NCBI GenBank assembly: GCA_050011195.1
Contig: JBEKJO010000002.1
Location: 3,288 to 67,287, forward strand
Source: Verrucomicrobiota bacterium
GTDB lineage: Bacteria; Verrucomicrobiota; Verrucomicrobiia; Limisphaerales; UBA8199
Direction: 5' to 3'
DNA: 64,000 bases
Shown here: positions 1 through 64,000 of the stretch, piece by piece
Layout of the letters: each line of letters begins with the position of its first letter
Position numbering within the stretch: the stretch's first letter is position 1
Notes under the pieces: model-generated
What the model saw: the letters and a program-made list of their open reading frames with translations, nothing else
What the model was told of the DNA's origin: nothing
Database searches by the model: none
Position numbers and translations under genes: made by a program

Positions 1-73
1 CGGCCAGGGCAAGCCGGACCGGCTGATCTGGTCGGCCGGCGAAGGCGCCAACGAGGCGAAGCGAAACAAGTAG
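1..73 (+). CDS. 3' end of an unidentified upstream CDS (partial)
   Basis: Open frame from the window edge (frame starting at nt 2) ending at TAG 71-73. Only 23 codons are visible, so no product can be assigned. Confidence 0.25.
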   Translation, partial: GQGKPDRLIWSAGEGANEAKRNK

Positions 74-337
74 GGGGTTGCGAGGCGGGGGGGCGGGTGT
101 GTTAAGGTGAGGGGCGTAGTGTGGAGGTTGGCAATGACATCCGTGTCCGGGGCGCAGGCTTGGGTGAGCAAGGGTCCGGGCCGGGCAACCGGCAAGCGAA
201 GCCAGATGATACCATGAAAAGACTGATGAAGAAGCTGAGGGAGTGAAGGCAGTTGAAGGGCAAGAGGTATCATGTGCCCTTGGAAGGTGCGCGGGTGTTT
301 ATCCGGGTGTGGCAGCAGGTGAATGACTTGCCGGCAG

Positions 338-365
338 GCAACAAAGTGGCAGCAACAAAGTGGCA
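338..365 (+). repeat. Perfect 14-nt tandem direct repeat (GCAACAAAGTGGCA x2) upstream of recA
   Basis: Read directly: 338-351 and 352-365 are identical. It lies immediately upstream of a TTGACG hexamer. Confidence 0.8.
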
Positions 366-366
366 G

Positions 367-395
367 TTGACGAATCGAGGGCGATTGCCCAATAT
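367..395 (+). promoter_or_regulatory. Putative sigma70-like recA promoter (TTGACG-N17-CAATAT)
   Basis: TTGACG at 367-372, a 17-nt spacer, then CAATAT at 390-395, about 45 nt upstream of the recA ATG. The -10 match is weak. Confidence 0.25.
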
Positions 396-439
396 GCGCC
401 GCGGTTAAAATTAAGGTTCCAAAACACACGAATACGAAT

Positions 440-1519
440 ATGCCTCCCAAGACTGCTGAAAAGACTGTTGAGAAACCGGTGGCGGCCGATCCGAAAGCGG
501 CGGAAGCCGCCAAGGTGTCCGCGACGCGCCAGCGGGATCTGGATGCCGCGATTTCCTCGATTACCAAGGCCTACGGCGACGGGAGCATCATGCGCCTGGG
601 CGACGCGCGCGCTCTCAGGCAAATCGAGGTCATTCCCACCGGCTCGCTGGCAATGGACCTGGCACTGGGCGTCGGCGGCATCCCGCGGGGCCGCGTGGTC
701 GAGATTTTCGGCCCGGAATCCTCCGGCAAAACCACGTTGATGCTGCACGTGATCGCCAACGCGCAAAAGGCGGGCGGGCTGGCCGCGTTCATTGACGCCG
801 AACACGCGCTGGACCCAGGCTACGCCAAAAAGCTGGGGGTGAACCTGGAGGATTTGCTGGTGTCGCAGCCGGATAGCGGGGAGGAAGCGCTGTCGATTTG
901 CGAGACGCTGGCCCGGTCGAACGCGCTGGATGTGATCGTCATTGACTCGGTGGCGGCGCTGGTGCCCAAGGCGGAACTGGAGGGGGAGATGGGGATGGCG
1001 ACGATGGGGATGCAGGCGCGGCTGATGAGCCAAGCGCTGCGGAAGCTCACGGCCATTCTCGCCAAGGCCAAGACCACTTGCGTCTTCACCAACCAGATGC
1101 GCGAGAAGGTGGGGGTGATGTTTGGCAACCCGGAAACCACGCCGGGCGGCAAGGCCTTGAAGTTTTATGCGAGCGTCCGCATTGACATCCGGCGCAAGGA
1201 CACGCTCAAGGACGCCGCCGGCAATGCGGTGGGCAATCACGTGAAGGTGAAGATTGTGAAGAACAAGGTCGCGCCGCCCTTTGGCGAGGCCGAGTTCGAC
1301 ATCATCTACAATCATGGCATCAACAAAGAAGGCAGCATCCTGGACGTGGGCATCGAAAGCGGCGCGGTGGAGAAGAAAGGGGCCTGGCTGCAGTTCGAGG
1401 GCGAACTGATCGGCCAAGGCAAGGAGGCCGCGCAGAAGGCCCTGGCGGAAGCGCCGGAGCTGGCACAGAAGATCGTCAACGCGATCATGGCCCGGCGGAA
1501 TGCGGCAGCTCCCGCGTAG
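440..1519 (+). CDS. recA: Recombinase RecA
   Basis: 359-aa ORF with the Walker A motif [10 protein letters not shown], plus [14 protein letters not shown] and IDSVAAL, all RecA hallmarks. Confidence 0.97.
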
Positions 1520-1680
1520 CTCGGCGCGCTGAGGACAGACGCGCCCTACGACTTGGCGCAATTATTTGCTTGCCAATACTGGACTTAGGGGTTAATGACG
1601 GGTTGTTATTTGCAGCGGTCCAAATGTTTGCATGGTTCAGACAAAAACTGCATGAATAAGAGTCAACCCACGAGGGTGTC

Positions 1681-2412
1681 TTGAGTCGCCCTTTTTCCTC
1701 GCGCAATTCTTCTCCTTCCGGTCCGTTCGTCAGGGTTAATGGGAAAATCCGCGCCCGCGAGGTGCGGGTGGTGGGGACCGAAGGCAAACAGCTTGGGATT
1801 CTAACGCTCGGGGATGCCCTCGCCCTGGCGCGCGCCAACGGCACGGACCTGGTCGAAATCGCCCCCAATGCCGCGCCCCCCGTTTGCCGGATAGTGGATT
1901 ACGGCAAGTTCCGCTACGAACTGGCCAAGCGCGAGAAGGAATCGAGGAAGCACCAGCACGCGACCAAGGTCAAGGAGGTTCAGCTTAGCCCGAAGATCGA
2001 TCCGCATGACCTCAGTGTGAAACTGGGGCACGCCATCGGGTTTCTGTGCGAGGATATGAAGGTGAAGGTCACGCTGAAGTTCCGCGGCCGGGAAATGGCG
2101 CACAGGGAGTTCGGCTTTGAGGTGGTCCAGAAGTTCCTGACCGACATTGCCGCTTACGGGCACCCGGACTTTGAGCCCAAGCTGATCGGGCGCGGAATCA
2201 ACGTGATGATTAGCCCGCTGCCACGCGACCAGAGGGCCAAAGCCGCACGCCAGACCGGGAGCGGAGAAGGGCCCCTCTCCCCGCCGCGGGTCGAAGACAA
2301 TCGTCCGGGCATTCCTGTAACGGTCGAGCGAACCCCCAGGCCGCAGCCTAAGGAGCCCAAGCCCAGCGGTTTTATCAATAACCCGTTCGCCGAACTCGAA
2401 ATCAACCGCTAG
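1681..2412 (+). CDS. infC: Translation initiation factor IF-3 with a Pro-rich C-terminal extension
   Basis: RVNGKIRAREVRVVG...CRIVDYGKFRYE...KEVQLSPKIDPHD...LKFRGREMAH match the IF-3 N and C domains. The start is TTG, preceded by GAGGG. No in-frame ATG lies before the conserved N-domain. Confidence 0.92.
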   Translation: MSRPFSSRNSSPSGPFVRVNGKIRAREVRVVGTEGKQLGILTLGDALALARANGTDLVEIAPNAAPPVCRIVDYGKFRYELAKREKESRKHQHATKVKEVQLSPKIDPHDLSVKLGHAIGFLCEDMKVKVTLKFRGREMAHREFGFEVVQKFLTDIAAYGHPDFEPKLIGRGINVMISPLPRDQRAKAARQTGSGEGPLSPPRVEDNRPGIPVTVERTPRPQPKEPKPSGFINNPFAELEINR

Positions 2413-2436
2413 CCGGGAAACTTCCCAGCGTGCAGC

Positions 2437-2495
2437 CGCCGACGGCAGTCGGCGCTGATTCTCAGTCCCGAATGATGGCGCCGACTGCCCGCCGC
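2437..2495. repeat. GC-rich hairpin element (GCCGACGGCAGTCGGCGC ... GCGCCGACTGCC), family A copy 1
   Basis: GGCAGTCGGCGC (2444-2455) is the reverse complement of GCGCCGACTGCC (2478-2489). The loop contains CTCAGTC. It sits about 30 nt after the infC stop. Confidence 0.7.
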
Positions 2496-2626
2496 CGGGA
2501 ATGAGACTCCGGTTCAGAGCGAGGGCTTGGGTTCTCCTTCCTGCCCGCTCGGATGCTGCTTGCCCTTTTGGCGCCTGAGGGGCTATAAGGGGCAATAGAA
2601 TGTAAAGAACGAAGAAAGGCTTTGTT

Positions 2627-3940
2627 ATGTCACACACCAGCCGGCAGTCCGCCAACACCAGCAATGTGCTTTCGGTGATCATGGGCGGCGGGCAGGGCAC
2701 GCGCCTGTTCCCGCTGACCAAGGAGCGTTCCAAGCCAGCGGTGCCGTTGGCCGGCAAGTATCGCCTGGTTGATATCCCGATCTCCAACTGCATCAACTCC
2801 GGTCTGCGGCGCATTTACCTGCTGACCCAGTTCAACTCCGCCTCCCTGCACCGGCACATCTCGCAATCGTACAAGTTCGACCACTTCACCGGCGGGTTTG
2901 TCGAAATCCTCGCCGCCGAGCCCGCACGCCTGGACGCCGACACGTCGTGGTATCAGGGCACGGCGGATGCCGTCCGCAAGAACATGATTCACTTCATGAA
3001 CCACGAGTGGGACTACCTGCTCATCCTCAGCGGGGACGCGCTATACCGGATGGACTTTCGCCGCATTATCAACCAGCACGCGGAAACGGGCGCTGACATC
3101 ACGGTGGCGACCATCCCGGTCGAACGACGCGAGATGCAGGCGTCGGGCATCATGCAGATTGATGCCGAGCGCCGTATTACGCGTTTCGTGGAGAAGCCCA
3201 AGGAGCCCGCGCTTCAGGACTCGCTTAAGCTCCCGCGCGAATGGTATGCCCCGCTGGGTATCAAGGGGGAGGGCGAACTGTTCCTGGCCTCGATGGGCAT
3301 TTATGTCTTCAACCGCGACATCATCCGCCGTCTGCTGGAGAACACCCTGACCGACTTCGGCAAGCATGTGATTCCGAATGCCATCCAGAACCTGCGCGTG
3401 TTCTCGTTTGTGTTCCAGGGCTATTGGGAAGACATCGGGACGATCCGCGCCTTCTTCGAGGCCAACCTGGACGTCACGAACGAATTGCCGCGCTTCAACT
3501 TCTTTGACATGGCCGCGCCGATCTTCAGCCGGCCGCGCTTTCTGCCCGGCTCGAAAATCAACGGCGCCCAAATCGATCACGCCGTGATTTCGGATGGCTG
3601 CATTCTCAACCGCGCCGTCATCACCCACAGCATCATCGGCCTGCGCACCATTGTCGGCAGCGGCACGGTGTTGAACCGGGTGATTCTTCTCGGCAGCGAT
3701 TACTATGAATCGCTGGAGTCAATCGTGGAGCACCAGAAAGCCGGCAAACCGGCCATCGGTGTCGGCACCAACTGCCGCATCGAAAACACCATTGTGGACA
3801 AGAACGCGCGGATCGGCAACAACGTGGTCATCTCGCCCGCGGGCAAGCCCGACAAGGCGGACCATCCGAATTACTACATCCGCGACGGTATCGTTGTTAT
3901 CCCCAAGAACGGGGTGATCCCGCACGGAATGGTGATCTAG
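2627..3940 (+). CDS. glgC: Glucose-1-phosphate adenylyltransferase
   Basis: GGGQGTRLFPLTKERSKPAVPLAGKYRLVDIPISNCINSG and the C-terminal left-handed beta-helix region are typical of GlgC. Confidence 0.93.
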   Translation: MSHTSRQSANTSNVLSVIMGGGQGTRLFPLTKERSKPAVPLAGKYRLVDIPISNCINSGLRRIYLLTQFNSASLHRHISQSYKFDHFTGGFVEILAAEPARLDADTSWYQGTADAVRKNMIHFMNHEWDYLLILSGDALYRMDFRRIINQHAETGADITVATIPVERREMQASGIMQIDAERRITRFVEKPKEPALQDSLKLPREWYAPLGIKGEGELFLASMGIYVFNRDIIRRLLENTLTDFGKHVIPNAIQNLRVFSFVFQGYWEDIGTIRAFFEANLDVTNELPRFNFFDMAAPIFSRPRFLPGSKINGAQIDHAVISDGCILNRAVITHSIIGLRTIVGSGTVLNRVILLGSDYYESLESIVEHQKAGKPAIGVGTNCRIENTIVDKNARIGNNVVISPAGKPDKADHPNYYIRDGIVVIPKNGVIPHGMVI

Positions 3941-4040
3941 CTCCGGGTCAGGCGGCTTCCAATTCCGGTTTGGCGCCCTCCAGGCCCCACCGCAGTTGAG
4001 CGGCATTTACATTCACCGCCTCGGCTGGTAAAACCTTGGT

Positions 4041-4856
4041 GTGCTTAATGAATCTGCCATTTGGAAATCCCTGAACACGCCGGGTCGGCTGATTCTGATC
4101 GCCGGGCCGTGTGTGATCGAGAACGAGAGCCTCTGCCTGCAGGTGGCATCGGCCCTGAAGAGAATCTGCGACCGGCTGGGCGTTTTCTACGTATTTAAGG
4201 CCAGCTTCGACAAAGCGAATCGCACCTCGGCCAAATCGTTCCGCGGCCCCGGACTCGAACAGGGGCTGGCGGCGCTGGCCAGAGTTCGGGCTCGGGTTGG
4301 CGTCCCCATCCTCACTGACGTCCATACGGAAGCCCAAGCCGCCATGGCTGCCCAAGTGGCGGACATTTTGCAAATCCCAGCCTTCCTTTGCCGCCAAACC
4401 GACCTGATTGCCGCCGCCGTCCGCACCGGCAGGATCGTGAACCTGAAAAAGGGGCAGTTTCTCTCACCGGAGGAAATGGGGCAGGTGATTGGCAAGGCAA
4501 AAACCGCCGGCGGCAGAAAGCTGCTGCTGACCGAGCGCGGCACGACATTCGGCTACCACAACCTGGTTGCGGATATGCGCTCGATCCCAATCATGCGCCG
4601 GTTTGGCTTTCCGGTGATCTTCGATGCGACCCACTCCGTCCAGCTTCCCGGCGGCGGCGGCGACCGCTCGGGCGGCCAGCGCGAATTCGCCCCGGTGCTC
4701 GCCCGGTGCGCGCTGGCGGCGGGGGCTAGTGGCATTTTCCTCGAAACCCACCCCCACCCGGAACGAGCCTTGAGCGACGGGCCGAACATGATCCCCCTGG
4801 CAGGGATGAACGCCTTGCTGAAAAGCCTGCTAAAGGTTTATTCCGCTGTTCAGTAA
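4041..4856 (+). CDS. kdsA: 3-deoxy-8-phosphooctulonate (KDO-8-P) synthase
   Basis: [13 protein letters not shown]...[11 protein letters not shown]...[11 protein letters not shown] motifs. GTG start. Confidence 0.93.
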
Positions 4857-4857
4857 A

Positions 4858-5463
4858 ATGCCTCGCGCTGAAGTCGAGAGTCGAAAGTCGAGAGTCGAGG
4901 GCCGGAGGCCTGCTCGTGGCCGCTCTGCCCGCGGCTCCCGGCGCGCAACCCTTGAGGCAGCGCTCAAGCGCATCCGATTGCTCCTGTGCGATGTGGACGG
5001 TGTCCTGACCGACGCGTCCGTGTTCATCAGCGGAGAGGAGGAGATAAAGCAATTCAACATCCGGGACGGCCTGGGCCTGGTGACGTTGCGGCGCCTGGGC
5101 GTCAAGGTGGGCTGGATCTCCAGCCGGCCCTCGGCCGCTACCGAGCGGCGGGCCAGGGAACTCAAAATAGATTTCCTTCGGCAGGAAAAGGGCAGTAAAG
5201 TCTGTGCCGTGGAAAGTCTTCTCGCGCAAACTGGCTTCGGTTGGGACGAGGTCTGCTATGTGGGCGATGACATTGTCGATCTGGGTGTCCTGAAACGCGC
5301 GGGGGTGGCCGTGGCGGTCGCCAACGGCGTGGCCGAAACGCAGGCCGCCGCCGATTACGTCACCCGGGCGGGCGGCGGGCATGGGGCGGTGCGAGAGGTT
5401 GTGGAACTGATTTTGAAGGCGCAAGACAAGTGGTCGCGCCTCGTGGCGGAACACGCAGCCTGA
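4858..5463 (+). CDS. kdsC: KDO-8-phosphate phosphatase (HAD superfamily)
   Basis: LLLCDVDGVLTD...GDDIVDL...GGHGAVRE, the KdsC pattern. The only in-frame ATG is 4858, so the heptamer repeat would be translated as an R/K-rich N-terminal tail. Confidence 0.86.
   Translation: MPRAEVESRKSRVEGRRPARGRSARGSRRATLEAALKRIRLLLCDVDGVLTDASVFISGEEEIKQFNIRDGLGLVTLRRLGVKVGWISSRPSAATERRARELKIDFLRQEKGSKVCAVESLLAQTGFGWDEVCYVGDDIVDLGVLKRAGVAVAVANGVAETQAAADYVTRAGGGHGAVREVVELILKAQDKWSRLVAEHAA
4868..4898 (+). repeat. Heptamer tract GTCGARA x4
   Basis: gaagtcgagagtcgaaagtcgagagtcgaggg read directly. It lies at the kdsA/kdsC junction. Confidence 0.8.
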
Positions 5464-5471
5464 GCCAAGTA

Positions 5472-7322
5472 ATGAACCGGAGAAATCATCGTTATGTCCG
5501 CGTCGCGCTGGTGGTGCTCGCGCTGGGCCTGGCGATGCTCCCCTGGCCCGGGCGCGCGCAACCCATTGTGGGAGGGCAACGGTTCAAGTTCTCCGAGTAT
5601 TATGACCCGCCGCATGAAACCCAAATGAAATCATTGCTGGAAGGCGCCCAAGCCCAACGTGAGCCAGACGGGCGGGTTCTGGTCACCGAAGCCAAATGGC
5701 GGACCTTCCGCGTGAGCGGCGAGGGCGAACTGGCCGCGGAAGCTCCCCAATGCTTCTATGATCAGGGCCAAAGGACGGTTAGTTCCTCCGGGCCGCTGCA
5801 CGTGGAAACCGCCGATGGGAAATTCTCGATCGACGGAGAGGGGTTCCTGTGGCGGCAGACCAATTCCGTTCTCCTGGTCTCGAATCGCGTCCATACGATA
5901 GTCCATCCTGAGTTGCTCGGCCCGCCATCCGCCACCCCCCTTACGAATGCGCCCGCAGAGGCGACGCCGGGCATCGATATCTTCTCGGATCGGTTCGAAT
6001 ACGCGCAGCTTTCCGGCTTGGGCGTTTACCAGGGGAACGTGCGCGTGGCGGGGACGAATCTGAGCGCCACTGCAAGCCGGCTGACCATTGTATTACCGGT
6101 GGCTGAGCACCGGATGCAAACCCTCACGGCCGAGCAAAATGTGATCATCGACTACGAAAAGATCCACGCGACGGGCGAGCGGGCGTTCTACTCGGCGGAC
6201 ACGGACCTGATTCAGTTGAGCGGCCTGCCTAGGCCGACCTGGCGGATCGAGGACAAAGACGGGAGCGGGGACGAGCTTGTGTTCGACCGGACCAACCGGG
6301 TTTTTCGTGCCAGCGGCCACGCCCGGCTGAAAATGCCCGCCCAGAGCATGGGAGCCTCCGGCCTCTTCTCACAGCCCGAGTCCGCCTCCGCGGCTTCGCT
6401 CCCGCCGACCAATCAATTTGTCGATATCCTGTGCGACCATTACGAGCTGCGGACCAACCTGGCGGTCTTTCACGACCAGGTGCGCGTCAGCGAACGCCTC
6501 GGCGATCAACTGCAAGGAGAGATGAGTTGTAGCCTGATGACGCTCACTTTCTCCGGCACCAATGAGTTGCAGAAAATGGTGGCCGAGCGCCAGGTCGTCA
6601 TCGCACGGGTGGACAGCCAATTCACGGCGGACACGGCGGAGTACACTGGCACCAACGGTGTGCTGGAATTGACGGGGAACCCCGCCTGGCGGGCCGGTCC
6701 ACGCGAAGGGAAGGGCGATCGGGTGCGGGCCAATCTCGCGCGCGAGGAAATGCTCGTGCGCGGAAACGCCTTCATGAGATTGCCGGCCGCCGAACTGGGC
6801 CAATCCGCGGTCACCGCGTTGGGCACGCCTGGACCCGGCGGAGCAAAGGGGACGACGAATGAGTTCACGGAGATCTTCTCCGAAGAGTATCTCCTGACGC
6901 CGGCTGCGGCCCTGTTCCGGGGCCGCGTGCGGATCGAGCATCCGCAGATGAAGGAGACCTGCGAAGAGCTGACGATGCTCACGCCGCCCGAGCTTGGGAA
7001 GGACGGCCGCATGATCATCGCCGAACCGGCGGTCGTCTTCGACGTCGTGGATGACCAGGGCCGCAACTTTCATGGCACGGGCGAGAAGACAGTTTACACT
7101 CGCCGCCTGACCACCACCGTAACCAATGACATCCTGGACCTGACCGGAAATCCGGCAGTTCTGGAAGCGACCAATTTCGTGGGCCGGAACAAGGTCTTCA
7201 CCCTGGACCTCACGAGCCACAAGCTTATGGCCCCGGGAAAGTATAACATTCGGGGCACGCTGCCCGCCGCCAGCACGAACATGTTTCAGCCGCCGAAGAA
7301 ACGGACCAGCAAGTTAACATAA
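5472..7322 (+). CDS. Multi-domain OstA/LptA-like periplasmic protein (putative fused LptC/LptA bridge)
   Basis: Signal-anchor-like N-terminus (MNRRNHRYVRVALVVLALGLAMLP). At least three repeats of an OstA-like pattern, e.g. ...A.YT....LELTGNP.... Located between kdsC and lptB, where lptC-lptA normally sit. Confidence 0.6.
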   Translation: MNRRNHRYVRVALVVLALGLAMLPWPGRAQPIVGGQRFKFSEYYDPPHETQMKSLLEGAQAQREPDGRVLVTEAKWRTFRVSGEGELAAEAPQCFYDQGQRTVSSSGPLHVETADGKFSIDGEGFLWRQTNSVLLVSNRVHTIVHPELLGPPSATPLTNAPAEATPGIDIFSDRFEYAQLSGLGVYQGNVRVAGTNLSATASRLTIVLPVAEHRMQTLTAEQNVIIDYEKIHATGERAFYSADTDLIQLSGLPRPTWRIEDKDGSGDELVFDRTNRVFRASGHARLKMPAQSMGASGLFSQPESASAASLPPTNQFVDILCDHYELRTNLAVFHDQVRVSERLGDQLQGEMSCSLMTLTFSGTNELQKMVAERQVVIARVDSQFTADTAEYTGTNGVLELTGNPAWRAGPREGKGDRVRANLAREEMLVRGNAFMRLPAAELGQSAVTALGTPGPGGAKGTTNEFTEIFSEEYLLTPAAALFRGRVRIEHPQMKETCEELTMLTPPELGKDGRMIIAEPAVVFDVVDDQGRNFHGTGEKTVYTRRLTTTVTNDILDLTGNPAVLEATNFVGRNKVFTLDLTSHKLMAPGKYNIRGTLPAASTNMFQPPKKRTSKLT

Positions 7323-7330
7323 CGCCTGCT

Positions 7331-8095
<765 letters not shown>

Positions 8096-8111
8096 AGCGG
8101 CCTACCGGGAA

Positions 8112-8248
8112 ATGGAGTGTTGGAGTGATGGAGTATGGGAGTACTGCCAAAAACGTTTGCCTCCGAGCAAGGGGCTCGCGCCACTCCGTCCCGTTACCTC
8201 CTCACTCCATTATTCCATCACCCCATCACTCCACCACTCCATTACCCC
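8112..8248. repeat. Inverted 8-nt-period repeat element (GGAGTGNT arms), family B, intergenic copy
   Basis: Left arm atggagtgttggagtgatggagtatgggagtact (8112-8145). Right arm ctcactccattattccatcaccccatcactccaccactccattacccc (8200-8248) is its imperfect reverse complement. The loop is about 55 nt. Confidence 0.8.
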
Positions 8249-8258
8249 ACTTCCCGCC

Positions 8259-9206
8259 ATGCAACGTGACACCATAACCGTCGAGCGGTTCTACACCGAA
8301 CACGCCAGCGCCCTGGAGCTCAACCTGGTCGCCGGAGCGACCGGGCTCAAGCGGATCATTCGCGAGCCCACGGTCAATCGCCCGGGCCTGGTCCTGTCCG
8401 GGTTCACGCGTTACTTCGCCAACAAACGCTTGCAGGTCATCGGCAATGCCGAAGCGTTCTTTCTGAAATCCCTCTCCCCCGAGGAGCAGGCCAAACGGTA
8501 CGAAATCTTCTTCTCCTACAAAGTGCCCGGCGTCGTCTTTTCCCGCAACCTGCATCCGAACAAGCTGTTCATGAAAGCCGCGGAGGAGGCCCGGGTGCCG
8601 ATCTTCCGCTGCCCGATGGTGACGATGAAGTTCATCAACCTGGCCACGCTGGCGCTGGAGATGATGTTCGCCCCGCGCGGGACCGAGATGGGCAGCATGG
8701 TCGATATCCTCGGTGTGGGCGTGATCATCCGCGGCGAAAGCGGCATCGGCAAAAGCGAAAGTGTCCTGGCGCTCATCGAACGGGGTTACAGCCTCGTCGC
8801 CGACGACATTACCAAAGTCACCCTGGTGGACGGCCGGGAAGTGGTGGGCACCAGCGCCGAAGTCACGCGCGATCACATGGAAGTGCGCGGCATCGGCATC
8901 ATCAACGTCGCCGCCATGTTCGGCGTCAAGAGCATCCGGCACGAAAAGCGGGTGGACCTGGTCATTACCTTGAGGTCGTGGAATGAAGTGGCAGACGTGG
9001 ACCGCCTCGGTCTGGAGCAGGAATTCGTCAAAGTCCTCGGCATCGACGTGCCGCACATTACCATTCCCGTGCGGCCCGGCCGCGACCTGGCGCGGTTGAT
9101 CGAAGTGGCCGCCTTTCAGGCCAAGCTCAAGTCCGCCGGCTATAATCCGGCCAAGGAGCTCAATGACCGGCTCATTTCCCGGATGGCGGCGGCGGCCAAA
9201 CTTTAG
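8259..9206 (+). CDS. hprK: HPr kinase/phosphorylase
   Basis: GVIIRGESGIGKSE (P-loop), LVADD and MEVRGIGIINV motifs. Start taken at ATG 8259 (MQRDTITVERF), because the upstream part of the ORF merely translates the repeat element. Confidence 0.9.
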   Translation: MQRDTITVERFYTEHASALELNLVAGATGLKRIIREPTVNRPGLVLSGFTRYFANKRLQVIGNAEAFFLKSLSPEEQAKRYEIFFSYKVPGVVFSRNLHPNKLFMKAAEEARVPIFRCPMVTMKFINLATLALEMMFAPRGTEMGSMVDILGVGVIIRGESGIGKSESVLALIERGYSLVADDITKVTLVDGREVVGTSAEVTRDHMEVRGIGIINVAAMFGVKSIRHEKRVDLVITLRSWNEVADVDRLGLEQEFVKVLGIDVPHITIPVRPGRDLARLIEVAAFQAKLKSAGYNPAKELNDRLISRMAAAAKL

Positions 9207-9257
9207 AATTCAGTAGCGCAGTCGCTCGTCTTCGGGTAACTATAATCGCAAGACCGA

Positions 9258-9557
9258 ATGAGCGCGAAAGCAATAGCCGACGGCGGTTCCGTAATGACCA
9301 AAGATTTTCATGTGTCGAACAAGCTGGGCATTCATGCCCGGCCCGCGGCCATGTTTGTCAAAACCGCCAACCGTTTTAGCTGCGACATATTCGTGGAGAA
9401 GGACGGCGAGAAGGTTAACGGCAAGAGCATCATGGGCCTGATGATGCTGGCTGCCGGCCCCGGCAGCAAAGTCACCGTCCATGCCAGCGGCCATGATGCC
9501 TCCCAGGCGCTGGCCGAACTGGAAACCCTCATCAACCGTAAGTTCGACGAAGAGTGA
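9258..9557 (+). CDS. ptsH: Phosphocarrier protein HPr
   Basis: GIHARPAA (active-site His) and GKSIMGLMML (regulatory Ser). The true start is probably ATG 9294 (MTKDFHV), which gives a canonical 87-aa HPr. Confidence 0.9.
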   Translation: MSAKAIADGGSVMTKDFHVSNKLGIHARPAAMFVKTANRFSCDIFVEKDGEKVNGKSIMGLMMLAAGPGSKVTVHASGHDASQALAELETLINRKFDEE

Positions 9558-9563
9558 GCCTAT

Positions 9564-9665
9564 GGGTTGCCTGGTTGCATCGTTACATGGTTGCAAGGCC
9601 CAGTCCCGGGCAACGATGCAACGAGGCAATCATGTAACCAGGCAACTTTGTAACCTGGCAACATC
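9564..9665. repeat. Inverted degenerate repeat element (GGTTGC / GTTACATGGTTGC arms), family C
   Basis: gggttgcctggttgcatcgttacatggttgcaagg faces caacgatgcaacgaggcaatcatgtaaccaggcaactttgtaacctggcaac across a cccagtcccggg loop. It fills the ptsH-gatC spacer. Confidence 0.8.
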
Positions 9666-9676
9666 ATAACCGCCCT

Positions 9677-9964
9677 ATGGCTGCAGTCGAAATTGACGTA
9701 AAGTATGTCGCCCACCTCGCCCGCCTGTCCCTCTCGCCCGAGGAGGAGCGGAAAATCGGCGAGCAATTGGGCAACATCCTCGGCTACATCGAGAAGCTGA
9801 AGGAAGTCGATGTCAGCGGAGTCGAACCGACGGCCCACGCCTTTCCGCTAGTCAACGTGACCCGGCTGGATGAGGTTCGCCCGTCGATCAGCCACGAAGA
9901 CGCCCTCCGCAACGCGCCGGCCCAAGCCAACGGCCTGTTTATCGTCCCGAAGATCGTCGAATAA
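9677..9964 (+). CDS. gatC: Asp-tRNA(Asn)/Glu-tRNA(Gln) amidotransferase subunit C
   Basis: 95 aa with VAHLARLSLSPEE...ILGYIEKL.EVDVSGVEPT, typical GatC. Confidence 0.9.
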   Translation: MAAVEIDVKYVAHLARLSLSPEEERKIGEQLGNILGYIEKLKEVDVSGVEPTAHAFPLVNVTRLDEVRPSISHEDALRNAPAQANGLFIVPKIVE

Positions 9965-10054
9965 GATACAGAGGCCCAGGTTAGCTATCCGCTCCGGAAA
10001 GGCGGCGAGGTTTTCGGGGGGGAGCATTTCCTGCCCTTCCCCGTCTAACCGCTT

Positions 10055-12379
10055 ATGAAAAGATGGACCATTGTGGCGGCTTGGCTCGGTTTGTTTTGGG
10101 CAGTTGCGCCGGCGTTGGGGGCCGGCCTCATCATTGTGGAGGACGCGCATTGGCAGCCAGGGCCAATGCCACCCCCTTTCGTCCCGCCGCGACCGCCGCG
10201 CGCTTTCCCCCCGCCCCGCCCCTACCGCTTCGCCCCGCTGGACGTGAACTACGTCAAGGTCAACACGCGCATTACCGAGCAGGTGGCCGTCACGGCCGTG
10301 GACCAGGAATTCTACAACCCGAATTCAGCGAGGCTTGAAGGCACCTTCGTGTTTCCCGTCCCCAGGGGCGCGCACATTGACAAGTTCACGATGGAAATCG
10401 ACGGCAAACAGGTCGAAGCCGAGCTGCTCCCCGCCGACAAGGCACGGCGGATTTATGAGGACATCGTCCGCAAGCTCAAAGACCCGGCGCTGCTCGAATA
10501 TGCGGGGCGCGACGTGTTCAAGGTCCGCATCTTCCCCATCGAGCCGAACAGCAAGAAACGCATCACCCTCTCCTACACCGAACTCCTCAAGGCGGATGAC
10601 GGCCTCGTCAGCTATGTGCTGCCGCTCAACACGGAGAAATTCTCCGCGAAGCCCATCCGGAACGTCAGCGTGAAGGTCGAGCTGGAAAGCCAGCGTCCGC
10701 TCAAGTCGATCTACTCGCCCAGCCACGCGGTCGAGGTGAAACGGCACAACCCGACCCGGGCGACCGCCAGCTATGAGGCGACCGAGGTTCAGCCGGACAC
10801 GGACTTCGCGCTCTATTTCGCGCCGGAGAAGGACGAGATCGGCGTCAACCTGCTGACTCACCGCCAGAGCGACGAGGACGGCTATTTTCTGCTGCTCGCT
10901 TCGCCGGGTGTGGACGTGAAAGAACAGCAGGTCGTGATGAAGGACATCGCGTTCGTGCTGGACACTTCCGGCTCCATGGCCGGCAAGAAACTGGAGCAGG
11001 CCAGGAAGGCGCTGCAGTTCTGCGTCGAAAACCTGAATGACGGCGACCGCTTCGAGATTATCCGGTTCTCCACCGAGGTCGAGCCGCTCTTCAACCAGCT
11101 CGTCAAGGCCACCGAACAGAACCGCTCCAAGGCCAACGACTTCGTCAGGAACCTCAAACCTATTGGCGCCACGGCGATTGACGACGCGCTGCGCACGGCG
11201 CTGGCGTTGCGGCCAGGCCAGGGCGACCGCCCCTTCGCGGTGATTTTCCTCACGGATGGCCAGCCGACCATCGGCACCACCGATGAAGACCAAATCGTCG
11301 CGAACGTGAAAAAGGAGAGCGACGGCCACACGCGCGTCTTCTGCTTCGGCATCGGCACGGATGTCAACACGCATTTGCTGGACCGGATCACCGAGGACAC
11401 CCGCGCCGTCAGCCAGTACGTCCTGCCCGAAGAGGACCTGGAAGTAAAGGTCTCGAGCTTCTTCTCGAAGATCAAAGAGCCGGTCCTCGCGAATCCCACT
11501 TTGAAGTTCACCGGCGGCATTCGCGCGACCAGGCTCTATCCCTCGCCGCTGCCCGACCTGTTCAAAGGCGAGCAACTGGTATTGGTCGGGCGCTACTCCG
11601 GCCAGGGCGAGGCGGCGGTCATCGTCGAAGGGACCGTGAACGGCGCGGCCAGGAAGTTTGCCTGCGAAGTGAAATTCCCGGAGGAAGCTTCCGAAAACGA
11701 ATTCATCCCGCGTCTGTGGGCCACCCGGCGCGTGGGCTGCCTGCTGGACGAAATCCGGCTGCACGGCGAAAACTCCGAGCTGCGCGACGAAGTGACCGAA
11801 CTGGCGCGCCAGTACAGCATCGTAACGCCTTACACCGCTTACCTGATCCTCGAAGACGAAACCCAGCGCAATGTGCCGATGGCCCTGCGCTCGCTGCAAG
11901 AATTTGGCGGCGACGGCGGCGCGCGCATAGAAGCGAAGAAGGCCTGGAGCGACTTCAAAGATGTGCGTGACGGCGAGAGGGCCGTGGCGGGCGCGCGGTA
12001 CGACTCGGTCTTCAAAGGAGCGGTTGCCGCGGCGCCCACGGCGGCCAATGGCGTTCTCGAATCGCGGCGGGCGCTGGGGCTTTCCACCGTCGCAGGCGCC
12101 ACGCCCGAAGCTTCACCGGCTGACCGCATCAAAGAGCGGCTGGTTCAGTATTCGCAGCAGGCGCAGTTCGTCGCCGGCAAGAGCTTCTTCCAGAACGACC
12201 AGCAATGGATTGACTCCGCCGTCCAGAAGCATCCGAACGCCCAACACGTGCGCATCCACTTCGGCTCGGCGGAATACTTCGCCTTGGTCGCGCAGAAGCC
12301 CAACGCGCTGCCCTGGCTGGCGCTGGGGCAAAACGTGCAGTTCGTTTTGGATCACACGGTCTATGACATTTACGAGTAA
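10055..12379 (+). CDS. Secreted VIT-domain plus von Willebrand factor A-domain protein
   Basis: Signal peptide. VIT-like VKVNTRITEQVAVTAVDQEFYNP...FVFPVP. vWA MIDAS motif VLDTSGSMAG. Confidence 0.85.
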   Translation: MKRWTIVAAWLGLFWAVAPALGAGLIIVEDAHWQPGPMPPPFVPPRPPRAFPPPRPYRFAPLDVNYVKVNTRITEQVAVTAVDQEFYNPNSARLEGTFVFPVPRGAHIDKFTMEIDGKQVEAELLPADKARRIYEDIVRKLKDPALLEYAGRDVFKVRIFPIEPNSKKRITLSYTELLKADDGLVSYVLPLNTEKFSAKPIRNVSVKVELESQRPLKSIYSPSHAVEVKRHNPTRATASYEATEVQPDTDFALYFAPEKDEIGVNLLTHRQSDEDGYFLLLASPGVDVKEQQVVMKDIAFVLDTSGSMAGKKLEQARKALQFCVENLNDGDRFEIIRFSTEVEPLFNQLVKATEQNRSKANDFVRNLKPIGATAIDDALRTALALRPGQGDRPFAVIFLTDGQPTIGTTDEDQIVANVKKESDGHTRVFCFGIGTDVNTHLLDRITEDTRAVSQYVLPEEDLEVKVSSFFSKIKEPVLANPTLKFTGGIRATRLYPSPLPDLFKGEQLVLVGRYSGQGEAAVIVEGTVNGAARKFACEVKFPEEASENEFIPRLWATRRVGCLLDEIRLHGENSELRDEVTELARQYSIVTPYTAYLILEDETQRNVPMALRSLQEFGGDGGARIEAKKAWSDFKDVRDGERAVAGARYDSVFKGAVAAAPTAANGVLESRRALGLSTVAGATPEASPADRIKERLVQYSQQAQFVAGKSFFQNDQQWIDSAVQKHPNAQHVRIHFGSAEYFALVAQKPNALPWLALGQNVQFVLDHTVYDIYE

Positions 12380-12386
12380 GTTGGAA

Positions 12387-12806
12387 CTAATCCGGATACA
12401 CGAACTCGACCGGTGTGTGGAGCTCGGGATGCAGGCTTTGTTTGACCGGGCAGGCTTTGGCGGCAGCTTCCAATTTGGCACGATCGGCAGCGGATAACGG
12501 TTTGCCTCGGGGGAAGACCAACCGGGTCTTGAGCGCGCCAATGCGACGGACCGGCGCAGCGGCCATCTCCTTGATGACCTGGACCTGGAGGCCGTCGAGG
12601 TTCAAGTTGTTCCGCTCTGCCACCAGTCCCATGATCGTCGCCATGCAGGCGCCCAGCGCCGTCGCCACCAGGTCCGTAGGCGAAAAGGCAGCGCCCTTGC
12701 CGCCATTATCCACCGGTGCGTCGGTGGTTAAGGTTTGCCTGGACGGTCCATGTATGGCGGTGCAGTGAAGCCCGCCTTCGTAAGTGAGGTTGATTTCAAC
12801 GGCCAT
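12387..12806 (-). CDS. OsmC/Ohr family peroxiredoxin-like protein
   Basis: 139 aa with FSPTDLVATALGACM and ...AAKACPV, the two conserved Cys regions of the OsmC family. Confidence 0.87.
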   Translation of the reverse strand: MAVEINLTYEGGLHCTAIHGPSRQTLTTDAPVDNGGKGAAFSPTDLVATALGACMATIMGLVAERNNLNLDGLQVQVIKEMAAAPVRRIGALKTRLVFPRGKPLSAADRAKLEAAAKACPVKQSLHPELHTPVEFVYPD

Positions 12807-12964
12807 AATAAGCTAAAGGATCAAGTTTGCGCCGCACTATAGGGCCGTGGGCGCCCTTTTCAAAGCCCGCATTTGGCGTCTGCCCTCCCCACCTTCCGGC
12901 GCGCCGGCGGAACCTCGACGGGAGGCTCGACAATTCTCCCCCGCCGCGCAACACTGCCCGACCG

Positions 12965-13573
12965 ATGGCCACTAACGCCGATGCTCCGCTCGACCTGCTC
13001 TGGAAGGAATACAGCCTGGGCTTCCGCGACTTCGACGATTTGACGCTCGCGCGCTGGCTGGCCCAAACGCTCGGCCAGCTTGCGGGCAAAACCTGGCGGC
13101 TCTCGCATCCGCTGCTCGGCGCCCACCGCCTGGCCGCGCAGTTGGCCCACGAGCGCCAGATCTGGCTCCAGCGCCTGGTCACGCCCCCGCCCGCCTATTC
13201 CGAATCGCCTTGCTGCCGCGCGCCGATGCTGCCGCTGCTCACGCGGGACGTGCATGAGGCCGGGTTGATTTGCCAGCATTGCAGCGAAACGCTCGTCCCA
13301 TTCGACGATCTCCCCGCGACCCTGCAAGCCGGCTTCGCGGCCTGGGCGGCCGAGTATGGCCCTGTCCATGCCGTCGCCCACTGGGACGACCGCCAGCGCA
13401 AAGCCGCCGGGGACTACGACCACGCCTACGAAAACGCCGCTGAAGAAGCCGAGCGACTGCTCGCCCAAGCCGGTCGCCAGCTTGCGCCCCAGTTGCTCGA
13501 GTTCTATGCCGCTGTGGTCTGGGAAGACCAGGACGAGTGCCTCGAAGTGCGGCCCGAGGACGTGCAACTCTGA
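12965..13573 (+). CDS. Hypothetical protein (possible Cys-cluster metal site)
   Basis: ORF with coding-like third-position GC. Start taken at ATG 12965. Contains CC...CQHC. No family recognised. Confidence 0.45.
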   Translation: MATNADAPLDLLWKEYSLGFRDFDDLTLARWLAQTLGQLAGKTWRLSHPLLGAHRLAAQLAHERQIWLQRLVTPPPAYSESPCCRAPMLPLLTRDVHEAGLICQHCSETLVPFDDLPATLQAGFAAWAAEYGPVHAVAHWDDRQRKAAGDYDHAYENAAEEAERLLAQAGRQLAPQLLEFYAAVVWEDQDECLEVRPEDVQL

Positions 13574-13589
13574 CTCCTCGTCTTAACCT

Positions 13590-15167
13590 TTACTCACTGG
13601 CGCGCCCCGTGAAGCCCGCCAGCAACACTACGATCGTGTCCAGGTCGCCGCGCGCGGGGCGGCTTTCGTAGTAGCGATTGACCATCAGGGAGAAGACCAG
13701 AGGCTCCCCGGCAGCCGTGGTGACATAGCCTGAAATCGTGTTCGCCCAGCGGAGGGTCCCGGTCTTGGCGCGCGCGTTCCCGGCGGCCGGGGTGCCGGTC
13801 ATCCGGCTCTTGAGCGTGCCGTCCACCCCCGCAATCGGCAGCGCCTCGAGATAGGCTTGAGCGCATTTGTGCCGGTGCATGAACTCGAGCAAGGTCACTG
13901 TCGCGTTGGGCGTCGTCAGATTGTCCCGTGAAAGGCCGGAGCCTTCCTTGAATATCACCTCGCCCCGCTTGACGCCGGCCTCGGTCAGGAATTTGTTCAG
14001 CTCGCGAATCCCGAGGTCTTCCGAAGTCTCGTCGGCGGGCGTGTCGGCCGTCCGCGCCTGCTCGCCGACCTGCGCCAGCAACAAGTCGGCGTAGAGGTTT
14101 TGCGAGGGCTTCTCCACTGCGCGCGCCAGGTCTCGCACCGGCAGCGATGCCACCGAGCCCAACTCGACCAACTGGTCGCGGTCGAGGGGCTGCGCCTCCC
14201 GGTCAAGCCAATTCATGGTCCGCAGCTTGCCGGTGACTTTGATTCCCTGGCGCGCCAGCGCCTGTTTGAACCATGAGACAAACAGACCCGCCGGATTGTG
14301 CAGGGTGACCTCATTAGTGTAGCCGGCGTCGTCAATCGGCATTTGGCCGGAGACGTAAATCAGGTTTTGGCCGAGCGGATGGTAGAGATGAATCTTGCGC
14401 GTCGCGCCCTTTTCCACCGTCTCGGTCCGGTTGCTGAACGTGAGCCAGGCGGTGGCGGGCTGCAGCGCCAGTTGGCACGGCGCGCCCGCGCGCGGCCCGG
14501 GCTTGACCGTGGCTTGCACCGTGTTGTCATTGATGGTGAGGGCCGAAATCTCCGCGCCGTAGTAATACTCCAGATCATCCCACATCCAGCCCGACCCGAA
14601 GGGCGGGCCGTGGAAGTAGCTTTCGTCGCCCACCAGGTCGCCGGCGATTCGTTTCACCCCGGCGTTGGTCAGGGCGCAAACGAGCGGTTCGAGCGCCTGG
14701 TAAACATCGTTCCCGTGCAGGCGCGCGTTGATGGTCGGATCGCCCCGGCCATAGACAATCAAATCGCCTTTGAGCGTCCCCGCCCGGTTGGGTCTGGCTT
14801 GGGCGTAAAGGGAGGTTTTGATCCGGTAATCGGCCCCCAGCCGGTCCAGGGCCAGGGCGACGGTGTAGAGCTTGGAGTTCGAGGCTGGGCTGAACAGCTT
14901 CTGCGGATTCTGTTCAAACACGGTCTTGCCGCTATCGAGCGAGACGATCTTCACGCCCCACAGGGCGGCGGCGTACTTCGGCTGCCCGATGTGTTCGGCC
15001 AACTGTTGCCGCAGCTCGGCCAGCGTCGCCGGGGGCTTTTGCTGCTGGGCCAGAGTGCTGCCGACGTACAGGCCGGCCAGAGCGATCGGCAACCATAATG
15101 CTTTTCGGTGCGCGACCCTGCGCCAAAAAGAGACGCGCGCTTGGGAAACTTGGGTTTTCGGAGCCAC
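13590..15167 (-). CDS. dacB: D-alanyl-D-alanine carboxypeptidase/endopeptidase (PBP4, peptidase S13)
   Basis: PASNSKL (SxxK), GSGLSRDN and KTGTL motifs. GTG start, so the N-terminus is uncertain. Confidence 0.87.
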   Translation of the reverse strand: MAPKTQVSQARVSFWRRVAHRKALWLPIALAGLYVGSTLAQQQKPPATLAELRQQLAEHIGQPKYAAALWGVKIVSLDSGKTVFEQNPQKLFSPASNSKLYTVALALDRLGADYRIKTSLYAQARPNRAGTLKGDLIVYGRGDPTINARLHGNDVYQALEPLVCALTNAGVKRIAGDLVGDESYFHGPPFGSGWMWDDLEYYYGAEISALTINDNTVQATVKPGPRAGAPCQLALQPATAWLTFSNRTETVEKGATRKIHLYHPLGQNLIYVSGQMPIDDAGYTNEVTLHNPAGLFVSWFKQALARQGIKVTGKLRTMNWLDREAQPLDRDQLVELGSVASLPVRDLARAVEKPSQNLYADLLLAQVGEQARTADTPADETSEDLGIRELNKFLTEAGVKRGEVIFKEGSGLSRDNLTTPNATVTLLEFMHRHKCAQAYLEALPIAGVDGTLKSRMTGTPAAGNARAKTGTLRWANTISGYVTTAAGEPLVFSLMVNRYYESRPARGDLDTIVVLLAGFTGRASE

Positions 15168-15226
15168 GCCGCCAATCTAAAGGATCGTCTCCGATTGGGC
15201 AAGGAGCGATTGCCCCGGGCCGTGCC

Positions 15227-15259
15227 AAATCCGAAATCCGAAGTCCGAAGTCCGAATCC
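15227..15259. repeat. Heptamer tract (ATCCGAA/GTCCGAA; complement of TTCGGAT), family D, intergenic copy
   Basis: aaatccgaaatccgaagtccgaagtccgaatcc read directly. Confidence 0.8.
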
Positions 15260-15798
15260 ACAGCTACCACAGCGCAGTAGCAGCCCATCGGACTAACCCA
15301 TTCTCGGATCGCAGGTCGGGCCGAAACTCCCGGGCCAGTAGGCGAGCTTATCCAATTGGAGCTGCCGTTGCGGTTCCCGTTGCCGTTCTTCAGCCGCTAA
15401 ATGGACTTCTGCGGGTGTAGGCTGCCAAGGCCGGCGCTGATGAGGCCAGGGGCGACTTAAGGTAAATGACTCACCCAGTGGGCGTAGTGCCGCAGTTGGG
15501 CTGAGTCCGGTTCTGGTGAGCGTTTTTGGGAACTTGAACCTGGAGGGAGAGGGCAGGGTCAGGGTTTTGGTCGAGGATGGCGTCGGCATTAGGAGTGCTG
15601 ATGTGGAGAGGGGAGGCACCAATGGGCGGTGCTGGCTTCGTTCGTGCAATCACCACTGGCCCTGGACCGCTGCATTCTCTTCCCCGGGAGAGAATGCCCC
15701 GATTGGGCGACACGCCCTCAGGATGGCCCCGCTCAACGCAGGGGCCAGTCGTCGTGGTCGGAAATCAGGGCAGGGAGTCGATTTGGGCCAGACCAATA

Positions 15799-17862
15799 TC
15801 AATTTCGCTGCAACGGGGCGTCGAGACACTCACGGACGAATTGTGCCAGTTTGCCAATCGAGTAGGGCTTGGGGAGGAAGTTTCGCCCTTCCAGGAGGGA
15901 AGCATCCTTGCCCGCCATGCCGGGACCGTAGCCGCTGGTGTAAATCACCTTGAGGCGGGGAGATTGACGTGAGAGGCGTTCCGCCAGGTCGCTGCCCATG
16001 AGGCCGCCCGGCATGACCATGTCGGTCAGCAACAAGTCAACCGGGCGGGTGGCTTGTTCCCACACCTCGAGGGCATGGGGGCCGGAGGCAGCCGCCAGCA
16101 CGGTATAACCCTGGATCTTGAGAACCTGAACCACCATTTCGCGCAAGGTGTCTTCATCTTCGGCCACGAGGATGGTTTCGCGACCGCTGCGCAGAGTGGT
16201 ATCGGCCACCAGTTCCGTTTTCTCGGCCGCTTGCCGGCTGGCCGGAAAATAGATTCGAAAGGTGGTGCCTTGGTTGAGTTTGCTTTCCACCTCGAGCCAG
16301 CCCTGGTGCTGCCGGACAATACCGAAAACCGTGGACAAGCCTAAGCCGGTGCCCTTCCCGACAGCCTTGGTGGTAAAGAACGGCTCGAAGATCCGGCTCA
16401 GGACCTCCGTGTCCATCCCGGTGCCATTGTCGCGGAAAGTCAGGCAAATGTATTCCCCGTCCCGGCGCTCCGGGTCCATCGGAGTGGGCGCGCGGTGAAT
16501 GGTCTCGAGCGAGGTGGTGATGGAAACCCGCCCGCCATTGGGCATGGCATCGCGGGCGTTGACCGCGAGGTTCATGGCGATTTGTTCCACCATGCTGCTG
16601 TCGGCGTGGATGGCGGGAATCGGGCTCTGGGGACGGAAGTCGATCTGCACGTGTTCGCCCACCAGCCTTTCGAGCATTTTAATGGCGTTGCGCAAGGTGT
16701 CGTTGAGGTCCAGATGCCGGAATTGCATCACCTGCTTGCGGCTGAACATCAGGAGTTGGCGGATGAGCGTGGCGGCACGGGCCGCCGCGCTGGTGATCTG
16801 CTCCACCGATTTCTTTTGGGGACTGCCGGAGTCCACTTTCTGTTGCAGCAGGCCGGCGTGCCCCTGGATGACCGTGAGGATGTTGTTGAAATCGTGGGCC
16901 ACCCCGGCGGCCAGTTGACCGATGGCCTCCATCTTCTGGGCCTGGCGCAGTTGGCGCTCCAGCAAAGCCCGCTGGGAAATGTCCTGGGCCAGCAGCAGCA
17001 CGTGGGGCTGTCCGCCCAGGGCGATCGGGGAGAGCGATACGTGGACCTCGATCAGCGCGCCGGTCTGGTTGCGGAGCTTGGCCTCCTGATCCCGCACCAA
17101 CTGCTGCCGTGCCAAACCCTCATACCACAGATCGGACACCTCAGGTTTTTCCCACAAGAACAACTCGGCCGGGGTGCGGCCAATCATCTCCTCGCGTTTG
17201 TGCCCGCTGACCTGGGCGAGGCGTTGATTCACGTCCACAAAACGTTGATCGGGAAAGCTCAGGATGCCGCTGGGAAGGGGACTTTCGTGAAAGGCCTTGG
17301 AGAAGCGCTCTTCGGACAAGGCGAGTGATTCGTTGGCCTGCGCCAGTTCCGCCATTTGGAGACGGGCCTGGAAGTTGAGGAGCCACTTTTTGGTCAAGGC
17401 GTGGGCGAGTTGCTGCACTTCGATGTTGTCAAACGGCTTCTTGAGGACGAGCAGGCTGTCGGGTTGGCCGACTTTGGCCCGCATTTGCTCCCACGAATAA
17501 TCCGCGTAGGCGGTGCAAACGACGACCTGGAGTTCGGGATCCACTTCCCAGATGCGCGCGATGGTTTCAACACCATCCCAACCGGGCGGCATCCGCACGT
17601 CCACGAAGGCCAGGGCATAAGGCCGATTCTCCGCCAGCGCCCGCTTCACCATCTCGAAACCCTCCTGGCCTTGGTAAGCGGAGTCCAACTCAAAACTCAT
17701 CTCATCCGGCTCGTCTTCATCGAACAGGACCGCTTCCATTTCATTCGCCGCAGCCTCGTCCGAGTTGTCCGGACAGAGGATATTCCGGAAGTCAGCGTGG
17801 ATGCTGGTGTTGTCGTCAACGATCAGGATGCGACGGTTGGGTTTAAGGTCGGTGCTTTTCAT
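15799..17862 (-). CDS. Hybrid sensor histidine kinase with N- and C-terminal receiver domains (REC-PAS-HisKA-HATPase-REC)
   Basis: N-terminal REC (ILIVDDN...DVRMP). H-box AAGVAHDFNNIL. N/G boxes NLAVNARDAM and GTGLGLS. C-terminal REC (ILVAEDE...DMVMPG). Confidence 0.9.
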   Translation of the reverse strand: MKSTDLKPNRRILIVDDNTSIHADFRNILCPDNSDEAAANEMEAVLFDEDEPDEMSFELDSAYQGQEGFEMVKRALAENRPYALAFVDVRMPPGWDGVETIARIWEVDPELQVVVCTAYADYSWEQMRAKVGQPDSLLVLKKPFDNIEVQQLAHALTKKWLLNFQARLQMAELAQANESLALSEERFSKAFHESPLPSGILSFPDQRFVDVNQRLAQVSGHKREEMIGRTPAELFLWEKPEVSDLWYEGLARQQLVRDQEAKLRNQTGALIEVHVSLSPIALGGQPHVLLLAQDISQRALLERQLRQAQKMEAIGQLAAGVAHDFNNILTVIQGHAGLLQQKVDSGSPQKKSVEQITSAAARAATLIRQLLMFSRKQVMQFRHLDLNDTLRNAIKMLERLVGEHVQIDFRPQSPIPAIHADSSMVEQIAMNLAVNARDAMPNGGRVSITTSLETIHRAPTPMDPERRDGEYICLTFRDNGTGMDTEVLSRIFEPFFTTKAVGKGTGLGLSTVFGIVRQHQGWLEVESKLNQGTTFRIYFPASRQAAEKTELVADTTLRSGRETILVAEDEDTLREMVVQVLKIQGYTVLAAASGPHALEVWEQATRPVDLLLTDMVMPGGLMGSDLAERLSRQSPRLKVIYTSGYGPGMAGKDASLLEGRNFLPKPYSIGKLAQFVRECLDAPLQRN

Positions 17863-19844
17863 GTTTTGCCTTGTGTTACGAGGGGTTCTTCCTGCGGGGC
17901 GGCTACGGCCACCGGCAATTCGAGAGTAAACTCGGCCCCTTGGCCGGGGCCGCCGCTGTGGGCCGTGAGGGTGCCGCCCATTTCTTTGGCGGCGTTGGCA
18001 CCGCTATGGAGGCCGAAACCGTGCCCGTCCTTCTTGGTGGTGAAACCGTGGTTGAAAATCCGGGTCAGGTTCTCCGGGGCAATCCCGACACCATTGTCGC
18101 AGACGGTGATCTTGACCCGCTCGGGAGACGCCATCCCCACGCGGATGACGAGTCGTTTGTCGTTCCCGCTCCGGGCGGCCATGGCATACTTGGCGTTGCG
18201 GAGAAGGTTGATGAGAATCTGCAACACCTTGTGCCGGTCCACACAGACTGCCGGCAGGTTTTCATCAAACTCCCGAATCAGTTCGATGTGGTGCCGGTCA
18301 AAGGCCGCGGCATTGAGCCGCAGGGCATCTTCGACCAATCCGGTTACGGCCAGAGTTTCATAGACGCCGGACACCTTGGCATAGCTTTGCTGCATGGCCA
18401 CAATCTCCTTAATGTGTTCGATGTGCTGGCCGACTGTGGTCATTAGCGTGATCAATTTGGTCTGCTCGCCGGCCAACTGGTCGGCCACCGTGCCGAGATA
18501 CGCGGGCAGGACTTTGCCTTTCGGGTCGGTGGTCAGGAATTCCACCAGGCGGCCGTTTTGCTCGCGCAGGAGGGCGGTGGCCTGGCGCAACTTATCCACC
18601 TTGGAGCGCCGCAGCCGGTCGGCCACCAGCGTGGCGGAAACACTGACGCTGTTGAGCACATTGCCGACATTGTGCAGCACGCCCGTGGCCACTTCGGCCA
18701 TGCCCGCCTGGCGCGAGGTGGTCATCAACTGCCGGTTGAGCTTGTCCAGTTTCTCCGTGTCCAACTTGTGCCGGGTAATATCCTGGAAGATGCCCCGCAT
18801 GGCGACGGGTTGGCCTTTCTCCACCAGCACCGTGCCGCTCTCCCGAATCCACACCGTCCGGCCATCGGCGGCCATCATCCGGTATTCGTACCTGTAGGGC
18901 TCGCGACCGGCCGCCAGGTCGTGGCCGGTCTGGATGGCCTTGGCGGCGTCTTGCGGCTCCAGTTTCTCCTCCCACAAGCCGGGCGTGTCCAGCCACGCCT
19001 GAGGTTCATAACCGAGAATGTCTTTGCTTTGGCGGCTGATAAAGGTGAACCGGGTTCTATCCGGCGTGCATTCCCAGACGATGCCATCAATCGAGTTAAT
19101 CAACGCTTCCATTTTCTGTTGCGAGAAACTGAGCGCGGCATCCTGGCTCTGAATGCGGCTGAGCATCTCGTTGAAAGACTCCGTCAGCCGGCCCAGTTCG
19201 TCGCCCCGGCTGCTCACGACCGCCCGTACCGAGTAGTCCTTTTTCTCACCGACCACCTGGGCGGTCCGCGCCAACTGGAGAATGGGACCCGTAATCCGGC
19301 GTCCCAGCCGGCTGGAAAGGAACGCCGCCAGAATGAAGGACACAATCACGATGCCCACCACGACCAGCCCGTAAAAGCGGAGCAGTGCCAGAAAGGTTCG
19401 CTGGTAGTCCGACCGCAGGTAAAGCGTGCCCACCTGTTCCCCCTTCCACGTGACCGGCTGGGTGACCAACAGGTGTCCGCCGGTGAAACGGTATCCTCGC
19501 GGGGGCGGAAACTGCGACAGCGTTTTGGCATCCTCCGGCTTGCCGAAGTGAGCGAACAAGGAGCCGTCCGGCAAAGCCAGGCAGGCCGCCAGCACGGTGG
19601 GTTTGGCCTGGAGGGAACGCACCACCTCAGTCGCGGCTTCCTCATCCTTGAAACTCATTGCGGCGGTGCTGTTGTTGGCGATGACGGCCGCCAGCGTGGC
19701 GGTGTCGCGCTGGAAGTTGGAGCGGAAGTTCAGGACCTGGAAGGTGAAGAGCGCAACGATGGCCACGCAGAGGACCGCCCCGCAGATGAGCAGGGTCATC
19801 ACGAGCATCTTCTGTTGCAGGGGGAGGTCGCGGGATGGCTTCAT
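17859..19844 (-). CDS. Membrane sensor histidine kinase (periplasmic domain-TM-HAMP-PAS-kinase core)
   Basis: Two TM segments flank a roughly 140-aa periplasmic region. HAMP (ELGRLTESFNEM), PAS, H-region ATGVLHNVGNVLNS, NLLRNAKYAM and GHGFGLH. Its stop overlaps the downstream start (ATGA). Confidence 0.88.
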   Translation of the reverse strand: MKPSRDLPLQQKMLVMTLLICGAVLCVAIVALFTFQVLNFRSNFQRDTATLAAVIANNSTAAMSFKDEEAATEVVRSLQAKPTVLAACLALPDGSLFAHFGKPEDAKTLSQFPPPRGYRFTGGHLLVTQPVTWKGEQVGTLYLRSDYQRTFLALLRFYGLVVVGIVIVSFILAAFLSSRLGRRITGPILQLARTAQVVGEKKDYSVRAVVSSRGDELGRLTESFNEMLSRIQSQDAALSFSQQKMEALINSIDGIVWECTPDRTRFTFISRQSKDILGYEPQAWLDTPGLWEEKLEPQDAAKAIQTGHDLAAGREPYRYEYRMMAADGRTVWIRESGTVLVEKGQPVAMRGIFQDITRHKLDTEKLDKLNRQLMTTSRQAGMAEVATGVLHNVGNVLNSVSVSATLVADRLRRSKVDKLRQATALLREQNGRLVEFLTTDPKGKVLPAYLGTVADQLAGEQTKLITLMTTVGQHIEHIKEIVAMQQSYAKVSGVYETLAVTGLVEDALRLNAAAFDRHHIELIREFDENLPAVCVDRHKVLQILINLLRNAKYAMAARSGNDKRLVIRVGMASPERVKITVCDNGVGIAPENLTRIFNHGFTTKKDGHGFGLHSGANAAKEMGGTLTAHSGGPGQGAEFTLELPVAVAAPQEEPLVTQGKT

Positions 19845-20118
19845 GGTTCCAGGGGTTGCTTGCGCGCGCTATGACTTGCCACTCATTCTCCAGGGCGCGT
19901 TGGAGGCTGAAGTTGTCCAACGCGTGTTCAGCAGTTCACGGCAGCCCAACTCGCTGAATACGACGATCAGCGCCGTTTCCTGTCCCGGAATCGGACAGGT
20001 CCGCCGCCTCTTTCGTACATTTAAGCATGTTTTCACGGAGGATTAGTATATTTGCAAGACCTGTGCCACGTCCGGTGCCCCGGATAGCCAAGTGGGAGGC
20101 TGGGTGGTGTTACTGCGC

Positions 20119-20712
20119 CTAACGCGCGGCGAGGCTCAAGAGCTTGGAACTGATCTTCAGACCCACCCCTTTGGCCGCGACCTCGTTGATCTGGAAGCGG
20201 ATTTTGTTCCCTTGCCGGACGAAATTGATCATGCCCCCGGCTTCGGTGAAACGGTCCGTTTCGCCTACGGTCAGCACACAGGCTCCGCGGAGGCCCGCCA
20301 CAATCTCCGGCAGCCGCGCCTTTTCGGAGGCGCCGATGAAAAGCAGGTGGCAGTTGGTCGCTTCCGCCGCCGAACGAAACTCTTTGATCACCAGCGGGCG
20401 GCTATTGATGGTTTTGTCCCGGATCGTTCGTTCCAGCACATCGCCGAAGGGATTTTCGCCCAGAATGCCCAGGACCATGGGTGAGGTGGCCTCAGCGAAA
20501 ACCTTCGGCGGCCATTCGACGAACTTCGCGAAATTGAGGAGGAATGCGGCCTTGAGTTGATACTCGGTCGGCGGGGACTCTTGCGCGTGGCCAACGCCGA
20601 CGGCCAGCAGCCAGAGCAGACTCAGGCATAAAATTCGTGTCGCGCGCAAACGCATGAACGGTTGAGTCGCCTTGGCGGGGCAATCCTCGCTCTTCGGTTC
20701 GCTCAGTTTCAT
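20119..20712 (-). CDS. YfiR-like periplasmic protein (DUF4154)
   Basis: Signal peptide, then EYQLKAAFLLNFAKFVEWP, the hallmark of the YfiR/DUF4154 family. Confidence 0.8.
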   Translation of the reverse strand: MKLSEPKSEDCPAKATQPFMRLRATRILCLSLLWLLAVGVGHAQESPPTEYQLKAAFLLNFAKFVEWPPKVFAEATSPMVLGILGENPFGDVLERTIRDKTINSRPLVIKEFRSAAEATNCHLLFIGASEKARLPEIVAGLRGACVLTVGETDRFTEAGGMINFVRQGNKIRFQINEVAAKGVGLKISSKLLSLAAR

Positions 20713-20927
20713 TTCCTCTTAGTTCGTCTGAAAACGCAAGGCAAACTTCGCGCCAAGGCCTGCGCAGACTGCGAGGGCCAAGCTTGGCGGAGTGCGTGCT
20801 GGGGGCCGGGAAACGGAACACCGGGGGCTGATGGCGCAGGGTGTCTTGTCCAATAATCAGTCAGTAATACAAGCCAATTTGCCTCTGCCCCACCCCTGCT
20901 GGCGCAATTCTTGCGTGTTCCCGGCTC

Positions 20928-22979
20928 ATGCGACGAGTGTTCCCAATCCTCGCCCTTTCCCTCGCCCTTGGCGCGCCGGCGGTGGAAACGACCCCGCCGC
21001 CCAAAACGGCGGATCTGACCGAACTGCCGCTGGAGGCGCTGATGAATATTGAGGTCCCGAAGGTGTACGCGGCGTCGAAGCTCGAGCAAAGCGAGACGGA
21101 AGCCCCCGCTTCGGTTACGGTCGTTACGGCGGACGAGATTAAGAAGTATGGCGATCGCACTCTGGCGGATGTCTTGGAGAGCGTCCAGGGTTTCAACGTC
21201 TCGTATGACCGCAACTACGATTTCCTGGGAGTCCGAGGTCTCAGCCTGGGTGATTTTAACGACCGCATCTTGCTGCTCGTTGACGGCCACCGAGTCAATA
21301 ACGACTACAATGACGGCGCGGCCATTGGCACGGACTTCATTCTGGACGTTGATCTGATTGACCATGTCGAAGTCATTCGCGGCCCCGGCTCGGTCCTCTA
21401 CGGTAACAACGCCTTCTTGGGGGTGATCAACGTGGTGACCCGGCGGGGCCAGCAGTTGAATGGCTTCGAGACTTCCGCCGAATACGGCTCATTTAACGCC
21501 TACAAGATTCGCGAGACTTACGGAAAGCTCTTTACCAACGGCGTCGAGTTGCTGCTCTCGGGGACGTATTACGACAGCGGCGGCCAAGATCGGCTGTTTT
21601 ACCAGCAGTTCGATTACCCGGCTTTGAATAACGGTGTGGCGCAGAACAAGGATGGCGATTCCTATGGGAGTCTCTTTGGCTCGCTGGGCTACAGGGATTT
21701 CACCTTGGAAGGCGGGTTCAACCGCCGCGACAAAGCTAATCCAACGGGGCAATACTCCCAAGTGGTGGACTCAACGCCGGAAATCCTCGCGACGACCTTC
21801 AACGACCCGCGCTTGCGCACGATCGATGAGCGGAGTTATTGCGCCTTGAAATACGCCCACAGTTTTCCCGAGGTGGTGGATGTGACCGCGCAGGTCTATT
21901 GCGACAGTTACACTCACGAGATTGGTTATCCGCAAACCGTGCTCGTTGGAACAAATATCGTATCGAGCAGCTTCTCTTCCGAGAGAGACATTGGCGAGTG
22001 GTGGGGCGCCGAACTGCAACTGAATAAACGCTTATGGGACCGGCACGTCATCACCCTGGGCGCAGAATACCGGGACGACTTCCTGCAAGATTCGCGGGTT
22101 GACGTTGAGAACATGCCGGACGCGGGTTCCAACACCCGGACAAACCGGCAGAGTTACGGGGTCTATGCTCAGGGTGATTTCGAGGTGCTGACCAATCTCC
22201 ATTTCAACGGCGGCGTGCGTTACGATCAATACGGCGATTTCGCTCCCGCCATCGATCCGCGGGTGGCTTTGATCTACAATCCCTGGGAGAAATCCACGTT
22301 CAAAGCCATTTACGGCACCGCCTTTCGCGCGCCGAGCTTTTATGAGTTTACCCAGGCAGCCCCGGGCCAGGTCCTCAAGCCGGAGGAAATCACCAGTTAT
22401 GAACTGGTGTACGAGCAGGACATCGGACGGCATCTGCGGTCTTCCGTCTCGGGCTTTTACAATCAGATGAACGACTTGATCGTTTTTAGCAGCGGGAGCT
22501 TCACCAATTTTGACGCGCAAACCAAAGGCGTGGAACTGGCCCTGGAAGGGTTCTGGCCCAGCGGAATTCGCGGCCGGGCGAGCTATTCGTTTCAAGAGAC
22601 CCGGGATACGGGGATTGGCTGGGAGGCGCCGGATTCGCCCAACCACCTGCTCAAATTCAATCTCAGTGTGCCGCTGGTCAGAGACAAAGTCTTTGCCGGC
22701 GTGGAATTCCAATACACGAGCGACCGCCGGAGCCTCCACAACACCACGGACCCCAACAGCGGTCAGCCCATTACCGTGCAAGGCGAGGAGGCCGGCGGTT
22801 TTGGCATCGTCAACCTGACGCTCTTCAGCCAGAAGCTCATTAAGAACCTTGAGTTCTCGGCCAGCGTTTACAACCTGTTGGATCGTCAGTATTCGGATCC
22901 CGCATCCCAATTCCATGTACAGGACGTTATCGGGCAGGACGGGCGCAGTTTTCGTCTCAAATTGACGTACCGTTTCTAG
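20928..22979 (+). CDS. TonB-dependent outer-membrane receptor
   Basis: Signal peptide, plug region (VTVVTADEIKKYGDRTLADVLESVQGFNV), long beta-barrel, C-terminal ...LKLTYRF. Confidence 0.9.
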   Translation: MRRVFPILALSLALGAPAVETTPPPKTADLTELPLEALMNIEVPKVYAASKLEQSETEAPASVTVVTADEIKKYGDRTLADVLESVQGFNVSYDRNYDFLGVRGLSLGDFNDRILLLVDGHRVNNDYNDGAAIGTDFILDVDLIDHVEVIRGPGSVLYGNNAFLGVINVVTRRGQQLNGFETSAEYGSFNAYKIRETYGKLFTNGVELLLSGTYYDSGGQDRLFYQQFDYPALNNGVAQNKDGDSYGSLFGSLGYRDFTLEGGFNRRDKANPTGQYSQVVDSTPEILATTFNDPRLRTIDERSYCALKYAHSFPEVVDVTAQVYCDSYTHEIGYPQTVLVGTNIVSSSFSSERDIGEWWGAELQLNKRLWDRHVITLGAEYRDDFLQDSRVDVENMPDAGSNTRTNRQSYGVYAQGDFEVLTNLHFNGGVRYDQYGDFAPAIDPRVALIYNPWEKSTFKAIYGTAFRAPSFYEFTQAAPGQVLKPEEITSYELVYEQDIGRHLRSSVSGFYNQMNDLIVFSSGSFTNFDAQTKGVELALEGFWPSGIRGRASYSFQETRDTGIGWEAPDSPNHLLKFNLSVPLVRDKVFAGVEFQYTSDRRSLHNTTDPNSGQPITVQGEEAGGFGIVNLTLFSQKLIKNLEFSASVYNLLDRQYSDPASQFHVQDVIGQDGRSFRLKLTYRF

Positions 22980-23018
22980 ACAGTGGCACGCGGGTTGCTC
23001 CCATTTTAGGACGTTGGC

Positions 23019-26000
23019 ATGAGAAATATGACTGCATTAAGCTGCCGGCTGCGACCAGCAGCGCTCGGCTTGCTTTGGCTCAGTCTGCTCCTGCCCAGAC
23101 CCTGTTTTGCCACCCCGCCCCCTACCATCCTTGTCCAACCCTTGAGCATAACTGTCCCAATTCTGGGCACGGCGACCTTTTCGGTGAGCGTTTACAGCCT
23201 CACCACGGTCAGCTATCAATGGCTCAAGAATGGCGCGTCCATCTCCGGTGCGACCCTCAGCAGCTTTACGATTGCCAGTGCCCAGGCCTCCGATGCGGCC
23301 ACTTACACGGTGCAAGTCAGCAATGCCGGCGGCACAGTCACCAGCTCCGGCGCGACCTTGACCGTACTCCTTCCGCCGACGATTACGACCCAGCCTCAGG
23401 ACCAGACCGTGCCGCAGGGCCAGAACCCTTCGTTCTCCGTCGTCGCAACCGGCACGATGCCGTTGAGTTACCATTGGCAGGCGACCAACACCGCCAGCGG
23501 CGGCTTCACCAACCTGACCAATGGCGGCCAAATATCGGGTGCCAACACCAACGTCCTGATTATTTCCAATGTGACGACCAATAACGCGCTGTTCTATCAG
23601 GTGATTATTACCAATGCTTCCGGTGCGGTCACCAGCAGCCCGGCCATTCTGCAGGTGGGTCCCTCCCTTCTCCTCGTTGACGTTCAATTTCTTGGCACCT
23701 CCAACACCACCTGGCCCAGTGGCAGTGGTTCTCCTCAAACCGGCGCGGCAATTTTGGGTGCCTCGGGTGATACCTGGAACCAGGAAGACCTGACCTATTA
23801 TGTCTATCCTGGAACGAACTCTGATATTTACGCGTCCAATCTGGTTAATTCAGCCAACGCTGCGAGCGGCCTCACCCTCACCGTAGGTTCATCCCCCAAC
23901 TCGGTTTTTGGCGGTCAGAATCCAAACGCCACGGCGACGGATCCGGCCACCACCAATCTAATGTCCAGTGATATTCAACAGTTCGCCTTGACCGCCAATG
24001 TGGATGTCTGGACCATTACCGTCGGCGGTTTGTCCGCCTATGCGGGTGAACAGTTTAATTTGGTGGTCTATGCCGGGGCGCCGAGTGCCAGAACTCAAAC
24101 GATCTCCGTGAGTGGCGGGGCTTCGGGCGGGAACACGAGCAGCGCCTTGACCACCAGTTCCACCTCGCGGATGCTCTCCGCCGGGGCGGGTGTCGCTTAC
24201 CAAATCTTCACGAACGGCACCCTGAACGGCAGCAATCTTGTTTTCACCGTCAATGGCGGGACAGCGGCGGTGGATTCCTATGCGGCTTTTCTCAATGGTT
24301 TTCAACTCCAGATCTTCAATTACCCGCTCATTACGACCCAGCCGGCCTCCCAGACAAATGTCGCCGGCTCCACGGTGCAGTTCAGTGTGGGCACTTCGGG
24401 CGGGCTGTTGAACTACCAATGGAATTTCAACGGCACGGCCCTGTCCGGCGACACCAACGCCACCCTGGCGCTCACCAACGTTCAGACGACCAACGCCGGC
24501 AGCTACACGGTCGTAGTGACGAACTCCCTGGGTTCGGCGACGAGCGCGGTGGCGACCTTGACGGTCCTTGTCCCGCCAACGATTACGACCCAGCCGCAGA
24601 GCCAGGGGGTGGCGCAGCATCAGAACGCCTCGTTTTCCGTCGTGGCCGGCGGCTCGTCGCCGTTCACCTATCAATGGTATTTCAACGCCTCAGCCGTGGG
24701 CGGGGGCGGGCAAAGCTCAACGCTCGCGCTCAACAACGTTGACACCAGTTCAGACGGCAGCTACGCGGTGGTGGTGGCCAACCCGGGCGGTTCAGTGACC
24801 AGCGCGGTGGCGACACTGACAGTCTATGTTCTGCCGGGAATCCAGACGCAGCCGCAGAACCAAACGGTGCTGCAAGGCACGAACGTTTCGTTCTCAGTCG
24901 TAACCAATGCAAACGGCACGCCGCCCTTCAGCTATCAATGGAATGTCAATGGCACAAATGTCGTGAACGGCGCCTACATCTCCGGCGCCACCAATGCCAC
25001 GCTGACGCTTAGCAATGTGCAACCCGCTCAAGCGGGCAACGTCTTCGTGGTCATTACGAACAACGCTGGCAGCATTAGCAGCTCGGTGGCCACGTTGACG
25101 GTCAACGTGCCGGCCACCATCACCAACCAACCACAGCCCCAGGCGGTGGTGGCCGGTCAGACCGCGACGTTCTCCGTCGGAGCAATCGGGACGGCGAACT
25201 TGAAATATCAGTGGTATCTGAACGGCTCGTCTTTGAACGGCGGAACAAGCCAAAGTTCAACGCTCGCGCTCGGCAGCGTCGGGACGAATAACGGCGGCAA
25301 TTACACCGTGGTGGTGAACAACAACTATGGCACGGTGACGAGCTCGGTGGTGTCGTTGACGGTGTTGGCGACGCAGCCCTTCAACCAGACGGTGAGTGTG
25401 GGCGGGAACGCCAGCTTCTCCGTCGGGGTGAGCAGCCCGGCGACTCTCGGTTATCAGTGGAGTTTCGACGGCACGACCCTGGCCGGCGCTACCCGTTCCA
25501 CGCTGACGCTCACCAATCTGCCGACAGCGGCCAGCGGCAGCTACGCGGTGGCCGTCACGACCCCCGCCGGAATCCTGGAAAGTTCCACCGCCACGCTGAC
25601 GGTCATCAACGGCTGGGTCGGCGTAGTCACCAACACCAGCGACAGCGGCGCGGGTTCCCTCCGTCAGGCGCTGCTCAACGCCAATGCCTATTCCGGCCCG
25701 CGCGCCATTGTCTTCAACATCCCCGGTTCCGGTCCCTTCACCATCAGCGTGTTGTCCCTGCTGCCGGTCATCACCAACTCCGTCATTATTGACGCCACGA
25801 CGCAGCCCGGCTATTCCAACACCAACCAGCCAGTCGTCCAGGTGGACGGCAAGTCATTGCCCGGCGGGACGATAGGCGACGGCCTGACCCTCACTGCCAG
25901 CGGCTGTACGGTCAAAGGTCTGGACATCTCCGACTTTCCCGGCAACGGCATCACACTGTCCAATGGCTCGGGCAGCGTGATTCAGGGCAACTTCATCGGC

Positions 26001-27575
26001 TGTGCCTTGGACGGGGCAACCAAACTTCCCAATGGCAACCATGGAATTATGCTCTACAATTCCGCGAGTAATGTCGTGGGCGGCGCCACCGCCCTCGCGC
26101 GGAACGTCGTGGTGGATTCAAAGAATGATGGCATTCACCTTGAGGGAACCGGGGCCTTCGGCAATCAGGTCCTCGGCAACATCATCGGCCTGGACCACAC
26201 CGGGCTGATCCAGGAAGGTGTGTCCGGCAACGGCGTCGTCGTCTCGAACGCCGCGTGGAACCTGGTGGGCGGCACGAATACCGGTGCCGGCAACCTCATC
26301 TCCAGCCACGGCGGCGATGGCCTGGACCTCGCAGGCAGCTTGGCTGGTTTCAACGTGGTTCAGGGCAACTTCATTGGCACCGACATCACCGGCACCAACG
26401 CGGCGAAATGCAATGGCAACGGCATCACTATCCTTAACGCGCCGTCGAACACCATCGGCGGCCTGACCTTCTCTGCCGCCAACGTGATTGCCTACAACAA
26501 CCAGAACGGCATCGCCATTAGCGGCCTCACCGCGGTGTATAACAGCGTCCAGGGCAATTTCATCGGCACGGACCTGACCGGCACGCTTAACTTGAAGAAT
26601 AGTCAGGACGGCGTGATCACGACCACCGCCATCAACAACACCGTCGGCGGTCTGGCGTCGGGTGCCGGCAACACCATTGCCTTCAACAACGCCGGGGGAG
26701 TCGTTGTGAGCGGCGGTCAATGCGCCATTTTGGGCAATTCCCTCTTCTCGAATGCCGGGAATCCCGGGGACATCAGCCTGCTCAACGCGGGCAACCCCAA
26801 CGCCGTGCCTCCCGTGCTAACGGGTGTGACCAACAACACGGGCGTGACCCGGATCCAGGGCGCGTTGACCAATTACCCGGGAGATGCCTACCGGATCGAG
26901 TTCTATGCCAGTCCCAATTCGGCCGATGCCAAGACGTTCTTGGGTGCGACCAACGTCGTCACCAGCAGTAGCGGCTTCGCTCTGTTTAATGTTTGCCTTG
27001 TCACCGGAAATATCACCAATCAATATGTGACCGCGACCGCCACGGATGTCGGCGGCAACACCTCTGAGCTTTCCGTCTCCAAAGCCGTAACGTTCAATCC
27101 TGCTCCTTGGATTGTCAGTAGCCCACAAAGCCAGACGGCGACGCAAGGCCTGAGCGCTGCGTTTTCCGTTGTGGCGAGCGGCGCGGCGCCGCTCGGGTAT
27201 CAGTGGAATTTCAACGGCACGGCTTTGTCCGTCGCCACCGGTTCCACCCTGACGCTGAACAGTGTTCAGACAAATAACGCCGGCAGCTACACGGTGGTGG
27301 TAGCGAACCCCTGGGGTTCGGTGACGAGCGCGGTGGTGATATTGACTGTCATTCCCCCGACTCCCCCGTGCTTCGGTGCGGCAGGGATGACTTCCAGTGG
27401 GTTCGCCTTCCAGTGTGCGGTGCCGGTTGGGTGCACTTACGTCATTATGGCTTCGACCAATCTCCAGGACTGGACCCCCGTTTTCACCAATGTCGCCCAG
27501 ACTGCGAGCGTGGTTATTACCGATCCTGGAGCCACTAACTGCAGCCGGCGGTTCTACCGGGCAATGGCGCAGTGA
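23019..27575 (+). CDS. Giant secreted protein: about 10 Ig-like (I-set type) modules, about 9 parallel beta-helix (PbH1) repeats, and a C-terminal RFYRA domain
   Basis: Signal peptide. Repeated ...Q.Q.V..G....FSV.A.G..P..YQW..NG....G.....L.L..V....AG.Y.VVV.N..G...S..A.LTV modules. Repeats of the NGI.L...S..V.GNFIG type. Ends ...STNLQDWTPVFTN...RRFYRAMAQ. Confidence 0.85.
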   Translation: MRNMTALSCRLRPAALGLLWLSLLLPRPCFATPPPTILVQPLSITVPILGTATFSVSVYSLTTVSYQWLKNGASISGATLSSFTIASAQASDAATYTVQVSNAGGTVTSSGATLTVLLPPTITTQPQDQTVPQGQNPSFSVVATGTMPLSYHWQATNTASGGFTNLTNGGQISGANTNVLIISNVTTNNALFYQVIITNASGAVTSSPAILQVGPSLLLVDVQFLGTSNTTWPSGSGSPQTGAAILGASGDTWNQEDLTYYVYPGTNSDIYASNLVNSANAASGLTLTVGSSPNSVFGGQNPNATATDPATTNLMSSDIQQFALTANVDVWTITVGGLSAYAGEQFNLVVYAGAPSARTQTISVSGGASGGNTSSALTTSSTSRMLSAGAGVAYQIFTNGTLNGSNLVFTVNGGTAAVDSYAAFLNGFQLQIFNYPLITTQPASQTNVAGSTVQFSVGTSGGLLNYQWNFNGTALSGDTNATLALTNVQTTNAGSYTVVVTNSLGSATSAVATLTVLVPPTITTQPQSQGVAQHQNASFSVVAGGSSPFTYQWYFNASAVGGGGQSSTLALNNVDTSSDGSYAVVVANPGGSVTSAVATLTVYVLPGIQTQPQNQTVLQGTNVSFSVVTNANGTPPFSYQWNVNGTNVVNGAYISGATNATLTLSNVQPAQAGNVFVVITNNAGSISSSVATLTVNVPATITNQPQPQAVVAGQTATFSVGAIGTANLKYQWYLNGSSLNGGTSQSSTLALGSVGTNNGGNYTVVVNNNYGTVTSSVVSLTVLATQPFNQTVSVGGNASFSVGVSSPATLGYQWSFDGTTLAGATRSTLTLTNLPTAASGSYAVAVTTPAGILESSTATLTVINGWVGVVTNTSDSGAGSLRQALLNANAYSGPRAIVFNIPGSGPFTISVLSLLPVITNSVIIDATTQPGYSNTNQPVVQVDGKSLPGGTIGDGLTLTASGCTVKGLDISDFPGNGITLSNGSGSVIQGNFIGCALDGATKLPNGNHGIMLYNSASNVVGGATALARNVVVDSKNDGIHLEGTGAFGNQVLGNIIGLDHTGLIQEGVSGNGVVVSNAAWNLVGGTNTGAGNLISSHGGDGLDLAGSLAGFNVVQGNFIGTDITGTNAAKCNGNGITILNAPSNTIGGLTFSAANVIAYNNQNGIAISGLTAVYNSVQGNFIGTDLTGTLNLKNSQDGVITTTAINNTVGGLASGAGNTIAFNNAGGVVVSGGQCAILGNSLFSNAGNPGDISLLNAGNPNAVPPVLTGVTNNTGVTRIQGALTNYPGDAYRIEFYASPNSADAKTFLGATNVVTSSSGFALFNVCLVTGNITNQYVTATATDVGGNTSELSVSKAVTFNPAPWIVSSPQSQTATQGLSAAFSVVASGAAPLGYQWNFNGTALSVATGSTLTLNSVQTNNAGSYTVVVANPWGSVTSAVVILTVIPPTPPCFGAAGMTSSGFAFQCAVPVGCTYVIMASTNLQDWTPVFTNVAQTASVVITDPGATNCSRRFYRAMAQ

Positions 27576-27647
27576 ACTCCTCTTTTCCATCGCGAGGCTG
27601 CGGAATGAATCGGTAGCCTGAGAGCCAAGGCGTTCCCGTCTGGCCGG

Positions 27648-30600
27648 TCACTTCACCGTGAGCGGCAGGCTCTGGCTGTGGCTGTTGAACTCGGGGGCGT
27701 ACATGCACTGGATTTGAGCGACACCGGTCTGGTATTGGCCGCGGAGCTGGACCCGCGTCGAATACTCGAAGACGTAGGCGCCCTTCGGCAGATAATCAAT
27801 GAAGAAATGGCTGGCGGTGTCACGGGTGCTCTCGTAGTAGGCCAGGCCGTCCTGGTATTTGTAGCGCGAGATCACGTTCACCGGCTCGGTGCCGCTGCCG
27901 CGCTGATCTTTCAGATGGACGTATTCCATGTCGCGATCCACGCGCAGTTCGACGCGGACGACCAGTTCGTCGCCGACGCTCAGTGGGCCTTTGACCGGCT
28001 CCAGCACCGGGCCTTTGGCCGTGTTGACCTTGAGGTAAAGCGTCTTGTTCAGCTTCAGCGGGGTGCCTTCATAGGGCGTGACCTTGCTCATGTCTTCGAG
28101 GTATTGCCAGTTGACGCTGCCCCAGGCGACGCCTTGATCCAGTTTCCTGACGGTGATGTCGCCGAGCTTGGGTTTGATGTCGGTGGGGGTGAAGCGATAT
28201 TCGTAAAAGCCGGTGCCGGGTTCGACGGCAGGGGAGGGCGAGGCTCCTGACAAGCCCTTGCCTTTTTCGGCAGTGGATCTATTTGGGCTCGCGGGGACGC
28301 TCACCCTCCCGAGATTTGGGGTGACGTCCACACCATCGAGTTTCACCTGCACGAGGGCTTCGCTTGAGAGAATGTCTTTGCCGCGCAAGAGCAGGGCATA
28401 GACGGCATCGGCGGTGGCCTTGGTGGTCTTCCAATCCTGCGTCTGTTTCTGTTTGAGGAGCCAGACGCGGCAGTCCTCGACCGCCGGCAGGTCGCCCATG
28501 ACTTCATCGAACGCCTCGATCATCAGCGCCTGGGTCTCGATCGGCGCGCGATACCACCACCAGCTTAACTCGGTGTCGCGCCAGAACATGCCCATCTCCT
28601 CGTTCGACACGCTGCGCTCCTTGATGGACTTCATAATGTCGCGGGGGGTGGAATCGTTAACTGAGTTAGATGAGTTAAAGGAGTTAAAAGAGTTAAAGCG
28701 GTGGAGGGCGAGAGCCAAATGGCCCTGGGTCTGCCGGCAATCGGTCTTGAGCCAGAACTTGTGGGCCTGCTTGAGGAAGAACTCAATCGCCGTCTTGTGC
28801 GGCGGCGCGACCGGCTTGTCCTTGAGGAAAAAGCTGCGGCCATACAAATACAGCGCATCCGTCGCGCTGGGCACGTATTTATCCGGCTCGGGCCGCGTCT
28901 GGATTCGCTCATACTCTTCGGTCATCCAGGCATCGAGCCGGTAGAGCGAACGGATGGCGCGGGCGGCGTCAATATCCACCCCAAGATGTCGCAGCCGCCC
29001 GAAGCCGGTGGTGATGTAGAGCGTAATGTAATCGTTGCCCGGGCCGCCGGGGAACCACGGCCAGCGGCCATCGCCCAGTTGCATCTCGGTGAGCTTGCGC
29101 AGCGTGGCCTCGGTCTCGTAGTTGAGGCGGTTATCATCGAACAGGATGCCGATGTTCCGGCGCGCCTGGCTTTCGTTGTCAGCCTGCCGCAGCCAGGGGG
29201 TTTCCTCAATCATCACCGCCTTGAGGTCTTGATTCTTCTGGAGCGGACTCTCCAGCGCGGGCGTGTTCTTCCATTGGTCGAGGATGCGGCGGATTTTGGG
29301 GTCGCTATTGGCGATGGTGCGCGCCAGCGCGTTGGCATAGAGCCGATTGAACGTCTGCTCGCTGCACTCGTAGGGATATTCCATCAGGTAGGGCAACGCC
29401 AGCACCGCATACCACGCCGGGTTGGACACCATTTGCACCACGAGACTCTGGTTTTGGAGCGTCTTGGAGTCCCCCGACTTGAGCAGTTTGGTGAACTCGA
29501 ACTGCTTCGTCGCCGGGCCGCGAATCGGCAGCGGCAGCGATTCGGTGACCAGAATGCGGCTGGAGAGCACCGGCAGATAGCCTTCCTCGCCGTCCGACAC
29601 GTTGGCCGCCGCGCCGACGGCCTTGTAGGTCAGGAAACCGCAGCCGTCCGGCACGTGGATGCGCCAGGCGCAACTGCGCGATTCCTTGGCCGGGATGTCG
29701 AAGTCCTGCTCCGGCTTCGCGTTGCCGAGCAGTTGGTCCGCCGGCTGGCTGTCGAGCGCCTGATTAAAGGTGAGCTGCACGTTGCCGCGCAAGGGCTTGT
29801 CCGTCTGGTTCGACACCTTGACCGTGAACTCGACAGTGTCGCCCTCGCGCAGGAAGCGGGGCGGGTTCGGCTGCACCATCAGGTCTTTGGCGGTGACCGC
29901 GTGGTCTTCGAGGAGGCCGCTGCGCACTGACTGGTCATGCGCGAAACCAAGGAACCGCCACTTCGTCAGCGCCTCCGGCATGGTGAACGTCATCCGTACC
30001 ACGCCGTTGGAATCCGAGGTCAACTGCGGGAAGAAGAAGGCGGTCTCGTTAAGATTCTTGCGGGCGGTGACTTTGCTCAAATCGGGCTTCGGCGGCGCGG
30101 GCTGCTTGGCAGCGCCTCCCGCCACGCTAGGTCCCATCTTATCGAACAAAGCTTCTTCCGGTCCCGTTGCGCGATCCGCGTTCGCCATTTCCAAAAGAAA
30201 GGCCCCTGGCGCCGGCGCCGCCGAAGCCGTAGCTGGCGCGGCGGCGGCCATCGCCATTGGTGCGTTGGCTATCTCATCTTTTGCATCGGCAAGACCGCCA
30301 AAAGTCACCCCAAGGGCGCGCCTTCTGGCGTAGAACTGAAAGCGCCAAAGATTCCGGGTCAGGTCTGGCGGGAAGGAGCGGTAGGTAATCTCCACGCGCT
30401 CGTATGGCCGGCCCCAGCTTCCGAAAACCTGCTGAAACCCCATCGGTGTATTGGCGAACTGCGACTGCACGAGGGAGTCATCCTCGCGAAATATGGGGAA
30501 CCGATGCAGCCAATCCAGCGGCGCGAAGGCATCCAGCGACTCGTCGTAGAGCGTCGCCACCATCTCCGCCGCCAACCGTTCTGGAGTGCTGGAGGGTTGG

Positions 30601-33600
30601 AGTGCTGGAGGGTTGGTTGTTCCATTACTCCATTTCTCCATTACTCCATCACTCCGTTTGCTCACCAGCAGCGTCCACGTCTCTTTCTGATTCGGCTGGA
30701 GCTTGGAAACGAAGTGCTCCCATTTCAGGTCCAGGTCTTTGTTCTTCCACGGCACGCTGATCTTGCGCGATTCCAGGTAGGCACGGTTCTCGCGGACATA
30801 GGTAACGTGCACGAAGAACCCGCCGCGCATCGCCTCGGTCACCGCCAGCTTGATCTGCTGTTGGGTTTGCCCGGCCCGAGTCCAATAGCGCTGGATCATT
30901 TGGTGCCGGTGTTCGATCTCGATGAACGCCCGCCCCTCGTCGTAGCCCGTCCCCCACAGCGCCATAAACTCCTGCCCTGGCTGCAGCTCCCAATCCGGCG
31001 CGGCGATCAGTTGCGGAATCCTGAGGGCCAGCTTCGTGGCCTCGGGTTGCAGCACCTGGACGGGGAGTTTGCCCGTGACTTTCTTGCCAAACCGATCCTG
31101 CGTCTCCAACACCGCCCGATACGCCCCCGCCGCCAGCTTGAACGACAGCTTCGCCACTCCGTTGGTGTCAGTAGTGAACCCCTTTTCCGCGACCACCTTG
31201 CCCAACGGCCAGTTGTTCGGGTTCGACAAGTCCTTGCCGGGTTCGCCCTCATCGGCGTCCCCGCCGCCGAACTCACCGCCGTAACGCCACGGTTGCGGAC
31301 CGGACAGCGGTGGCCGGCGCACTTTTTCCGGCCCTTGCAGGTCATAAATCTTAACGCTGCCCTCGGCTACCTGCGGCTCGCCGTCCAGGGTCTTGGTCTC
31401 CAGCTTCAGCTCGACCGGCTTACCGTCAGTCTGCCAATCATCGGCGCTGATCATGGCTTCGAGGGCGGTGTAGCCGACGCGGATGGCGCGGTCGGCGGAG
31501 CGCGTCTCGCCCGCGCTGTCGGTGACATCGGCGTTGATCTGGAAGACAAACGTCGGCTCGTCTTTCTCCGGCACCTTCGGGTCGGGCCGGGCGGCGAACT
31601 CGATCTGGAACGAGCCGTCGGTCGCGGTTCTGGCTGTGCCGTGGGCGATTTCCTGGCTCTCACCCCGGGGCCTGCCGCCGCGCCACCAACCCCACCACCA
31701 CGGCATCCGCACCTCACGCACGACGCGGTATTTGACCACCGCCCCGTCCACCGCCGCGCCGGTATAGTTCACCGCATGGCCGCTCAGGCTCACCCTCTCG
31801 TTGAGCTTCGCCGCGGCTTTCGGCGCGTCGAGCGTCACCTCGAACTTTGGCCGTTTGTATTCCTCGACCCGGAACTGGGCATCGCCCAGCGCTCGCCCCT
31901 CGACCTGGAGCGACATCTGCCCCATGAGCCGGTCGCGCGGGGCGGTAAAGCTGCCGGCAAACGAACCGTAGTCGTTGGCGCGCTGCTTCTGGCGCGCAAT
32001 CTCCTTGTCGTTCACGTCCTTGAACACCACCGTCAACGGCTCGCCCTTGAGCACCTCGTAGTTGTCCTTGGTCCCGTCCACCCAGAGGCATATCCCCTTG
32101 TATTGGATGGTCTGGCCGGGCCGGTAAATGGCGCGGTCGGTGAAAAAAAAGGTGTGGGTTACCGGGCCGTGGGGTTGCTCGTCCTGCCGGTTGTAGGTCC
32201 AGATATCAGCCGCCGTCGCCAGCTCTTGGCCGTTATGACGCGCCCGGAACAGATAGCTCCTATTCTTCGAGGGCTTGAGGGAGAAAAACCCGTTCTCATC
32301 CATAGTCAGCGTCGGATCGGCAACGCGCTGGCCTTGGTTGTCGAGATGCCAGACGGACACCTCCGCGCCAACGACCGGCTCGCCCGAGTCCGCCTTCAGG
32401 ACAAATCCCTCAATCCTGCCTTCGCGCGTTCGAGTCACCAGCGCCAGGTCGCTCACCCACACGTCCGTCATGGAAACGATGTTGTCCCCCTCGCCGAACT
32501 TTGGGTCGTGGCTGGCGGCGATGAAATAGAAGCCCGGCTTGAGGCTGTCCGGCGCCGGCGTGGCGAAGGTCTTCTCCTTGTAGTCGCTGGTCGGCGGCAG
32601 CTTCGCCGACCATTCCAGCGCGGGTTTGCGGGCCAGGATTTCCCGGCGTTCCTTGTCGTTCAGGTTCTCCGGCCGGTTATGGTGCTTGTCGAGGAAGACT
32701 TCCCAGTCATAGGGAATAGCACGGAAATACACCGCCTCGACGTTGCGGTAGCGAACCGTGATTGCCGGCCAAGGCGCGTTCCAAACCCGCTCGGTGGTGA
32801 TGCTCGCCGACTTGGCCTCAATCTCGGTGACCAGGTTGCGGCAGAGCTTTCCGCCCGGCGATTGCGGGAACAATTCCACACCGCGCAGCGCGAGCTTGCG
32901 CGCCGCGACCAGGTCGCCTTCCTGCTGGACGACCCGCGCCTCGCGCTCGATGGCCAGTGCGGAGATGTCGAAGTCGGCATACGCGCGGATGAACGTCTCC
33001 AGGGCCGCCTGGTAGCGCTTGTTCTTTTCTTCGCCGAAGGCGGTGTTCCAGCCCCACGTCAGCCGCTCCAGGTCGGCGTCGGCAAACGCCAATGACGGAG
33101 CGGGGTCGCTCTGGTGGAACCGGAGCAGGTCCCGGTAGAGCTGGATGGCCTTGAGGACAGGCGAGTCGGTGTCGGCGCCGGCAGCGGGCTGCCAGCCCAT
33201 GAACTTCTCGGCGGAGTCGAGAACCGGGCTGTCGGCGGACAACTCGAAGGCATCCTCCGGTTTGGCCGCCGCCTGCTCGCCGGAGGTGTAGAACTCCAGC
33301 GCCTCGTGGGCGATGAAATCGTATAGGGTGGGCCGGTAACTGTCCGGCATGGTCCCTTTCCGCAGCAGGTCGTTCCAGGCGCTGATGGGCGTGGCCTTGA
33401 GAACCTTCTCCGCCGCGAGCGCCTTCTGGAACTGGCGGTCAATCTCCCGGAAAAGCCGGGGCAGGTCCCACGTCATAAAATCTTTGCCCGGCGGATCGGC
33501 GGTGGCCGTGCGCCGCATGAAGCGCCACCGGTTCTGCTGGAAATACTGCCAATACCATTCGGCCAGCAACGTATCCATCAGCGGCGCCATCTCCTTCGGC

Positions 33601-33890
33601 GCCTTGGCGATCTCCGCCTCCAGGCGCGTGATCTTCTCTTCCGGCTTGTTGCCCTGGATATTGCCTTCCAGCGCGATCTTCTGCCCGATGGCCTTCACCG
33701 CCTCGGCGTAGGCCCGGTCCTTGAGCGCGCCCTGGATAATGGGTTCGAGGTTGGTGATGGCGGTCTTGGGCAGGCCCTTCGCGATGGCCTCCTCGACTTG
33801 TTTCCATTGCGCGTCGCGCGGGCCGGCGAGGGTGGTTGAGGCAAATGTGTTCACAACAACAAAGGCAACGACCAATAGCGTTCGGTTCAT
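27648..33890 (-). CDS. Alpha-2-macroglobulin family protein with thioester motif
   Basis: About 2080 aa from ATG 33890 (MNRTLLVVAFVVV signal). An N-terminal helical region is followed by repeated beta-sandwich (MG-like) regions. YPYECSEQT thioester motif at nt 29355-29366. Confidence 0.88.
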   Translation of the reverse strand: MNRTLLVVAFVVVNTFASTTLAGPRDAQWKQVEEAIAKGLPKTAITNLEPIIQGALKDRAYAEAVKAIGQKIALEGNIQGNKPEEKITRLEAEIAKAPKEMAPLMDTLLAEWYWQYFQQNRWRFMRRTATADPPGKDFMTWDLPRLFREIDRQFQKALAAEKVLKATPISAWNDLLRKGTMPDSYRPTLYDFIAHEALEFYTSGEQAAAKPEDAFELSADSPVLDSAEKFMGWQPAAGADTDSPVLKAIQLYRDLLRFHQSDPAPSLAFADADLERLTWGWNTAFGEEKNKRYQAALETFIRAYADFDISALAIEREARVVQQEGDLVAARKLALRGVELFPQSPGGKLCRNLVTEIEAKSASITTERVWNAPWPAITVRYRNVEAVYFRAIPYDWEVFLDKHHNRPENLNDKERREILARKPALEWSAKLPPTSDYKEKTFATPAPDSLKPGFYFIAASHDPKFGEGDNIVSMTDVWVSDLALVTRTREGRIEGFVLKADSGEPVVGAEVSVWHLDNQGQRVADPTLTMDENGFFSLKPSKNRSYLFRARHNGQELATAADIWTYNRQDEQPHGPVTHTFFFTDRAIYRPGQTIQYKGICLWVDGTKDNYEVLKGEPLTVVFKDVNDKEIARQKQRANDYGSFAGSFTAPRDRLMGQMSLQVEGRALGDAQFRVEEYKRPKFEVTLDAPKAAAKLNERVSLSGHAVNYTGAAVDGAVVKYRVVREVRMPWWWGWWRGGRPRGESQEIAHGTARTATDGSFQIEFAARPDPKVPEKDEPTFVFQINADVTDSAGETRSADRAIRVGYTALEAMISADDWQTDGKPVELKLETKTLDGEPQVAEGSVKIYDLQGPEKVRRPPLSGPQPWRYGGEFGGGDADEGEPGKDLSNPNNWPLGKVVAEKGFTTDTNGVAKLSFKLAAGAYRAVLETQDRFGKKVTGKLPVQVLQPEATKLALRIPQLIAAPDWELQPGQEFMALWGTGYDEGRAFIEIEHRHQMIQRYWTRAGQTQQQIKLAVTEAMRGGFFVHVTYVRENRAYLESRKISVPWKNKDLDLKWEHFVSKLQPNQKETWTLLVSKRSDGVMEKWSNGTTNPPALQPSSTPERLAAEMVATLYDESLDAFAPLDWLHRFPIFREDDSLVQSQFANTPMGFQQVFGSWGRPYERVEITYRSFPPDLTRNLWRFQFYARRRALGVTFGGLADAKDEIANAPMAMAAAAPATASAAPAPGAFLLEMANADRATGPEEALFDKMGPSVAGGAAKQPAPPKPDLSKVTARKNLNETAFFFPQLTSDSNGVVRMTFTMPEALTKWRFLGFAHDQSVRSGLLEDHAVTAKDLMVQPNPPRFLREGDTVEFTVKVSNQTDKPLRGNVQLTFNQALDSQPADQLLGNAKPEQDFDIPAKESRSCAWRIHVPDGCGFLTYKAVGAAANVSDGEEGYLPVLSSRILVTESLPLPIRGPATKQFEFTKLLKSGDSKTLQNQSLVVQMVSNPAWYAVLALPYLMEYPYECSEQTFNRLYANALARTIANSDPKIRRILDQWKNTPALESPLQKNQDLKAVMIEETPWLRQADNESQARRNIGILFDDNRLNYETEATLRKLTEMQLGDGRWPWFPGGPGNDYITLYITTGFGRLRHLGVDIDAARAIRSLYRLDAWMTEEYERIQTRPEPDKYVPSATDALYLYGRSFFLKDKPVAPPHKTAIEFFLKQAHKFWLKTDCRQTQGHLALALHRFNSFNSFNSSNSVNDSTPRDIMKSIKERSVSNEEMGMFWRDTELSWWWYRAPIETQALMIEAFDEVMGDLPAVEDCRVWLLKQKQTQDWKTTKATADAVYALLLRGKDILSSEALVQVKLDGVDVTPNLGRVSVPASPNRSTAEKGKGLSGASPSPAVEPGTGFYEYRFTPTDIKPKLGDITVRKLDQGVAWGSVNWQYLEDMSKVTPYEGTPLKLNKTLYLKVNTAKGPVLEPVKGPLSVGDELVVRVELRVDRDMEYVHLKDQRGSGTEPVNVISRYKYQDGLAYYESTRDTASHFFIDYLPKGAYVFEYSTRVQLRGQYQTGVAQIQCMYAPEFNSHSQSLPLTVK
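28655..28698. repeat. 9-nt-period repeat (GTTAANNGA type), family E, inside the A2M CDS
   Basis: cgttaactgagttagatgagttaaaggagttaaaagagttaaag, translated on the minus strand as FNSFNSFNSSNSVND. Confidence 0.8.
30583..30656. repeat. Family B inverted 8-nt-period element inside the A2M CDS
   Basis: ggagtgctggagggttggagtgctggagggttgg / ccattactccatttctccattactccatcactcc are imperfect inverted arms. Both are translated (…GVMEKWSNGTTNPPALQPSSTPE…). Confidence 0.8.
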
Positions 33891-34177
33891 AGCATGTCCA
33901 GTTTCAAGCAAACTTTCCTTCATTAGACGGCAAGGGATGGTTTGTGCTCCGGGAAAGGCTTTGGCAAGCGAATCCTTATCCCTGCTCATCGGCTCGCAAC
34001 GTAGGCTCCCAGACCAACTGGAACAAGGTGATAATCCGGGTCATGTCGGCTTGGGCAAGCGTGGGCCAGGGTGGCGAAAAGCGGCAAAACTGAGCGGCTT
34101 TTCGGTTGCATCCGCAACCTTTTATCCTATGATGGCGGCCGGCGGTGGGGGAGACGCGCGGGAAAGATGAACTCGGA

Positions 34178-35041
34178 ATGAAGCAGGCACAAAACGAACA
34201 ATCGGAAGCCGGGATGCAGAGGGACGCCCTTGGCCTGGGCCAGAGGTCCGTTTATCTCAATTCCGCCGCCTTGGTTCTCGGTTTTTTCCTGCTCGCTCTC
34301 TCCAGCATCCACGCTACCGATTCGCCGGTCCGGCGGGAATGGACGGTCGATGGCGTCGTCCGCCAGGCATTGGTGTATGCGCCCTCCCAGGCCCGGGGCG
34401 AAGCGGCGCCGGTCGTCTTCGTGTTTCATGGGCGCGGCGGGACGATGCACAATGCCGCCCGCAACTTCGGCTACCACACACTCTGGCCCGAGTCGATCGT
34501 GGTCTATCCGCAGGGCGTTCCCACGCCGGGAGTATTGATCGATCTGGAGGGCAAGATGCCCGGCTGGCAGTACGGCATCGGTGACCACGGCGACCGCGAC
34601 CTGAAGTTTTTCGACGCCATGCTGGCGAGTCTCAAGGAGGATTACGGCGTGGACGAAAAGCGCATTTATGCCACCGGCCTCTCGAATGGCGGCGCGTTCA
34701 CCTATCTGCTCTGGGCAACCCGGGGGGACATCTTCGCGGCCTTCGCCCCGTGCGCCGCGGCCGCGCCGCAGATGGCCCGGCGGTTCAAGCCCAAACCCGT
34801 CCTGCATCTTGCGGGCGAGAAGGATTCACTGGTGAAATTCGAGTGGCAGCAGCAGACGATAGACGTGCTGCGGCGGATCAACCAGTGTGGCGACGGTGAG
34901 CCGTGGGAACCGGGGTGTACGCTCTATCCGTCGAAGATCGGCGCGCCCGTCGTCGCCTTCATCCACCCGGGCGGCCACGAGTTTCCGGCGAAGGCGCCGG
35001 CGATTATTGTGAAGTTCTTCAAGCAGCACGCGAAACCCTGA
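34178..35041 (+). CDS. Secreted alpha/beta-hydrolase esterase (LpqC / PHB-depolymerase-like, CE1-type)
   Basis: VVFVFHGRGG...IYATGLSNGGAFTY (GxSxG nucleophile elbow). Start uncertain: GTG 34145, ATG 34178 or ATG 34214. Confidence 0.72.
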   Translation: MKQAQNEQSEAGMQRDALGLGQRSVYLNSAALVLGFFLLALSSIHATDSPVRREWTVDGVVRQALVYAPSQARGEAAPVVFVFHGRGGTMHNAARNFGYHTLWPESIVVYPQGVPTPGVLIDLEGKMPGWQYGIGDHGDRDLKFFDAMLASLKEDYGVDEKRIYATGLSNGGAFTYLLWATRGDIFAAFAPCAAAAPQMARRFKPKPVLHLAGEKDSLVKFEWQQQTIDVLRRINQCGDGEPWEPGCTLYPSKIGAPVVAFIHPGGHEFPAKAPAIIVKFFKQHAKP

Positions 35042-35079
35042 AGAAGGCTTCCCTGTTTCCCTCGTCTGGTTTGACACGA

Positions 35080-38000
35080 ATGCAACTGGCGCACCCCCGC
35101 AAGTCCGGTCTGTTCCAGCTTCAACTGAGCTGCCTCTCCGCTTTCGCGTTCCTCTCCATTCTCAACCCCATTCACACCCCGGCCGGGCCGGAACCGGTGC
35201 CATCAAGAGGCGCTGTCTTCTTCGACCGCCTGCCGGGCTGCAATGAGACCCTGGCCCGGGAGATCAGCAGTCAAGTGCGCGCCGCCGGCTACGCGACCGA
35301 GTTCGTCGGCACGACCGTCTTGACCAACCCGGCGCTGCTGACGGCCAGGCATTATGACCTGCTGGTCCTGCCCGGGGCGCGCTCGTTGCCGATGGCCGCG
35401 GCGCCGGCGATTAAGGGCTATTTGCAGGAGGGCGGCGGCCTGCTGGCCCTCGGGCTGCCGGCGTGGCAATCACCGCTCTACCCGATCAAGGGCCAATGGG
35501 TCTCCCGGGACAGTTACGAGCAGGCAGTCGCCACGCAACGGGCGCAACATATTGTGGAGGACTTTGCGCGGGCTGATTTGTCGCGCTGGACGCGGTCGGC
35601 GGGGGAAGCGGGCGCGAAAGCAGAGTATGAACTGACCGATACGGATCATGGCAAGGCGCTGCACGTGAAGGTCGGGCATCTGGGCGGATGGGAAACCTTG
35701 GGCTCTCCGGCGTTGGTGCGGCCGTTTCCGCCGGGTCACACGCTGACCTGTTTCCGCGCGAAGGGCGCCCCGCGCACGCGCCAGCTCGCCTTCGAATGGA
35801 AGGAAGAGGACGGGTCGCGCTGGATTGCGACGGTGGATCTGACCCCGGAGTGGCAGGACTACACGTTGCTGCCGGACCGGTTCAAGGCCTGGCCGGTGCC
35901 CGCCCCGGGCGAGAAACGCCGCGGCTTTCACCCGAACAAGGCCGTGAGTTGCTGTGTCGGCCTCGCGCTGTCGCACACGGCGCTGGAAGGGGACAAGCAC
36001 GAATATTGGTTCAATAACCTGGGCACCGCGCCGAACCCCTTCGCCGACGACGTGCCGCCGGCGGAACCGCAGATTCCAGGGCTGGAGTCCGTCTCCCCCA
36101 GCTACCAATGCTACCCCATCACGACGCCTGTGCTCGTGCGCGCCGACCATCAAAAGGCCGCACTGGAGGACTGGGAAAAGCTCCCTGCCGTTCCAAGCTC
36201 AATAAAGAATGCTCAGACCCACGAGTCGGAACCCGGCGCTCGCACTCCCGGAAGCCAACACTTTCCCTTGCTGTCTTCGGATTTCGGATTTCGGATTTCG
36301 GATTTCGACCTTCTGGGCCTCCAGCCGCGGGCGCGGGGCGTGGGATTCAATCAAGAGCGGGCGTTCCGATGGGAGCCGCTGCTGGGAGCTTACGACGCGG
36401 CCACACAGGATTATCGCGGGGCGGTGGGGGCGCTGGTGGTAAACGTCGAACCGCCCTTCCGCGGCAGTGTGTGGGCGGCCTTCACGCCGGCGGACGTGGC
36501 CTTTTACCGGCAGCCGGTCGTGACCAATTGCTTGCATCAGGTGCTGTCGCGTATGAAACGAGGCGTCTTCCTCAGCGAAGGCGGGACTGAGTTCTTCACC
36601 GTCTTTGCGGGGCAGCAGTTCAAAGCCGGAGCGCGCGTGGTGAACTTCGGCCGAGAGACGGTCAGCAACCTTCACGTTTCGGTGACGTTCCTGGATGGCA
36701 AAGGCGCGCCGCGCCGGACGGTGCTCCAGCAGGGCGCAATGGCGCTCGCGCCCGGCGAAGCGAAGGCGGTCGAGCAGGATGGCCTTTCCCGAAATGCCGG
36801 TGAAGCCGGCGTCTCGGTCAGTTTGACCCTGGCCGGCGCGCCGATTGACGGGCTGCGCCATGAGCTGGGCGTGTGGGAACCCAAAGCGAAATCGGAGTTC
36901 ATCGAGGCGCGCGACGGCGGGTTCTGGTTGCGCGACAAACCGTGGAAGGCGCATGGGGTGAACTACATGCCCTCCAGTGGGATTGGCCTGTCCAACGGCC
37001 ATTACTTCGAGGCGTGGCTGGGGCGCGGCGCCTATGATCCCGAGGTGATCGAGCGCGATTTGCGGCGCGTCAAAGCCCTGAATCTGAACGCGGTGAGCGT
37101 GTTCGTTCACCATGAATCGCTCAGTTCGCAACACCTGCTCGACTTCCTGCGCCGCTGCGACGCGCTCGGCCTGCACGTCAACCAATCCCTCCGGCCCGGT
37201 ACACCCATGGACTTCCAGTGGCGGGAGATGAAGGAACTGATCGAGTTCTGCCGGCTGGCGCAGAACGACACGGTATTTGCCTACGACCTGGCCTGGGAAC
37301 CAAGCCACGGCGACCAGGCGCACCAGCAACAGGCCTACGCCAAACTTTGGACCGACTGGGTCCTCAAGCGTTACGGCACACTCGCCGCCGCCGAAAAAGC
37401 CTGGGCCGCACCCGCCCCGCGCCCGGAGAAGCCTTCGGATTTCGGATTTCGGATTTCGGACTTCTCCACTCCTCCCATGTCCCAGCTCACCCACGATGGC
37501 CCCTGGCGCAAGCTCGTCGCCGATTACCGCCTCTTCCTCGATGACCTTCTGCGCGAGAAGTATTCCGCCGCGCGACAACTCGTGCACTCCATTGACCCGC
37601 ATCACGCCGTCAGCTTCCGCATGTCGTGCGCCGGCGATCCCACATATAACTGGGACGCCGCCCTGCCCTACGATTTTTACGGCCTCGCGGATGCCGTGGA
37701 CCTATGGGCGCCCGAAGCCTATGGCCGCATCGGCGATTGGGAACGTGTCCGGGCCGGCGATTTCACCGCCGCCTATGCCCGCCTGTGCGATGCCCGCAAA
37801 CCGCTGATGTGGGCGGAAATGGGCTATACCGTATGGGACATGAATCGCATGGCCCCCGACCCGGAGAAACTCGCCTTCGAGGGCCGTTACTACGCGGACT
37901 TCTACCGCATGATGATCGAATCGGGCGCGGACGGCGTCTTCTTCTGGTGGTATCCCGGCGGCTTCCGTCTCGGCGAGAACAGCGACTTCGGCATCATCAA

Positions 38001-38232
38001 CCCCGACGGCACAGACCGCCCCGTGACGAAAATTATCCGCGGCGAAGGGCCGCGTTTTCTCCACGCCCCCAAACCCGCTAAACCCGACTACTGGATCGCC
38101 GTGGACCGCGACCGCGACTCGCGCGGGCTGTTCGGCATCTGCCAGGCCGTCCAAGCCGACTTCTGGCAGGCCATTGCTGAAGGCCGCCACCCCGCCCTCA
38201 AGTGGGAATCCCGGCCCGGCACAGCCAAATAG
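35080..38232 (+). CDS. Large putative glycoside hydrolase (C-terminal clan GH-A TIM-barrel-like domain)
   Basis: Signal-like N-terminus after ATG 35080. HGVNYMPSS...LNLNAVSVFVHHE, DLAWEPSHG (candidate acid/base) and LMWAEMGY (candidate nucleophile). Contains two in-frame heptamer tracts. Confidence 0.6.
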   Translation: MQLAHPRKSGLFQLQLSCLSAFAFLSILNPIHTPAGPEPVPSRGAVFFDRLPGCNETLAREISSQVRAAGYATEFVGTTVLTNPALLTARHYDLLVLPGARSLPMAAAPAIKGYLQEGGGLLALGLPAWQSPLYPIKGQWVSRDSYEQAVATQRAQHIVEDFARADLSRWTRSAGEAGAKAEYELTDTDHGKALHVKVGHLGGWETLGSPALVRPFPPGHTLTCFRAKGAPRTRQLAFEWKEEDGSRWIATVDLTPEWQDYTLLPDRFKAWPVPAPGEKRRGFHPNKAVSCCVGLALSHTALEGDKHEYWFNNLGTAPNPFADDVPPAEPQIPGLESVSPSYQCYPITTPVLVRADHQKAALEDWEKLPAVPSSIKNAQTHESEPGARTPGSQHFPLLSSDFGFRISDFDLLGLQPRARGVGFNQERAFRWEPLLGAYDAATQDYRGAVGALVVNVEPPFRGSVWAAFTPADVAFYRQPVVTNCLHQVLSRMKRGVFLSEGGTEFFTVFAGQQFKAGARVVNFGRETVSNLHVSVTFLDGKGAPRRTVLQQGAMALAPGEAKAVEQDGLSRNAGEAGVSVSLTLAGAPIDGLRHELGVWEPKAKSEFIEARDGGFWLRDKPWKAHGVNYMPSSGIGLSNGHYFEAWLGRGAYDPEVIERDLRRVKALNLNAVSVFVHHESLSSQHLLDFLRRCDALGLHVNQSLRPGTPMDFQWREMKELIEFCRLAQNDTVFAYDLAWEPSHGDQAHQQQAYAKLWTDWVLKRYGTLAAAEKAWAAPAPRPEKPSDFGFRISDFSTPPMSQLTHDGPWRKLVADYRLFLDDLLREKYSAARQLVHSIDPHHAVSFRMSCAGDPTYNWDAALPYDFYGLADAVDLWAPEAYGRIGDWERVRAGDFTAAYARLCDARKPLMWAEMGYTVWDMNRMAPDPEKLAFEGRYYADFYRMMIESGADGVFFWWYPGGFRLGENSDFGIINPDGTDRPVTKIIRGEGPRFLHAPKPAKPDYWIAVDRDRDSRGLFGICQAVQADFWQAIAEGRHPALKWESRPGTAK
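36276..36307 (+). repeat. Heptamer tract TTCGGAT x4.5, family D, inside a CDS
   Basis: ttcggatttcggatttcggatttcggatttcg, translated SDFGFRISDF. Confidence 0.85.
37434..37463 (+). repeat. Heptamer tract TTCGGAT x4, family D, inside a CDS
   Basis: ttcggatttcggatttcggatttcggacttc, translated SDFGFRISDF. Confidence 0.85.
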
Positions 38233-38245
38233 CCAATACGGCCAG

Positions 38246-39634
38246 CTATAACCTCCACGGCTCCCGCATCTTGCGGCCCAGCAGGCGAAGGTTGGCTTCT
38301 TCATCGCCCGGGAAGTGTTCTTTCTGCGGGTCCCACACCAGCTTGCGGTTGAGGTGCAAAGCGATCTCGCTCAGATGGCAGAGCGAATCGGATTGGACTG
38401 ACTCGTCTATCGGGCACACGGTTTCCGCGCGGCTCTTGACGCAGTCCAGGAAGTTGCGCGTATGGTCGGCGCTCTTGGTAAGCTGGACCTTGAACGAGTC
38501 TTCGCGCTGGTCAATCAGACTTTCGGGCTGAAGGTTGATCCCGCTGCGATCAACGTGGACCCAGCCCTCAGTGCCTTCGAAGGCAGTGCCGTGATCGGTG
38601 ATCCGGCGGTAGCGCTTCTTCCATTCCTGCTCGTGCTCCCAGAGGTCGCACGACGGCGCTTCCGGATTGGGATGATTGGGCGTGCCCTCGAAGCGCAAGG
38701 TCACGCCGCTGCCGAACTTCATATTTACGTTCCATGCGGTGGCCGTGTCGCAGATGCCTTCGGCATGGAAGGTTCCGCGGCCATCCACTTCGACGGGTCC
38801 GTCGAGCAGCTCGCCGCCGCCCCAGACGGCGATGTCCATCGGATGAATGCCCCAGCCGGCGATGAAGCCGACGGCCAGGTCGCGAATATACCACCACGTC
38901 TTTTTCGCGCCCGGCCCGGCGACCAGGTCCTGCGTGTGCGGCCGGAACGGCGCCGGCCCCAGCCACAGATCGTAATTCAATCCCGGGGGAACCGGAACGA
39001 CTTGAGTTGAGCCGCCCGGCGCGCTGGCCGGCCCCCAGACGTTGATGTGCTGAAGCTTGCCGATGCAGCCGTTGCGGACCAGCTCGCAGGCGAGCCGAAA
39101 GATGCGCGAAGAGCGCTGCTGGGTGCCGAATTGAAAGACCCGTTTGTGGTGATGCACTTCCTTCCGCAAGGTCCAGTCCTCGGTCAAGTTGAGGCCCATT
39201 GGCTTTTCCAGGTAAACGTCCTTGCCCGCCCGCACCGCCGCCAGCGCCGTCAGCACGTGCCAGTGGTCGGGCGTCGCGATGAGGACCGCGTCAATGCCTT
39301 TGCGGGCGACCAGCTCGCGGAAGTCGCCATACGTCGCGCAGTCCTTGTTCTGGTAATGCTGGTTGACGCGGTCGCGCGCCTGTTCGAGGTGGTCTTTCAT
39401 GACATCGCACACGGCGACAACCTGCGCGTCTTTCTGACCGAGGAAGTTGCCCATGTCCCCCTGTCCCTGCGGGCCAACGCCAATGCAGCCGACCGCAATC
39501 CGGTTGCCCGGCGCGACGCTGCCCGACTTGCCCAGGGCGGAAGCGGGAATGATGGAAGGAAAAGCCGCGGCTGAGAGTGCCAGCCCGGTGGTCTGCTTCA
39601 GGAATTGCCGTCGTGTGGAGCAACTGTCGTTCAT
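38246..39634 (-). CDS. Gfo/Idh/MocA family oxidoreductase with twin-arginine signal
   Basis: STRRQFLK Tat motif. IAVGCIGVGPQG Rossmann motif. EKP motif (VYLEKPM). Confidence 0.9.
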   Translation of the reverse strand: MNDSCSTRRQFLKQTTGLALSAAAFPSIIPASALGKSGSVAPGNRIAVGCIGVGPQGQGDMGNFLGQKDAQVVAVCDVMKDHLEQARDRVNQHYQNKDCATYGDFRELVARKGIDAVLIATPDHWHVLTALAAVRAGKDVYLEKPMGLNLTEDWTLRKEVHHHKRVFQFGTQQRSSRIFRLACELVRNGCIGKLQHINVWGPASAPGGSTQVVPVPPGLNYDLWLGPAPFRPHTQDLVAGPGAKKTWWYIRDLAVGFIAGWGIHPMDIAVWGGGELLDGPVEVDGRGTFHAEGICDTATAWNVNMKFGSGVTLRFEGTPNHPNPEAPSCDLWEHEQEWKKRYRRITDHGTAFEGTEGWVHVDRSGINLQPESLIDQREDSFKVQLTKSADHTRNFLDCVKSRAETVCPIDESVQSDSLCHLSEIALHLNRKLVWDPQKEHFPGDEEANLRLLGRKMREPWRL

Positions 39635-39758
39635 ATTGAAATGGTTGGCCTGGTCAGTGTTTCAGAATCGTTCACAGCGGGATCACCCACGCCGCGCCCG
39701 CAGCATGGCACGGGTGGGGAAAGGATGGAAGTGCAAAATAGCTCTCATCCAGGAACCT

Positions 39759-39836
39759 GTAGCCGCCGACGGGAGTCGGCGCACTTTTCCTCAGTCGCAA
39801 AAAACCGGCGCCGCCGTCGTCGGCTACGATTTCTTG
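39759..39836. repeat. GC-rich hairpin element, family A copy 2
   Basis: gtagccgccgacgggagtcggcgc ... ggcgccgccgtcgtcggctac, with a CTCAGTC-containing loop. Same architecture as 2437-2495. Confidence 0.7.
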
Positions 39837-39905
39837 AATCCGCCCCCCCGGGCGCAGGGCGGTTTTTCCTTTCGGCAGCCGGCCCCGCCCTGTTATAAGC
39901 AAGAA

Positions 39906-40664
39906 ATGAAAATACCGCGCATGTTCTTCACGTTCGGCTGCCTGTTGGGTTTGCTCCTCTCGTCGTTGCCCCTGGCGGCCGGTTCACCCAAGGCGTTGCC
40001 CCACAAGATCCGCGTGCTGGTCGTGACGGGCGGACATCCGTTCGAGAAGGAGCCGTTCTTCAAGCTGTTCCAGGATAACCCCGATATTACTTACCAGGCG
40101 GTCGAGCATCCCAACGCGCACGCGCTGCTCAAAGCCGAGGCCGCCAAACAATACGATGTGATCGTGACGTATGACTACAATCAGAAGATCACCGAGGAAG
40201 CGAAGGCGGATTTTGTGGCGCGGCTTAAGGACGGGAAGGGGTTGGTGGTCTTGCACCACGCCATCGCCACGTACCCGACCTGGCCGGAATACTGGAATAT
40301 CATCGGCGCGCACTACTACCTCGCGAAGACCAACATTAACGGCGTGGAAAAGCCGCGCTCAGCGTACAAGCACGGGATGGACTTCCGAATCCACGTCGCG
40401 GATGCGCGGCATCCGGTGACCCGGGGAATGACCGATTTCGACATGCACGACGAGACCTACAAGTGGTTCGACGTGGCCAGGGAATGCCACCCGCTGCTGA
40501 CCACGGATGAGCCTGAAAGCAACCAAGTAATCGCCTGGGCCAAGACTTACAAAGGCGCGCGGGTGGTTTATATCCAGTCCGGCCACGACCATACCGCCTA
40601 CGAGAACCCCAACTACCAGCAATTCCTCCGGCAGGCCATTCGTTGGACCGCGCGCAAAGGTTGA
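39906..40664 (+). CDS. ThuA (trehalose utilisation) domain protein, secreted
   Basis: Signal peptide from ATG 39906. IRVLVVTGGHPFE...GLVVLHHAIA...HDETY, the ThuA pattern. Confidence 0.85.
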   Translation: MKIPRMFFTFGCLLGLLLSSLPLAAGSPKALPHKIRVLVVTGGHPFEKEPFFKLFQDNPDITYQAVEHPNAHALLKAEAAKQYDVIVTYDYNQKITEEAKADFVARLKDGKGLVVLHHAIATYPTWPEYWNIIGAHYYLAKTNINGVEKPRSAYKHGMDFRIHVADARHPVTRGMTDFDMHDETYKWFDVARECHPLLTTDEPESNQVIAWAKTYKGARVVYIQSGHDHTAYENPNYQQFLRQAIRWTARKG

Positions 40665-40685
40665 GAATCGGAGGGGGCGTCACAT

Positions 40686-40792
40686 GAGTTAAATCGGTTA
40701 AATCGGTTAAATAAGGAAGACCCAGTGCGGGCTTGGCCCATTTAACCCATTTAACTCATTTAACTCATTTAACCCATGTAGCCCATTTAACC
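40686..40792. repeat. Family E 9-nt-period inverted element (GAGTTAAAT / CATTTAACC arms), intergenic
   Basis: Left arm gagttaaatcggttaaatcggttaaata (40686-40713). Right arm ccatttaacccatttaactcatttaactcatttaacccatgtagcccatttaacc (40738-40792). Confidence 0.85.
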
Positions 40793-40804
40793 TCCTTGAC
40801 TGTC

Positions 40805-41569
40805 ATGTTTTACAAGGTCATTGCCTGCGAAATCGCCTTTCGCGAACTCTGCTACGCCGCCGCCCGGTCGCGGAACCTCATTGACCTGGAGTTCCTCACG
40901 CAGGGATACCATGACATCCCGGTCACGGGCCGCGCGGAGATTCAGAAGCGCATCGACGCGGTGCCCGCCGGCAGATATGACGCCATCCTGCTCGGCTACG
41001 GCCTGTGCAGCAGCATCCTCGCGGGACTGACCACGGCGCATACGCCGCTGGTCATTCCGCGCGCGCACGATTGCATTACCTTCTTTCTCGGGTCGAAGGA
41101 GCGCTACCGGGAATGTTTTGATGCGAAGCCCGGCACGTATTACTACACGTCAGGCTGGCTCGAGTGCGCCAAACGTCGTGGCAGCACGGGACCCATCTGG
41201 GGCGGCGCCTCCCTGCCCGCCGGCGCCAACGCGAGCCTCAAAGCGACCTACGAGCAGTGGGTGCGGAAATACGGTGAGGACCAAGCCAAGTATCTGCTGG
41301 AAGAGATGAGCCGGTGGACCGACTCCTACTCGCACGGGACACTCATCACCTTCGACTTTGTCAAACATCTCAAGCTGCAGGAGCAGGTGCGGCAGATCTG
41401 CGCGGAGCGCGGCTGGCAATACGACGAGATTCAAGGCGATCTGGGCTTGTTCCACAAACTGCTCGACGGCGAGTGGCCGGAGCCTGATTTCCTCGTCGTG
41501 CGCCCCGGACAAAAGGTCTTTGCCACGAATGACGAGCAAGTGATTGGGGTCCAGCCGGCCGGAACCTGA
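40805..41569 (+). CDS. DUF1638 domain protein
   Basis: YDAILLGYGLCS...VIPRAHDCITFFLGS pattern. Start at ATG 40805, downstream of the repeat. Confidence 0.72.
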   Translation: MFYKVIACEIAFRELCYAAARSRNLIDLEFLTQGYHDIPVTGRAEIQKRIDAVPAGRYDAILLGYGLCSSILAGLTTAHTPLVIPRAHDCITFFLGSKERYRECFDAKPGTYYYTSGWLECAKRRGSTGPIWGGASLPAGANASLKATYEQWVRKYGEDQAKYLLEEMSRWTDSYSHGTLITFDFVKHLKLQEQVRQICAERGWQYDEIQGDLGLFHKLLDGEWPEPDFLVVRPGQKVFATNDEQVIGVQPAGT

Positions 41570-41685
41570 GCGCTAAGGGAACAGCGAACACGCGACTACG
41601 CGAAGCCGCAACGTGCCGGTATCTTGCAGGCACGCGCGGGCCGCGTGTGACGCGGGGAAGATCACTCGGTCAAGGAGAGTCGGCT

Positions 41686-43806
41686 TCAGTTCAGCTTGCT
41701 GTAACTGATTACGGCGGCAGCGGGTGAGGCGGGAATCTCGACCCGCAGGCCCTTGTCCATCAGGTCGCTGCCGGTGAATTCCCGTCGGGCGGCGGGGTCG
41801 TCCAGGGTAATTACGGCATAACGTGCTTTCGGTTCCAGTCCCCGCAGCTTGAAGCGAGCCGATTCGTAGAAGCTGTTCTGCCGCCGAAAGGCCTGGACCA
41901 TGCCTTCGCCCTGTTCCGGGCGGTCGAATTGCCAGGCGATCCAGACCTGGTCGTCGCGGCTCCAGGGCGTGAGCGGATAAAAGTCGCCGTAGTAGTTCGG
42001 GCTCAGCTCCCGCCACTGGCCGATGAGCCGGCGCAGGGCCGCGTAATCGATCTCCCGCACGCGCAGGTCAATGCCCAAGCCGAGGCTGGGACTCACGTTG
42101 CTCCAGAAGGCATAAGGTTCGACCGGCGTGAACCCGCTGCCGTAGTAAGGCGCGTTGCGCGCCGCCAGGGTGCCGGTGCCGTGATACGGGAGCCAGAGCG
42201 AGATGCCGTAAGTCATGCACTGGTGGCCAATGGCTTCAAAGGCGTAGTCGCTGCGCCAGAGCGGCACGGCCCGCCGCATGGTTTCCAAATCGTTGCGCCG
42301 GCCGCCCGAAGCGCACGAATCAATTAGCAGGTTCGGGTGCCGGCGGCGCAGTTCATCCCAGAAGGCGAGATAGCCGGTGACGTGTTTGACTTCAGTAATG
42401 CCCTGGCGGTCAGGCGCGTCATTTTTGCGCCAGGCATCGAGCGGGTCCATGTTGAAATCCTGCCGATAGAGGTCAATGCCTTGCGCGGTCAAAAGCTGGT
42501 CGATGTGCTCGGTCAGCCAGGCGCGCGCCTCATCATTGCCCAGGTTCAACAACCCGCCGTTCGCCCCGCCGAGCACCCATTCGGGATGGTTTCGGGTCAG
42601 CCAGGTGTCGGCGGTGACGCGTTCCGGCTCGAACCAAACCAGGATTCTTATCCCGTTCTTATGGGCGTAATCGGAGACCGCCCGCAAACCGCGCGGGAAA
42701 CGGTTGGTGTCCACTTCCCAGGTCCCCACGCGCGGCCAGCCGCCGCCGTGGTGGTTGTACCAGCCGGCATCCATCCACCAGTAATCGAGCTGGATGCGTT
42801 CCTCGAGGTAACGGTCAATGAACATGACTTGGTTCGTCTCGTTCGCCTTGATCATCTCCTCGTATTGGCGCGAACTGGAGGCGACAAGTTGCGGCGGGGG
42901 CAATTTGCCGCCCGGCCGGGGCATCGAGTGGGCCATCATCCAGCGGCGCCAGACGTTCTGCGCGCGAATCCAGTCACCCTTCCAGAACTGCAGGACGATC
43001 AGCGGGCTGCGGACCTCTTCGCCGGGCAGCAGCTTGAAATGGGTCAGCTCCTGGCCTGCGCGCAGGTGCAAACCGCGCCCGTCGTCGCGCGCCAACTCCG
43101 CCGCCCACTGCCCCGGCCAGCCGACGGCGACGATGAGGCCCTGCCCGGGCCATTCGAGGTTGAAATAGGACCAGTCGGAGTTGGTGGGCCGGCCGCCGGC
43201 GGCGCCGATGCGCTTGGTAGCGCGAGGCCCAAGCGGCGTTTCCAGCGGACCGTAGTCGCTCCCGTTGGCCGGCGAGCCGATGTTGTGATGCAGCAGGAAC
43301 TCGCCGCTGGCGCCGCGCTCCAGGCCGAGGTCCAGCGCCCGGATGTTTTCGAGAATCGGCGTGTCGTTGGTGCCGGTGTTCTTGAAATAGAGCGTCCATT
43401 CGACGGTCGGGAAATCGTGATACTCGACGGCGACGCAGCGGACTTGCAATCTGGTTTTGGGGTCGGTCCAGGTCAAAGTATGCTCGGTCTGGCTTTGGCC
43501 GCGTTCGCGCGAGCTTCGCTCCAACTGCCACTCCTTCAGCAATTCGCCCGATGCCCGGCCATCGTAGTTGAATGAGAACGGCGTGGTGCCCGCGTACGAC
43601 GCCCGTTGCGAGGTGGATGACGCGGACTGAGGTTGCGGGGCCTCTTGGCGCCCTTCGAAGCTGGCAGCGGCCCATTGGCGGGCCTCAGAGAGTTCATCGG
43701 GCGCCGGCACCACGCCCATCGCCAGCGGCACAACCAGCAGAACCGCGACCAGCAAAGGAGACCGGAAGGAAAGACAAATGTTCATGGAGCCCGGCTTCGA
43801 TTTCAT
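41686..43806 (-). CDS. GH36-like glycoside hydrolase (putative alpha-galactosidase family)
   Basis: [26 protein letters not shown] and [11 protein letters not shown] resemble the GH36 catalytic-domain motifs KWDMN and CSGGGGR. Start is ATG 43806 or 43785. Confidence 0.68.
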
Positions 43807-43885
43807 AAGCTGTGCGCAGTTGACTGTGCGGCGGCATTTTGCAACGCTCCTGCCGCCTTGCACAACAACGAAAAGCCTTAAAGCC

Positions 43886-44728
43886 GTGGACATCAAGAAA
43901 GCCATCATCACCGCCGCTGGCAAAACTCAGCGGACACTTCCTTTGCAAACCCTGGTGGACCGGGACGGCGTCACCAAGACGGCGCTGCGGATTCTCATCG
44001 AGGAAATCCTGTCAGCCGGCATCGAGGAAATCTGCGTGGTCGTCTGCCCGGGAGACCAGGCCGCTTACGCCGCCGCCGCCGGCGGGCAGGGCGGGCGGCT
44101 TCGGTTCGTCGAACAGAGCGCCGCCCTCGGCTACGGGCACGCGGTTGCTTGCGCGCGTGAATTCGCGGGCGGCGGTCCTTTCCTGCTGCTGGTCGGCGAC
44201 CATCTTTACGTCAGCGGCCGCAAGCGCGCCGCGCAACAACTGGTCGAGATCGCCGGGGCGGAGAATTGCGCCGTCTCCGCGGTGCAAGCGACGCACGAGA
44301 GCAAGCTGCCTTACTACGGGACGATTGGCGGGCGTCTCGCCGCCGGGCGCAAAGGTTTGTATGAGATCTCGGAAGTGCTCGAGAAGCCCACTCCCACCGA
44401 GGCCGAGCAAAGGCTCATCGTCCCCGGGCTGCGGGCCGGCCACTACCTTTGTTTCTTCGGCATGCACGTGCTGACGCCGGCGGTCATGGAGCTGCTCGAA
44501 GGGGAGGTCGCGCGGGCGGGCAAGGGGGGCGCGCATCTGACGACCGCCCTGGCCCGGCTCGCCAAACGCGAACGGTACCTGGCCTGCGAGCTGGAGGCGC
44601 ATCGCTACGACATCGGCGTCAAGTACGGATTCCTCACGGCCCAACTGGCCCTGGCGCTCGACGGCCAGGACCGCGACGAAGTGCTGAACGGCCTGGTGGA
44701 ACTGTTGGCGCGGCGGGGAGTCAAATGA
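43886..44728 (+). CDS. Sugar-phosphate nucleotidyltransferase (GalU-like)
   Basis: [19 protein letters not shown]-terminal nucleotide-binding loop, [18 protein letters not shown] start at 43886. Confidence 0.72.
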
Positions 44729-44743
44729 GGGGAGCCGGTGAAA

Positions 44744-44793
44744 CCGTTAAATGGGTTAAATGAGTTAAAGGGGTTACAGGGGTTAAATGGGTT
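44744..44793. repeat. Family E 9-nt-period repeat, single arm, intergenic
   Basis: ccgttaaatgggttaaatgagttaaaggggttacaggggttaaatgggtt read directly. Confidence 0.8.
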
Positions 44794-44813
44794 ATTCTGA
44801 CATTCCACATGCT

Positions 44814-48164
<3,351 letters not shown>

Positions 48165-48229
48165 ACTGAAACCAGGTTCGCCCGAACCACAGACTTGCGC
48201 GAAGCGGATTCCTGTGGATAACTGAAGGC

Positions 48230-48427
48230 ATGAACGCACAGGAAGTTATTGAGCAGATCAAACACTTGCCGCTGGCCGAGCGGGCACAGGTGACCAAGTT
48301 CGTCGTGGAAAGCGACGATTCCTGGATTCCCGAGGAGTTCAAGCAAGCCATGCAGGATGCCAAGGAAGGGCGTTTCATTGACATGGAAACCGCCCTCCAC
48401 GAGACACCGCCTCCCCGCCTGCGATGA
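48230..48427 (+). CDS. Putative antitoxin (addiction-module-component-like)
   Basis: 65 aa. The N-terminal IEQIKHLPLAERAQV resembles the N-terminus of the antitoxin at 61350-61604. Its stop overlaps an ATG (ATGA). Confidence 0.5.
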   Translation: MNAQEVIEQIKHLPLAERAQVTKFVVESDDSWIPEEFKQAMQDAKEGRFIDMETALHETPPPRLR

Positions 48428-48522
48428 AATACCGCTTCCGCGCGGTTGAGCGGTTTAGATTAAGCGATTGCCCGGCATTCATTGCCCGTTTTGTCTCGAC
48501 ACGAGGCCCGGCAGCGGCATAA
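48424..48522 (+). pseudogene. Possible 5' stub of a cognate toxin gene
   Basis: ATG overlaps the antitoxin stop. The 32-codon frame (MKYRFRAVERF...) ends inside sequence that belongs to the duplicated SBBP leader. Confidence 0.25.
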
Positions 48523-48622
48523 TGGCTGCCACGATGGTGAGAAACACGACCACCAACGCGGACACCGCTTCCAATGGACGGATAATCCAGGCAAGCAGCG
48601 ATTCGACCAAAGGGACAACCCC
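48482..48622 (+). promoter_or_regulatory. Conserved 5' leader/promoter region of SBBP gene 1
   Basis: About 85% identical by eye to 50251-50394. Contains CATAAT (48518-48523) and AAGGGA upstream of the ATG. Confidence 0.4.
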
Positions 48623-50170
48623 ATGAAAACAACCTCGCGAAAGCTCGCAGTGGCTTGGCCGCTGGTGATATTCCTCCTGCTCCCGGCACTCGCGCGCGCC
48701 GAAACCGCCGTCCAAGCCTGGGTCCAACGCTACAACAGGCTTGGAAACAGCGATGACCGGGCCTACGCCGTGGCGGTGGACGGCAATAACGACGTGATCG
48801 TGACGGGGTTTTCGGGGCAGGGCCCAGGCTCTGCGGATTACGTGACGATCAAGTATTCGAGCGGGGGCGTGCCGCTCTGGACCAACTACTACAACGGACC
48901 GGGGAACGACAATGACGAAGCTACCGCCGTGGCGGTGGACGGAAGCAACAACGTGGTCGTGACCGGGTATTCCTTGGGGAACGGAAGCTCTGACGACTAC
49001 GCGACGATTAAATATTCAGGCGCGGGTGTGCCGCTCTGGACCAACCGCTACAATGGGCCGGGCAACGGCGCTGACGTTGCCACCGCCGTGGCGGTGGATG
49101 GCAGCAACAACGTCATCGTGACAGGGTATTCGACTGGCAGTGGCAGCGGTTACGATTACGCGACGATCGAGTATTCGAGCGCGGGGGTGCCGCTCTGGAC
49201 CAACCGCTACCCCAACGGCTCCTCCTACGCCCTGGCGGTGGACGGCAGCAATAACGTGATCGTGACGGGCACTTCTGGTGGCGGCTACGCGACCATCAAG
49301 TATTCGAGCGCGGGCGTGCTGCTCTGGATCAACCGCTACAACGGGCCAGGGGGCAATGACTACGCCAACGCCGTGGCGGTGGACGGCAGCAACAACGTGG
49401 TCGTCACGGGGTGGTCCACTGGCAGCGGAAGCTATTCGGATTACGCGACGATCAAGTATTCGAGCGCGGGGATGCCGCTCTGGACCAACCGCTACCACGG
49501 GCCGGGGAACTACTATGACAGCGCCACCGCCATGGCGGTGGATGGCAGCAACAACGTCATCGTGACGGGAACTTCCTACGACACCGAAAGCTCTGAAGAT
49601 TACGCGACGCTCAAGTATTCGAGCGATGGGGCGCCGCTCTGGACCAACCGCTACAACGGGCCGGTGGGCTACGATAACTACGCCAGAGCCATGGCAGTGG
49701 ACGGGAGCAACAACGTGATCGTAACGGGGCAATCCCTTGGCGCCGTAGGCTATTACGATTACGCAACGATCAAATATTCGAGCGCCGGGGTGCCGCTCTG
49801 GACCAACCGCTACAATGGGCCGGGGAACAACATTGACACTGCCAACGCCGTGGCGGTGGACCGCAGCGGCAACGTGATCGTGACGGGGCAGTCGACTGGC
49901 AGCGGGAGTGGTTACGACTTTGCCACCGTGAAATACGTCTGCGTCGTCCCGTCGCCGGTGGTGACCGGCCTGCAACTGACCAACGGCACATTCCAGATGC
50001 GGGTGGACGATGTGTTGCAGGCCTGCACGGTAGTAATCGAGGCCTGCACGAACCTGGCGGGTTGGGCGCCGGTCTTTACCAACACCACACCCACCAATGT
50101 GCTGTTCTACACCGACCCGGATGCCGGCAACTACCCCTGGCGGTTTTACCGGGCGTTCCAATCCCCGTAA
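48623..50170 (+). CDS. Secreted SBBP (beta-propeller) repeat protein with C-terminal RFYRA domain
   Basis: Signal peptide. About 8 repeats of YNGPGN..D.A.AVAVDGSNNV.VTGYS....DYATIKYSSAGVPLWTN. Ends ...CTNLAGWAPVFTN...WRFYRAFQSP. Confidence 0.85.
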   Translation: MKTTSRKLAVAWPLVIFLLLPALARAETAVQAWVQRYNRLGNSDDRAYAVAVDGNNDVIVTGFSGQGPGSADYVTIKYSSGGVPLWTNYYNGPGNDNDEATAVAVDGSNNVVVTGYSLGNGSSDDYATIKYSGAGVPLWTNRYNGPGNGADVATAVAVDGSNNVIVTGYSTGSGSGYDYATIEYSSAGVPLWTNRYPNGSSYALAVDGSNNVIVTGTSGGGYATIKYSSAGVLLWINRYNGPGGNDYANAVAVDGSNNVVVTGWSTGSGSYSDYATIKYSSAGMPLWTNRYHGPGNYYDSATAMAVDGSNNVIVTGTSYDTESSEDYATLKYSSDGAPLWTNRYNGPVGYDNYARAMAVDGSNNVIVTGQSLGAVGYYDYATIKYSSAGVPLWTNRYNGPGNNIDTANAVAVDRSGNVIVTGQSTGSGSGYDFATVKYVCVVPSPVVTGLQLTNGTFQMRVDDVLQACTVVIEACTNLAGWAPVFTNTTPTNVLFYTDPDAGNYPWRFYRAFQSP

Positions 50171-50250
50171 ACGCGATTAAATGGCGGGTTGGCGAGTCGG
50201 CGGCGGTGGCGGGTCGGAGGACGCGCCACCGACCTGTCCAGGCAACTTCT

Positions 50251-50394
50251 TTGCCGGTTTTGTCTCGACGCGAGGCCTGGCGGGGGTATAATGGCGCAAC
50301 GATGGTGAGAAACGACCCCGAGCACCAACGTGGACCCGGCGCCCAATGGCCGGATAATCCAGGCAAACAGCGATTCGACCAAAAGGACAACCCC
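50251..50394 (+). promoter_or_regulatory. Conserved 5' leader/promoter region of SBBP gene 2
   Basis: Paralogous to 48482-48622. Perfect TATAAT at 50287-50292. Confidence 0.4.
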
Positions 50395-51975
50395 ATGAAA
50401 ACAACCTTTCGAGAGCTTACGGTGCCTTGGCCGCTGGTGATATTCCTCCTGCTCCCGGCACTGACGCACGCCGAAACCCCCGTCCAAGCCTGGGTCCAAC
50501 GCTACAACGGGCCGGGGAACGGCCTTGACGAAGCCAAAGCCGTGGCGGCGGACGGCAGCAACAACGTGATCGTGACGGGGTATTCGCTTGGCAACGGCAG
50601 CGGTAACGATTACGCAACGCTCAAGTATTCGAGCGCGGGCGTGCCGCTCTGGACCAACCGCTACAACGGGCCGGGGAACAGCGATGACTACGCCTGGGCC
50701 ATGGCGGTGGACGGCAGCAACAACGTGATCGTGACGGGGTATTCGACTGGCACCGCAACCAATTACGATTACGCGACGATCAAGTATTCGAGCGCGGGGG
50801 TGCCGCTCTGGACCAACCGCTACAACGGGCCGGGCAACGGCGATGACTATGCCTTCGCCGTGGCGGTGGACGGCAGCAACAACGTCATCGTGACGGGGTA
50901 TTCAGATAGCGGCGAATACAATTACGACTACGCGACGATCAAGTATTCGAGCGCGGGCGTGCCGCTCTGGACCGACCGTTACAACGGGCCGGGGAACGAC
51001 ACGGACTACGCCACCGCCGTGGCGGTGGACGGCAGCAACAACGTGATCGTAACGGGCTATTCGATTGGCAGCGGAACCGCTGGAGATTATGCGACGCTCA
51101 AGTATTCGAGCGCGGGCGTGCCGCTCTGGACCAACCGCTACAACGGGCCGGGGAACGGCGATGACGGCGCCACCGCCATGGCGGTGGACGGCAATAACAA
51201 CGTGATCGTGACTGGCTATTCGGATGTCAATGGATACGGAACCAATTACGATTACGCGACGCTCAAGTATTCGAGCGCGGGGGTGCCGCTCTGGACCAAC
51301 CGTTACAACGGGCCGGGGAACAGCGATGACGGCGCCACCGCCGTGGCGGTGGACGGCAGCAACAACGTGATCGTGACGGGGTATTCCTACAATGGAACGG
51401 ATTACGATTACGCGACGATCAAGTATTCGAGCGCGGGCGTACCGCTCTGGACCAACCGCTACAATGGGCCGGGGACCAGCAACGACCGAGCCACTGCTGT
51501 GGCGATGGACAGCAGCAACAACGTCATCGTGACGGGGTATTCATCCAACGGAACGAATTACGACTATGCGACGATCAAGTATTCCGGCGCAGGCGTGCCG
51601 CTCTGGACCAACCGTTACAACGGGCCGGGGAACGGCGATGACGAAGCCTCCGCCGTGGCGGTGGACCACAGCGGCAACGTGATCGTGACGGGGTATTCCT
51701 ATGGCAGCGGCAGCGGTGACGACTACGCGACGATCAAGTACGTGTTCCCGCTGGTTATTACGGACTTCAAACTGACCAACGGCACTTTCCAAGTGCGGGT
51801 GGATAACCTCCAGCCCGGCGCGCTGGAGATCCAAGCCTCCACGAACCTCTCCACCAACCTGACGGGTTGGGTGCCGCTATTGACCAACACCACGCCCACC
51901 AATGGGCTGTTCTACGCCGACCCGGATGCCGGCGACTACCCCTCGCGGTTTTACCGGGCGTTCCAATCCCCGTAA
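50395..51975 (+). CDS. Secreted SBBP (beta-propeller) repeat protein, tandem paralogue
   Basis: Same architecture as 48623-50170. Ends ...STNLSTNLTGWVPLLTN...SRFYRAFQSP. Confidence 0.85.
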   Translation: MKTTFRELTVPWPLVIFLLLPALTHAETPVQAWVQRYNGPGNGLDEAKAVAADGSNNVIVTGYSLGNGSGNDYATLKYSSAGVPLWTNRYNGPGNSDDYAWAMAVDGSNNVIVTGYSTGTATNYDYATIKYSSAGVPLWTNRYNGPGNGDDYAFAVAVDGSNNVIVTGYSDSGEYNYDYATIKYSSAGVPLWTDRYNGPGNDTDYATAVAVDGSNNVIVTGYSIGSGTAGDYATLKYSSAGVPLWTNRYNGPGNGDDGATAMAVDGNNNVIVTGYSDVNGYGTNYDYATLKYSSAGVPLWTNRYNGPGNSDDGATAVAVDGSNNVIVTGYSYNGTDYDYATIKYSSAGVPLWTNRYNGPGTSNDRATAVAMDSSNNVIVTGYSSNGTNYDYATIKYSGAGVPLWTNRYNGPGNGDDEASAVAVDHSGNVIVTGYSYGSGSGDDYATIKYVFPLVITDFKLTNGTFQVRVDNLQPGALEIQASTNLSTNLTGWVPLLTNTTPTNGLFYADPDAGDYPSRFYRAFQSP

Positions 51976-52085
51976 ACCCGTTTAGCTGGCGGGTAGGCGA
52001 GTGGGCGGCGGGGCTGGGCCGGAGGATGCGCCACGGACCTGTCTGGGCAACACGTCCCGGAGATGCGCCTGGTCGTTGGCGGCCT

Positions 52086-53609
52086 TCACTTCTGTATCTT
52101 CCTCAGATCAAACCCCGGCGGGCGCTCATAGGCGGGCACCACTGCGGCAAAGGAATCCACCCCGAGATAGTATCCGGTGGCATGATCCGATTTGCCTTTG
52201 CACTCGAAGCGCAGGACGTGGGGGCCGGATCTGAGTTTGTGCACGCCCCAGTGGTCTGACACCCGTTTGGCCTCTTGGCTGTAGAGGTCCACCACCGCCA
52301 GCTCCTCGCCGTCGAGGGTCACACGGTAGATGCCGTAATCGCAGGAGTGGATCAGCTTGCCCCAAAGATGCGCCGTGATGTCCTTGTCCAGCTTGAACGC
52401 GAACTCCACCCAGCCCCGGTCGTCCTTGGGCGTGAAGAACAGTTGTTTACCCTCCTTGGAAATGCCGGGCAGGTCCTGCACCTGGATCGGATGGTCCGAG
52501 TGTTTGGCCGTGGGCACCGCCTTCCAGCCGGTGACCAGTTGCAGCGTCCGCTCCGCCAGCCGTTCCGGTCCCGGCGGCAACGCGGGCCAGGGCTTGTGCG
52601 GCTCGATCTGATACCAGAACGCGACCGAGGACATCAGGTCGTCGCGTTCGATGAAGCCGCTGCCCGTGCCATCCGGGAAGGTCTGCGAACCCTTGTGTTC
52701 GATCTCGACGCGCAGTGATTTCTTGAAGGGCACCGGGTCGGGGACGTGGAACCGGTAGGCCGAGCCGCGATTGCCCGCCGCATAACCCTCCCAAAGCGGC
52801 ACGCCGTAGAACGGCCCGTCATGCTGGCGGAATCCCCAGCCGTCGCAGAAGTAATCCTCCGTGCCCGTGCCCCGCAGGCTCGGTTCGGCTTCGCCATCAA
52901 TAAAGAAGAAATCGTCGCCCTCGCCATACCAGCCCGCGGACATATTCTGGACGCTTTGGACGGTGCCGACGTAATGGCCGCGGCCCACGAGGTCGGCGAT
53001 GAGGTAGTTGCGGCCCATTACGCAGGGAAACTCCTGCCGATACATCGCATGGAAATACGCGGTGTCCCTGGGCAGCGACTTGTGCTTCTGCCAGTCAATA
53101 TAGTAGTAGAACGCGTTGCACCGCTTGTCGCTCTCGTTGGTCACCGTGACGCGGGCTGATTTGCGGAAGGGCATGGGCCAGTAGCAGTTCCGCCCCCGCC
53201 CATCGGACGAGACCTTGATGGGCAGCGAAACGAAGGGCTTGTCCAGTCCATGGCCGACGCCGAAGAAATCCCCAATCGGGCACTCGACGCTGGGATACTT
53301 CTCGCCATCCCAGTAAATCCGCAGCGTCAGGAGTCGCGAGTAAAAGGGCGCCGGGTGCGCGATGGTGTTCCAGAAGTGCGTGATGATGCCCGGGCCTTTG
53401 AGGTCCGTCAGCACCAGCGTGCCGCCGGGCGCAATCGGGCGCGAGTCAGCGTTCCCATTGCGCCAGTCCGGGTCGGATGACGAGGCCCGCATCGCCTCGA
53501 AATCCTTCAGCTTCTCGATCCCCGAGAGCGGGTTGCCGGGTGAAAGTTGGGCGAGCGCTTGCGCGCACAAACCGAGCGCCAGTCCGAAGGAAAGGAAGCG
53601 TGTTTTCAT
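52086..53609 (-). CDS. DUF2961 (GH172-type) domain protein, secreted
   Basis: Signal peptide. GEGDDFFFIDGE and GTGTEDYFCDGWGF are DUF2961 hallmarks. Confidence 0.82.
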   Translation of the reverse strand: MKTRFLSFGLALGLCAQALAQLSPGNPLSGIEKLKDFEAMRASSSDPDWRNGNADSRPIAPGGTLVLTDLKGPGIITHFWNTIAHPAPFYSRLLTLRIYWDGEKYPSVECPIGDFFGVGHGLDKPFVSLPIKVSSDGRGRNCYWPMPFRKSARVTVTNESDKRCNAFYYYIDWQKHKSLPRDTAYFHAMYRQEFPCVMGRNYLIADLVGRGHYVGTVQSVQNMSAGWYGEGDDFFFIDGEAEPSLRGTGTEDYFCDGWGFRQHDGPFYGVPLWEGYAAGNRGSAYRFHVPDPVPFKKSLRVEIEHKGSQTFPDGTGSGFIERDDLMSSVAFWYQIEPHKPWPALPPGPERLAERTLQLVTGWKAVPTAKHSDHPIQVQDLPGISKEGKQLFFTPKDDRGWVEFAFKLDKDITAHLWGKLIHSCDYGIYRVTLDGEELAVVDLYSQEAKRVSDHWGVHKLRSGPHVLRFECKGKSDHATGYYLGVDSFAAVVPAYERPPGFDLRKIQK

Positions 53610-53738
53610 GGTGATATGCGTGTCAGAGTCAACTTTTGCGGGCGCGGATATACAGGGTTCTTCCGGTTAATGCAACTGAAGACTGCGGATTTTGCTAGCC
53701 CGGAACACTGCCCGGGCGCTACGCTCCTCCGCAGCCTT

Positions 53739-55181
53739 ATGAACACGGAACAACTCTACCAGCAACGCCTCAACCGCTACATCACCGCCCTGCGCAACGA
53801 GAAGCCGGACATGGTTCCCCTCCGGCCCTTCGTCGCGGAGTTCACCGCCAAGTACGCGGGCTACACCTGTCAGGAGGTCGCCCACGATTACAACAAGGCG
53901 TTCGAGGCCGCCATCAAGACTGCCAAGGATTTCGGCTGGGAAGCCGTCGTGCCGAACATGGTCTATGTCTGGACCGGGCTGGCGCAAGCGGTCGGCCTCC
54001 GCTATTATGGCATCCCCGGCATCGGCATCCCGCACGAAAGCGGCTTCAACTACATCGAGCCGCCCGAGGACCAGGCCTTCATGCGCGCCGACGAATACGA
54101 CGCGCTCATCGCCGATCCCACGGCGTTCCTTTACAACGTCTGGCTCCCCCGCGCTTCCACCGAGGTCAGCAAGATCGGCGGGCCAGCGACCTACCGCAAC
54201 AACCTCTCTTTCGTGAAGGGCGCCATGGCGATGCTCTCCTATTTCTACGCCTTCGGCCCCCAAATCGCCCGGCTCCGCACTGAGTGCGGCACGGCCTCCG
54301 CTATTGCGGGCATCTTCAAGGCCCCCTTCGACATCCTTGCCGACAAACTGCGCGGCTATGTCGGCCTCACGATGGACATGCAGACGCAGCCCAACAACGT
54401 CCTCAAAGCGTGCGAGGCCCTCATGCCCCATCTGTGCCACGTGGGCCTGACCACCGCTGACGCGGCTAAGCAAGTCCCCATCGGCTTCTGGATGCACCGC
54501 GGGTGCGTGCCCTTCATCAATCCAAGGACGTTCGCCTCTCACAATTGGCCGACCCTCAAGCCCATTATCGAGGAGTTCTGGAAGAACGGCCACCAAACCT
54601 TGTTCTACGCCGAAGGCAAATGGCGCCACCATTTCGACGCCTTCCGCGAACTGCCCGACCGCAGCATCGTTTTCCACTGCGACCAGGACGACATCTTCCA
54701 CGTCCACCGCAAACTCCACGACAAGTTCGCCCTCAGCGGCGGCATTCCCAACCTGCTGCTCAGCTACGGCCAACCGGGCGAAGTCCGCGCCTTCTGCCGG
54801 CGGGTCATTGACGAAGTCGCCCGCGACGGCGGCTACATCATGGATGCCGGCGCGATCATGCAGGACGACACCAGCATCGAGAACCTCCGCGTCATGACCC
54901 AAACGGCGCGCGAGCACGGCGTTTATAGCGCGGGCACCTACAAACCGCCCGTCCCCACACCGCCCTGCGAAGTGCCGGCGTCGGTGGCGGACCGCCAAAA
55001 GCTCAACGGCATGAAAGGCCGCCCGCAGCCGCGCGTCCGGCCCGGCGTCTGTTTCCCGTGGGAGGAGCGCGTCAAGGAACTCCCGGAAATCACCGGCAGC
55101 CCCGAGCTCGTCCGCCGAATATGGGAAGACATCGACTCCTTCGGAAACATGTATATCTGGCAACTCCTGCTGAGCTTTTAA
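53739..55181 (+). CDS. Uroporphyrinogen decarboxylase (URO-D)-like family protein
   Basis: The N-terminal ...RLNRYITALRNEKPDMVPLRP.. and overall pattern resemble URO-D/MtaA-like enzymes. Longer than canonical. Assignment is tentative. Confidence 0.55.
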   Translation: MNTEQLYQQRLNRYITALRNEKPDMVPLRPFVAEFTAKYAGYTCQEVAHDYNKAFEAAIKTAKDFGWEAVVPNMVYVWTGLAQAVGLRYYGIPGIGIPHESGFNYIEPPEDQAFMRADEYDALIADPTAFLYNVWLPRASTEVSKIGGPATYRNNLSFVKGAMAMLSYFYAFGPQIARLRTECGTASAIAGIFKAPFDILADKLRGYVGLTMDMQTQPNNVLKACEALMPHLCHVGLTTADAAKQVPIGFWMHRGCVPFINPRTFASHNWPTLKPIIEEFWKNGHQTLFYAEGKWRHHFDAFRELPDRSIVFHCDQDDIFHVHRKLHDKFALSGGIPNLLLSYGQPGEVRAFCRRVIDEVARDGGYIMDAGAIMQDDTSIENLRVMTQTAREHGVYSAGTYKPPVPTPPCEVPASVADRQKLNGMKGRPQPRVRPGVCFPWEERVKELPEITGSPELVRRIWEDIDSFGNMYIWQLLLSF

Positions 55182-55278
55182 TCCAATCCCGGAACCGACA
55201 CCTTGCCCGCCTCAACCGCTCTCTGCGCCCTTGACTTCAGCCACGGGACTTTGGATGGTGGATTAGAGACTGAGAGCT

Positions 55279-55515
55279 ATGCCTTTGTACGAATACGAAC
55301 TCTGCCAAGGGGACTGTGCGGTGTGCGGGGGGAAGTTCACCTTGCGCCGGCCGCTCTCAGCGGCGCCGTTGACCCAATGCCCGGCGTGCAAAAAGCCGGT
55401 TCGCCGGGTGTGGTCCACTTTCAATTCGCCCAAGGCGCTTTCGATCTCGGACGCCAAGAAGGCCGGCTTCACCGTCCTCAAGCGCGTCAGCAAGGGCGAA
55501 TACGAGCGTCAATAA
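55279..55515 (+). CDS. FmdB-family zinc-ribbon protein
   Basis: MPLYEYEL...C..C...CP.C pattern (CxxC_CxxC_SSSS type). Confidence 0.85.
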   Translation: MPLYEYELCQGDCAVCGGKFTLRRPLSAAPLTQCPACKKPVRRVWSTFNSPKALSISDAKKAGFTVLKRVSKGEYERQ

Positions 55516-55574
55516 GGGAATAAGCCCAACGATTCCACTTTCGTTGCGGCCCGGAGTGTGTATCTTCCCGCGCC

Positions 55575-57017
55575 ATGCCAGTACCGGTAATCAGCATTGC
55601 ACAGATGCGCGACTGGGAACAGGCCACTTGGGCCGCCGGTCAAACGGAAGCGGAAGTCATTCGCCGTGTCGGGAGGTCTGTCGCCCGCAGCGCCCTTCAG
55701 TTGACGCAGCCCGGGGACCTGATCCTGATCCTCGCGGGCAAAGGCCACAACGGGGAGGACGCCCGCAGCGCCCGCGAACACCTCGCCGACCGCCGGGTCG
55801 AGGTGCTGGACGTGACGGAGACCGCCGCCGATCTGGCGAAGCTGGACACGCTGCTCACATTGCGCCCGGCCCTGACGGTGGATGGTCTGTTCGGCATCGG
55901 CCTGGATCGGCCGCTGGGGCCGGGCTGGGTCAGTTTTATCGAGCGCGTTAATGCCGCGCGCTTGCCGGTGCTGGCCGTGGATGTGCCGTCCGGTTTGAAT
56001 GGCGACACGGGTGAGCCGCAAGAGGCGGCGATCGAAGCCTCAGTGACGCTTACGGTGGGCGCGCCCAAGACCGGGTTGCTGCGGGAGGTGGCCTGGCCGT
56101 TTGTGGGGCGGCTCGAAGTCGCCCCGGACGTGGGTCTGGCGCCCTGCCCGCACCAAAGCGAGGTGCAGTGGACTTTGCCGGAGGATTTCGCGGGTTACCC
56201 GCCTCAGCGCGCGGCGGCGACGCACAAAGGCAACTATGGCCATTTGGCGATTGTGGCGGGGAGCCTGGGTTATCATGGCGCGGCGGTGCTGGCGGCGCGC
56301 GGCGCCCAACGAGCGCAACCGGGATTAATCACCCTGCATACCCTTGAAGCGGTTTATCATGCCATCGCGCCGCAACTGGAGGCGGTGATGGTCTCGGTCT
56401 GGCTGCCGCAGGGCAATCTGCCCGGCCTGCACGACGCGATCCTGTTGGGTCCGGGGCTGGCGGCGGCTGACATGCCCGACCAGATGAAGATACTGACGCG
56501 GCATCTGTGGCGCGACTCGTTCCTGCCGGTTGTGGCCGATGCCAGCGCGCTGGACTGGTTGCCGCTCGACCCTGTCCCCAAAAATGCCCTGCGTGTCATC
56601 ACCCCGCATCCGGGGGAGGCGGCGCGGTTGTTGCGCACGACCCCGCAGCAAGTGCAAGCCAACCGGCTGAATACCCTGCGCAACGTTTCGCGGCGCTTCG
56701 GCAATGCCTGGGTCGTCTTGAAAGGCCACCAAACACTCATTGGCCGCAGCTCGGGAGACGTCTATGTGAATTCGTCCGGCAATCCGCATCTGGCCCAAGG
56801 CGGCAGCGGCGACGTGCTGGCCGGCTATCTCGCCGGTTTGCTGGCCCAACCCGAGTTACGGGCCGACCTGCTCCAGACAATTCGTTACGCGGTGTGGCAG
56901 CACGGCGCCGCGGCAGACCGCCTTCAGGCCCTGCGGCCTAACTGGGTGGTGGAGGATTTGGTTGAGGCCGTGGGCACGGTGAAGAGCCGCGGAGCGCCGG
57001 CCTCCTCGCCGGCTTAA
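55575..57017 (+). CDS. nnr: Bifunctional NAD(P)H-hydrate epimerase / ADP-dependent dehydratase
   Basis: N-terminal YjeF_N (ILAGKGHNGEDA, DGLFGIGL) and C-terminal carbohydrate-kinase domain (KGNYGHLAIVAGS, GGSGDVLAG). Confidence 0.9.
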   Translation: MPVPVISIAQMRDWEQATWAAGQTEAEVIRRVGRSVARSALQLTQPGDLILILAGKGHNGEDARSAREHLADRRVEVLDVTETAADLAKLDTLLTLRPALTVDGLFGIGLDRPLGPGWVSFIERVNAARLPVLAVDVPSGLNGDTGEPQEAAIEASVTLTVGAPKTGLLREVAWPFVGRLEVAPDVGLAPCPHQSEVQWTLPEDFAGYPPQRAAATHKGNYGHLAIVAGSLGYHGAAVLAARGAQRAQPGLITLHTLEAVYHAIAPQLEAVMVSVWLPQGNLPGLHDAILLGPGLAAADMPDQMKILTRHLWRDSFLPVVADASALDWLPLDPVPKNALRVITPHPGEAARLLRTTPQQVQANRLNTLRNVSRRFGNAWVVLKGHQTLIGRSSGDVYVNSSGNPHLAQGGSGDVLAGYLAGLLAQPELRADLLQTIRYAVWQHGAAADRLQALRPNWVVEDLVEAVGTVKSRGAPASSPA

Positions 57018-57167
57018 CCCGTCGGCATTCCGACTGGAAAACGCGCCTCTCCGACATTCTCATGCTCTACGCCGGCGTGGACGCCGCCACTCCGCGACTT
57101 CGCAATGGCCCTGGGCCATGGGCTTGCCGCCCCGCAATTTTGCTTCCGTTGGCTGGCGCCATCTGTT

Positions 57168-58175
57168 ATGCCCATTCTCATGGTGCGGACATTTTGGTTA
57201 GTCGTCGCCTTGTTGATCTGCGGGTGGGTTGCTCCCATGGCCCGGGCCGACACGTTTAAGCTCACCAACGGTGAGGAGATCACCGGTGAATTGTTGGCCG
57301 GGTCGGCCAATGACGCGGGGGTGCAGATCAAGGTGGGAGAAGATGAGTACAAACGCCTGCCGTGGGCCAGTTTCTCCCAGGAGGACTTGAAGAAGTTCGC
57401 TAAGGTTCAGAAACTCGAGCCCCTGGTCGAGCCGTTTATCGAAATAACACAGGAGGAGAAGATCAAGAAGACCGAGGTCAACATCAAACAACCCGCGCGC
57501 CTGGAACGGCCCGCCCCCCAATCCTTGCTCGGCGCGCTCTCTTCTTCCGGCCTCGGGCTGTTGGTGATGCTGCTGCTTTATGCGGCTAATATCTACGCCG
57601 GGTATGAGGTTTCCATCTTCCGGGCCCGACCGGCGGCGCTGGTCTGCGGCGTCTCTGCCCTGCTGCCGCTCGCGGGGCCGATTATCTTCCTGTCCCTGCC
57701 CACCAAGATAGCCCCGGCCGAGGAAACCTGGGAGACCGTGGGGGCCGCCGCCCCCGAGACCGCCGCGCCAGACGCGGTCAATCCGATGCAGGCGGACGGC
57801 GCGGAGCACCCAACGACATTGCGCCTGGCGAGTTCGGAACCAGCGGGCGCCGTGAGATTGGGGCATTTCGAGGGAGGGGAGGACAAGCCCGCCATTCCGC
57901 CTGCCACGAAGTACCAGCGCGGCCAGTTCACCTTCAACCGCCGCTTCTTCGAGACCAAGTTCCCCGGCTTCTTCGGCGTCATTCGTCGCGATGCGGACCG
58001 GGACATGGTGCTGGTCATCAAATCGTCGCGCGGCGAATACACCGGCCAGCGGATCAGCCGCATCGCCGCCAACGATCTCCACTTGCAGGTCCAGCGCGGC
58101 CACGCCTCGGAAGAAGTCATGATCCCCTTCGTCGAGATTCAGGAGATCAAGTTGAAGCACAAAGACGCCAAGTGA
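57168..58175 (+). CDS. Hypothetical membrane protein
   Basis: Signal peptide, two predicted TM helices (LGLLVMLLLYAANIYAGY, ALVCGVSALLPLAGPIIFLSL) and a C-terminal soluble region. No family recognised. Confidence 0.55.
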   Translation: MPILMVRTFWLVVALLICGWVAPMARADTFKLTNGEEITGELLAGSANDAGVQIKVGEDEYKRLPWASFSQEDLKKFAKVQKLEPLVEPFIEITQEEKIKKTEVNIKQPARLERPAPQSLLGALSSSGLGLLVMLLLYAANIYAGYEVSIFRARPAALVCGVSALLPLAGPIIFLSLPTKIAPAEETWETVGAAAPETAAPDAVNPMQADGAEHPTTLRLASSEPAGAVRLGHFEGGEDKPAIPPATKYQRGQFTFNRRFFETKFPGFFGVIRRDADRDMVLVIKSSRGEYTGQRISRIAANDLHLQVQRGHASEEVMIPFVEIQEIKLKHKDAK

Positions 58176-58176
58176 A

Positions 58177-58413
58177 ATGTCGCAGCAGTTTGGCACCTTC
58201 ACCGCCAGCGAACTCTATTGCCCGAAGTGCGGTCGCGCCCAGCCGGTCCGCGAAAGGCTCCTGTTGGTGCTGCCCAACGGTGAACTCCACGAGTTCCTCT
58301 GTTCCCGCTGCGCCACCTCGCTGGGCAAACGCACGGTGACCGGGCCGGCGGTGACGCCTGCGGCGCGCCGACCGCAACTGCGGCCCCCCCGAACCCGCCG
58401 GCTGCTGCGGTAG
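58177..58413 (+). CDS. Small zinc-ribbon protein, hypothetical
   Basis: 78 aa with CPKC...CSRC. Its ATG lies 1 nt after the upstream stop, which suggests coupling. Confidence 0.45.
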   Translation: MSQQFGTFTASELYCPKCGRAQPVRERLLLVLPNGELHEFLCSRCATSLGKRTVTGPAVTPAARRPQLRPPRTRRLLR

Positions 58414-58434
58414 CCCACAGCCTTCCCCCCGCTC

Positions 58435-59382
58435 ATGGCTGCATTGCGAATCGTTTTCATGGGCACGGCCGAACTGTCCTGTGACAGCCTGCGGGCGTTG
58501 CTTGCATCACCCGCCTTCCAGGTTGTGGCGGTGGTCACACAGCCGGACCGTCCCAAGGGTCGGGAGCTGAAGCTGCAACCCTCGCCCGTGAAGCAACTCG
58601 CCCTGCACGCCGGTCTCCCGGTCCTCCAGCCCGAACGCGCGCGCGATGAGGTCTTCCTCAGCGCCCTTCGCGAGTTGCAGCCGGACCTGATCGCCGTGGC
58701 GGCCTATGGCCAGATTCTGCCGCAAAGCATCCTGGACTTGCCGCGCTTCGGTTGCCTCAACCTCCACACTTCCCTGCTGCCCAGGTATCGCGGCGCGGCG
58801 CCGATTCAATGGGCCATCCTCAACGGCGATGCCGAGACCGGCGTTACGATCATGAAGATGGACGCGGGCCTGGACACCGGTGACATTCTGGCTCAGGCGA
58901 CGACTCTGATTCACCCGGAAGACAACTCGGAGACGCTGCACGATCGGCTCGCCCGCATGGGCGCGGAGTTGCTGGTGCGGACCCTGCCCGATTATGTCGC
59001 CGGCAAGCTCCTTGCCCGGCCCCAACCGGTCGAGGGAGCCAGCTACGCCCCTAAGATCAAGAAGCAGGACGGGCGCCTCGATTGGACCCAGCCGGCGCGC
59101 GCCCTCTGGAATCGAGTGCGCGGCTTGGTGCCCTGGCCCGGGGCGTTCAGTTGTTTGCCCGGCCAACCCCAACCGCACCTGCTCAAAATCTGGCAGGCGG
59201 AGGTCGTGGAACGCTCCGGCCAGCCCGGCGAAGTCTTGCAGGCCGACAAAGCCGGCCTTGTGGTTGGCTGTGGCCGCGAGGCTCTGCGCATACTGACCTT
59301 GCAGCGCGAAGGCGGCCGCCGTCTGCCCGCGCCTGAATTCCTCGCCGGACACCCGTTGAAACCCGGCCAAAAGCTGGGCTGA
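58435..59382 (+). CDS. fmt: Methionyl-tRNA formyltransferase
   Basis: IVFMGT...VVTQPDRPKGRG-like, NLHTSLLPRYRGAAPIQWAI and the C-terminal domain. Confidence 0.95.
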   Translation: MAALRIVFMGTAELSCDSLRALLASPAFQVVAVVTQPDRPKGRELKLQPSPVKQLALHAGLPVLQPERARDEVFLSALRELQPDLIAVAAYGQILPQSILDLPRFGCLNLHTSLLPRYRGAAPIQWAILNGDAETGVTIMKMDAGLDTGDILAQATTLIHPEDNSETLHDRLARMGAELLVRTLPDYVAGKLLARPQPVEGASYAPKIKKQDGRLDWTQPARALWNRVRGLVPWPGAFSCLPGQPQPHLLKIWQAEVVERSGQPGEVLQADKAGLVVGCGREALRILTLQREGGRRLPAPEFLAGHPLKPGQKLG

Positions 59383-59436
59383 GGCCCTGCGTTAAACCCG
59401 TCGAAAAGGGAGCCCGCTACCCATTCATCATTTGCC

Positions 59437-59465
59437 TTGACTCTGACATGGTGCCCCCGTAGTCT
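59437..59465 (+). promoter_or_regulatory. Putative promoter of the protease cassette (TTGACT-N17-TAGTCT)
   Basis: Hexamers read directly. Weak -10. About 14 nt upstream of ATG 59479. Confidence 0.2.
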
Positions 59466-59478
59466 CACTCAGTTTTGT

Positions 59479-60645
59479 ATGGGTTTTTACACAGAGTATC
59501 TGGGAATGCAACTCGACTTTGGCGGGCTGCAGAGAGAGCGAAAGAAGCAACTCGTTCAGATTTCCGAGCTTCGCGAGAAGCGCGCTGTTTTGGTGATCGC
59601 GTCTGACCTGCTCAAACCAAACAGCACCATTGATTACAGCGACATTCTTCCGGTCCAGGACCAACTCGCCAACTTGAAGGGTGAGGCGATTGACGTGATA
59701 CTCGAGACCCCGGGCGGTTTTGCCGAAGCCGCTGAAGACATCATTGCGCTGATTCGCGGCAGATTCGACAACGTCGGCATAATCGTTCCGGGCTGGGCCA
59801 AAAGTGCGGGCACAATACTGGCGATGGCCGGCGATGAAATACTGATGGGAAGAGGCTCGGCACTTGGCCCGATTGACGCTCAGATCGCTCAGGCTAACGG
59901 CAAGCGGTTCTCTGCGCATGCGTTCCTTGAGGGGTTGAAACAGATAAAGGAGGAGGTAGCGGGGTCAGGAAAACTCAATCCTGCCTACATCCCGATTTTG
60001 CAAAACATATCCCCGGGCGAGATCCAGCACGCTCAGAATGCGCAGGCGTTTTCAGAACGGCTGGTGGCTGACTGGCTGGAGCATTACAAGTTCAAGAACT
60101 GGGTACATCGGCGAGGTTCGGGCGCCCCAGCGACGCCCGCCGAGAAGCGTAAAAGGGCGGAAGAAATTGCCAGAAAGCTCAGCGACCAATCTCAATGGCT
60201 CACTCACGGCCGTTCAATCAGGATCGCCAAACTGGAAAGCGATTTGAATCTGAGAATCACCGATTACAGCAAGAACGCTGACCTCGATGAAGCCATCACA
60301 CGCTACTACACCCTCCTGAGGATGACCTTCGACACGAACATGTGCAAACTGTTTGAGACGCCTGCCTCTCAGGTTTACCGCTTCACCGGAGTCCAAAGGG
60401 TTCCGAGTCCGCCCCCGAAACCGATGCTGCACCAGGCGCAAAGCTTGAACATTCGCATCACGTGTGACAAATGCAAAACACCAATAGTGATGCAGGCGAA
60501 TTTCCTGCCAAATCTTGCATTAAAACACGGCAATGTCCCTTTTCCACAAAACAATGTCCTTCACTGCCCCAGTTGCAAAACCGATATAAATGTGGCAAAT
60601 ATAAGATTGCAGGTAGAAGGCCAAACTGGCAAGAAAGTGGTGTAA
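59479..60645 (+). CDS. SDH-family Clp-fold serine protease with C-terminal double-CxxC zinc ribbon
   Basis: ILETPGGFAEAAEDII...VPGWAKSAGTILAMAGDEILMG..SALGPIDAQ matches the serine dehydrogenase proteinase / ClpP-SppA fold pattern. The C-terminus has CDKC...CPSC. Alternative start at ATG 59506. Confidence 0.72.
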   Translation: MGFYTEYLGMQLDFGGLQRERKKQLVQISELREKRAVLVIASDLLKPNSTIDYSDILPVQDQLANLKGEAIDVILETPGGFAEAAEDIIALIRGRFDNVGIIVPGWAKSAGTILAMAGDEILMGRGSALGPIDAQIAQANGKRFSAHAFLEGLKQIKEEVAGSGKLNPAYIPILQNISPGEIQHAQNAQAFSERLVADWLEHYKFKNWVHRRGSGAPATPAEKRKRAEEIARKLSDQSQWLTHGRSIRIAKLESDLNLRITDYSKNADLDEAITRYYTLLRMTFDTNMCKLFETPASQVYRFTGVQRVPSPPPKPMLHQAQSLNIRITCDKCKTPIVMQANFLPNLALKHGNVPFPQNNVLHCPSCKTDINVANIRLQVEGQTGKKVV

Positions 60646-60646
60646 T

Positions 60647-60832
60647 ATGAAAATGCCTCAGCCCGAAACATTTGAAATTGTATTCTCAAAGCGCGAGGAG
60701 TTGTTGCAACTGGACCCAGAACAGGTCCTCGAAAGCGCAGAAATCATCGCCGCCTGCGAAGAGGTGCGGGAAGTGACAGATGTCTTTGAGCATCCCGAGG
60801 AGGAAACCTGTTTCACTTACACTCGCGGCTGA
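60647..60832 (+). CDS. Small acidic hypothetical protein, coupled to the protease gene
   Basis: 61 aa and rich in Glu and Asp. Its ATG lies 1 nt after the protease stop (TAATATG). Shares the lower-GC composition. Confidence 0.45.
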   Translation: MKMPQPETFEIVFSKREELLQLDPEQVLESAEIIAACEEVREVTDVFEHPEEETCFTYTRG

Positions 60833-60852
60833 CGAGTAGGCACGAATGTCGA

Positions 60853-60890
60853 GGCCGACCGTTACTCAGTCGGCCCTCTTTGCTTTTTCT
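60853..60890 (+). terminator. Rho-independent terminator of the protease cassette
   Basis: GGCCGAC (60853-60859), a 9-nt loop, GTCGGCC (60869-60875), then the T-rich tail ctctttgctttttct. Confidence 0.6.
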
Positions 60891-61072
60891 GGCCTTGCCC
60901 TCGACAAGCTCAAATCTGGTGAAGGAGTCCTGGAAATACGCCCCTCAGGCTGTTTCATAGCTCTTTTCCGGTTGCCCGTCTCTCCAGCTCTCGCGCGGTG
61001 TTTTCAATGCCGTCCGCCCTTTTTCCAGAGCCGGCCCCCTCCACGTGTAATCGGATGTTGGCAGCGTTGGAG

Positions 61073-61372
61073 TCAGGGCGGGGGCTGGCGGTGCGACCAG
61101 TAAAACGGACGCCGATGCAAGTGCATCACCGCTTTGATGTAAAGCGCGTCGGCGCGCACGCTGTAAACTATGGCGTAGGGAAAGCGGTGGAAATTGAGCT
61201 TGCGATTGTCACCCCGGATTTTGCGCCAGCGTTCCGGCTCGGCGACGATGCGGCGCAACGTGCGTTCAAACTGGTCAAGGAAATCATTGCCCAGGCCCGG
61301 CTGCCGTTCCTCATACCACAGCGCGGCGGCTTCCAGTTCCTCGTCGGCTTCAGGATGGCTGGCGATGCGCAT
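61073..61372 (-). CDS. Type II toxin, RelE/ParE family
   Basis: 99 aa from ATG 61372: MRIASHPEADEELEAAALWYE...FPYAIVY......I.AVMHLHRRPFYW. Overlaps the antitoxin 3' end. Confidence 0.78.
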   Translation of the reverse strand: MRIASHPEADEELEAAALWYEERQPGLGNDFLDQFERTLRRIVAEPERWRKIRGDNRKLNFHRFPYAIVYSVRADALYIKAVMHLHRRPFYWSHRQPPP

Positions 61373-61604
61373 GGAGCTTGTCGCGGATGTCTTGAACAAC
61401 TTGCTCCACCGGGCGGCAACTGACTTTGCCTTCCTCAATCTCGCGCGAGCGCCGGTCAATGACTTCCCGCCACTGCGTTTCCGCGTCGGCATCCACGGTA
61501 TCATCGAGGCTCGCGATGAGTTGCCGGGCCAGATACGCCCGGTCTTGTTCCGGCAAGGCCAGCATTTCAACCACTTTTTCAGCCGCAATGCTCATGTGGC
61601 TCAA
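61350..61604 (-). CDS. Type II antitoxin (addiction module component)
   Basis: About 81-84 aa and acidic. LPEQDRAYLARQLIASLDD...WREVIDRRSREIEEGKV is typical of the partner of ParE-like toxins. Confidence 0.72.
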   Translation of the reverse strand: MSHMSIAAEKVVEMLALPEQDRAYLARQLIASLDDTVDADAETQWREVIDRRSREIEEGKVSCRPVEQVVQDIRDKLHAHRQPS

Positions 61605-61660
61605 TCTCGGCGTTTACGGGCGTTCTGGCAAGTCTTAATGGCTTGCCGGGCCGCTACTCG

Positions 61661-61682
61661 CGTAAATCGTAAATCGTAAATC
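61661..61682. repeat. Heptamer tract CGTAAAT x3
   Basis: cgtaaatcgtaaatcgtaaatc read directly, between the TA operon and the O-methyltransferase gene. Confidence 0.8.
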
Positions 61683-61731
61683 TAACCCGCATCCCGCTTC
61701 CCACCGTCGACAATTCTGCTACGGTGTCCGC

Positions 61732-62394
61732 ATGGGCACAAAATATGTCCGGCTGAACAAAACGCTCTACCGCTACCTCTGCCGCTGCCGCAGTGACGCG
61801 TCGGACCCGCTGTTGGAGGAGTTGCGCGCGGAGACCGCGTCGCTGGGCGAAGAAGTGAGCAAATGCCAGATCAGCGACGAGCAGGGGACCTTCCTGAGCG
61901 TTCTGGTCGCGGCGGCTGGCGTGAAATCCGCCATCGAAGTCGGCACGTTCACCGGCTACAGCTCACTGTGCATCGCCCGCGCGTTGCCCGCCAACGGACG
62001 GCTCCTTTGCCTGGATGCCAGCAAGGAATGGACGGCGGTGGCGCGGAGGTATTGGGCGAAGGCGGGCCTGCAAGACCGGATCGAGCTGCGGCTCGGCCCG
62101 GCCATCCCCAGCTTGCAACAGCTCGAACCCGGCCTCACCTTCGACTTCGCCTTCATTGACGCCAAGAAGACCGAATACGACGCCTACTATGAACTTCTCC
62201 TGCCGCGCATCCGGCGGAACGGCCTCATTCTGTTCGACAACATGCTCTCGGGCGGACGGCTTGGCGCCGGCCCGGTCAAAGAGGCCACCGGGCGCGCGAT
62301 TGATGCGCTGAACCATAAACTGGCCGGCGACGCGCGGGTCGAGGCCGTCCTGCTGCCGGTCGCGGATGGCATTCAGTTCTGCCGGAAACGGTGA
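61732..62394 (+). CDS. Class I SAM-dependent O-methyltransferase (caffeoyl-CoA OMT-like)
   Basis: AIEVGTFTGYSSLCIA (SAM motif I), FDFAFIDAKK, LILFDN. Confidence 0.87.
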   Translation: MGTKYVRLNKTLYRYLCRCRSDASDPLLEELRAETASLGEEVSKCQISDEQGTFLSVLVAAAGVKSAIEVGTFTGYSSLCIARALPANGRLLCLDASKEWTAVARRYWAKAGLQDRIELRLGPAIPSLQQLEPGLTFDFAFIDAKKTEYDAYYELLLPRIRRNGLILFDNMLSGGRLGAGPVKEATGRAIDALNHKLAGDARVEAVLLPVADGIQFCRKR

Positions 62395-62436
62395 ATTGAT
62401 TTGCGGCCACTCTCCGAAAGGATTCTACTCGGTCTG

Positions 62437-64000
62437 ATGAGCAATAACCTTCCGGCTGCCGAACTGTCCTGGAGACGGTCGCGCTACGGGTTTGCCGGCT
62501 TTGGGTTGCTTTCGCTGCTGGGCGCCTGGTTCCTGCTGCGGCTGGTGCTGTTCCTGGCGTTCAAGCCGCCCGCGCTGCCGGCGGCGGATGTCCTGCTGGC
62601 TTTTCTCAGTGGGTTTCACCGCGACCTGTTCGCGGCGCTGGCCGAGACGGTGCCCCTGCTGTTCTGGATGCTGATCGTGCCGGACCGGCGGTTCGGGGCT
62701 ACGTGGCACCGGCTGCTGTTTCTGGGCGGCTGCCTGGTCTTCTGGTTCGTGCAGGTCTTCCTGCTCTTCGTCGAGTTCTTCTTCTTCGATGAATTCAGGT
62801 CACGCTTCAACACCGTCGCCGTCGATTACCTGCTCTACCCCAAGGAGGTCTTTATCAACATTTGGGAGTCGTATCACGTCGGCGTGGTTCTGGCGCTTTG
62901 CCTGGTCCTGAGCCTGGGCTGGCTGTTCGCGGCGAGCCGGCTTTTTGGGCAGATGTGGGAGCGGCCCTTCCCGGCCAAATCCCGGCTGCTGCATTTGGCG
63001 GCGGTTGTCGCGCTGGCCGCGTTGCTCGCCCCAACCTTCAATCTCCAGGGCGCGCACGTGAGCAGCGACCGCACCCTGAATGAAGTGGCCAACAACGGCG
63101 CGCTCTCCTTCTTCGCCGCGGCCTGGACGCACAACCTCGACTATGCGGCCTTCTACAAAACCCTGCCGGCGGATGAGGCCTATCAACGCGCGCGCCGCCT
63201 GCTGGCCGAGCGGAACACGCAATTTGTCGAGGCTGGCCAGTCCATTCGCCGGCGCGTGGCCGGCGACCCGGCCCGCCCGCGCCTCAATGTGGTCATCTTC
63301 CTCGAGGAAAGCCTCGGCTCCGAATTCTGGGGCTGCCTGGGCCGGACCAATACGCTCACGCCGGAGATGGACAAGCTGGCAGCGGAGGAAGGTCTGCTCT
63401 TCACCAACATCTATGCTTCCGGCAACCGCACTGTGCGCGGCATGGAAGGCGTGCTCTCTTCCTTCCCCCCGCTGCCCGGCGAATCCATCGTCAAGCGGGA
63501 CCGCTCGGACAACGTCGAGACCATTGCCCGCGTGTTGAAGCGCGACGGCTACGCGAGCGTATTCCTGTACGGCGGACGCGGGCTGTTCGACGGCATGCGC
63601 TCCTTCGCCGTCCGCAACGGTTACGACCGTTTCGTCGAGCAGAAACACTTCGAGCATCCCACCTTCACGACCATCTGGGGCGTTTGCGACGAGGACCTGT
63701 TTTTACGCGCGGTGGACGAGTTCCGCGAACTGGCCAGGACGGGCCAGCCGTTCTTCGGCACCGTGCTCTCCGTCTCCAATCACAAGCCTTACACCTATCC
63801 GAAGGGCAAAATCCCCGAAGACCCGGATGCCAGACAGCGCGAACATGCCGTGAAATACTCCGACTATGCCCTGGGCCGCTTTTTCGAGGCGGCGAGGAAG
63901 GAAGCCTTCTGGACGAACACCCTCTTTGCCGTCGTGGCCGACCACGGCGCGCGGGTCTATGGCGAGCAAAGCATTCCCATTCACTCGTATGAAATCCCGC
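62437..64000 (+). CDS. LTA synthase / phosphoglycerol-transferase family sulfatase-domain membrane protein (5' partial, runs off the window)
   Basis: I translated this frame by hand and it stays open from ATG 62437 to the window end. N-terminal TM helices, then NVVIFLEESLGSEF, FTNIYASGNRTVRGMEG, SVSNHKPY and YSDYALGRFF. Confidence 0.85.
   Translation, partial: MSNNLPAAELSWRRSRYGFAGFGLLSLLGAWFLLRLVLFLAFKPPALPAADVLLAFLSGFHRDLFAALAETVPLLFWMLIVPDRRFGATWHRLLFLGGCLVFWFVQVFLLFVEFFFFDEFRSRFNTVAVDYLLYPKEVFINIWESYHVGVVLALCLVLSLGWLFAASRLFGQMWERPFPAKSRLLHLAAVVALAALLAPTFNLQGAHVSSDRTLNEVANNGALSFFAAAWTHNLDYAAFYKTLPADEAYQRARRLLAERNTQFVEAGQSIRRRVAGDPARPRLNVVIFLEESLGSEFWGCLGRTNTLTPEMDKLAAEEGLLFTNIYASGNRTVRGMEGVLSSFPPLPGESIVKRDRSDNVETIARVLKRDGYASVFLYGGRGLFDGMRSFAVRNGYDRFVEQKHFEHPTFTTIWGVCDEDLFLRAVDEFRELARTGQPFFGTVLSVSNHKPYTYPKGKIPEDPDARQREHAVKYSDYALGRFFEAARKEAFWTNTLFAVVADHGARVYGEQSIPIHSYEIP

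What the first reader, a model, noticed from the sequence alone, without database searches (positions are those of the whole stretch)
28655..30656. Intergenic-type repeat elements inserted in-frame inside the alpha-2-macroglobulin CDS
Two elements that elsewhere occupy intergenic spacers are found inside this 6.2-kb ORF without breaking it. One is a family E 9-nt-period array at 28655-28698, translated FNSFNSFNSSNSVND. The other is a complete family B inverted pair at 30583-30656, translated …VMEKWSNGTTNPPALQPSSTPE…. The second would form an RNA hairpin of about 34 bp in the middle of the mRNA. Repeat invasion of coding sequence that is tolerated, or selected, as a surface loop is uncommon in bacteria. 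It could affect translation pausing, mRNA stability or antigenic variation.
Basis: seen in the sequence. Interest (0 to 1): 0.6.

Follow-up and report, generated by a model that had tools for sequence, protein, structure and literature searches.

The report
Repeat-built loops inside a macroglobulin gene
Short DNA repeats that litter this soil bacterium's genome also sit, in frame, inside a giant protease-trap gene, where they are translated as floppy surface loops; this turns out to be common in this genome rather than special to the gene.

Summary
Both repeats are real, at the stated coordinates, inside an intact 2080-aa thioester alpha-2-macroglobulin gene (window 27648-33890, minus strand) of a Limisphaerales MAG.

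Element B (8-nt units, inverted pair) is a true lineage-specific in-frame insertion. Distant orthologues have an 11-aa turn there; the window has 33 aa. In an AlphaFold model it is a disordered loop between two strands.

Element E (9-nt units) is not a fresh insertion. Fifty-six of 64 orthologues already have a 15-aa loop here, many of them reading FNSFNS-ND. The window only added two units (+18 nt), in an inter-helix loop of the thioester domain.

The mRNA hairpin has 24 interrupted base pairs, not about 34, and its arms change length independently in orthologues.

New here:
- A third in-frame element lies at 28231-28310, a REP-like palindrome with 95 loci in the genome.
- Site B is a hotspot. 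Orthologues carry octamer arrays, heptamer arrays or unrelated palindromes, and lengths change in 3-unit steps.
- Nearest relatives carry different cassettes.
- At least 9-27% of strong arrays genome-wide lie in coding sequence, including carB.

Four strain-level sequences show no copy-number variation. The scan had already noted coding heptamer tracts elsewhere in this genome. Best reading: tolerated passenger repeats in permissive loops.

The parts
27648..33890 (-). Thioester alpha-2-macroglobulin CDS, 2080 aa counted from M34 (the open frame extends up to 33989)
   Evidence: ORF list and translation. Pfam finds MG2, A2M_BRD, A2M and bMG10. The AF2 model of aa 914-2113 matches Salmonella A2M 4U48 at E 2.8e-34.
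30621..30656 (-). Element B, 5' arm in the mRNA: CGGAGTGAT GGAGTAAT GGAGAAAT GGAGTAAT GGA (GGAGT-type 8-nt units), encoding RSDGVMEKWSNG
   Evidence: TRF period 8, 4.4 copies. Intergenic copies C33 and C199 match at 95-97% including the AAAC/AAC start and, in C199, the GGAAC end.
30583..30616 (-). Element B, 3' arm in the mRNA: CCAACCCTCCAGCACTCC x2 (ACTCC-type 8-nt units, here a perfect 16-nt doublet), encoding TNPPALQPSSTP
   Evidence: TRF period 16, 100% match. Orthologues have AACACTCC units at this place.
30573..30668 (-). Whole variable segment at site B (aa 1108-1139), the part that differs between the 'octamer' and 'heptamer' alleles of orthologues
   Evidence: Mutual information between residue and allele type is confined to aa 1108-1139. 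The model shows pLDDT below 50 for aa 1115-1136, between strands aa 1103-1111 and 1142-1149.
28655..28698 (-). Element E: five 9-nt units TTTAACTCN on the coding strand, encoding FNSFNSFNSSNSVN. Two of the units (18 nt, about 28674-28691) are new in this lineage.
   Evidence: TRF. Sister P0003 has three units. The window's loop is 21 aa against 15 aa in 56 of 64 orthologues. The array is 32% GC against 63% for the gene. In the model it is the end of a helix plus the loop to the next helix of the thioester domain, pLDDT 76-80.
28231..28310 (-). Third in-frame element, not in the finding: a REP-like palindrome with a canonical arm at 28285-28310 and a degenerate arm at 28231-28257. The insert relative to distant orthologues is aa 1895-1917, RVSVPASPNRSTAEKGKGLSGAS.
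   Evidence: The insertion is absent from distant orthologues, and the 69-nt insert (28239-28307) folds at -26.2 kcal/mol. The arm GGGAGGGCGAGCGTCCCCGCGAGCCC has 95 loci in the genome, 45 of them inverted pairs of 70 or 80 nt. Model pLDDT is below 50.
30099..30449 (-). Predicted bait region and disordered stretch (aa 1181-1297), lying before the conserved RKNLNETAFFFP
   Evidence: pLDDT is below 50 over most of model residues 268-384. The region is hypervariable in both alignments. Calling it the bait is inferred from A2M architecture.
29355..29366 (-). Thioester motif CSEQ (aa 1542-1545)
   Evidence: Read from the translation. C, E and Q are invariant in the 64 orthologues.
8107..8247 (.). 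Intergenic family B inverted pair, used for comparison
   Evidence: the repeat finder I4. It lies between ORFs 7331-8095 and 8112-9206 and is not in CDS by the flank test.
40679..40800 (.). Intergenic family E inverted pair, used for comparison
   Evidence: the repeat finder I5 and D9. It lies between ORFs 39447-40664 and 40733-41569.
44728..44801 (.). Intergenic family E single arm, used for comparison
   Evidence: the repeat finder D7 gives 70-80% identity to the A2M array. It lies between ORFs 43778-44728 and 44787-48164.

Best explanation
The two elements, and a third found here, are coding-region copies of this genome's dispersed repeats: tandem arrays with 7-9-nt units and REP-like palindromes. 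They are most likely tolerated passengers, not functional devices.

Shown: the repeat families are abundant genome-wide. The copies in the gene lie in loops, either disordered or between helices. They are lineage-specific relative to distant orthologues.

Inferred: arrays arise or are copied into many sites. They then grow and shrink by slipped-strand mispairing and become more uniform by local conversion. In coding DNA only changes that keep the frame survive, and only in loops that can take extra residues. For an 8-nt unit that means steps of 3 units (24 nt), for a 7-nt unit 21 nt, and for a 9-nt unit any whole number of units.

Element B is such an insertion in a strand-connecting loop of the macroglobulin domain just before the bait region. 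Element E is a recent two-unit slippage expansion of an old 9-nt array in a helix-connecting loop of the thioester domain. The peptides they encode are by-products of the DNA repeat read in all three frames.
For: The genome holds about 1000 short-period arrays (621 of period 7, 113 of period 8, 183 of period 9).

Coding occupancy: by a stringent test of coding potential in both flanks, 111 of 414 strong heptamer arrays, 9 of 63 octamer arrays and 7 of 78 nonamer arrays are inside CDS. Random positions pass this test only 46% of the time. Hosts include carB, where the array splits the pre-ATP-grasp domain, a ROK kinase, and five TPR membrane-protein paralogues that carry the array at the same loop.

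Site B in orthologues: distant orthologues have a short turn, ITGPD. The window's site B, site E and the REP-like insert are the only lineage-specific insertions of 7 aa or more in the C-terminal 1200 aa.

Quantised lengths: 18 of 22 octamer alleles are 34 aa plus or minus multiples of 8 aa, and 19 of 23 heptamer alleles are 17 or 24 aa. At the DNA level P0020 is -24 nt and P0004 is +48 nt.

Other lineages carry unrelated in-frame palindromes at site B: L031 at -61 kcal/mol and L035 at -72.7 kcal/mol for the whole inserts.

Site E: the sister has three units and the window five.

Structure: B has pLDDT below 50 between two strands, and E is at a helix end plus loop.

Same-cluster relatives (at least 90% identical) that differ elsewhere in the protein have identical arrays. 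An earlier follow-up in this scan saw frame-preserving steps at another locus.
Against: Neutral passengers should decay, yet octamer alleles of lineages only 72-75% identical gene-wide keep 78-82% identity in the segment. The TPR paralogues keep near-perfect arrays at one homologous loop. This hints at ongoing homogenisation or selection at the DNA level.

The same site is hit repeatedly, and closest relatives carry different cassettes (21-24 state changes on 64 tips). Simple slippage does not explain that.

No transcript, protein or population read data could be examined.
Confidence: 0.68

Rival explanations
1. Cassette-diversified loops. The variable loops of this protease trap are kept diverse by selection. 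Alternative repeat-derived cassettes are exchanged between lineages by short-tract homologous recombination, or persist as very old polymorphisms. The repeats would then be raw material for functional variation, for example extra protease-sensitive or decoy loops.
For: Three loops each show several alternative cassettes in nearly free combination, with 21, 24 and 16 state changes on a 64-tip tree. Sister pairs differ in cassette: window versus P0003 at 88.8% DNA identity, P0010 versus P0033 at 91%, and P0005 versus P0013 at 88%. Octamer alleles share the same architecture and junctions in all lineages. No donor carrying the right-hand junction exists elsewhere in this genome. Blocks of 0-2% divergence next to blocks above 10% in some pairs suggest recombination within the gene.
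Against: Flanks within 90 nt of the segment show ordinary divergence of 7-12%. No allele-linked synonymous sites occur in 120 nt on either side. Recombination tracts would therefore have to end almost exactly at the segment in three independent pairs. No functional data exist. The tree is FastTree on metagenome-derived proteins.
Confidence: 0.17
2. Mobile palindromic element. Element B is a discrete miniature mobile element, like the Rickettsia palindromic elements, that transposed into the gene in frame.
For: It belongs to a dispersed family with 24 inverted pairs in the genome. Many copies begin AAAC-GGAGT and end ACTCC-GTTT. The A2M 5' arm matches intergenic copies at 95-97% including the ends. 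Abundance among relatives is patchy, from 119 hits in this genome to 2 in a genome of the same genus and 0 in many others.
Against: Unit number, loop length (about 5 to 150 nt) and arm symmetry vary freely between copies. The only flanking direct repeat at the A2M copy is a 5-nt AACGG that overlaps the first unit, and I did not count it as a target-site duplication; its significance was not tested. The canonical GTTT end is missing on one side of that copy. Octamer alleles also differ from heptamer alleles in the adjoining non-repeat codons (ERL versus EKA), which is replacement rather than insertion. Element E arose in place.
Confidence: 0.1
3. Regulatory RNA or switch. The hairpin and its four GGAG (Shine-Dalgarno-like) motifs pause ribosomes or set mRNA stability. 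Alternatively, slippage by single 8-nt units switches the gene on and off (phase variation).
For: The mRNA strand folds at -39.6 kcal/mol, z = -4.1. The 8-nt unit is not a multiple of 3, so single-unit slippage would shift the frame.
Against: The arms change independently in orthologues: P0020 lost 3 units of one arm and P0004 gained 6 units of the other, so pairing is not conserved. Many orthologues have a heptamer array with no inverted partner at this site. Four same-cluster sequences are identical at both arrays. None of the orthologue loci recovered here (about 45) is frameshifted at site B. Arrays of only 4 units slip rarely, which rests on established knowledge of simple sequence repeats. 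Rfam gives only a chance-level hit.
Confidence: 0.05

Closest known systems
Rickettsia palindromic elements (RPEs), dispersed palindromic repeats inserted in frame in protein-coding genes
   Same: Both are multi-copy, hairpin-forming elements found in intergenic DNA and also in frame inside unrelated conserved genes, at positions compatible with the protein fold (PMC10969869, read). Here this applies to B, the REP-like element, and the palindromes in L031 and L035.
   Different: RPEs are discrete elements of about 150 bp with a conserved encoded peptide. Element B is built from a variable number of 8-nt units, with no fixed length and no target-site duplication that I accepted. The host here is a free-living Verrucomicrobiota bacterium with a 6.5-Mb genome, not a reduced intracellular genome.
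Dispersed heptamer repeats of cyanobacteria (STRR), Xanthomonas/Nostoc (GGGAATC type) and Beggiatoaceae (TAACTGA)
   Same: The same short unit recurs at tens to hundreds of loci, typically about 4 units long and mostly intergenic, with a minority inside genes (7-11% intragenic in Xanthomonas; PMC4692102; PMC4679880).
   Different: This genome has dozens of different units with periods of 7, 8 and 9 nt, often as inverted pairs. A much larger share lies in coding DNA. Orthologue comparison shows in-frame 3-unit steps.
Tandem repeats of Borg elements that create intrinsically disordered regions in proteins
   Same: In both cases tandem repeats that are absent from homologues add disordered segments to proteins (PMC9879509, abstract seen).
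   Different: Here, units of 7 and 8 nt are read in all three frames in turn, so the peptide period is 7 or 8 residues. Only element E (9 nt) fits the Borg pattern.
Heptanucleotide VNTR in the 5' coding region of E. coli K1 neuO
   Same: A repeat unit that is not a multiple of 3 lies inside a coding sequence, and only copy numbers that keep the frame give full-length protein.
   Different: neuO is a fast on/off switch with many units. The arrays here have 4-5 units, are stable among strains, and show no off alleles.

Membership tests
Bacterial thioester alpha-2-macroglobulin (ECAM / Salmonella A2M type) | Chain of macroglobulin (MG) domains with a C-terminal MG10/receptor-binding-like domain | tested here: met
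   Pfam MG2 at 8e-21, A2M at 2e-20, A2M_BRD at 6e-8 and bMG10 at 3e-30. Foldseek gives 4U48, 5A42 and 4ZIQ as top hits, E about 1e-34 to 1e-31.
Bacterial thioester alpha-2-macroglobulin (ECAM / Salmonella A2M type) | CxEQ thioester motif in an alpha-helical thioester domain | tested here: met
   CSEQ at aa 1542, with C, E and Q invariant in 64 orthologues. The model shows a helical domain around it.
Bacterial thioester alpha-2-macroglobulin (ECAM / Salmonella A2M type) | Exposed, protease-sensitive bait region before MG7 | tested here: inconclusive
   A hypervariable stretch, aa 1181-1297, has pLDDT below 50 over most of its length and precedes the conserved RKNLNETAFFFP. Cleavage was not tested.
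Bacterial thioester alpha-2-macroglobulin (ECAM / Salmonella A2M type) | Lipoprotein signal peptide with a lipobox cysteine | tested here: not met
   The N-terminus MNRTLLVVAFVVVNTFASTTLAGP is signal-peptide-like but has no cysteine (read directly).
In-frame palindromic mobile elements (RPE / MITE-like) | Multi-copy dispersed family with hairpin potential | tested here: met
   Family B has 122 regex loci (roughly a third are G/C-rich chance matches) with 24 inverted pairs. The A2M copy folds at z = -4.1. Element E in the gene has no partner arm.
In-frame palindromic mobile elements (RPE / MITE-like) | Present in frame in the gene and absent from orthologues | tested here: met
   B is 99 nt against 33 nt in distant orthologues. 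E shows only +18 nt against the sister.
In-frame palindromic mobile elements (RPE / MITE-like) | Discrete element of fixed length with defined terminal repeats and a target-site duplication | tested here: not met
   Unit number and loop length vary between copies. The AAAC...GTTT ends are common but are present on one side only in the A2M copy. The only flanking direct repeat is a 5-nt AACGG overlapping the first unit, which I did not accept as a target-site duplication.
Phase-variable simple sequence repeat (contingency locus) | Repeat unit not divisible by 3 inside the coding sequence | tested here: met
   B has 8-nt units. E has 9-nt units and cannot shift the frame.
Phase-variable simple sequence repeat (contingency locus) | Copy number varies between closely related strains, including out-of-frame alleles | tested here: not met
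   Both full-length cluster members (P0122, P0124) and two partial members (P0123, P0126, which cover site E only) carry arrays identical to the window. None of the orthologue loci recovered (about 45) is frameshifted at B. Read-level data were unavailable.
Dispersed short tandem repeats of STRR / heptamer type | The same short unit at many loci, a few units per locus, mainly between genes | tested here: met
   Tens of loci exist per unit, for example ACGCATC 45, AAATCCG 43, ACTCCATC 28 and AAATGAGTT 20. Only a minority of arrays were called inside CDS by the flank test, which has about half sensitivity.
Borg-type tandem repeats creating disordered regions | Unit length divisible by 3 when inside an ORF | tested here: not met
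   B and the heptamer alleles have 8- and 7-nt units. E (9 nt) does meet the feature.

The most novel reading that the evidence does not exclude
In this clade the macroglobulin gene carries at least three loops that work like cassette sites. Each loop holds one of several alternative peptides built from the genome's own repeat families: octamer hairpin arrays, two kinds of heptamer arrays, and two kinds of palindrome. The cassettes are reshuffled between lineages almost independently of the backbone. This would need either selection for loop diversity in a protease trap with very short recombination tracts, or a targeted process that writes repeats into pre-existing repeat sites. Such a process has not been described for bacteria.
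Probability: 0.2. Interest if true: 0.75.

Novelty: new variant of a known kind. Interest (0 to 1): 0.55.

Why it matters
In-frame invasion of genes by dispersed repeats is textbook only for Rickettsia palindromic elements. Here a free-living soil or freshwater verrucomicrobial lineage shows it on a larger scale, with repeats whose 7- and 8-nt units are not codon multiples.

Orthologue comparison makes the selective filter visible: lengths change in 3-unit steps, and the repeats sit only in loops.

This has three practical uses:
- It gives a natural system for asking how new disordered loops are born in conserved proteins.
- It shows how much insertion essential enzymes such as CarB can tolerate.
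- It raises the question of what process spreads identical short units to hundreds of sites.

It is also a warning for annotation. Odd peptides such as SDGVMEKWSNG, PPLHHSTTP, KSKVQSP and GRASVPASP in these genomes are repeat read-through, not motifs.

Tried and rejected
- **Solved structures by sequence.** The match was too distant (E 1e-10, N-terminal part only) to place the loops, so I used an AF2 model of aa 914-2113 built with 72 orthologue fragments.
- **Rfam on 27000-34500.** The only hit was chance-level, mir-H1 at 31 bits against a gathering score of 97. It was rejected.
- **Target-site duplication at B.** The only candidate is a 5-nt AACGG on both sides that overlaps the first unit, and I did not treat it as meaningful.
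- **Imported recombination tracts.** There are no allele-linked synonymous sites in 120-nt flanks. Mutual information is confined to aa 1108-1139. Divergence is ordinary in the first 90 nt on each side. Recombination is therefore neither shown nor excluded.
- **A master copy or donor for B.** The best hits cover one arm only, and none has the right-hand junction.
- **Link between genome-wide family B abundance and the octamer allele in relatives.** Too few genomes were informative. G004 has 73 hits but a heptamer allele, and G023 has 51 hits but no array at the site.
- **Possible false call.** One of the CDS calls from the flank test (C164) looks like an antisense ORF, so the coding fractions are rough.

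Full report
**The gene.** Window 27648-33989 (minus strand) is one open frame of 2113 codons. Public gene calls start at M34, giving 2080 aa. Pfam finds MG2, A2M_BRD, A2M and bMG10, and a CSEQ thioester motif sits at aa 1542. Close homologues are named alpha-2-macroglobulin family proteins of Limisphaerales or Verrucomicrobiota MAGs. The genome held for the window is a 6.47-Mb, 309-contig assembly with 61% GC.

Tandem Repeats Finder reports a 9-nt array at 28656-28697 and 8-nt arrays at 30581-30616 and 30621-30655. Related copies in the window sit in spacers between co-directional ORFs: 8107-8247, 40679-40800 and 44728-44801. The family B pattern occurs 119 times in the genome, against 0 for a reversed control. 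The hairpin is weaker than stated. It has 24 bp in helices of 3 to 6 bp, most of them separated by 3x3 internal loops, at -39.6 kcal/mol and z = -4.1 on the mRNA strand. Element E alone has no fold. Rfam gives nothing credible.

**Site B is a true insertion and a hotspot.**
- I compared 64 close orthologues, 30 loci from related genomes, 80 loci from across Verrucomicrobiota, Planctomycetota, Bacteroidota and other phyla, and 8 metagenome contigs.
- Distant orthologues have a tight turn, ETWTAVITGPD...AEMVA, with 33 nt between anchors. The window has 99 nt.
- Within the family the site holds one of three states. The first is an 'octamer' allele homologous to the window's (22 of 64). The second is a 'heptamer' allele made of (R)AAGTCY units, read as KSKVQSP or EVRSPKS (23 of 64). 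The third is other short sequences.
- Two further lineages carry unrelated in-frame palindromes at the same place, folding at -61 and -73 kcal/mol for the whole inserts.
- Lengths are quantised. Octamer alleles are 34 aa plus or minus multiples of 8 aa in 18 of 22 cases. Heptamer alleles are 17 or 24 aa in 19 of 23 cases. At the DNA level one orthologue lost three units of one arm (-24 nt) and another gained six units of the other arm (+48 nt).
- This is what slippage filtered for reading frame predicts. It also shows that the hairpin's pairing is not conserved.

**Site E is mostly old.** In 56 of 64 orthologues the loop is 15 aa, and many read RFN-FNS-ND-TP. In several lineages it is a three-unit TTYAACKCN array at the DNA level. 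The window's sister has TTTAACTCC TTTAACTCA GTTAAC, and the window has two more units (+18 nt). Only far outside the family is the loop shorter (RFGDKETP).

**Structure.** An AlphaFold2 model of aa 914-2113 was built on 72 orthologue fragments (mean pLDDT 80). Its best PDB matches are Salmonella and E. coli alpha-2-macroglobulins (E about 1e-34).
- Site B is a stretch with pLDDT below 50 (aa 1115-1136) between two strands.
- Site E is the end of one helix and the loop to the next in the thioester domain (pLDDT 76-80).
- The presumed bait region is a separate stretch, aa 1181-1297, that is disordered over most of its length.

**A third element.** Against distant orthologues, the C-terminal 1200 aa have only three lineage-specific insertions of 7 aa or more: B, E and aa 1895-1917. 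The last belongs to a REP-like palindrome at window 28231-28310. Its arm, GGGAGGGCGAGCGTCCCCGCGAGCCC, occurs at 95 loci in the genome, 45 of them inverted pairs of 70 or 80 nt.

**Genome-wide context.**
- The genome has about 1000 arrays of period 6-10 nt with dozens of different units.
- I trained a codon log-odds score on long ORFs. I called an array 'inside CDS' only if one open frame ran through it with coding signal in 70 codons on both sides.
- Random positions pass this test 46% of the time. Strong heptamer arrays pass 27% of the time, octamer arrays 14% and nonamer arrays 9%; some of the nonamer calls are ordinary GC-rich codon repeats. These are rough lower bounds, and one call (C164) looks spurious.
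- Hosts include carB, where the array splits the pre-ATP-grasp domain, a ROK kinase, and five TPR membrane-protein paralogues that all carry PPLHHSTTPP at the same loop.
- Earlier notes of this scan had already recorded coding heptamer tracts in this genome. One follow-up found frame-preserving steps at another gene.
- Family B abundance is patchy among relatives: 119, 73, 147 and 51 hits in four genomes, 2 in a genome of the same genus, and none in many others.

**What remains odd.**
- On a tree built without the variable columns, site B changes state 21-24 times among 64 tips. Two other loops do the same (24 and 16 changes), and cassettes occur in nearly free combination.
- The window's nearest relative (88.8% DNA identity) has the heptamer allele. 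Two other close pairs (91% and 88%) also differ.
- Octamer alleles share junctions and architecture everywhere. Their divergence is similar to or somewhat lower than that of the gene: 78-96% segment identity against 72-92% gene-wide.
- Flanks show no allele-linked synonymous sites and ordinary divergence right up to the segment. No donor with the right-hand junction exists elsewhere in this genome.
- Short-tract recombination, very old polymorphism and site-specific re-insertion are all left open.

**Verdict.**
- The functional ideas gained no support. Antigenic or phase variation is disfavoured by identical arrays in four strain-level sequences. Selection for the hairpin is disfavoured by independent changes in the two arms.
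- The closest known analogues are Rickettsia palindromic elements (PMC10969869), dispersed heptamer repeats of Xanthomonas and cyanobacteria (PMC4692102) and Borg tandem repeats (PMC9879509). None combines non-triplet units, inverted arrays and alternative cassettes at one site.

Noticed in passing
window 28231-28310 (-): A third dispersed element lies in frame in the same gene. It is a REP-like palindrome whose arm, GGGAGGGCGAGCGTCCCCGCGAGCCC, has 95 loci in the genome, mostly inverted pairs of 70 or 80 nt. The insert relative to distant orthologues encodes RVSVPASPNRSTAEKGKGLSGAS in a low-confidence loop.
   Followed up: partly
window about 28200-28330 and 31250-31350 (aa about 1890-1925 and 895-915), compared in alignment A1: Two further loops of the protein show alternative repeat-derived cassettes among orthologues. 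One loop has RNPKSET-type heptamers, NRQSP-type heptamers, the REP-like palindrome or an AADVRRL palindrome. The other has WRYGGEFGGG versus SYTSDESD types. The cassettes combine almost freely with the state at site B.
   Followed up: partly
G000 contig C43:16977-17075 (outside the window): Octamer and heptamer arrays add about 45 residues (VNPSPVTRHQSPVTSPPSLHHSITPSLRHSIPPSPVP) inside the pre-ATP-grasp domain of carbamoyl-phosphate synthase large subunit, a highly conserved enzyme.
   Followed up: partly
G000 contigs C4:31179, C41:21090, C55:29556, C99:2227, C17:1489 (outside the window): Five paralogous membrane proteins with C-terminal TPR repeats all carry an ACCACTCC-type octamer array at the same loop (DYWPL.RL.FPPLHHSTTPPLRLL), although the paralogues look clearly diverged elsewhere. 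Several also carry ACGCATC heptamers (ASRITHQ) in another loop. Either the arrays are kept uniform or the site is hit repeatedly.
   Followed up: no
family B loci genome-wide, e.g. window 8107-8247 and 30583-30656: Many copies start AAAC-GGAGT and end ACTCC-GTTT. The unit GGAGTGAT is one base short of the full Shine-Dalgarno complement GGAGGTGAT, and its partner ATCACTCC is one base short of the 16S rRNA 3' tail. Whether this matters for translation is untested.
   Followed up: no
L031:site B and L035:site B (orthologues from other Verrucomicrobiota MAGs): Unrelated near-perfect palindromes are inserted in frame at exactly the same loop as element B. The L031 site-B insert is 114 nt and folds at -61 kcal/mol. 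The L035 insert is 165 nt, combines a palindrome with heptamers, and folds at -73 kcal/mol.
   Followed up: partly
L024 (G003, same genus), site E: This orthologue has an extra C at site E, and the protein match breaks at two further points in the same gene. This could be assembly error in a 79%-complete MAG or a decaying gene; I could not tell which.
   Followed up: no
relatives G000-G060: The load of GGAGT-type octamer arrays differs about 60-fold within one genus (119 hits against 2). It is high in scattered genera of the family and order, as if repeat proliferation switches on and off in lineages.
   Followed up: no
window 33791-33890 (N-terminus of the protein): The signal peptide has no lipobox cysteine, unlike the lipoprotein alpha-2-macroglobulins of E. 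coli and Salmonella.
   Followed up: no

Follow-up and report, generated by a model that had tools for sequence, protein, structure and literature searches.

The window analysed here, a stretch of 64,000 nucleotides from a contig of a Verrucomicrobiota bacterium, carries a compact two-gene cassette that encodes a ClpP-fold serine protease of the SDH type with a C-terminal zinc ribbon and, directly downstream, a small acidic partner protein. The evidence supports the horizontal acquisition of this cassette as a self-contained unit, and its two genes move together, recurring in temperate phages, on a plasmid, and in variable islands across many phyla of Bacteria and Archaea. Since the pair is mobile and no description of it was found, it is a promising candidate for a novel toxin-antitoxin (TA)-like or anti-phage module; its function is best explained, if tentatively, by a conflict module of two genes, mobile and self-contained, that would act in the manner of toxin-antitoxin or abortive-infection systems. 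The features concerned are the following, in window coordinates.

59420..60917, forward strand: mobile unit of 1,498 bp as delimited by blastn, comprising promoter-like region, protease gene, partner gene, and terminator
59437..59465, forward strand: promoter-like hexamers TTGACT and TAGTCT, 17 nt apart, read from the sequence and weak
59479..60645, forward strand: gene for the SDH-type ClpP-fold serine protease with zinc ribbon, 388 aa, pI 9.0 (PF01972)
59803..59805, forward strand: codon of Ser109 (WAKSAGT), predicted nucleophile, invariant in 65 members and in distant relatives
59875..59877, forward strand: codon of Asp133 (GPIDAQ), predicted triad Asp, invariant
60205..60207, forward strand: codon of His243 (WLTHGRS), predicted triad His, invariant, with an invariant Arg245 two residues on
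60385..60438, forward strand: Pro-rich flexible linker, residues ~303-320, pLDDT <50 at 309-314
60439..60642, forward strand: C-terminal zinc ribbon (Cys329, Cys332, Cys363, Cys366) and terminal helix, basic, pI 9.4
60647..60832, forward strand: gene for the 61-aa acidic partner, pI 4.19
60851..60888, forward strand: intrinsic-terminator-like hairpin GAGGCCGAC...GUCGGCCCUC, then UUUGCUUUUUC, recognised by folding, with the stem conserved in a second copy
61073..61604, reverse strand: ParE toxin (61073-61372) and Unstab_antitox/Phd-like antitoxin (61350-61604), Pfam matches

The insertion separates fmt from a gene for an O-methyltransferase (omt). In seven of the closest relatives (fmt 73-87% identical), the gene order is yjeF-up356-zn78-fmt-omt with an fmt-omt gap of only 35-123 bp; fmt thus directly adjoins the O-methyltransferase gene and the site is empty, and the protease was found at this locus in none of the 80 closest relatives. 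Contigs L081-L085 carry a copy with 90.4% nucleotide identity over exactly positions 59420-60917 of the window (blastn), flanked there by genes for a ResIII helicase and a copper-ATPase and not by fmt and omt. The empty site in relatives and the occurrence of the same 1,498-bp unit in another context support the view of the first-pass annotation that the cassette was acquired. Its GC content is 0.53 compared with 0.62 for the whole window, some 3.9 SD under the mean, and only one of 314 sliding windows of 1.35 kb falls below it. The drop in composition and the shift towards A/T at third codon positions described at first pass were also borne out, with a GC3 of 0.58-0.63 in the cassette genes (0.625 for the protease gene and 0.581 for the partner gene, at overall GC contents of 0.529 and 0.511) against 0.79-0.84 in the flanking genes; a direct recount returned exactly the earlier G+C values of 44/100 for 60481-60580 and 61/100 for 58441-58540. 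The flanks of the insertion show neither repeats (direct or inverted) nor att sites nor a tRNA, and the window contains no Rfam families.

The sequence-level statements of the first-pass annotation all hold, apart from three corrections that concern the start codon, the promoter, and the terminator. The protease had been started at 59437, but the TTG at this position is the -35-like hexamer, and the ATG at 59479, which agrees with the MGxYxEYL N-terminus of homologues, gives the 388-residue protein; its stop codon is the TAA at 60643-60645. The cassette's own promoter hexamers are conserved in the 90%-identical copy (TTGACC at -35 against TTGACT here, with the -10-like AGTCT unchanged), but they are weak and fall under the threshold of a consensus promoter scan. 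Similarly, a hairpin with a U-rich tail is indeed present where a terminator had been placed at 60853-60890, but the hairpin lies at 60851-60877 and was not reported by a simple consensus terminator scan at its threshold. The 60-nt terminator segment folds at -20.5 kcal/mol (z = -1.9), and in the copy from the other context the stem is conserved and the loop variable.

The ParE-type TA neighbour reported at first pass is confirmed by Pfam, but it is a separate insertion in the same fmt-omt hotspot and not part of the cassette; the ParE pair is missing from the empty-site relatives, lies outside the segment common to L081-L085, and has an intermediate GC3 of 0.67-0.74.

The protease has the SDH Clp/SppA-like core originally attributed to it, with 54.4 bits to the Pfam family PF01972 (SDH_protease; gathering cut-off 31.3, E = 1.2e-14) in an alignment limited to residues 81-153 and profile positions 90-162 of 286, and with a conserved Ser/Asp/His set of the SDH type. 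The SDH name derives from the order Ser, Asp, His. PHROG 11747 also matches the protein (E = 2e-51). Ser109, Asp133, and His243 are invariant in 65 close homologues and in three distant ones (from E. coli, a Gordonia phage, and Leptospira), and on this conservation they are predicted to form the catalytic set; Ser109 aligns with the Ser of the AASAGT motif in the 1510-N protease, which we take to be its nucleophile Ser97. The AF2 model (pLDDT 93) has only the ClpP/SppA/NfeD core in common with solved structures (SppA, 1510-N, and ClpP). The Pro-rich linker, which differs in length and sequence among homologues, and the CDKC...CPSC zinc ribbon are both present as first described, and the four zinc-ribbon Cys are invariant in 65/65 sequences. 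Two CxxC knuckles on beta-hairpins, the hallmark of zinc ribbons, are provided by C329/C332 and C363/C366, the AF2 model of this domain contains four short strands and one helix, and the match to TIGR02098 (MJ0042-type CXXC) is weak (16.5 against a cut-off of 20.9). No hydrophobic anchor or segment is visible in the protease on inspection of its sequence. The protein is basic and cytoplasmic, and it combines a helical domain peculiar to its family with a zinc ribbon tethered at the C-terminus. When 10 longer relatives were examined for domain fusions, only SDH_protease was encountered, plus one SpoIIIAH fusion.

With SDH-type proteinases (PF01972 / NF047768; MEROPS S49-like) the cassette protease shares the Ser, Asp, His order and the above-cut-off PF01972 score, and its BFVD fold matches are giant-virus 'serine dehydrogenase proteinases' with a query-normalised TM of up to 0.5. 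Its 65.3 bits to the equivalog NF047768 (Clp_like_SDH) are under the cut-off of 250, which places it outside that model; NCBI names some homologues Clp_like_SDH regardless. Compared with other SDH proteinases, the cassette clade adds a divergent helical domain bearing the His, the Pro-rich linker, the zinc ribbon, and the obligate small partner. A literature search returned no experimental work on any SDH-type proteinase (PF01972 / NF047768), and NCBIfam and PHROGs offered generic or function-unknown families only.

SppA (S49) and ClpP (S14) have the same alpha/beta core and nucleophile-Ser position, and the top PDB fold matches include 4KWB, the best of them, 3RST, 3BF0, and many ClpP entries, all confined to the core at a query-normalised TM of <=0.33 and 13-20% identity. 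SppA is membrane-anchored and uses a Ser-Lys dyad, and ClpP has a Ser-His-Asp order and requires an AAA+ partner. Assignment to SppA was rejected (TIGR00706 17.1 against a cut-off of 155, no hydrophobic segment visible, and a core-only fold match); the ClpP model PF00574 scores 20.3 against a cut-off of 20.2 over 54 residues only, and the conserved order here is Ser-Asp-His. NfeD/1510-N, the sole solved structure that a sequence search recovered (E = 0.002), resembles the cassette in that its protease is functionally paired with the product of an adjacent gene. A membrane protein, the 1510-N protease relies on a Ser-Lys dyad, and the stomatin that it cleaves is encoded in the same operon. Membership in this group was rejected as well (PF25145 30.9, cut-off 40), the adjacent gene here encoding a 61-aa acidic protein and not a stomatin, as was identity as a ClpP-related head-maturation protease (NF045542 39.9, cut-off 120), the window insertion containing no phage genes.

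The partner is, as the first-pass annotation had it, a 61-aa acidic protein whose gene begins at 60647, 1 nt past the stop codon of the protease gene, and the coupling of the two extends well beyond this copy. A homologous small ORF lies directly 3' of the protease in 74 of the 75 evaluable genome loci (offsets -34 to +43 nt) and also in those 14 IMG/VR contigs where the protease reaches at least 46% identity. The protein contains 16 Asp and Glu against 5 Lys and Arg, and its pI of 4.2 is complementary to the 9.0 of the protease. It is largely helical, with a conserved strand motif (FxI[IV]F) in its N-terminal part, a helix in the middle, and a conserved tail of the form hydrophobic-Thr-x-Ser/Thr (FTYTRG here) at the C-terminus; its AF2 model shows a helix at 12-47 with both ends disordered. 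It belongs to no family in Pfam, PHROG, NCBIfam, or PADLOC, and no DNA-binding domain can be recognised in it. Pairwise identities average 24% among the partners against 54% among the proteases, which has the partner evolving approximately twice as fast, and the two distance matrices correlate (r = 0.67, a value reached by 0 of 2000 permutations); by this measure of sequence distance the partner co-diverges with the protease. Conservation of the tail is pronounced among 58 partners, with Thr at position -3 in 48, Phe, Tyr, Met, or Leu at -4 in 45, and Ser or Thr at -1 in 46. Among the protease columns, residue 106, which precedes the predicted nucleophile by three positions, shows the strongest covariation with tail position -4; this is a weak hint, confounded by phylogeny.

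Homologues of the protease are numerous (>4,891, 50-60% identical) and occur in many phyla, including Verrucomicrobiota, Bacteroidota, Acidobacteriota, Planctomycetota, and Chloroflexota as well as Nitrosopumilus (Thaumarchaeota) and methanogen relatives. Their spread is patchy: across 185,579 species genomes, at least 139 stretches match, a figure that is a lower bound because the scan was seeded by peptide patterns. The pair is found at prophage ends, and its family is present in 17 IMG/VR contigs with neighbours that include integrases, repressors, Ant, terminase, and endolysin. A Leptospira plasmid copy adjoins RelB, and other copies lie in a Mrr/HsdR/MazEF island, beside Type III CRISPR and an integrase, and beside BrnT/CopG; ParE is found beside another copy as well as that of the window. 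When the six nearest ORFs at 19 genome loci (113 ORFs) were scanned against Pfam and PADLOC, they proved heterogeneous with few defence-like members (helicases, ResIII, and one Type ISP enzyme), no third gene was conserved beside the pair, and no AAA+, ATPase, SAVED, sigma-factor, or repressor gene was conserved near it. The resemblance to defence islands proposed at the outset therefore holds in part: the pair recurs beside TA, restriction-modification, and CRISPR genes and integrases and in temperate phages, but its neighbours are heterogeneous and only modestly defence-like, and the association is for this reason qualitative.

The search of PADLOC that had been recommended was carried out, and with PADLOC-DB v2.0.0 there was no match at E <= 0.1 for the protease, the partner, ParE, or its antitoxin; the relatives from Leptospira, E. 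coli, and the Gordonia phage gave noise only. Searches likewise brought up no description of the pair in the literature on SDH/PF01972, ClpP-like, and S49/DUF114 proteases and defence (including PMC6563490, PMC8541194, PMC13069673, PMC13092281, PMC7159879, and PMC5570325), in agreement with the initial remark that it corresponds to no described system. One tangential mention is that Porphyromonas CRISPR spacers target DUF114 genes. IetAS (a subtilase with an AAA ATPase) and CalpL-CalpT-CalpS (type III CRISPR) also combine a protease with a small or regulatory partner in mobile or defence loci, but their protease folds and partners are unrelated to those of the cassette. For IetAS, plasmid stabilisation as a TA system was described first and anti-phage activity afterwards (PMC13069673). 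With type II TA systems the cassette shares the 1-nt spacing, the contrast in pI (4.2 vs 9.0) and in identity (24% vs 54%), and the form of a mobile 1.5-kb unit. A large protein encoded first and a small acidic one second is the less common gene order for type II TA, and this order, together with a partner lacking a recognisable DNA-binding domain, counts against a conflict module.

Under the conflict-module reading, the protease and its partner would form a complex in which the partner holds the protease inactive. The N-terminal strand and acidic helix of the partner would bind the basic protease or its zinc ribbon, and the free tail (hydrophobic-Thr-x-Ser/Thr-COOH) would sit product-like in or beside the active site; inhibition of the protease by this C-terminal tail is suggested by the conservation of the tail and by analogy with the structure of B. 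subtilis SppA (4KWB), in which C-termini fill the active sites. A trigger would then remove or titrate the fast-evolving partner, infection by a phage or loss of the element being the most plausible one, and the freed protease would cleave a cellular or viral target selected via the zinc ribbon, such that the infected cell or the invader is arrested. The want of a PADLOC model for either protein, the small number of defence-like neighbours, and the lack of a third conserved gene also weigh against this reading. A broader proposal, which must be regarded as doubtful, sees here a previously unrecognised family of protease-based modules, for immunity or for addiction, that spans Bacteria and Archaea and is carried by their temperate phages, plasmids, and islands; in each module the active site of a latent Ser-Asp-His ClpP-fold protease would be plugged by the partner's free tail, and a zinc ribbon would aim the released enzyme. 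If true, these ideas would add to prokaryotic conflict systems a new effector class, the self-contained ClpP-fold Ser-Asp-His protease with zinc ribbon, and a new means of effector control, a separately encoded inhibitor acting through its free C-terminus, and would give the SDH protease family its first biological role. The family of the cassette protease is abundant, and its thousands of sequences, at >50% identity, come from many phyla of Bacteria as well as from Thaumarchaeota and methanogen relatives.

It is possible, although rather unlikely, that the partner is instead a dedicated substrate or pro-protein whose tail is recognised and cleaved by the protease, the released or destroyed regulatory fragment being the output. 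There are precedents in NfeD/1510-N, which cleaves its operon-encoded stomatin, and in CalpL, which cleaves CalpT. The nearest solved relative by sequence is this stomatin-specific protease with its substrate in the same operon, a precedent that tells against an inhibitor role; the disordered termini of the partner, the position of its most conserved element at the extreme C-terminus, the tight gene coupling, and the co-divergence would also suit a substrate. However, an internal cleavage site needs no fixed distance to a free C-terminus, fast evolution and acidic/basic complementarity are better suited to an antitoxin-like binder, and there is no conserved downstream effector gene to receive the signal.

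A pure addiction module, stabilising prophages, plasmids, and islands by post-segregational killing with no role in phage defence, is an unlikely alternative that accounts well for the Leptospira plasmid copy, the prophage copies, and the hotspots common to the TA pairs ParE, RelB, MazEF, BrnT, and HicAB, as it does for the compactness of the unit, in which two genes come with a promoter-like region and a terminator. It accounts poorly for the window copy, which stands alone in the chromosome as a 1.5-kb insertion and has no obvious element to stabilise, and for the temperate-phage copies, which lie close to genes for repressors and integrases; the relative in E. coli moreover occupies a slot downstream of cI that is typical of lysogen-expressed exclusion genes. 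Many TA-like modules work as abortive-infection systems, and addiction and defence roles are for that reason not exclusive.

Service in the life cycle of the mobile element, whether as an ImmA/ImmR-like regulatory protease directed at a repressor or anti-repressor, a counter-defence protease that would break down immunity proteins of the host, or the relic of a ClpP-like prohead protease with a scaffold-like acidic partner, seems improbable. The proximity of repressors, Ant, and integrase in viral contigs and E. coli prophages would fit such a role, and there is a weak HMM likeness to ClpP-related head-maturation proteases (NF045542, 39.9 bits; PHROGs 94, 1684, and 53), but the scores for head maturation stay far under the cut-offs (39.9 vs 120 bits), phage genes are absent from the surroundings of the window copy and of many others, and no repressor is conserved beside the pair. 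At L197, the one viral locus checked by position, the pair lies upstream of large ORFs taken as terminase and portal and not between portal and capsid; the prohead-protease version was rejected on context and distribution. That the gene encodes an ordinary housekeeping or quality-control protease of unusual composition, as the housekeeping nature of most ClpP-fold proteases and its place among core genes (fmt and yjeF) might suggest, is very improbable and was rejected on the same two grounds, given its absence from the locus in 80/80 closest relatives with the site empty, the 90.4%-identical unit in another context, and a patchy, cross-domain distribution at >50% identity that includes phages and a plasmid.

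The conflict-module reading gains an experimental handle from the lambdoid prophages of E. coli, in which a zinc-ribbon-less relative (~30% identity) and a different small ORF of 56 aa lie directly downstream of cI, on the same strand as this LexA-family repressor gene, and beside HicAB. Two such prophage pairs carry the accessions WP_021518647.1/WP_167851737.1 and WP_000081325.1/WP_167580584.1. In phage lambda, rexAB sits directly downstream of cI. It is a positional analogue of this E. coli pair only, not of the window subfamily, and has no sequence or fold kinship with it. The presence of a relative at the cI-downstream slot makes the hypothesis directly testable in a standard host.

The intergenic region between fmt and an O-methyltransferase gene (omt) in the window holds the following features:

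From 59437, forward strand: promoter-like hexamers TTGACT and TAGTCT, 17 nt apart; weak and under the scan threshold
59479 to 60645, forward strand: protease, 388 aa, pI 9.04, starting at ATG 59479
60647-60832, forward strand: partner, 61 aa (16 acidic and 5 basic residues), pI 4.19, beginning 1 nt past the protease stop
60851-60877, forward strand: GC-rich terminator hairpin, then a U-rich tail (60-nt segment -20.5 kcal/mol, z = -1.9)
61073-61372, reverse strand: ParE toxin, ~99 aa (Pfam)
61350-61604, reverse strand: Unstab_antitox/Phd-like antitoxin (Pfam), overlapping the ParE gene

The protease start was set at ATG 59479 because homologues share the N-terminus MGxYxEYL; the first-pass annotation had begun the gene at 59437, where the TTG is instead the opening of the -35-like hexamer TTGACT. 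Its G+C counts (44 per 100 nt for 60481-60580 and 61 per 100 for 58441-58540) are exact, the small acidic ORF does start 1 nt after the protease stop, and the Pro-rich linker and CDKC...CPSC motif both lie in the protease ORF. The promoter that it assigned to the cassette is present as two weak hexamers, largely kept in another copy, and the terminator that it placed at 60853-60890 is a hairpin with a U-rich tail, its stem kept elsewhere, at slightly different coordinates.

Third codon positions shift towards A/T as had been claimed, with a G+C content at these positions (GC3) of 0.625 in the protease gene (overall GC 0.529) and 0.581 in the partner gene (0.511), against 0.79-0.84 in the flanking yjeF, fmt, omt and downstream sulfatase-like ORF. 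Of the 314 sliding 1.35-kb windows across the 64 kb, a single one is lower in GC than the cassette, which lies ~3.9 SD below the mean. The sole other GC dip (0.558, around 21.2 kb) falls inside a 683-aa ORF whose product, on inspection, resembles an outer-membrane protein of the TonB-dependent-receptor type; it is followed by a 1,518-aa protein of Ig-like repeats, in a region (20928-27575) without sign of mobility. The whole window has neither tRNA genes nor Rfam matches.

When the adjacent fmt protein was used as a query against metagenome contigs, 80 relatives were recovered, all of which lack the protease, the small ORF and the ParE pair. In the seven closest contigs (L110, L112, L113, L114, L116, L120 and L122; fmt 73-87% identical), the gene order is yjeF, a 356-aa gene, a 78-aa zinc-ribbon gene, fmt and O-methyltransferase, and only 35-123 bp separate the last two; the window thus has ~2.3 kb of extra DNA at this place. 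On other contigs, ResIII helicase genes and a copper ATPase flank a protease of 92% identity (P0001), and DNA homology to these contigs (90.4%) covers exactly 59420-60917. The shared segment begins 59 bp 5' of the ATG with a near-identical -35 hexamer and a -10-like AGTCT, and stops 85 bp past the stop of the small ORF, including the terminator, whose stem is kept while its loop differs. Since homology is limited to this segment in the other context, the unit that transfers measures 1,498 bp and comprises promoter, protease, partner and terminator. The proposal that the cassette was acquired is upheld by its absence from all of these relatives, its presence as the same unit elsewhere and its low GC3.

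The neighbouring ParE pair has an intermediate GC3 (0.67-0.74), and because it is missing from all empty-site relatives and lies outside the 1.5-kb unit common to other contigs, it is a second, independent insertion at a fmt-omt intergenic hotspot; the cassette does adjoin a toxin-antitoxin pair, as first described, but the pair is not part of it. The sequence around the insertion showed neither flanking repeats nor att-like sites or tRNA genes. At the right junction (61660-61683), just upstream of omt, the heptamer CGTAAAT stands three times in tandem, and empty-site relatives have other heptamer tandems at the equivalent place, CACGCAA twice (L110) and CACGTTT twice (L114); these may represent a variable regulatory or recombination-prone element. 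On the other side of fmt (57105-58413), a 356-aa protein without a Pfam family is followed, 1 nt after its stop, by a 78-aa CxxC...CxxC zinc-ribbon protein (58177-58413), which appears to form with it a syntenic core pair, as many relatives keep both genes 5' of fmt.

The assignment of the protease to the SDH type holds (Pfam PF01972, 54.4 bits against a cut-off of 31.3), with weaker matches to NfeD and ClpP and scores far under all cut-offs for NCBIfam equivalog, SppA and head-maturation models. More than 4,891 homologues came from a word-seeded search; nearly all of those listed are 380-400 aa and full-length including the zinc ribbon, and the listed ones are 55-60% identical across Bacteroidota, Planctomycetota, Fibrobacter, Nitrosopumilus and others. 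An exhaustive search of representatives of 50%-identity clusters gave 4,043 clusters at E <= 0.001, of which 158 reached E <= 1e-30; the listed matches are headed by ~40 full-length zinc-ribbon clusters, below which stands a far larger set of ~290-aa relatives whose alignments end before the zinc ribbon. At least 139 matching stretches occur in 185,579 species genomes, a lower bound since the scan was seeded by peptide patterns. Carriers among genome representatives include Verrucomicrobiota, Bacteroidota, Acidobacteriota, Planctomycetota, Chloroflexota, Desulfobacterota, Bacillota, Actinomycetota, Gemmatimonadota, Spirochaetota and several candidate phyla, and, in the Archaea, Nitrosopumilaceae, Cenarchaeum, Methanomicrobiaceae and Argoarchaeum. 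Identity of more than 50% between Archaea and Bacteria, together with this patchy distribution, indicates spread by horizontal transfer.

The predicted catalytic residues are intact: all 65 family members aligned keep S109 (WAKSAGT), D133 (GPIDAQ), and H243 and R245 (WLTHGRS), as well as C329, C332, C363 and C366, and the former four are unchanged even in remote homologues (E. coli, Leptospira and a Gordonia phage). The Ser-Asp-His order is that from which the SDH family takes its name. In the confident AlphaFold2 model (pLDDT 93, pTM 0.78), an alpha/beta core reaches about residue 145. The helical domain that follows (146-300) carries His243, and beyond a disordered linker (309-314) comes a zinc ribbon of four strands, which ends in a helix. 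Fold matches in the PDB (B. subtilis and E. coli SppA, the 1510-N NfeD protease and ClpP) have the core alone in common (query-normalised TM <= 0.33), and the fit is somewhat better (0.5) with predicted giant-virus 'serine dehydrogenase proteinases'. The only solved structure found by sequence was 1510-N (E = 0.002), in which the serine of AASAGT, presumably its nucleophile Ser97, aligns with Ser109. On reading the sequence no hydrophobic anchor or signal peptide was seen, and the protease is therefore taken to be cytoplasmic.

Directly 3' of the protease, at an offset of -34 to +43 nt, a recognisable partner homologue was found in 74 of 75 evaluable genome loci, which bears out the coupling first described, and also in the 14 IMG/VR contigs with a protease at least 46% identical. 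The partner matched no family in Pfam, PHROG, NCBIfam or PADLOC; a single-sequence search gave 14 relatives and a profile 121. Three blocks are conserved, namely an N-terminal [FY]x[IL][IV]Fxx[LM], a central helix E..EI..LR.IV.E and the extreme C-terminus, where position -4 is F/Y/M/L in 45, -3 is Thr in 48 and -1 is Ser/Thr in 46 of 58 partners. Across 58 pairs the mean net charge of the partner is -7. Mean pairwise identity is 24% for partners vs 54% for proteases, so the partner evolves much faster, and the two distance matrices correlate (r = 0.67, reached by none of 2000 permutations), so that the genes travel and diverge together. The partner model (pLDDT 73) has a helix at 12-47 and disordered ends, a pattern typical of proteins that fold on their partners. 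Of the protease columns, residue 106, three positions ahead of the predicted nucleophile, co-varies most strongly with tail position -4; phylogeny confounds this covariation, which is only a hint.

The cassette is thus a mobile, self-sufficient two-gene unit in which, judged from sequence comparison, the acidic protein is an obligate, co-evolving and fast-diverging partner of the protease. We tentatively propose, with somewhat less than even confidence, that it functions in the manner of a toxin-antitoxin or abortive-infection module. The partner would keep the protease inactive, probably by placing its free C-terminal tail product-like in the active site; its loss or titration would free the protease, which the zinc ribbon would guide to a target. 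Subtilisin prodomains bind the active site in a product-like manner, and in the SppA structure 4KWB C-termini occupy the active site as proposed here for the tail. The main rival, rather unlikely in our estimation, is that the partner is the protease's substrate, by analogy with stomatin, a substrate of NfeD.

The 113 ORFs comprising the six nearest at each of 19 genome loci match 142 different Pfam families, each in four ORFs at most; no conserved third gene stands beside the pair at these loci, and PADLOC matches among the neighbours are mostly to generic helicase models. Individually annotated contexts are consistently accessory:

A Mu-like prophage end that abuts host scpAB
The edge of a Prim-Pol/HTH/GP3_package element adjoining recQ
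A DUF5906 element ~8 kb off
Nitrosopumilus, with a phage integrase at 3.7 kb
An island with Mrr/Mrr/HsdR-N/MazEF
A ParE/RHH pair
A Leptospira plasmid, with RelB and an Rpn nuclease
A site flanked by a type III CRISPR locus and, on the opposite side, an integrase
A BrnT/CopG pair amid housekeeping genes, mirroring the window
L102 (a contig of the same population) 16106-19300, ~6 kb downstream of the window's cassette and just past the window end: a 1,064-aa MmeI/Eco57I-type restriction-modification (RM) fusion gene

Further downstream genes on L102 include a holin-like gene and DUF883 genes, and with the RM fusion these make the neighbourhood past the window end rich in defence and accessory genes. 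In qualitative terms, the pair is preferentially on or beside mobile and conflict-related DNA, several of the contexts bringing toxin-antitoxin genes; addiction as the only function is nevertheless unlikely. Full-length relatives on 17 IMG/VR contigs have neighbours that include integrases, repressors and other regulators, Ant, terminase, portal and endolysin, and a function serving the mobile element, such as repressor cleavage or counter-defence, is distinctly improbable. A housekeeping role, for a pair in such surroundings, is scarcely credible.

The SDH protease family is catalogued, and no experimental study of it was found in the literature. Neither the cassette architecture nor the partner has a match in PADLOC v2 (an HMM library of anti-phage systems) or in the searchable literature, in agreement with the initial view that the pairing is not a described system. 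As a putative protease-based mobile conflict module, the cassette is a good candidate for experiments.

Distant relatives without the zinc ribbon are found in E. coli (~30% identity, 300 aa, followed by a 56-aa ORF), where 17-20 of 5,426 complete genomes carry both genes. Two loci, L101 4134-5975 and L214 2850-5780, are in lambdoid prophages, with the pair directly downstream of the cI repressor, the position of rexAB in phage lambda; in one strain HicAB adjoins the pair. This prophage pair offers a tractable entry point for experiments. Further such relatives are gene 31 of Gordonia phage BeeGee (L100 3878-4840), after the tail genes, and genes of the Porphyromonas (P. gingivalis) phages H3-H7; a 2017 survey listed 'DUF114' genes among Porphyromonas CRISPR spacer targets (PMC5570325).
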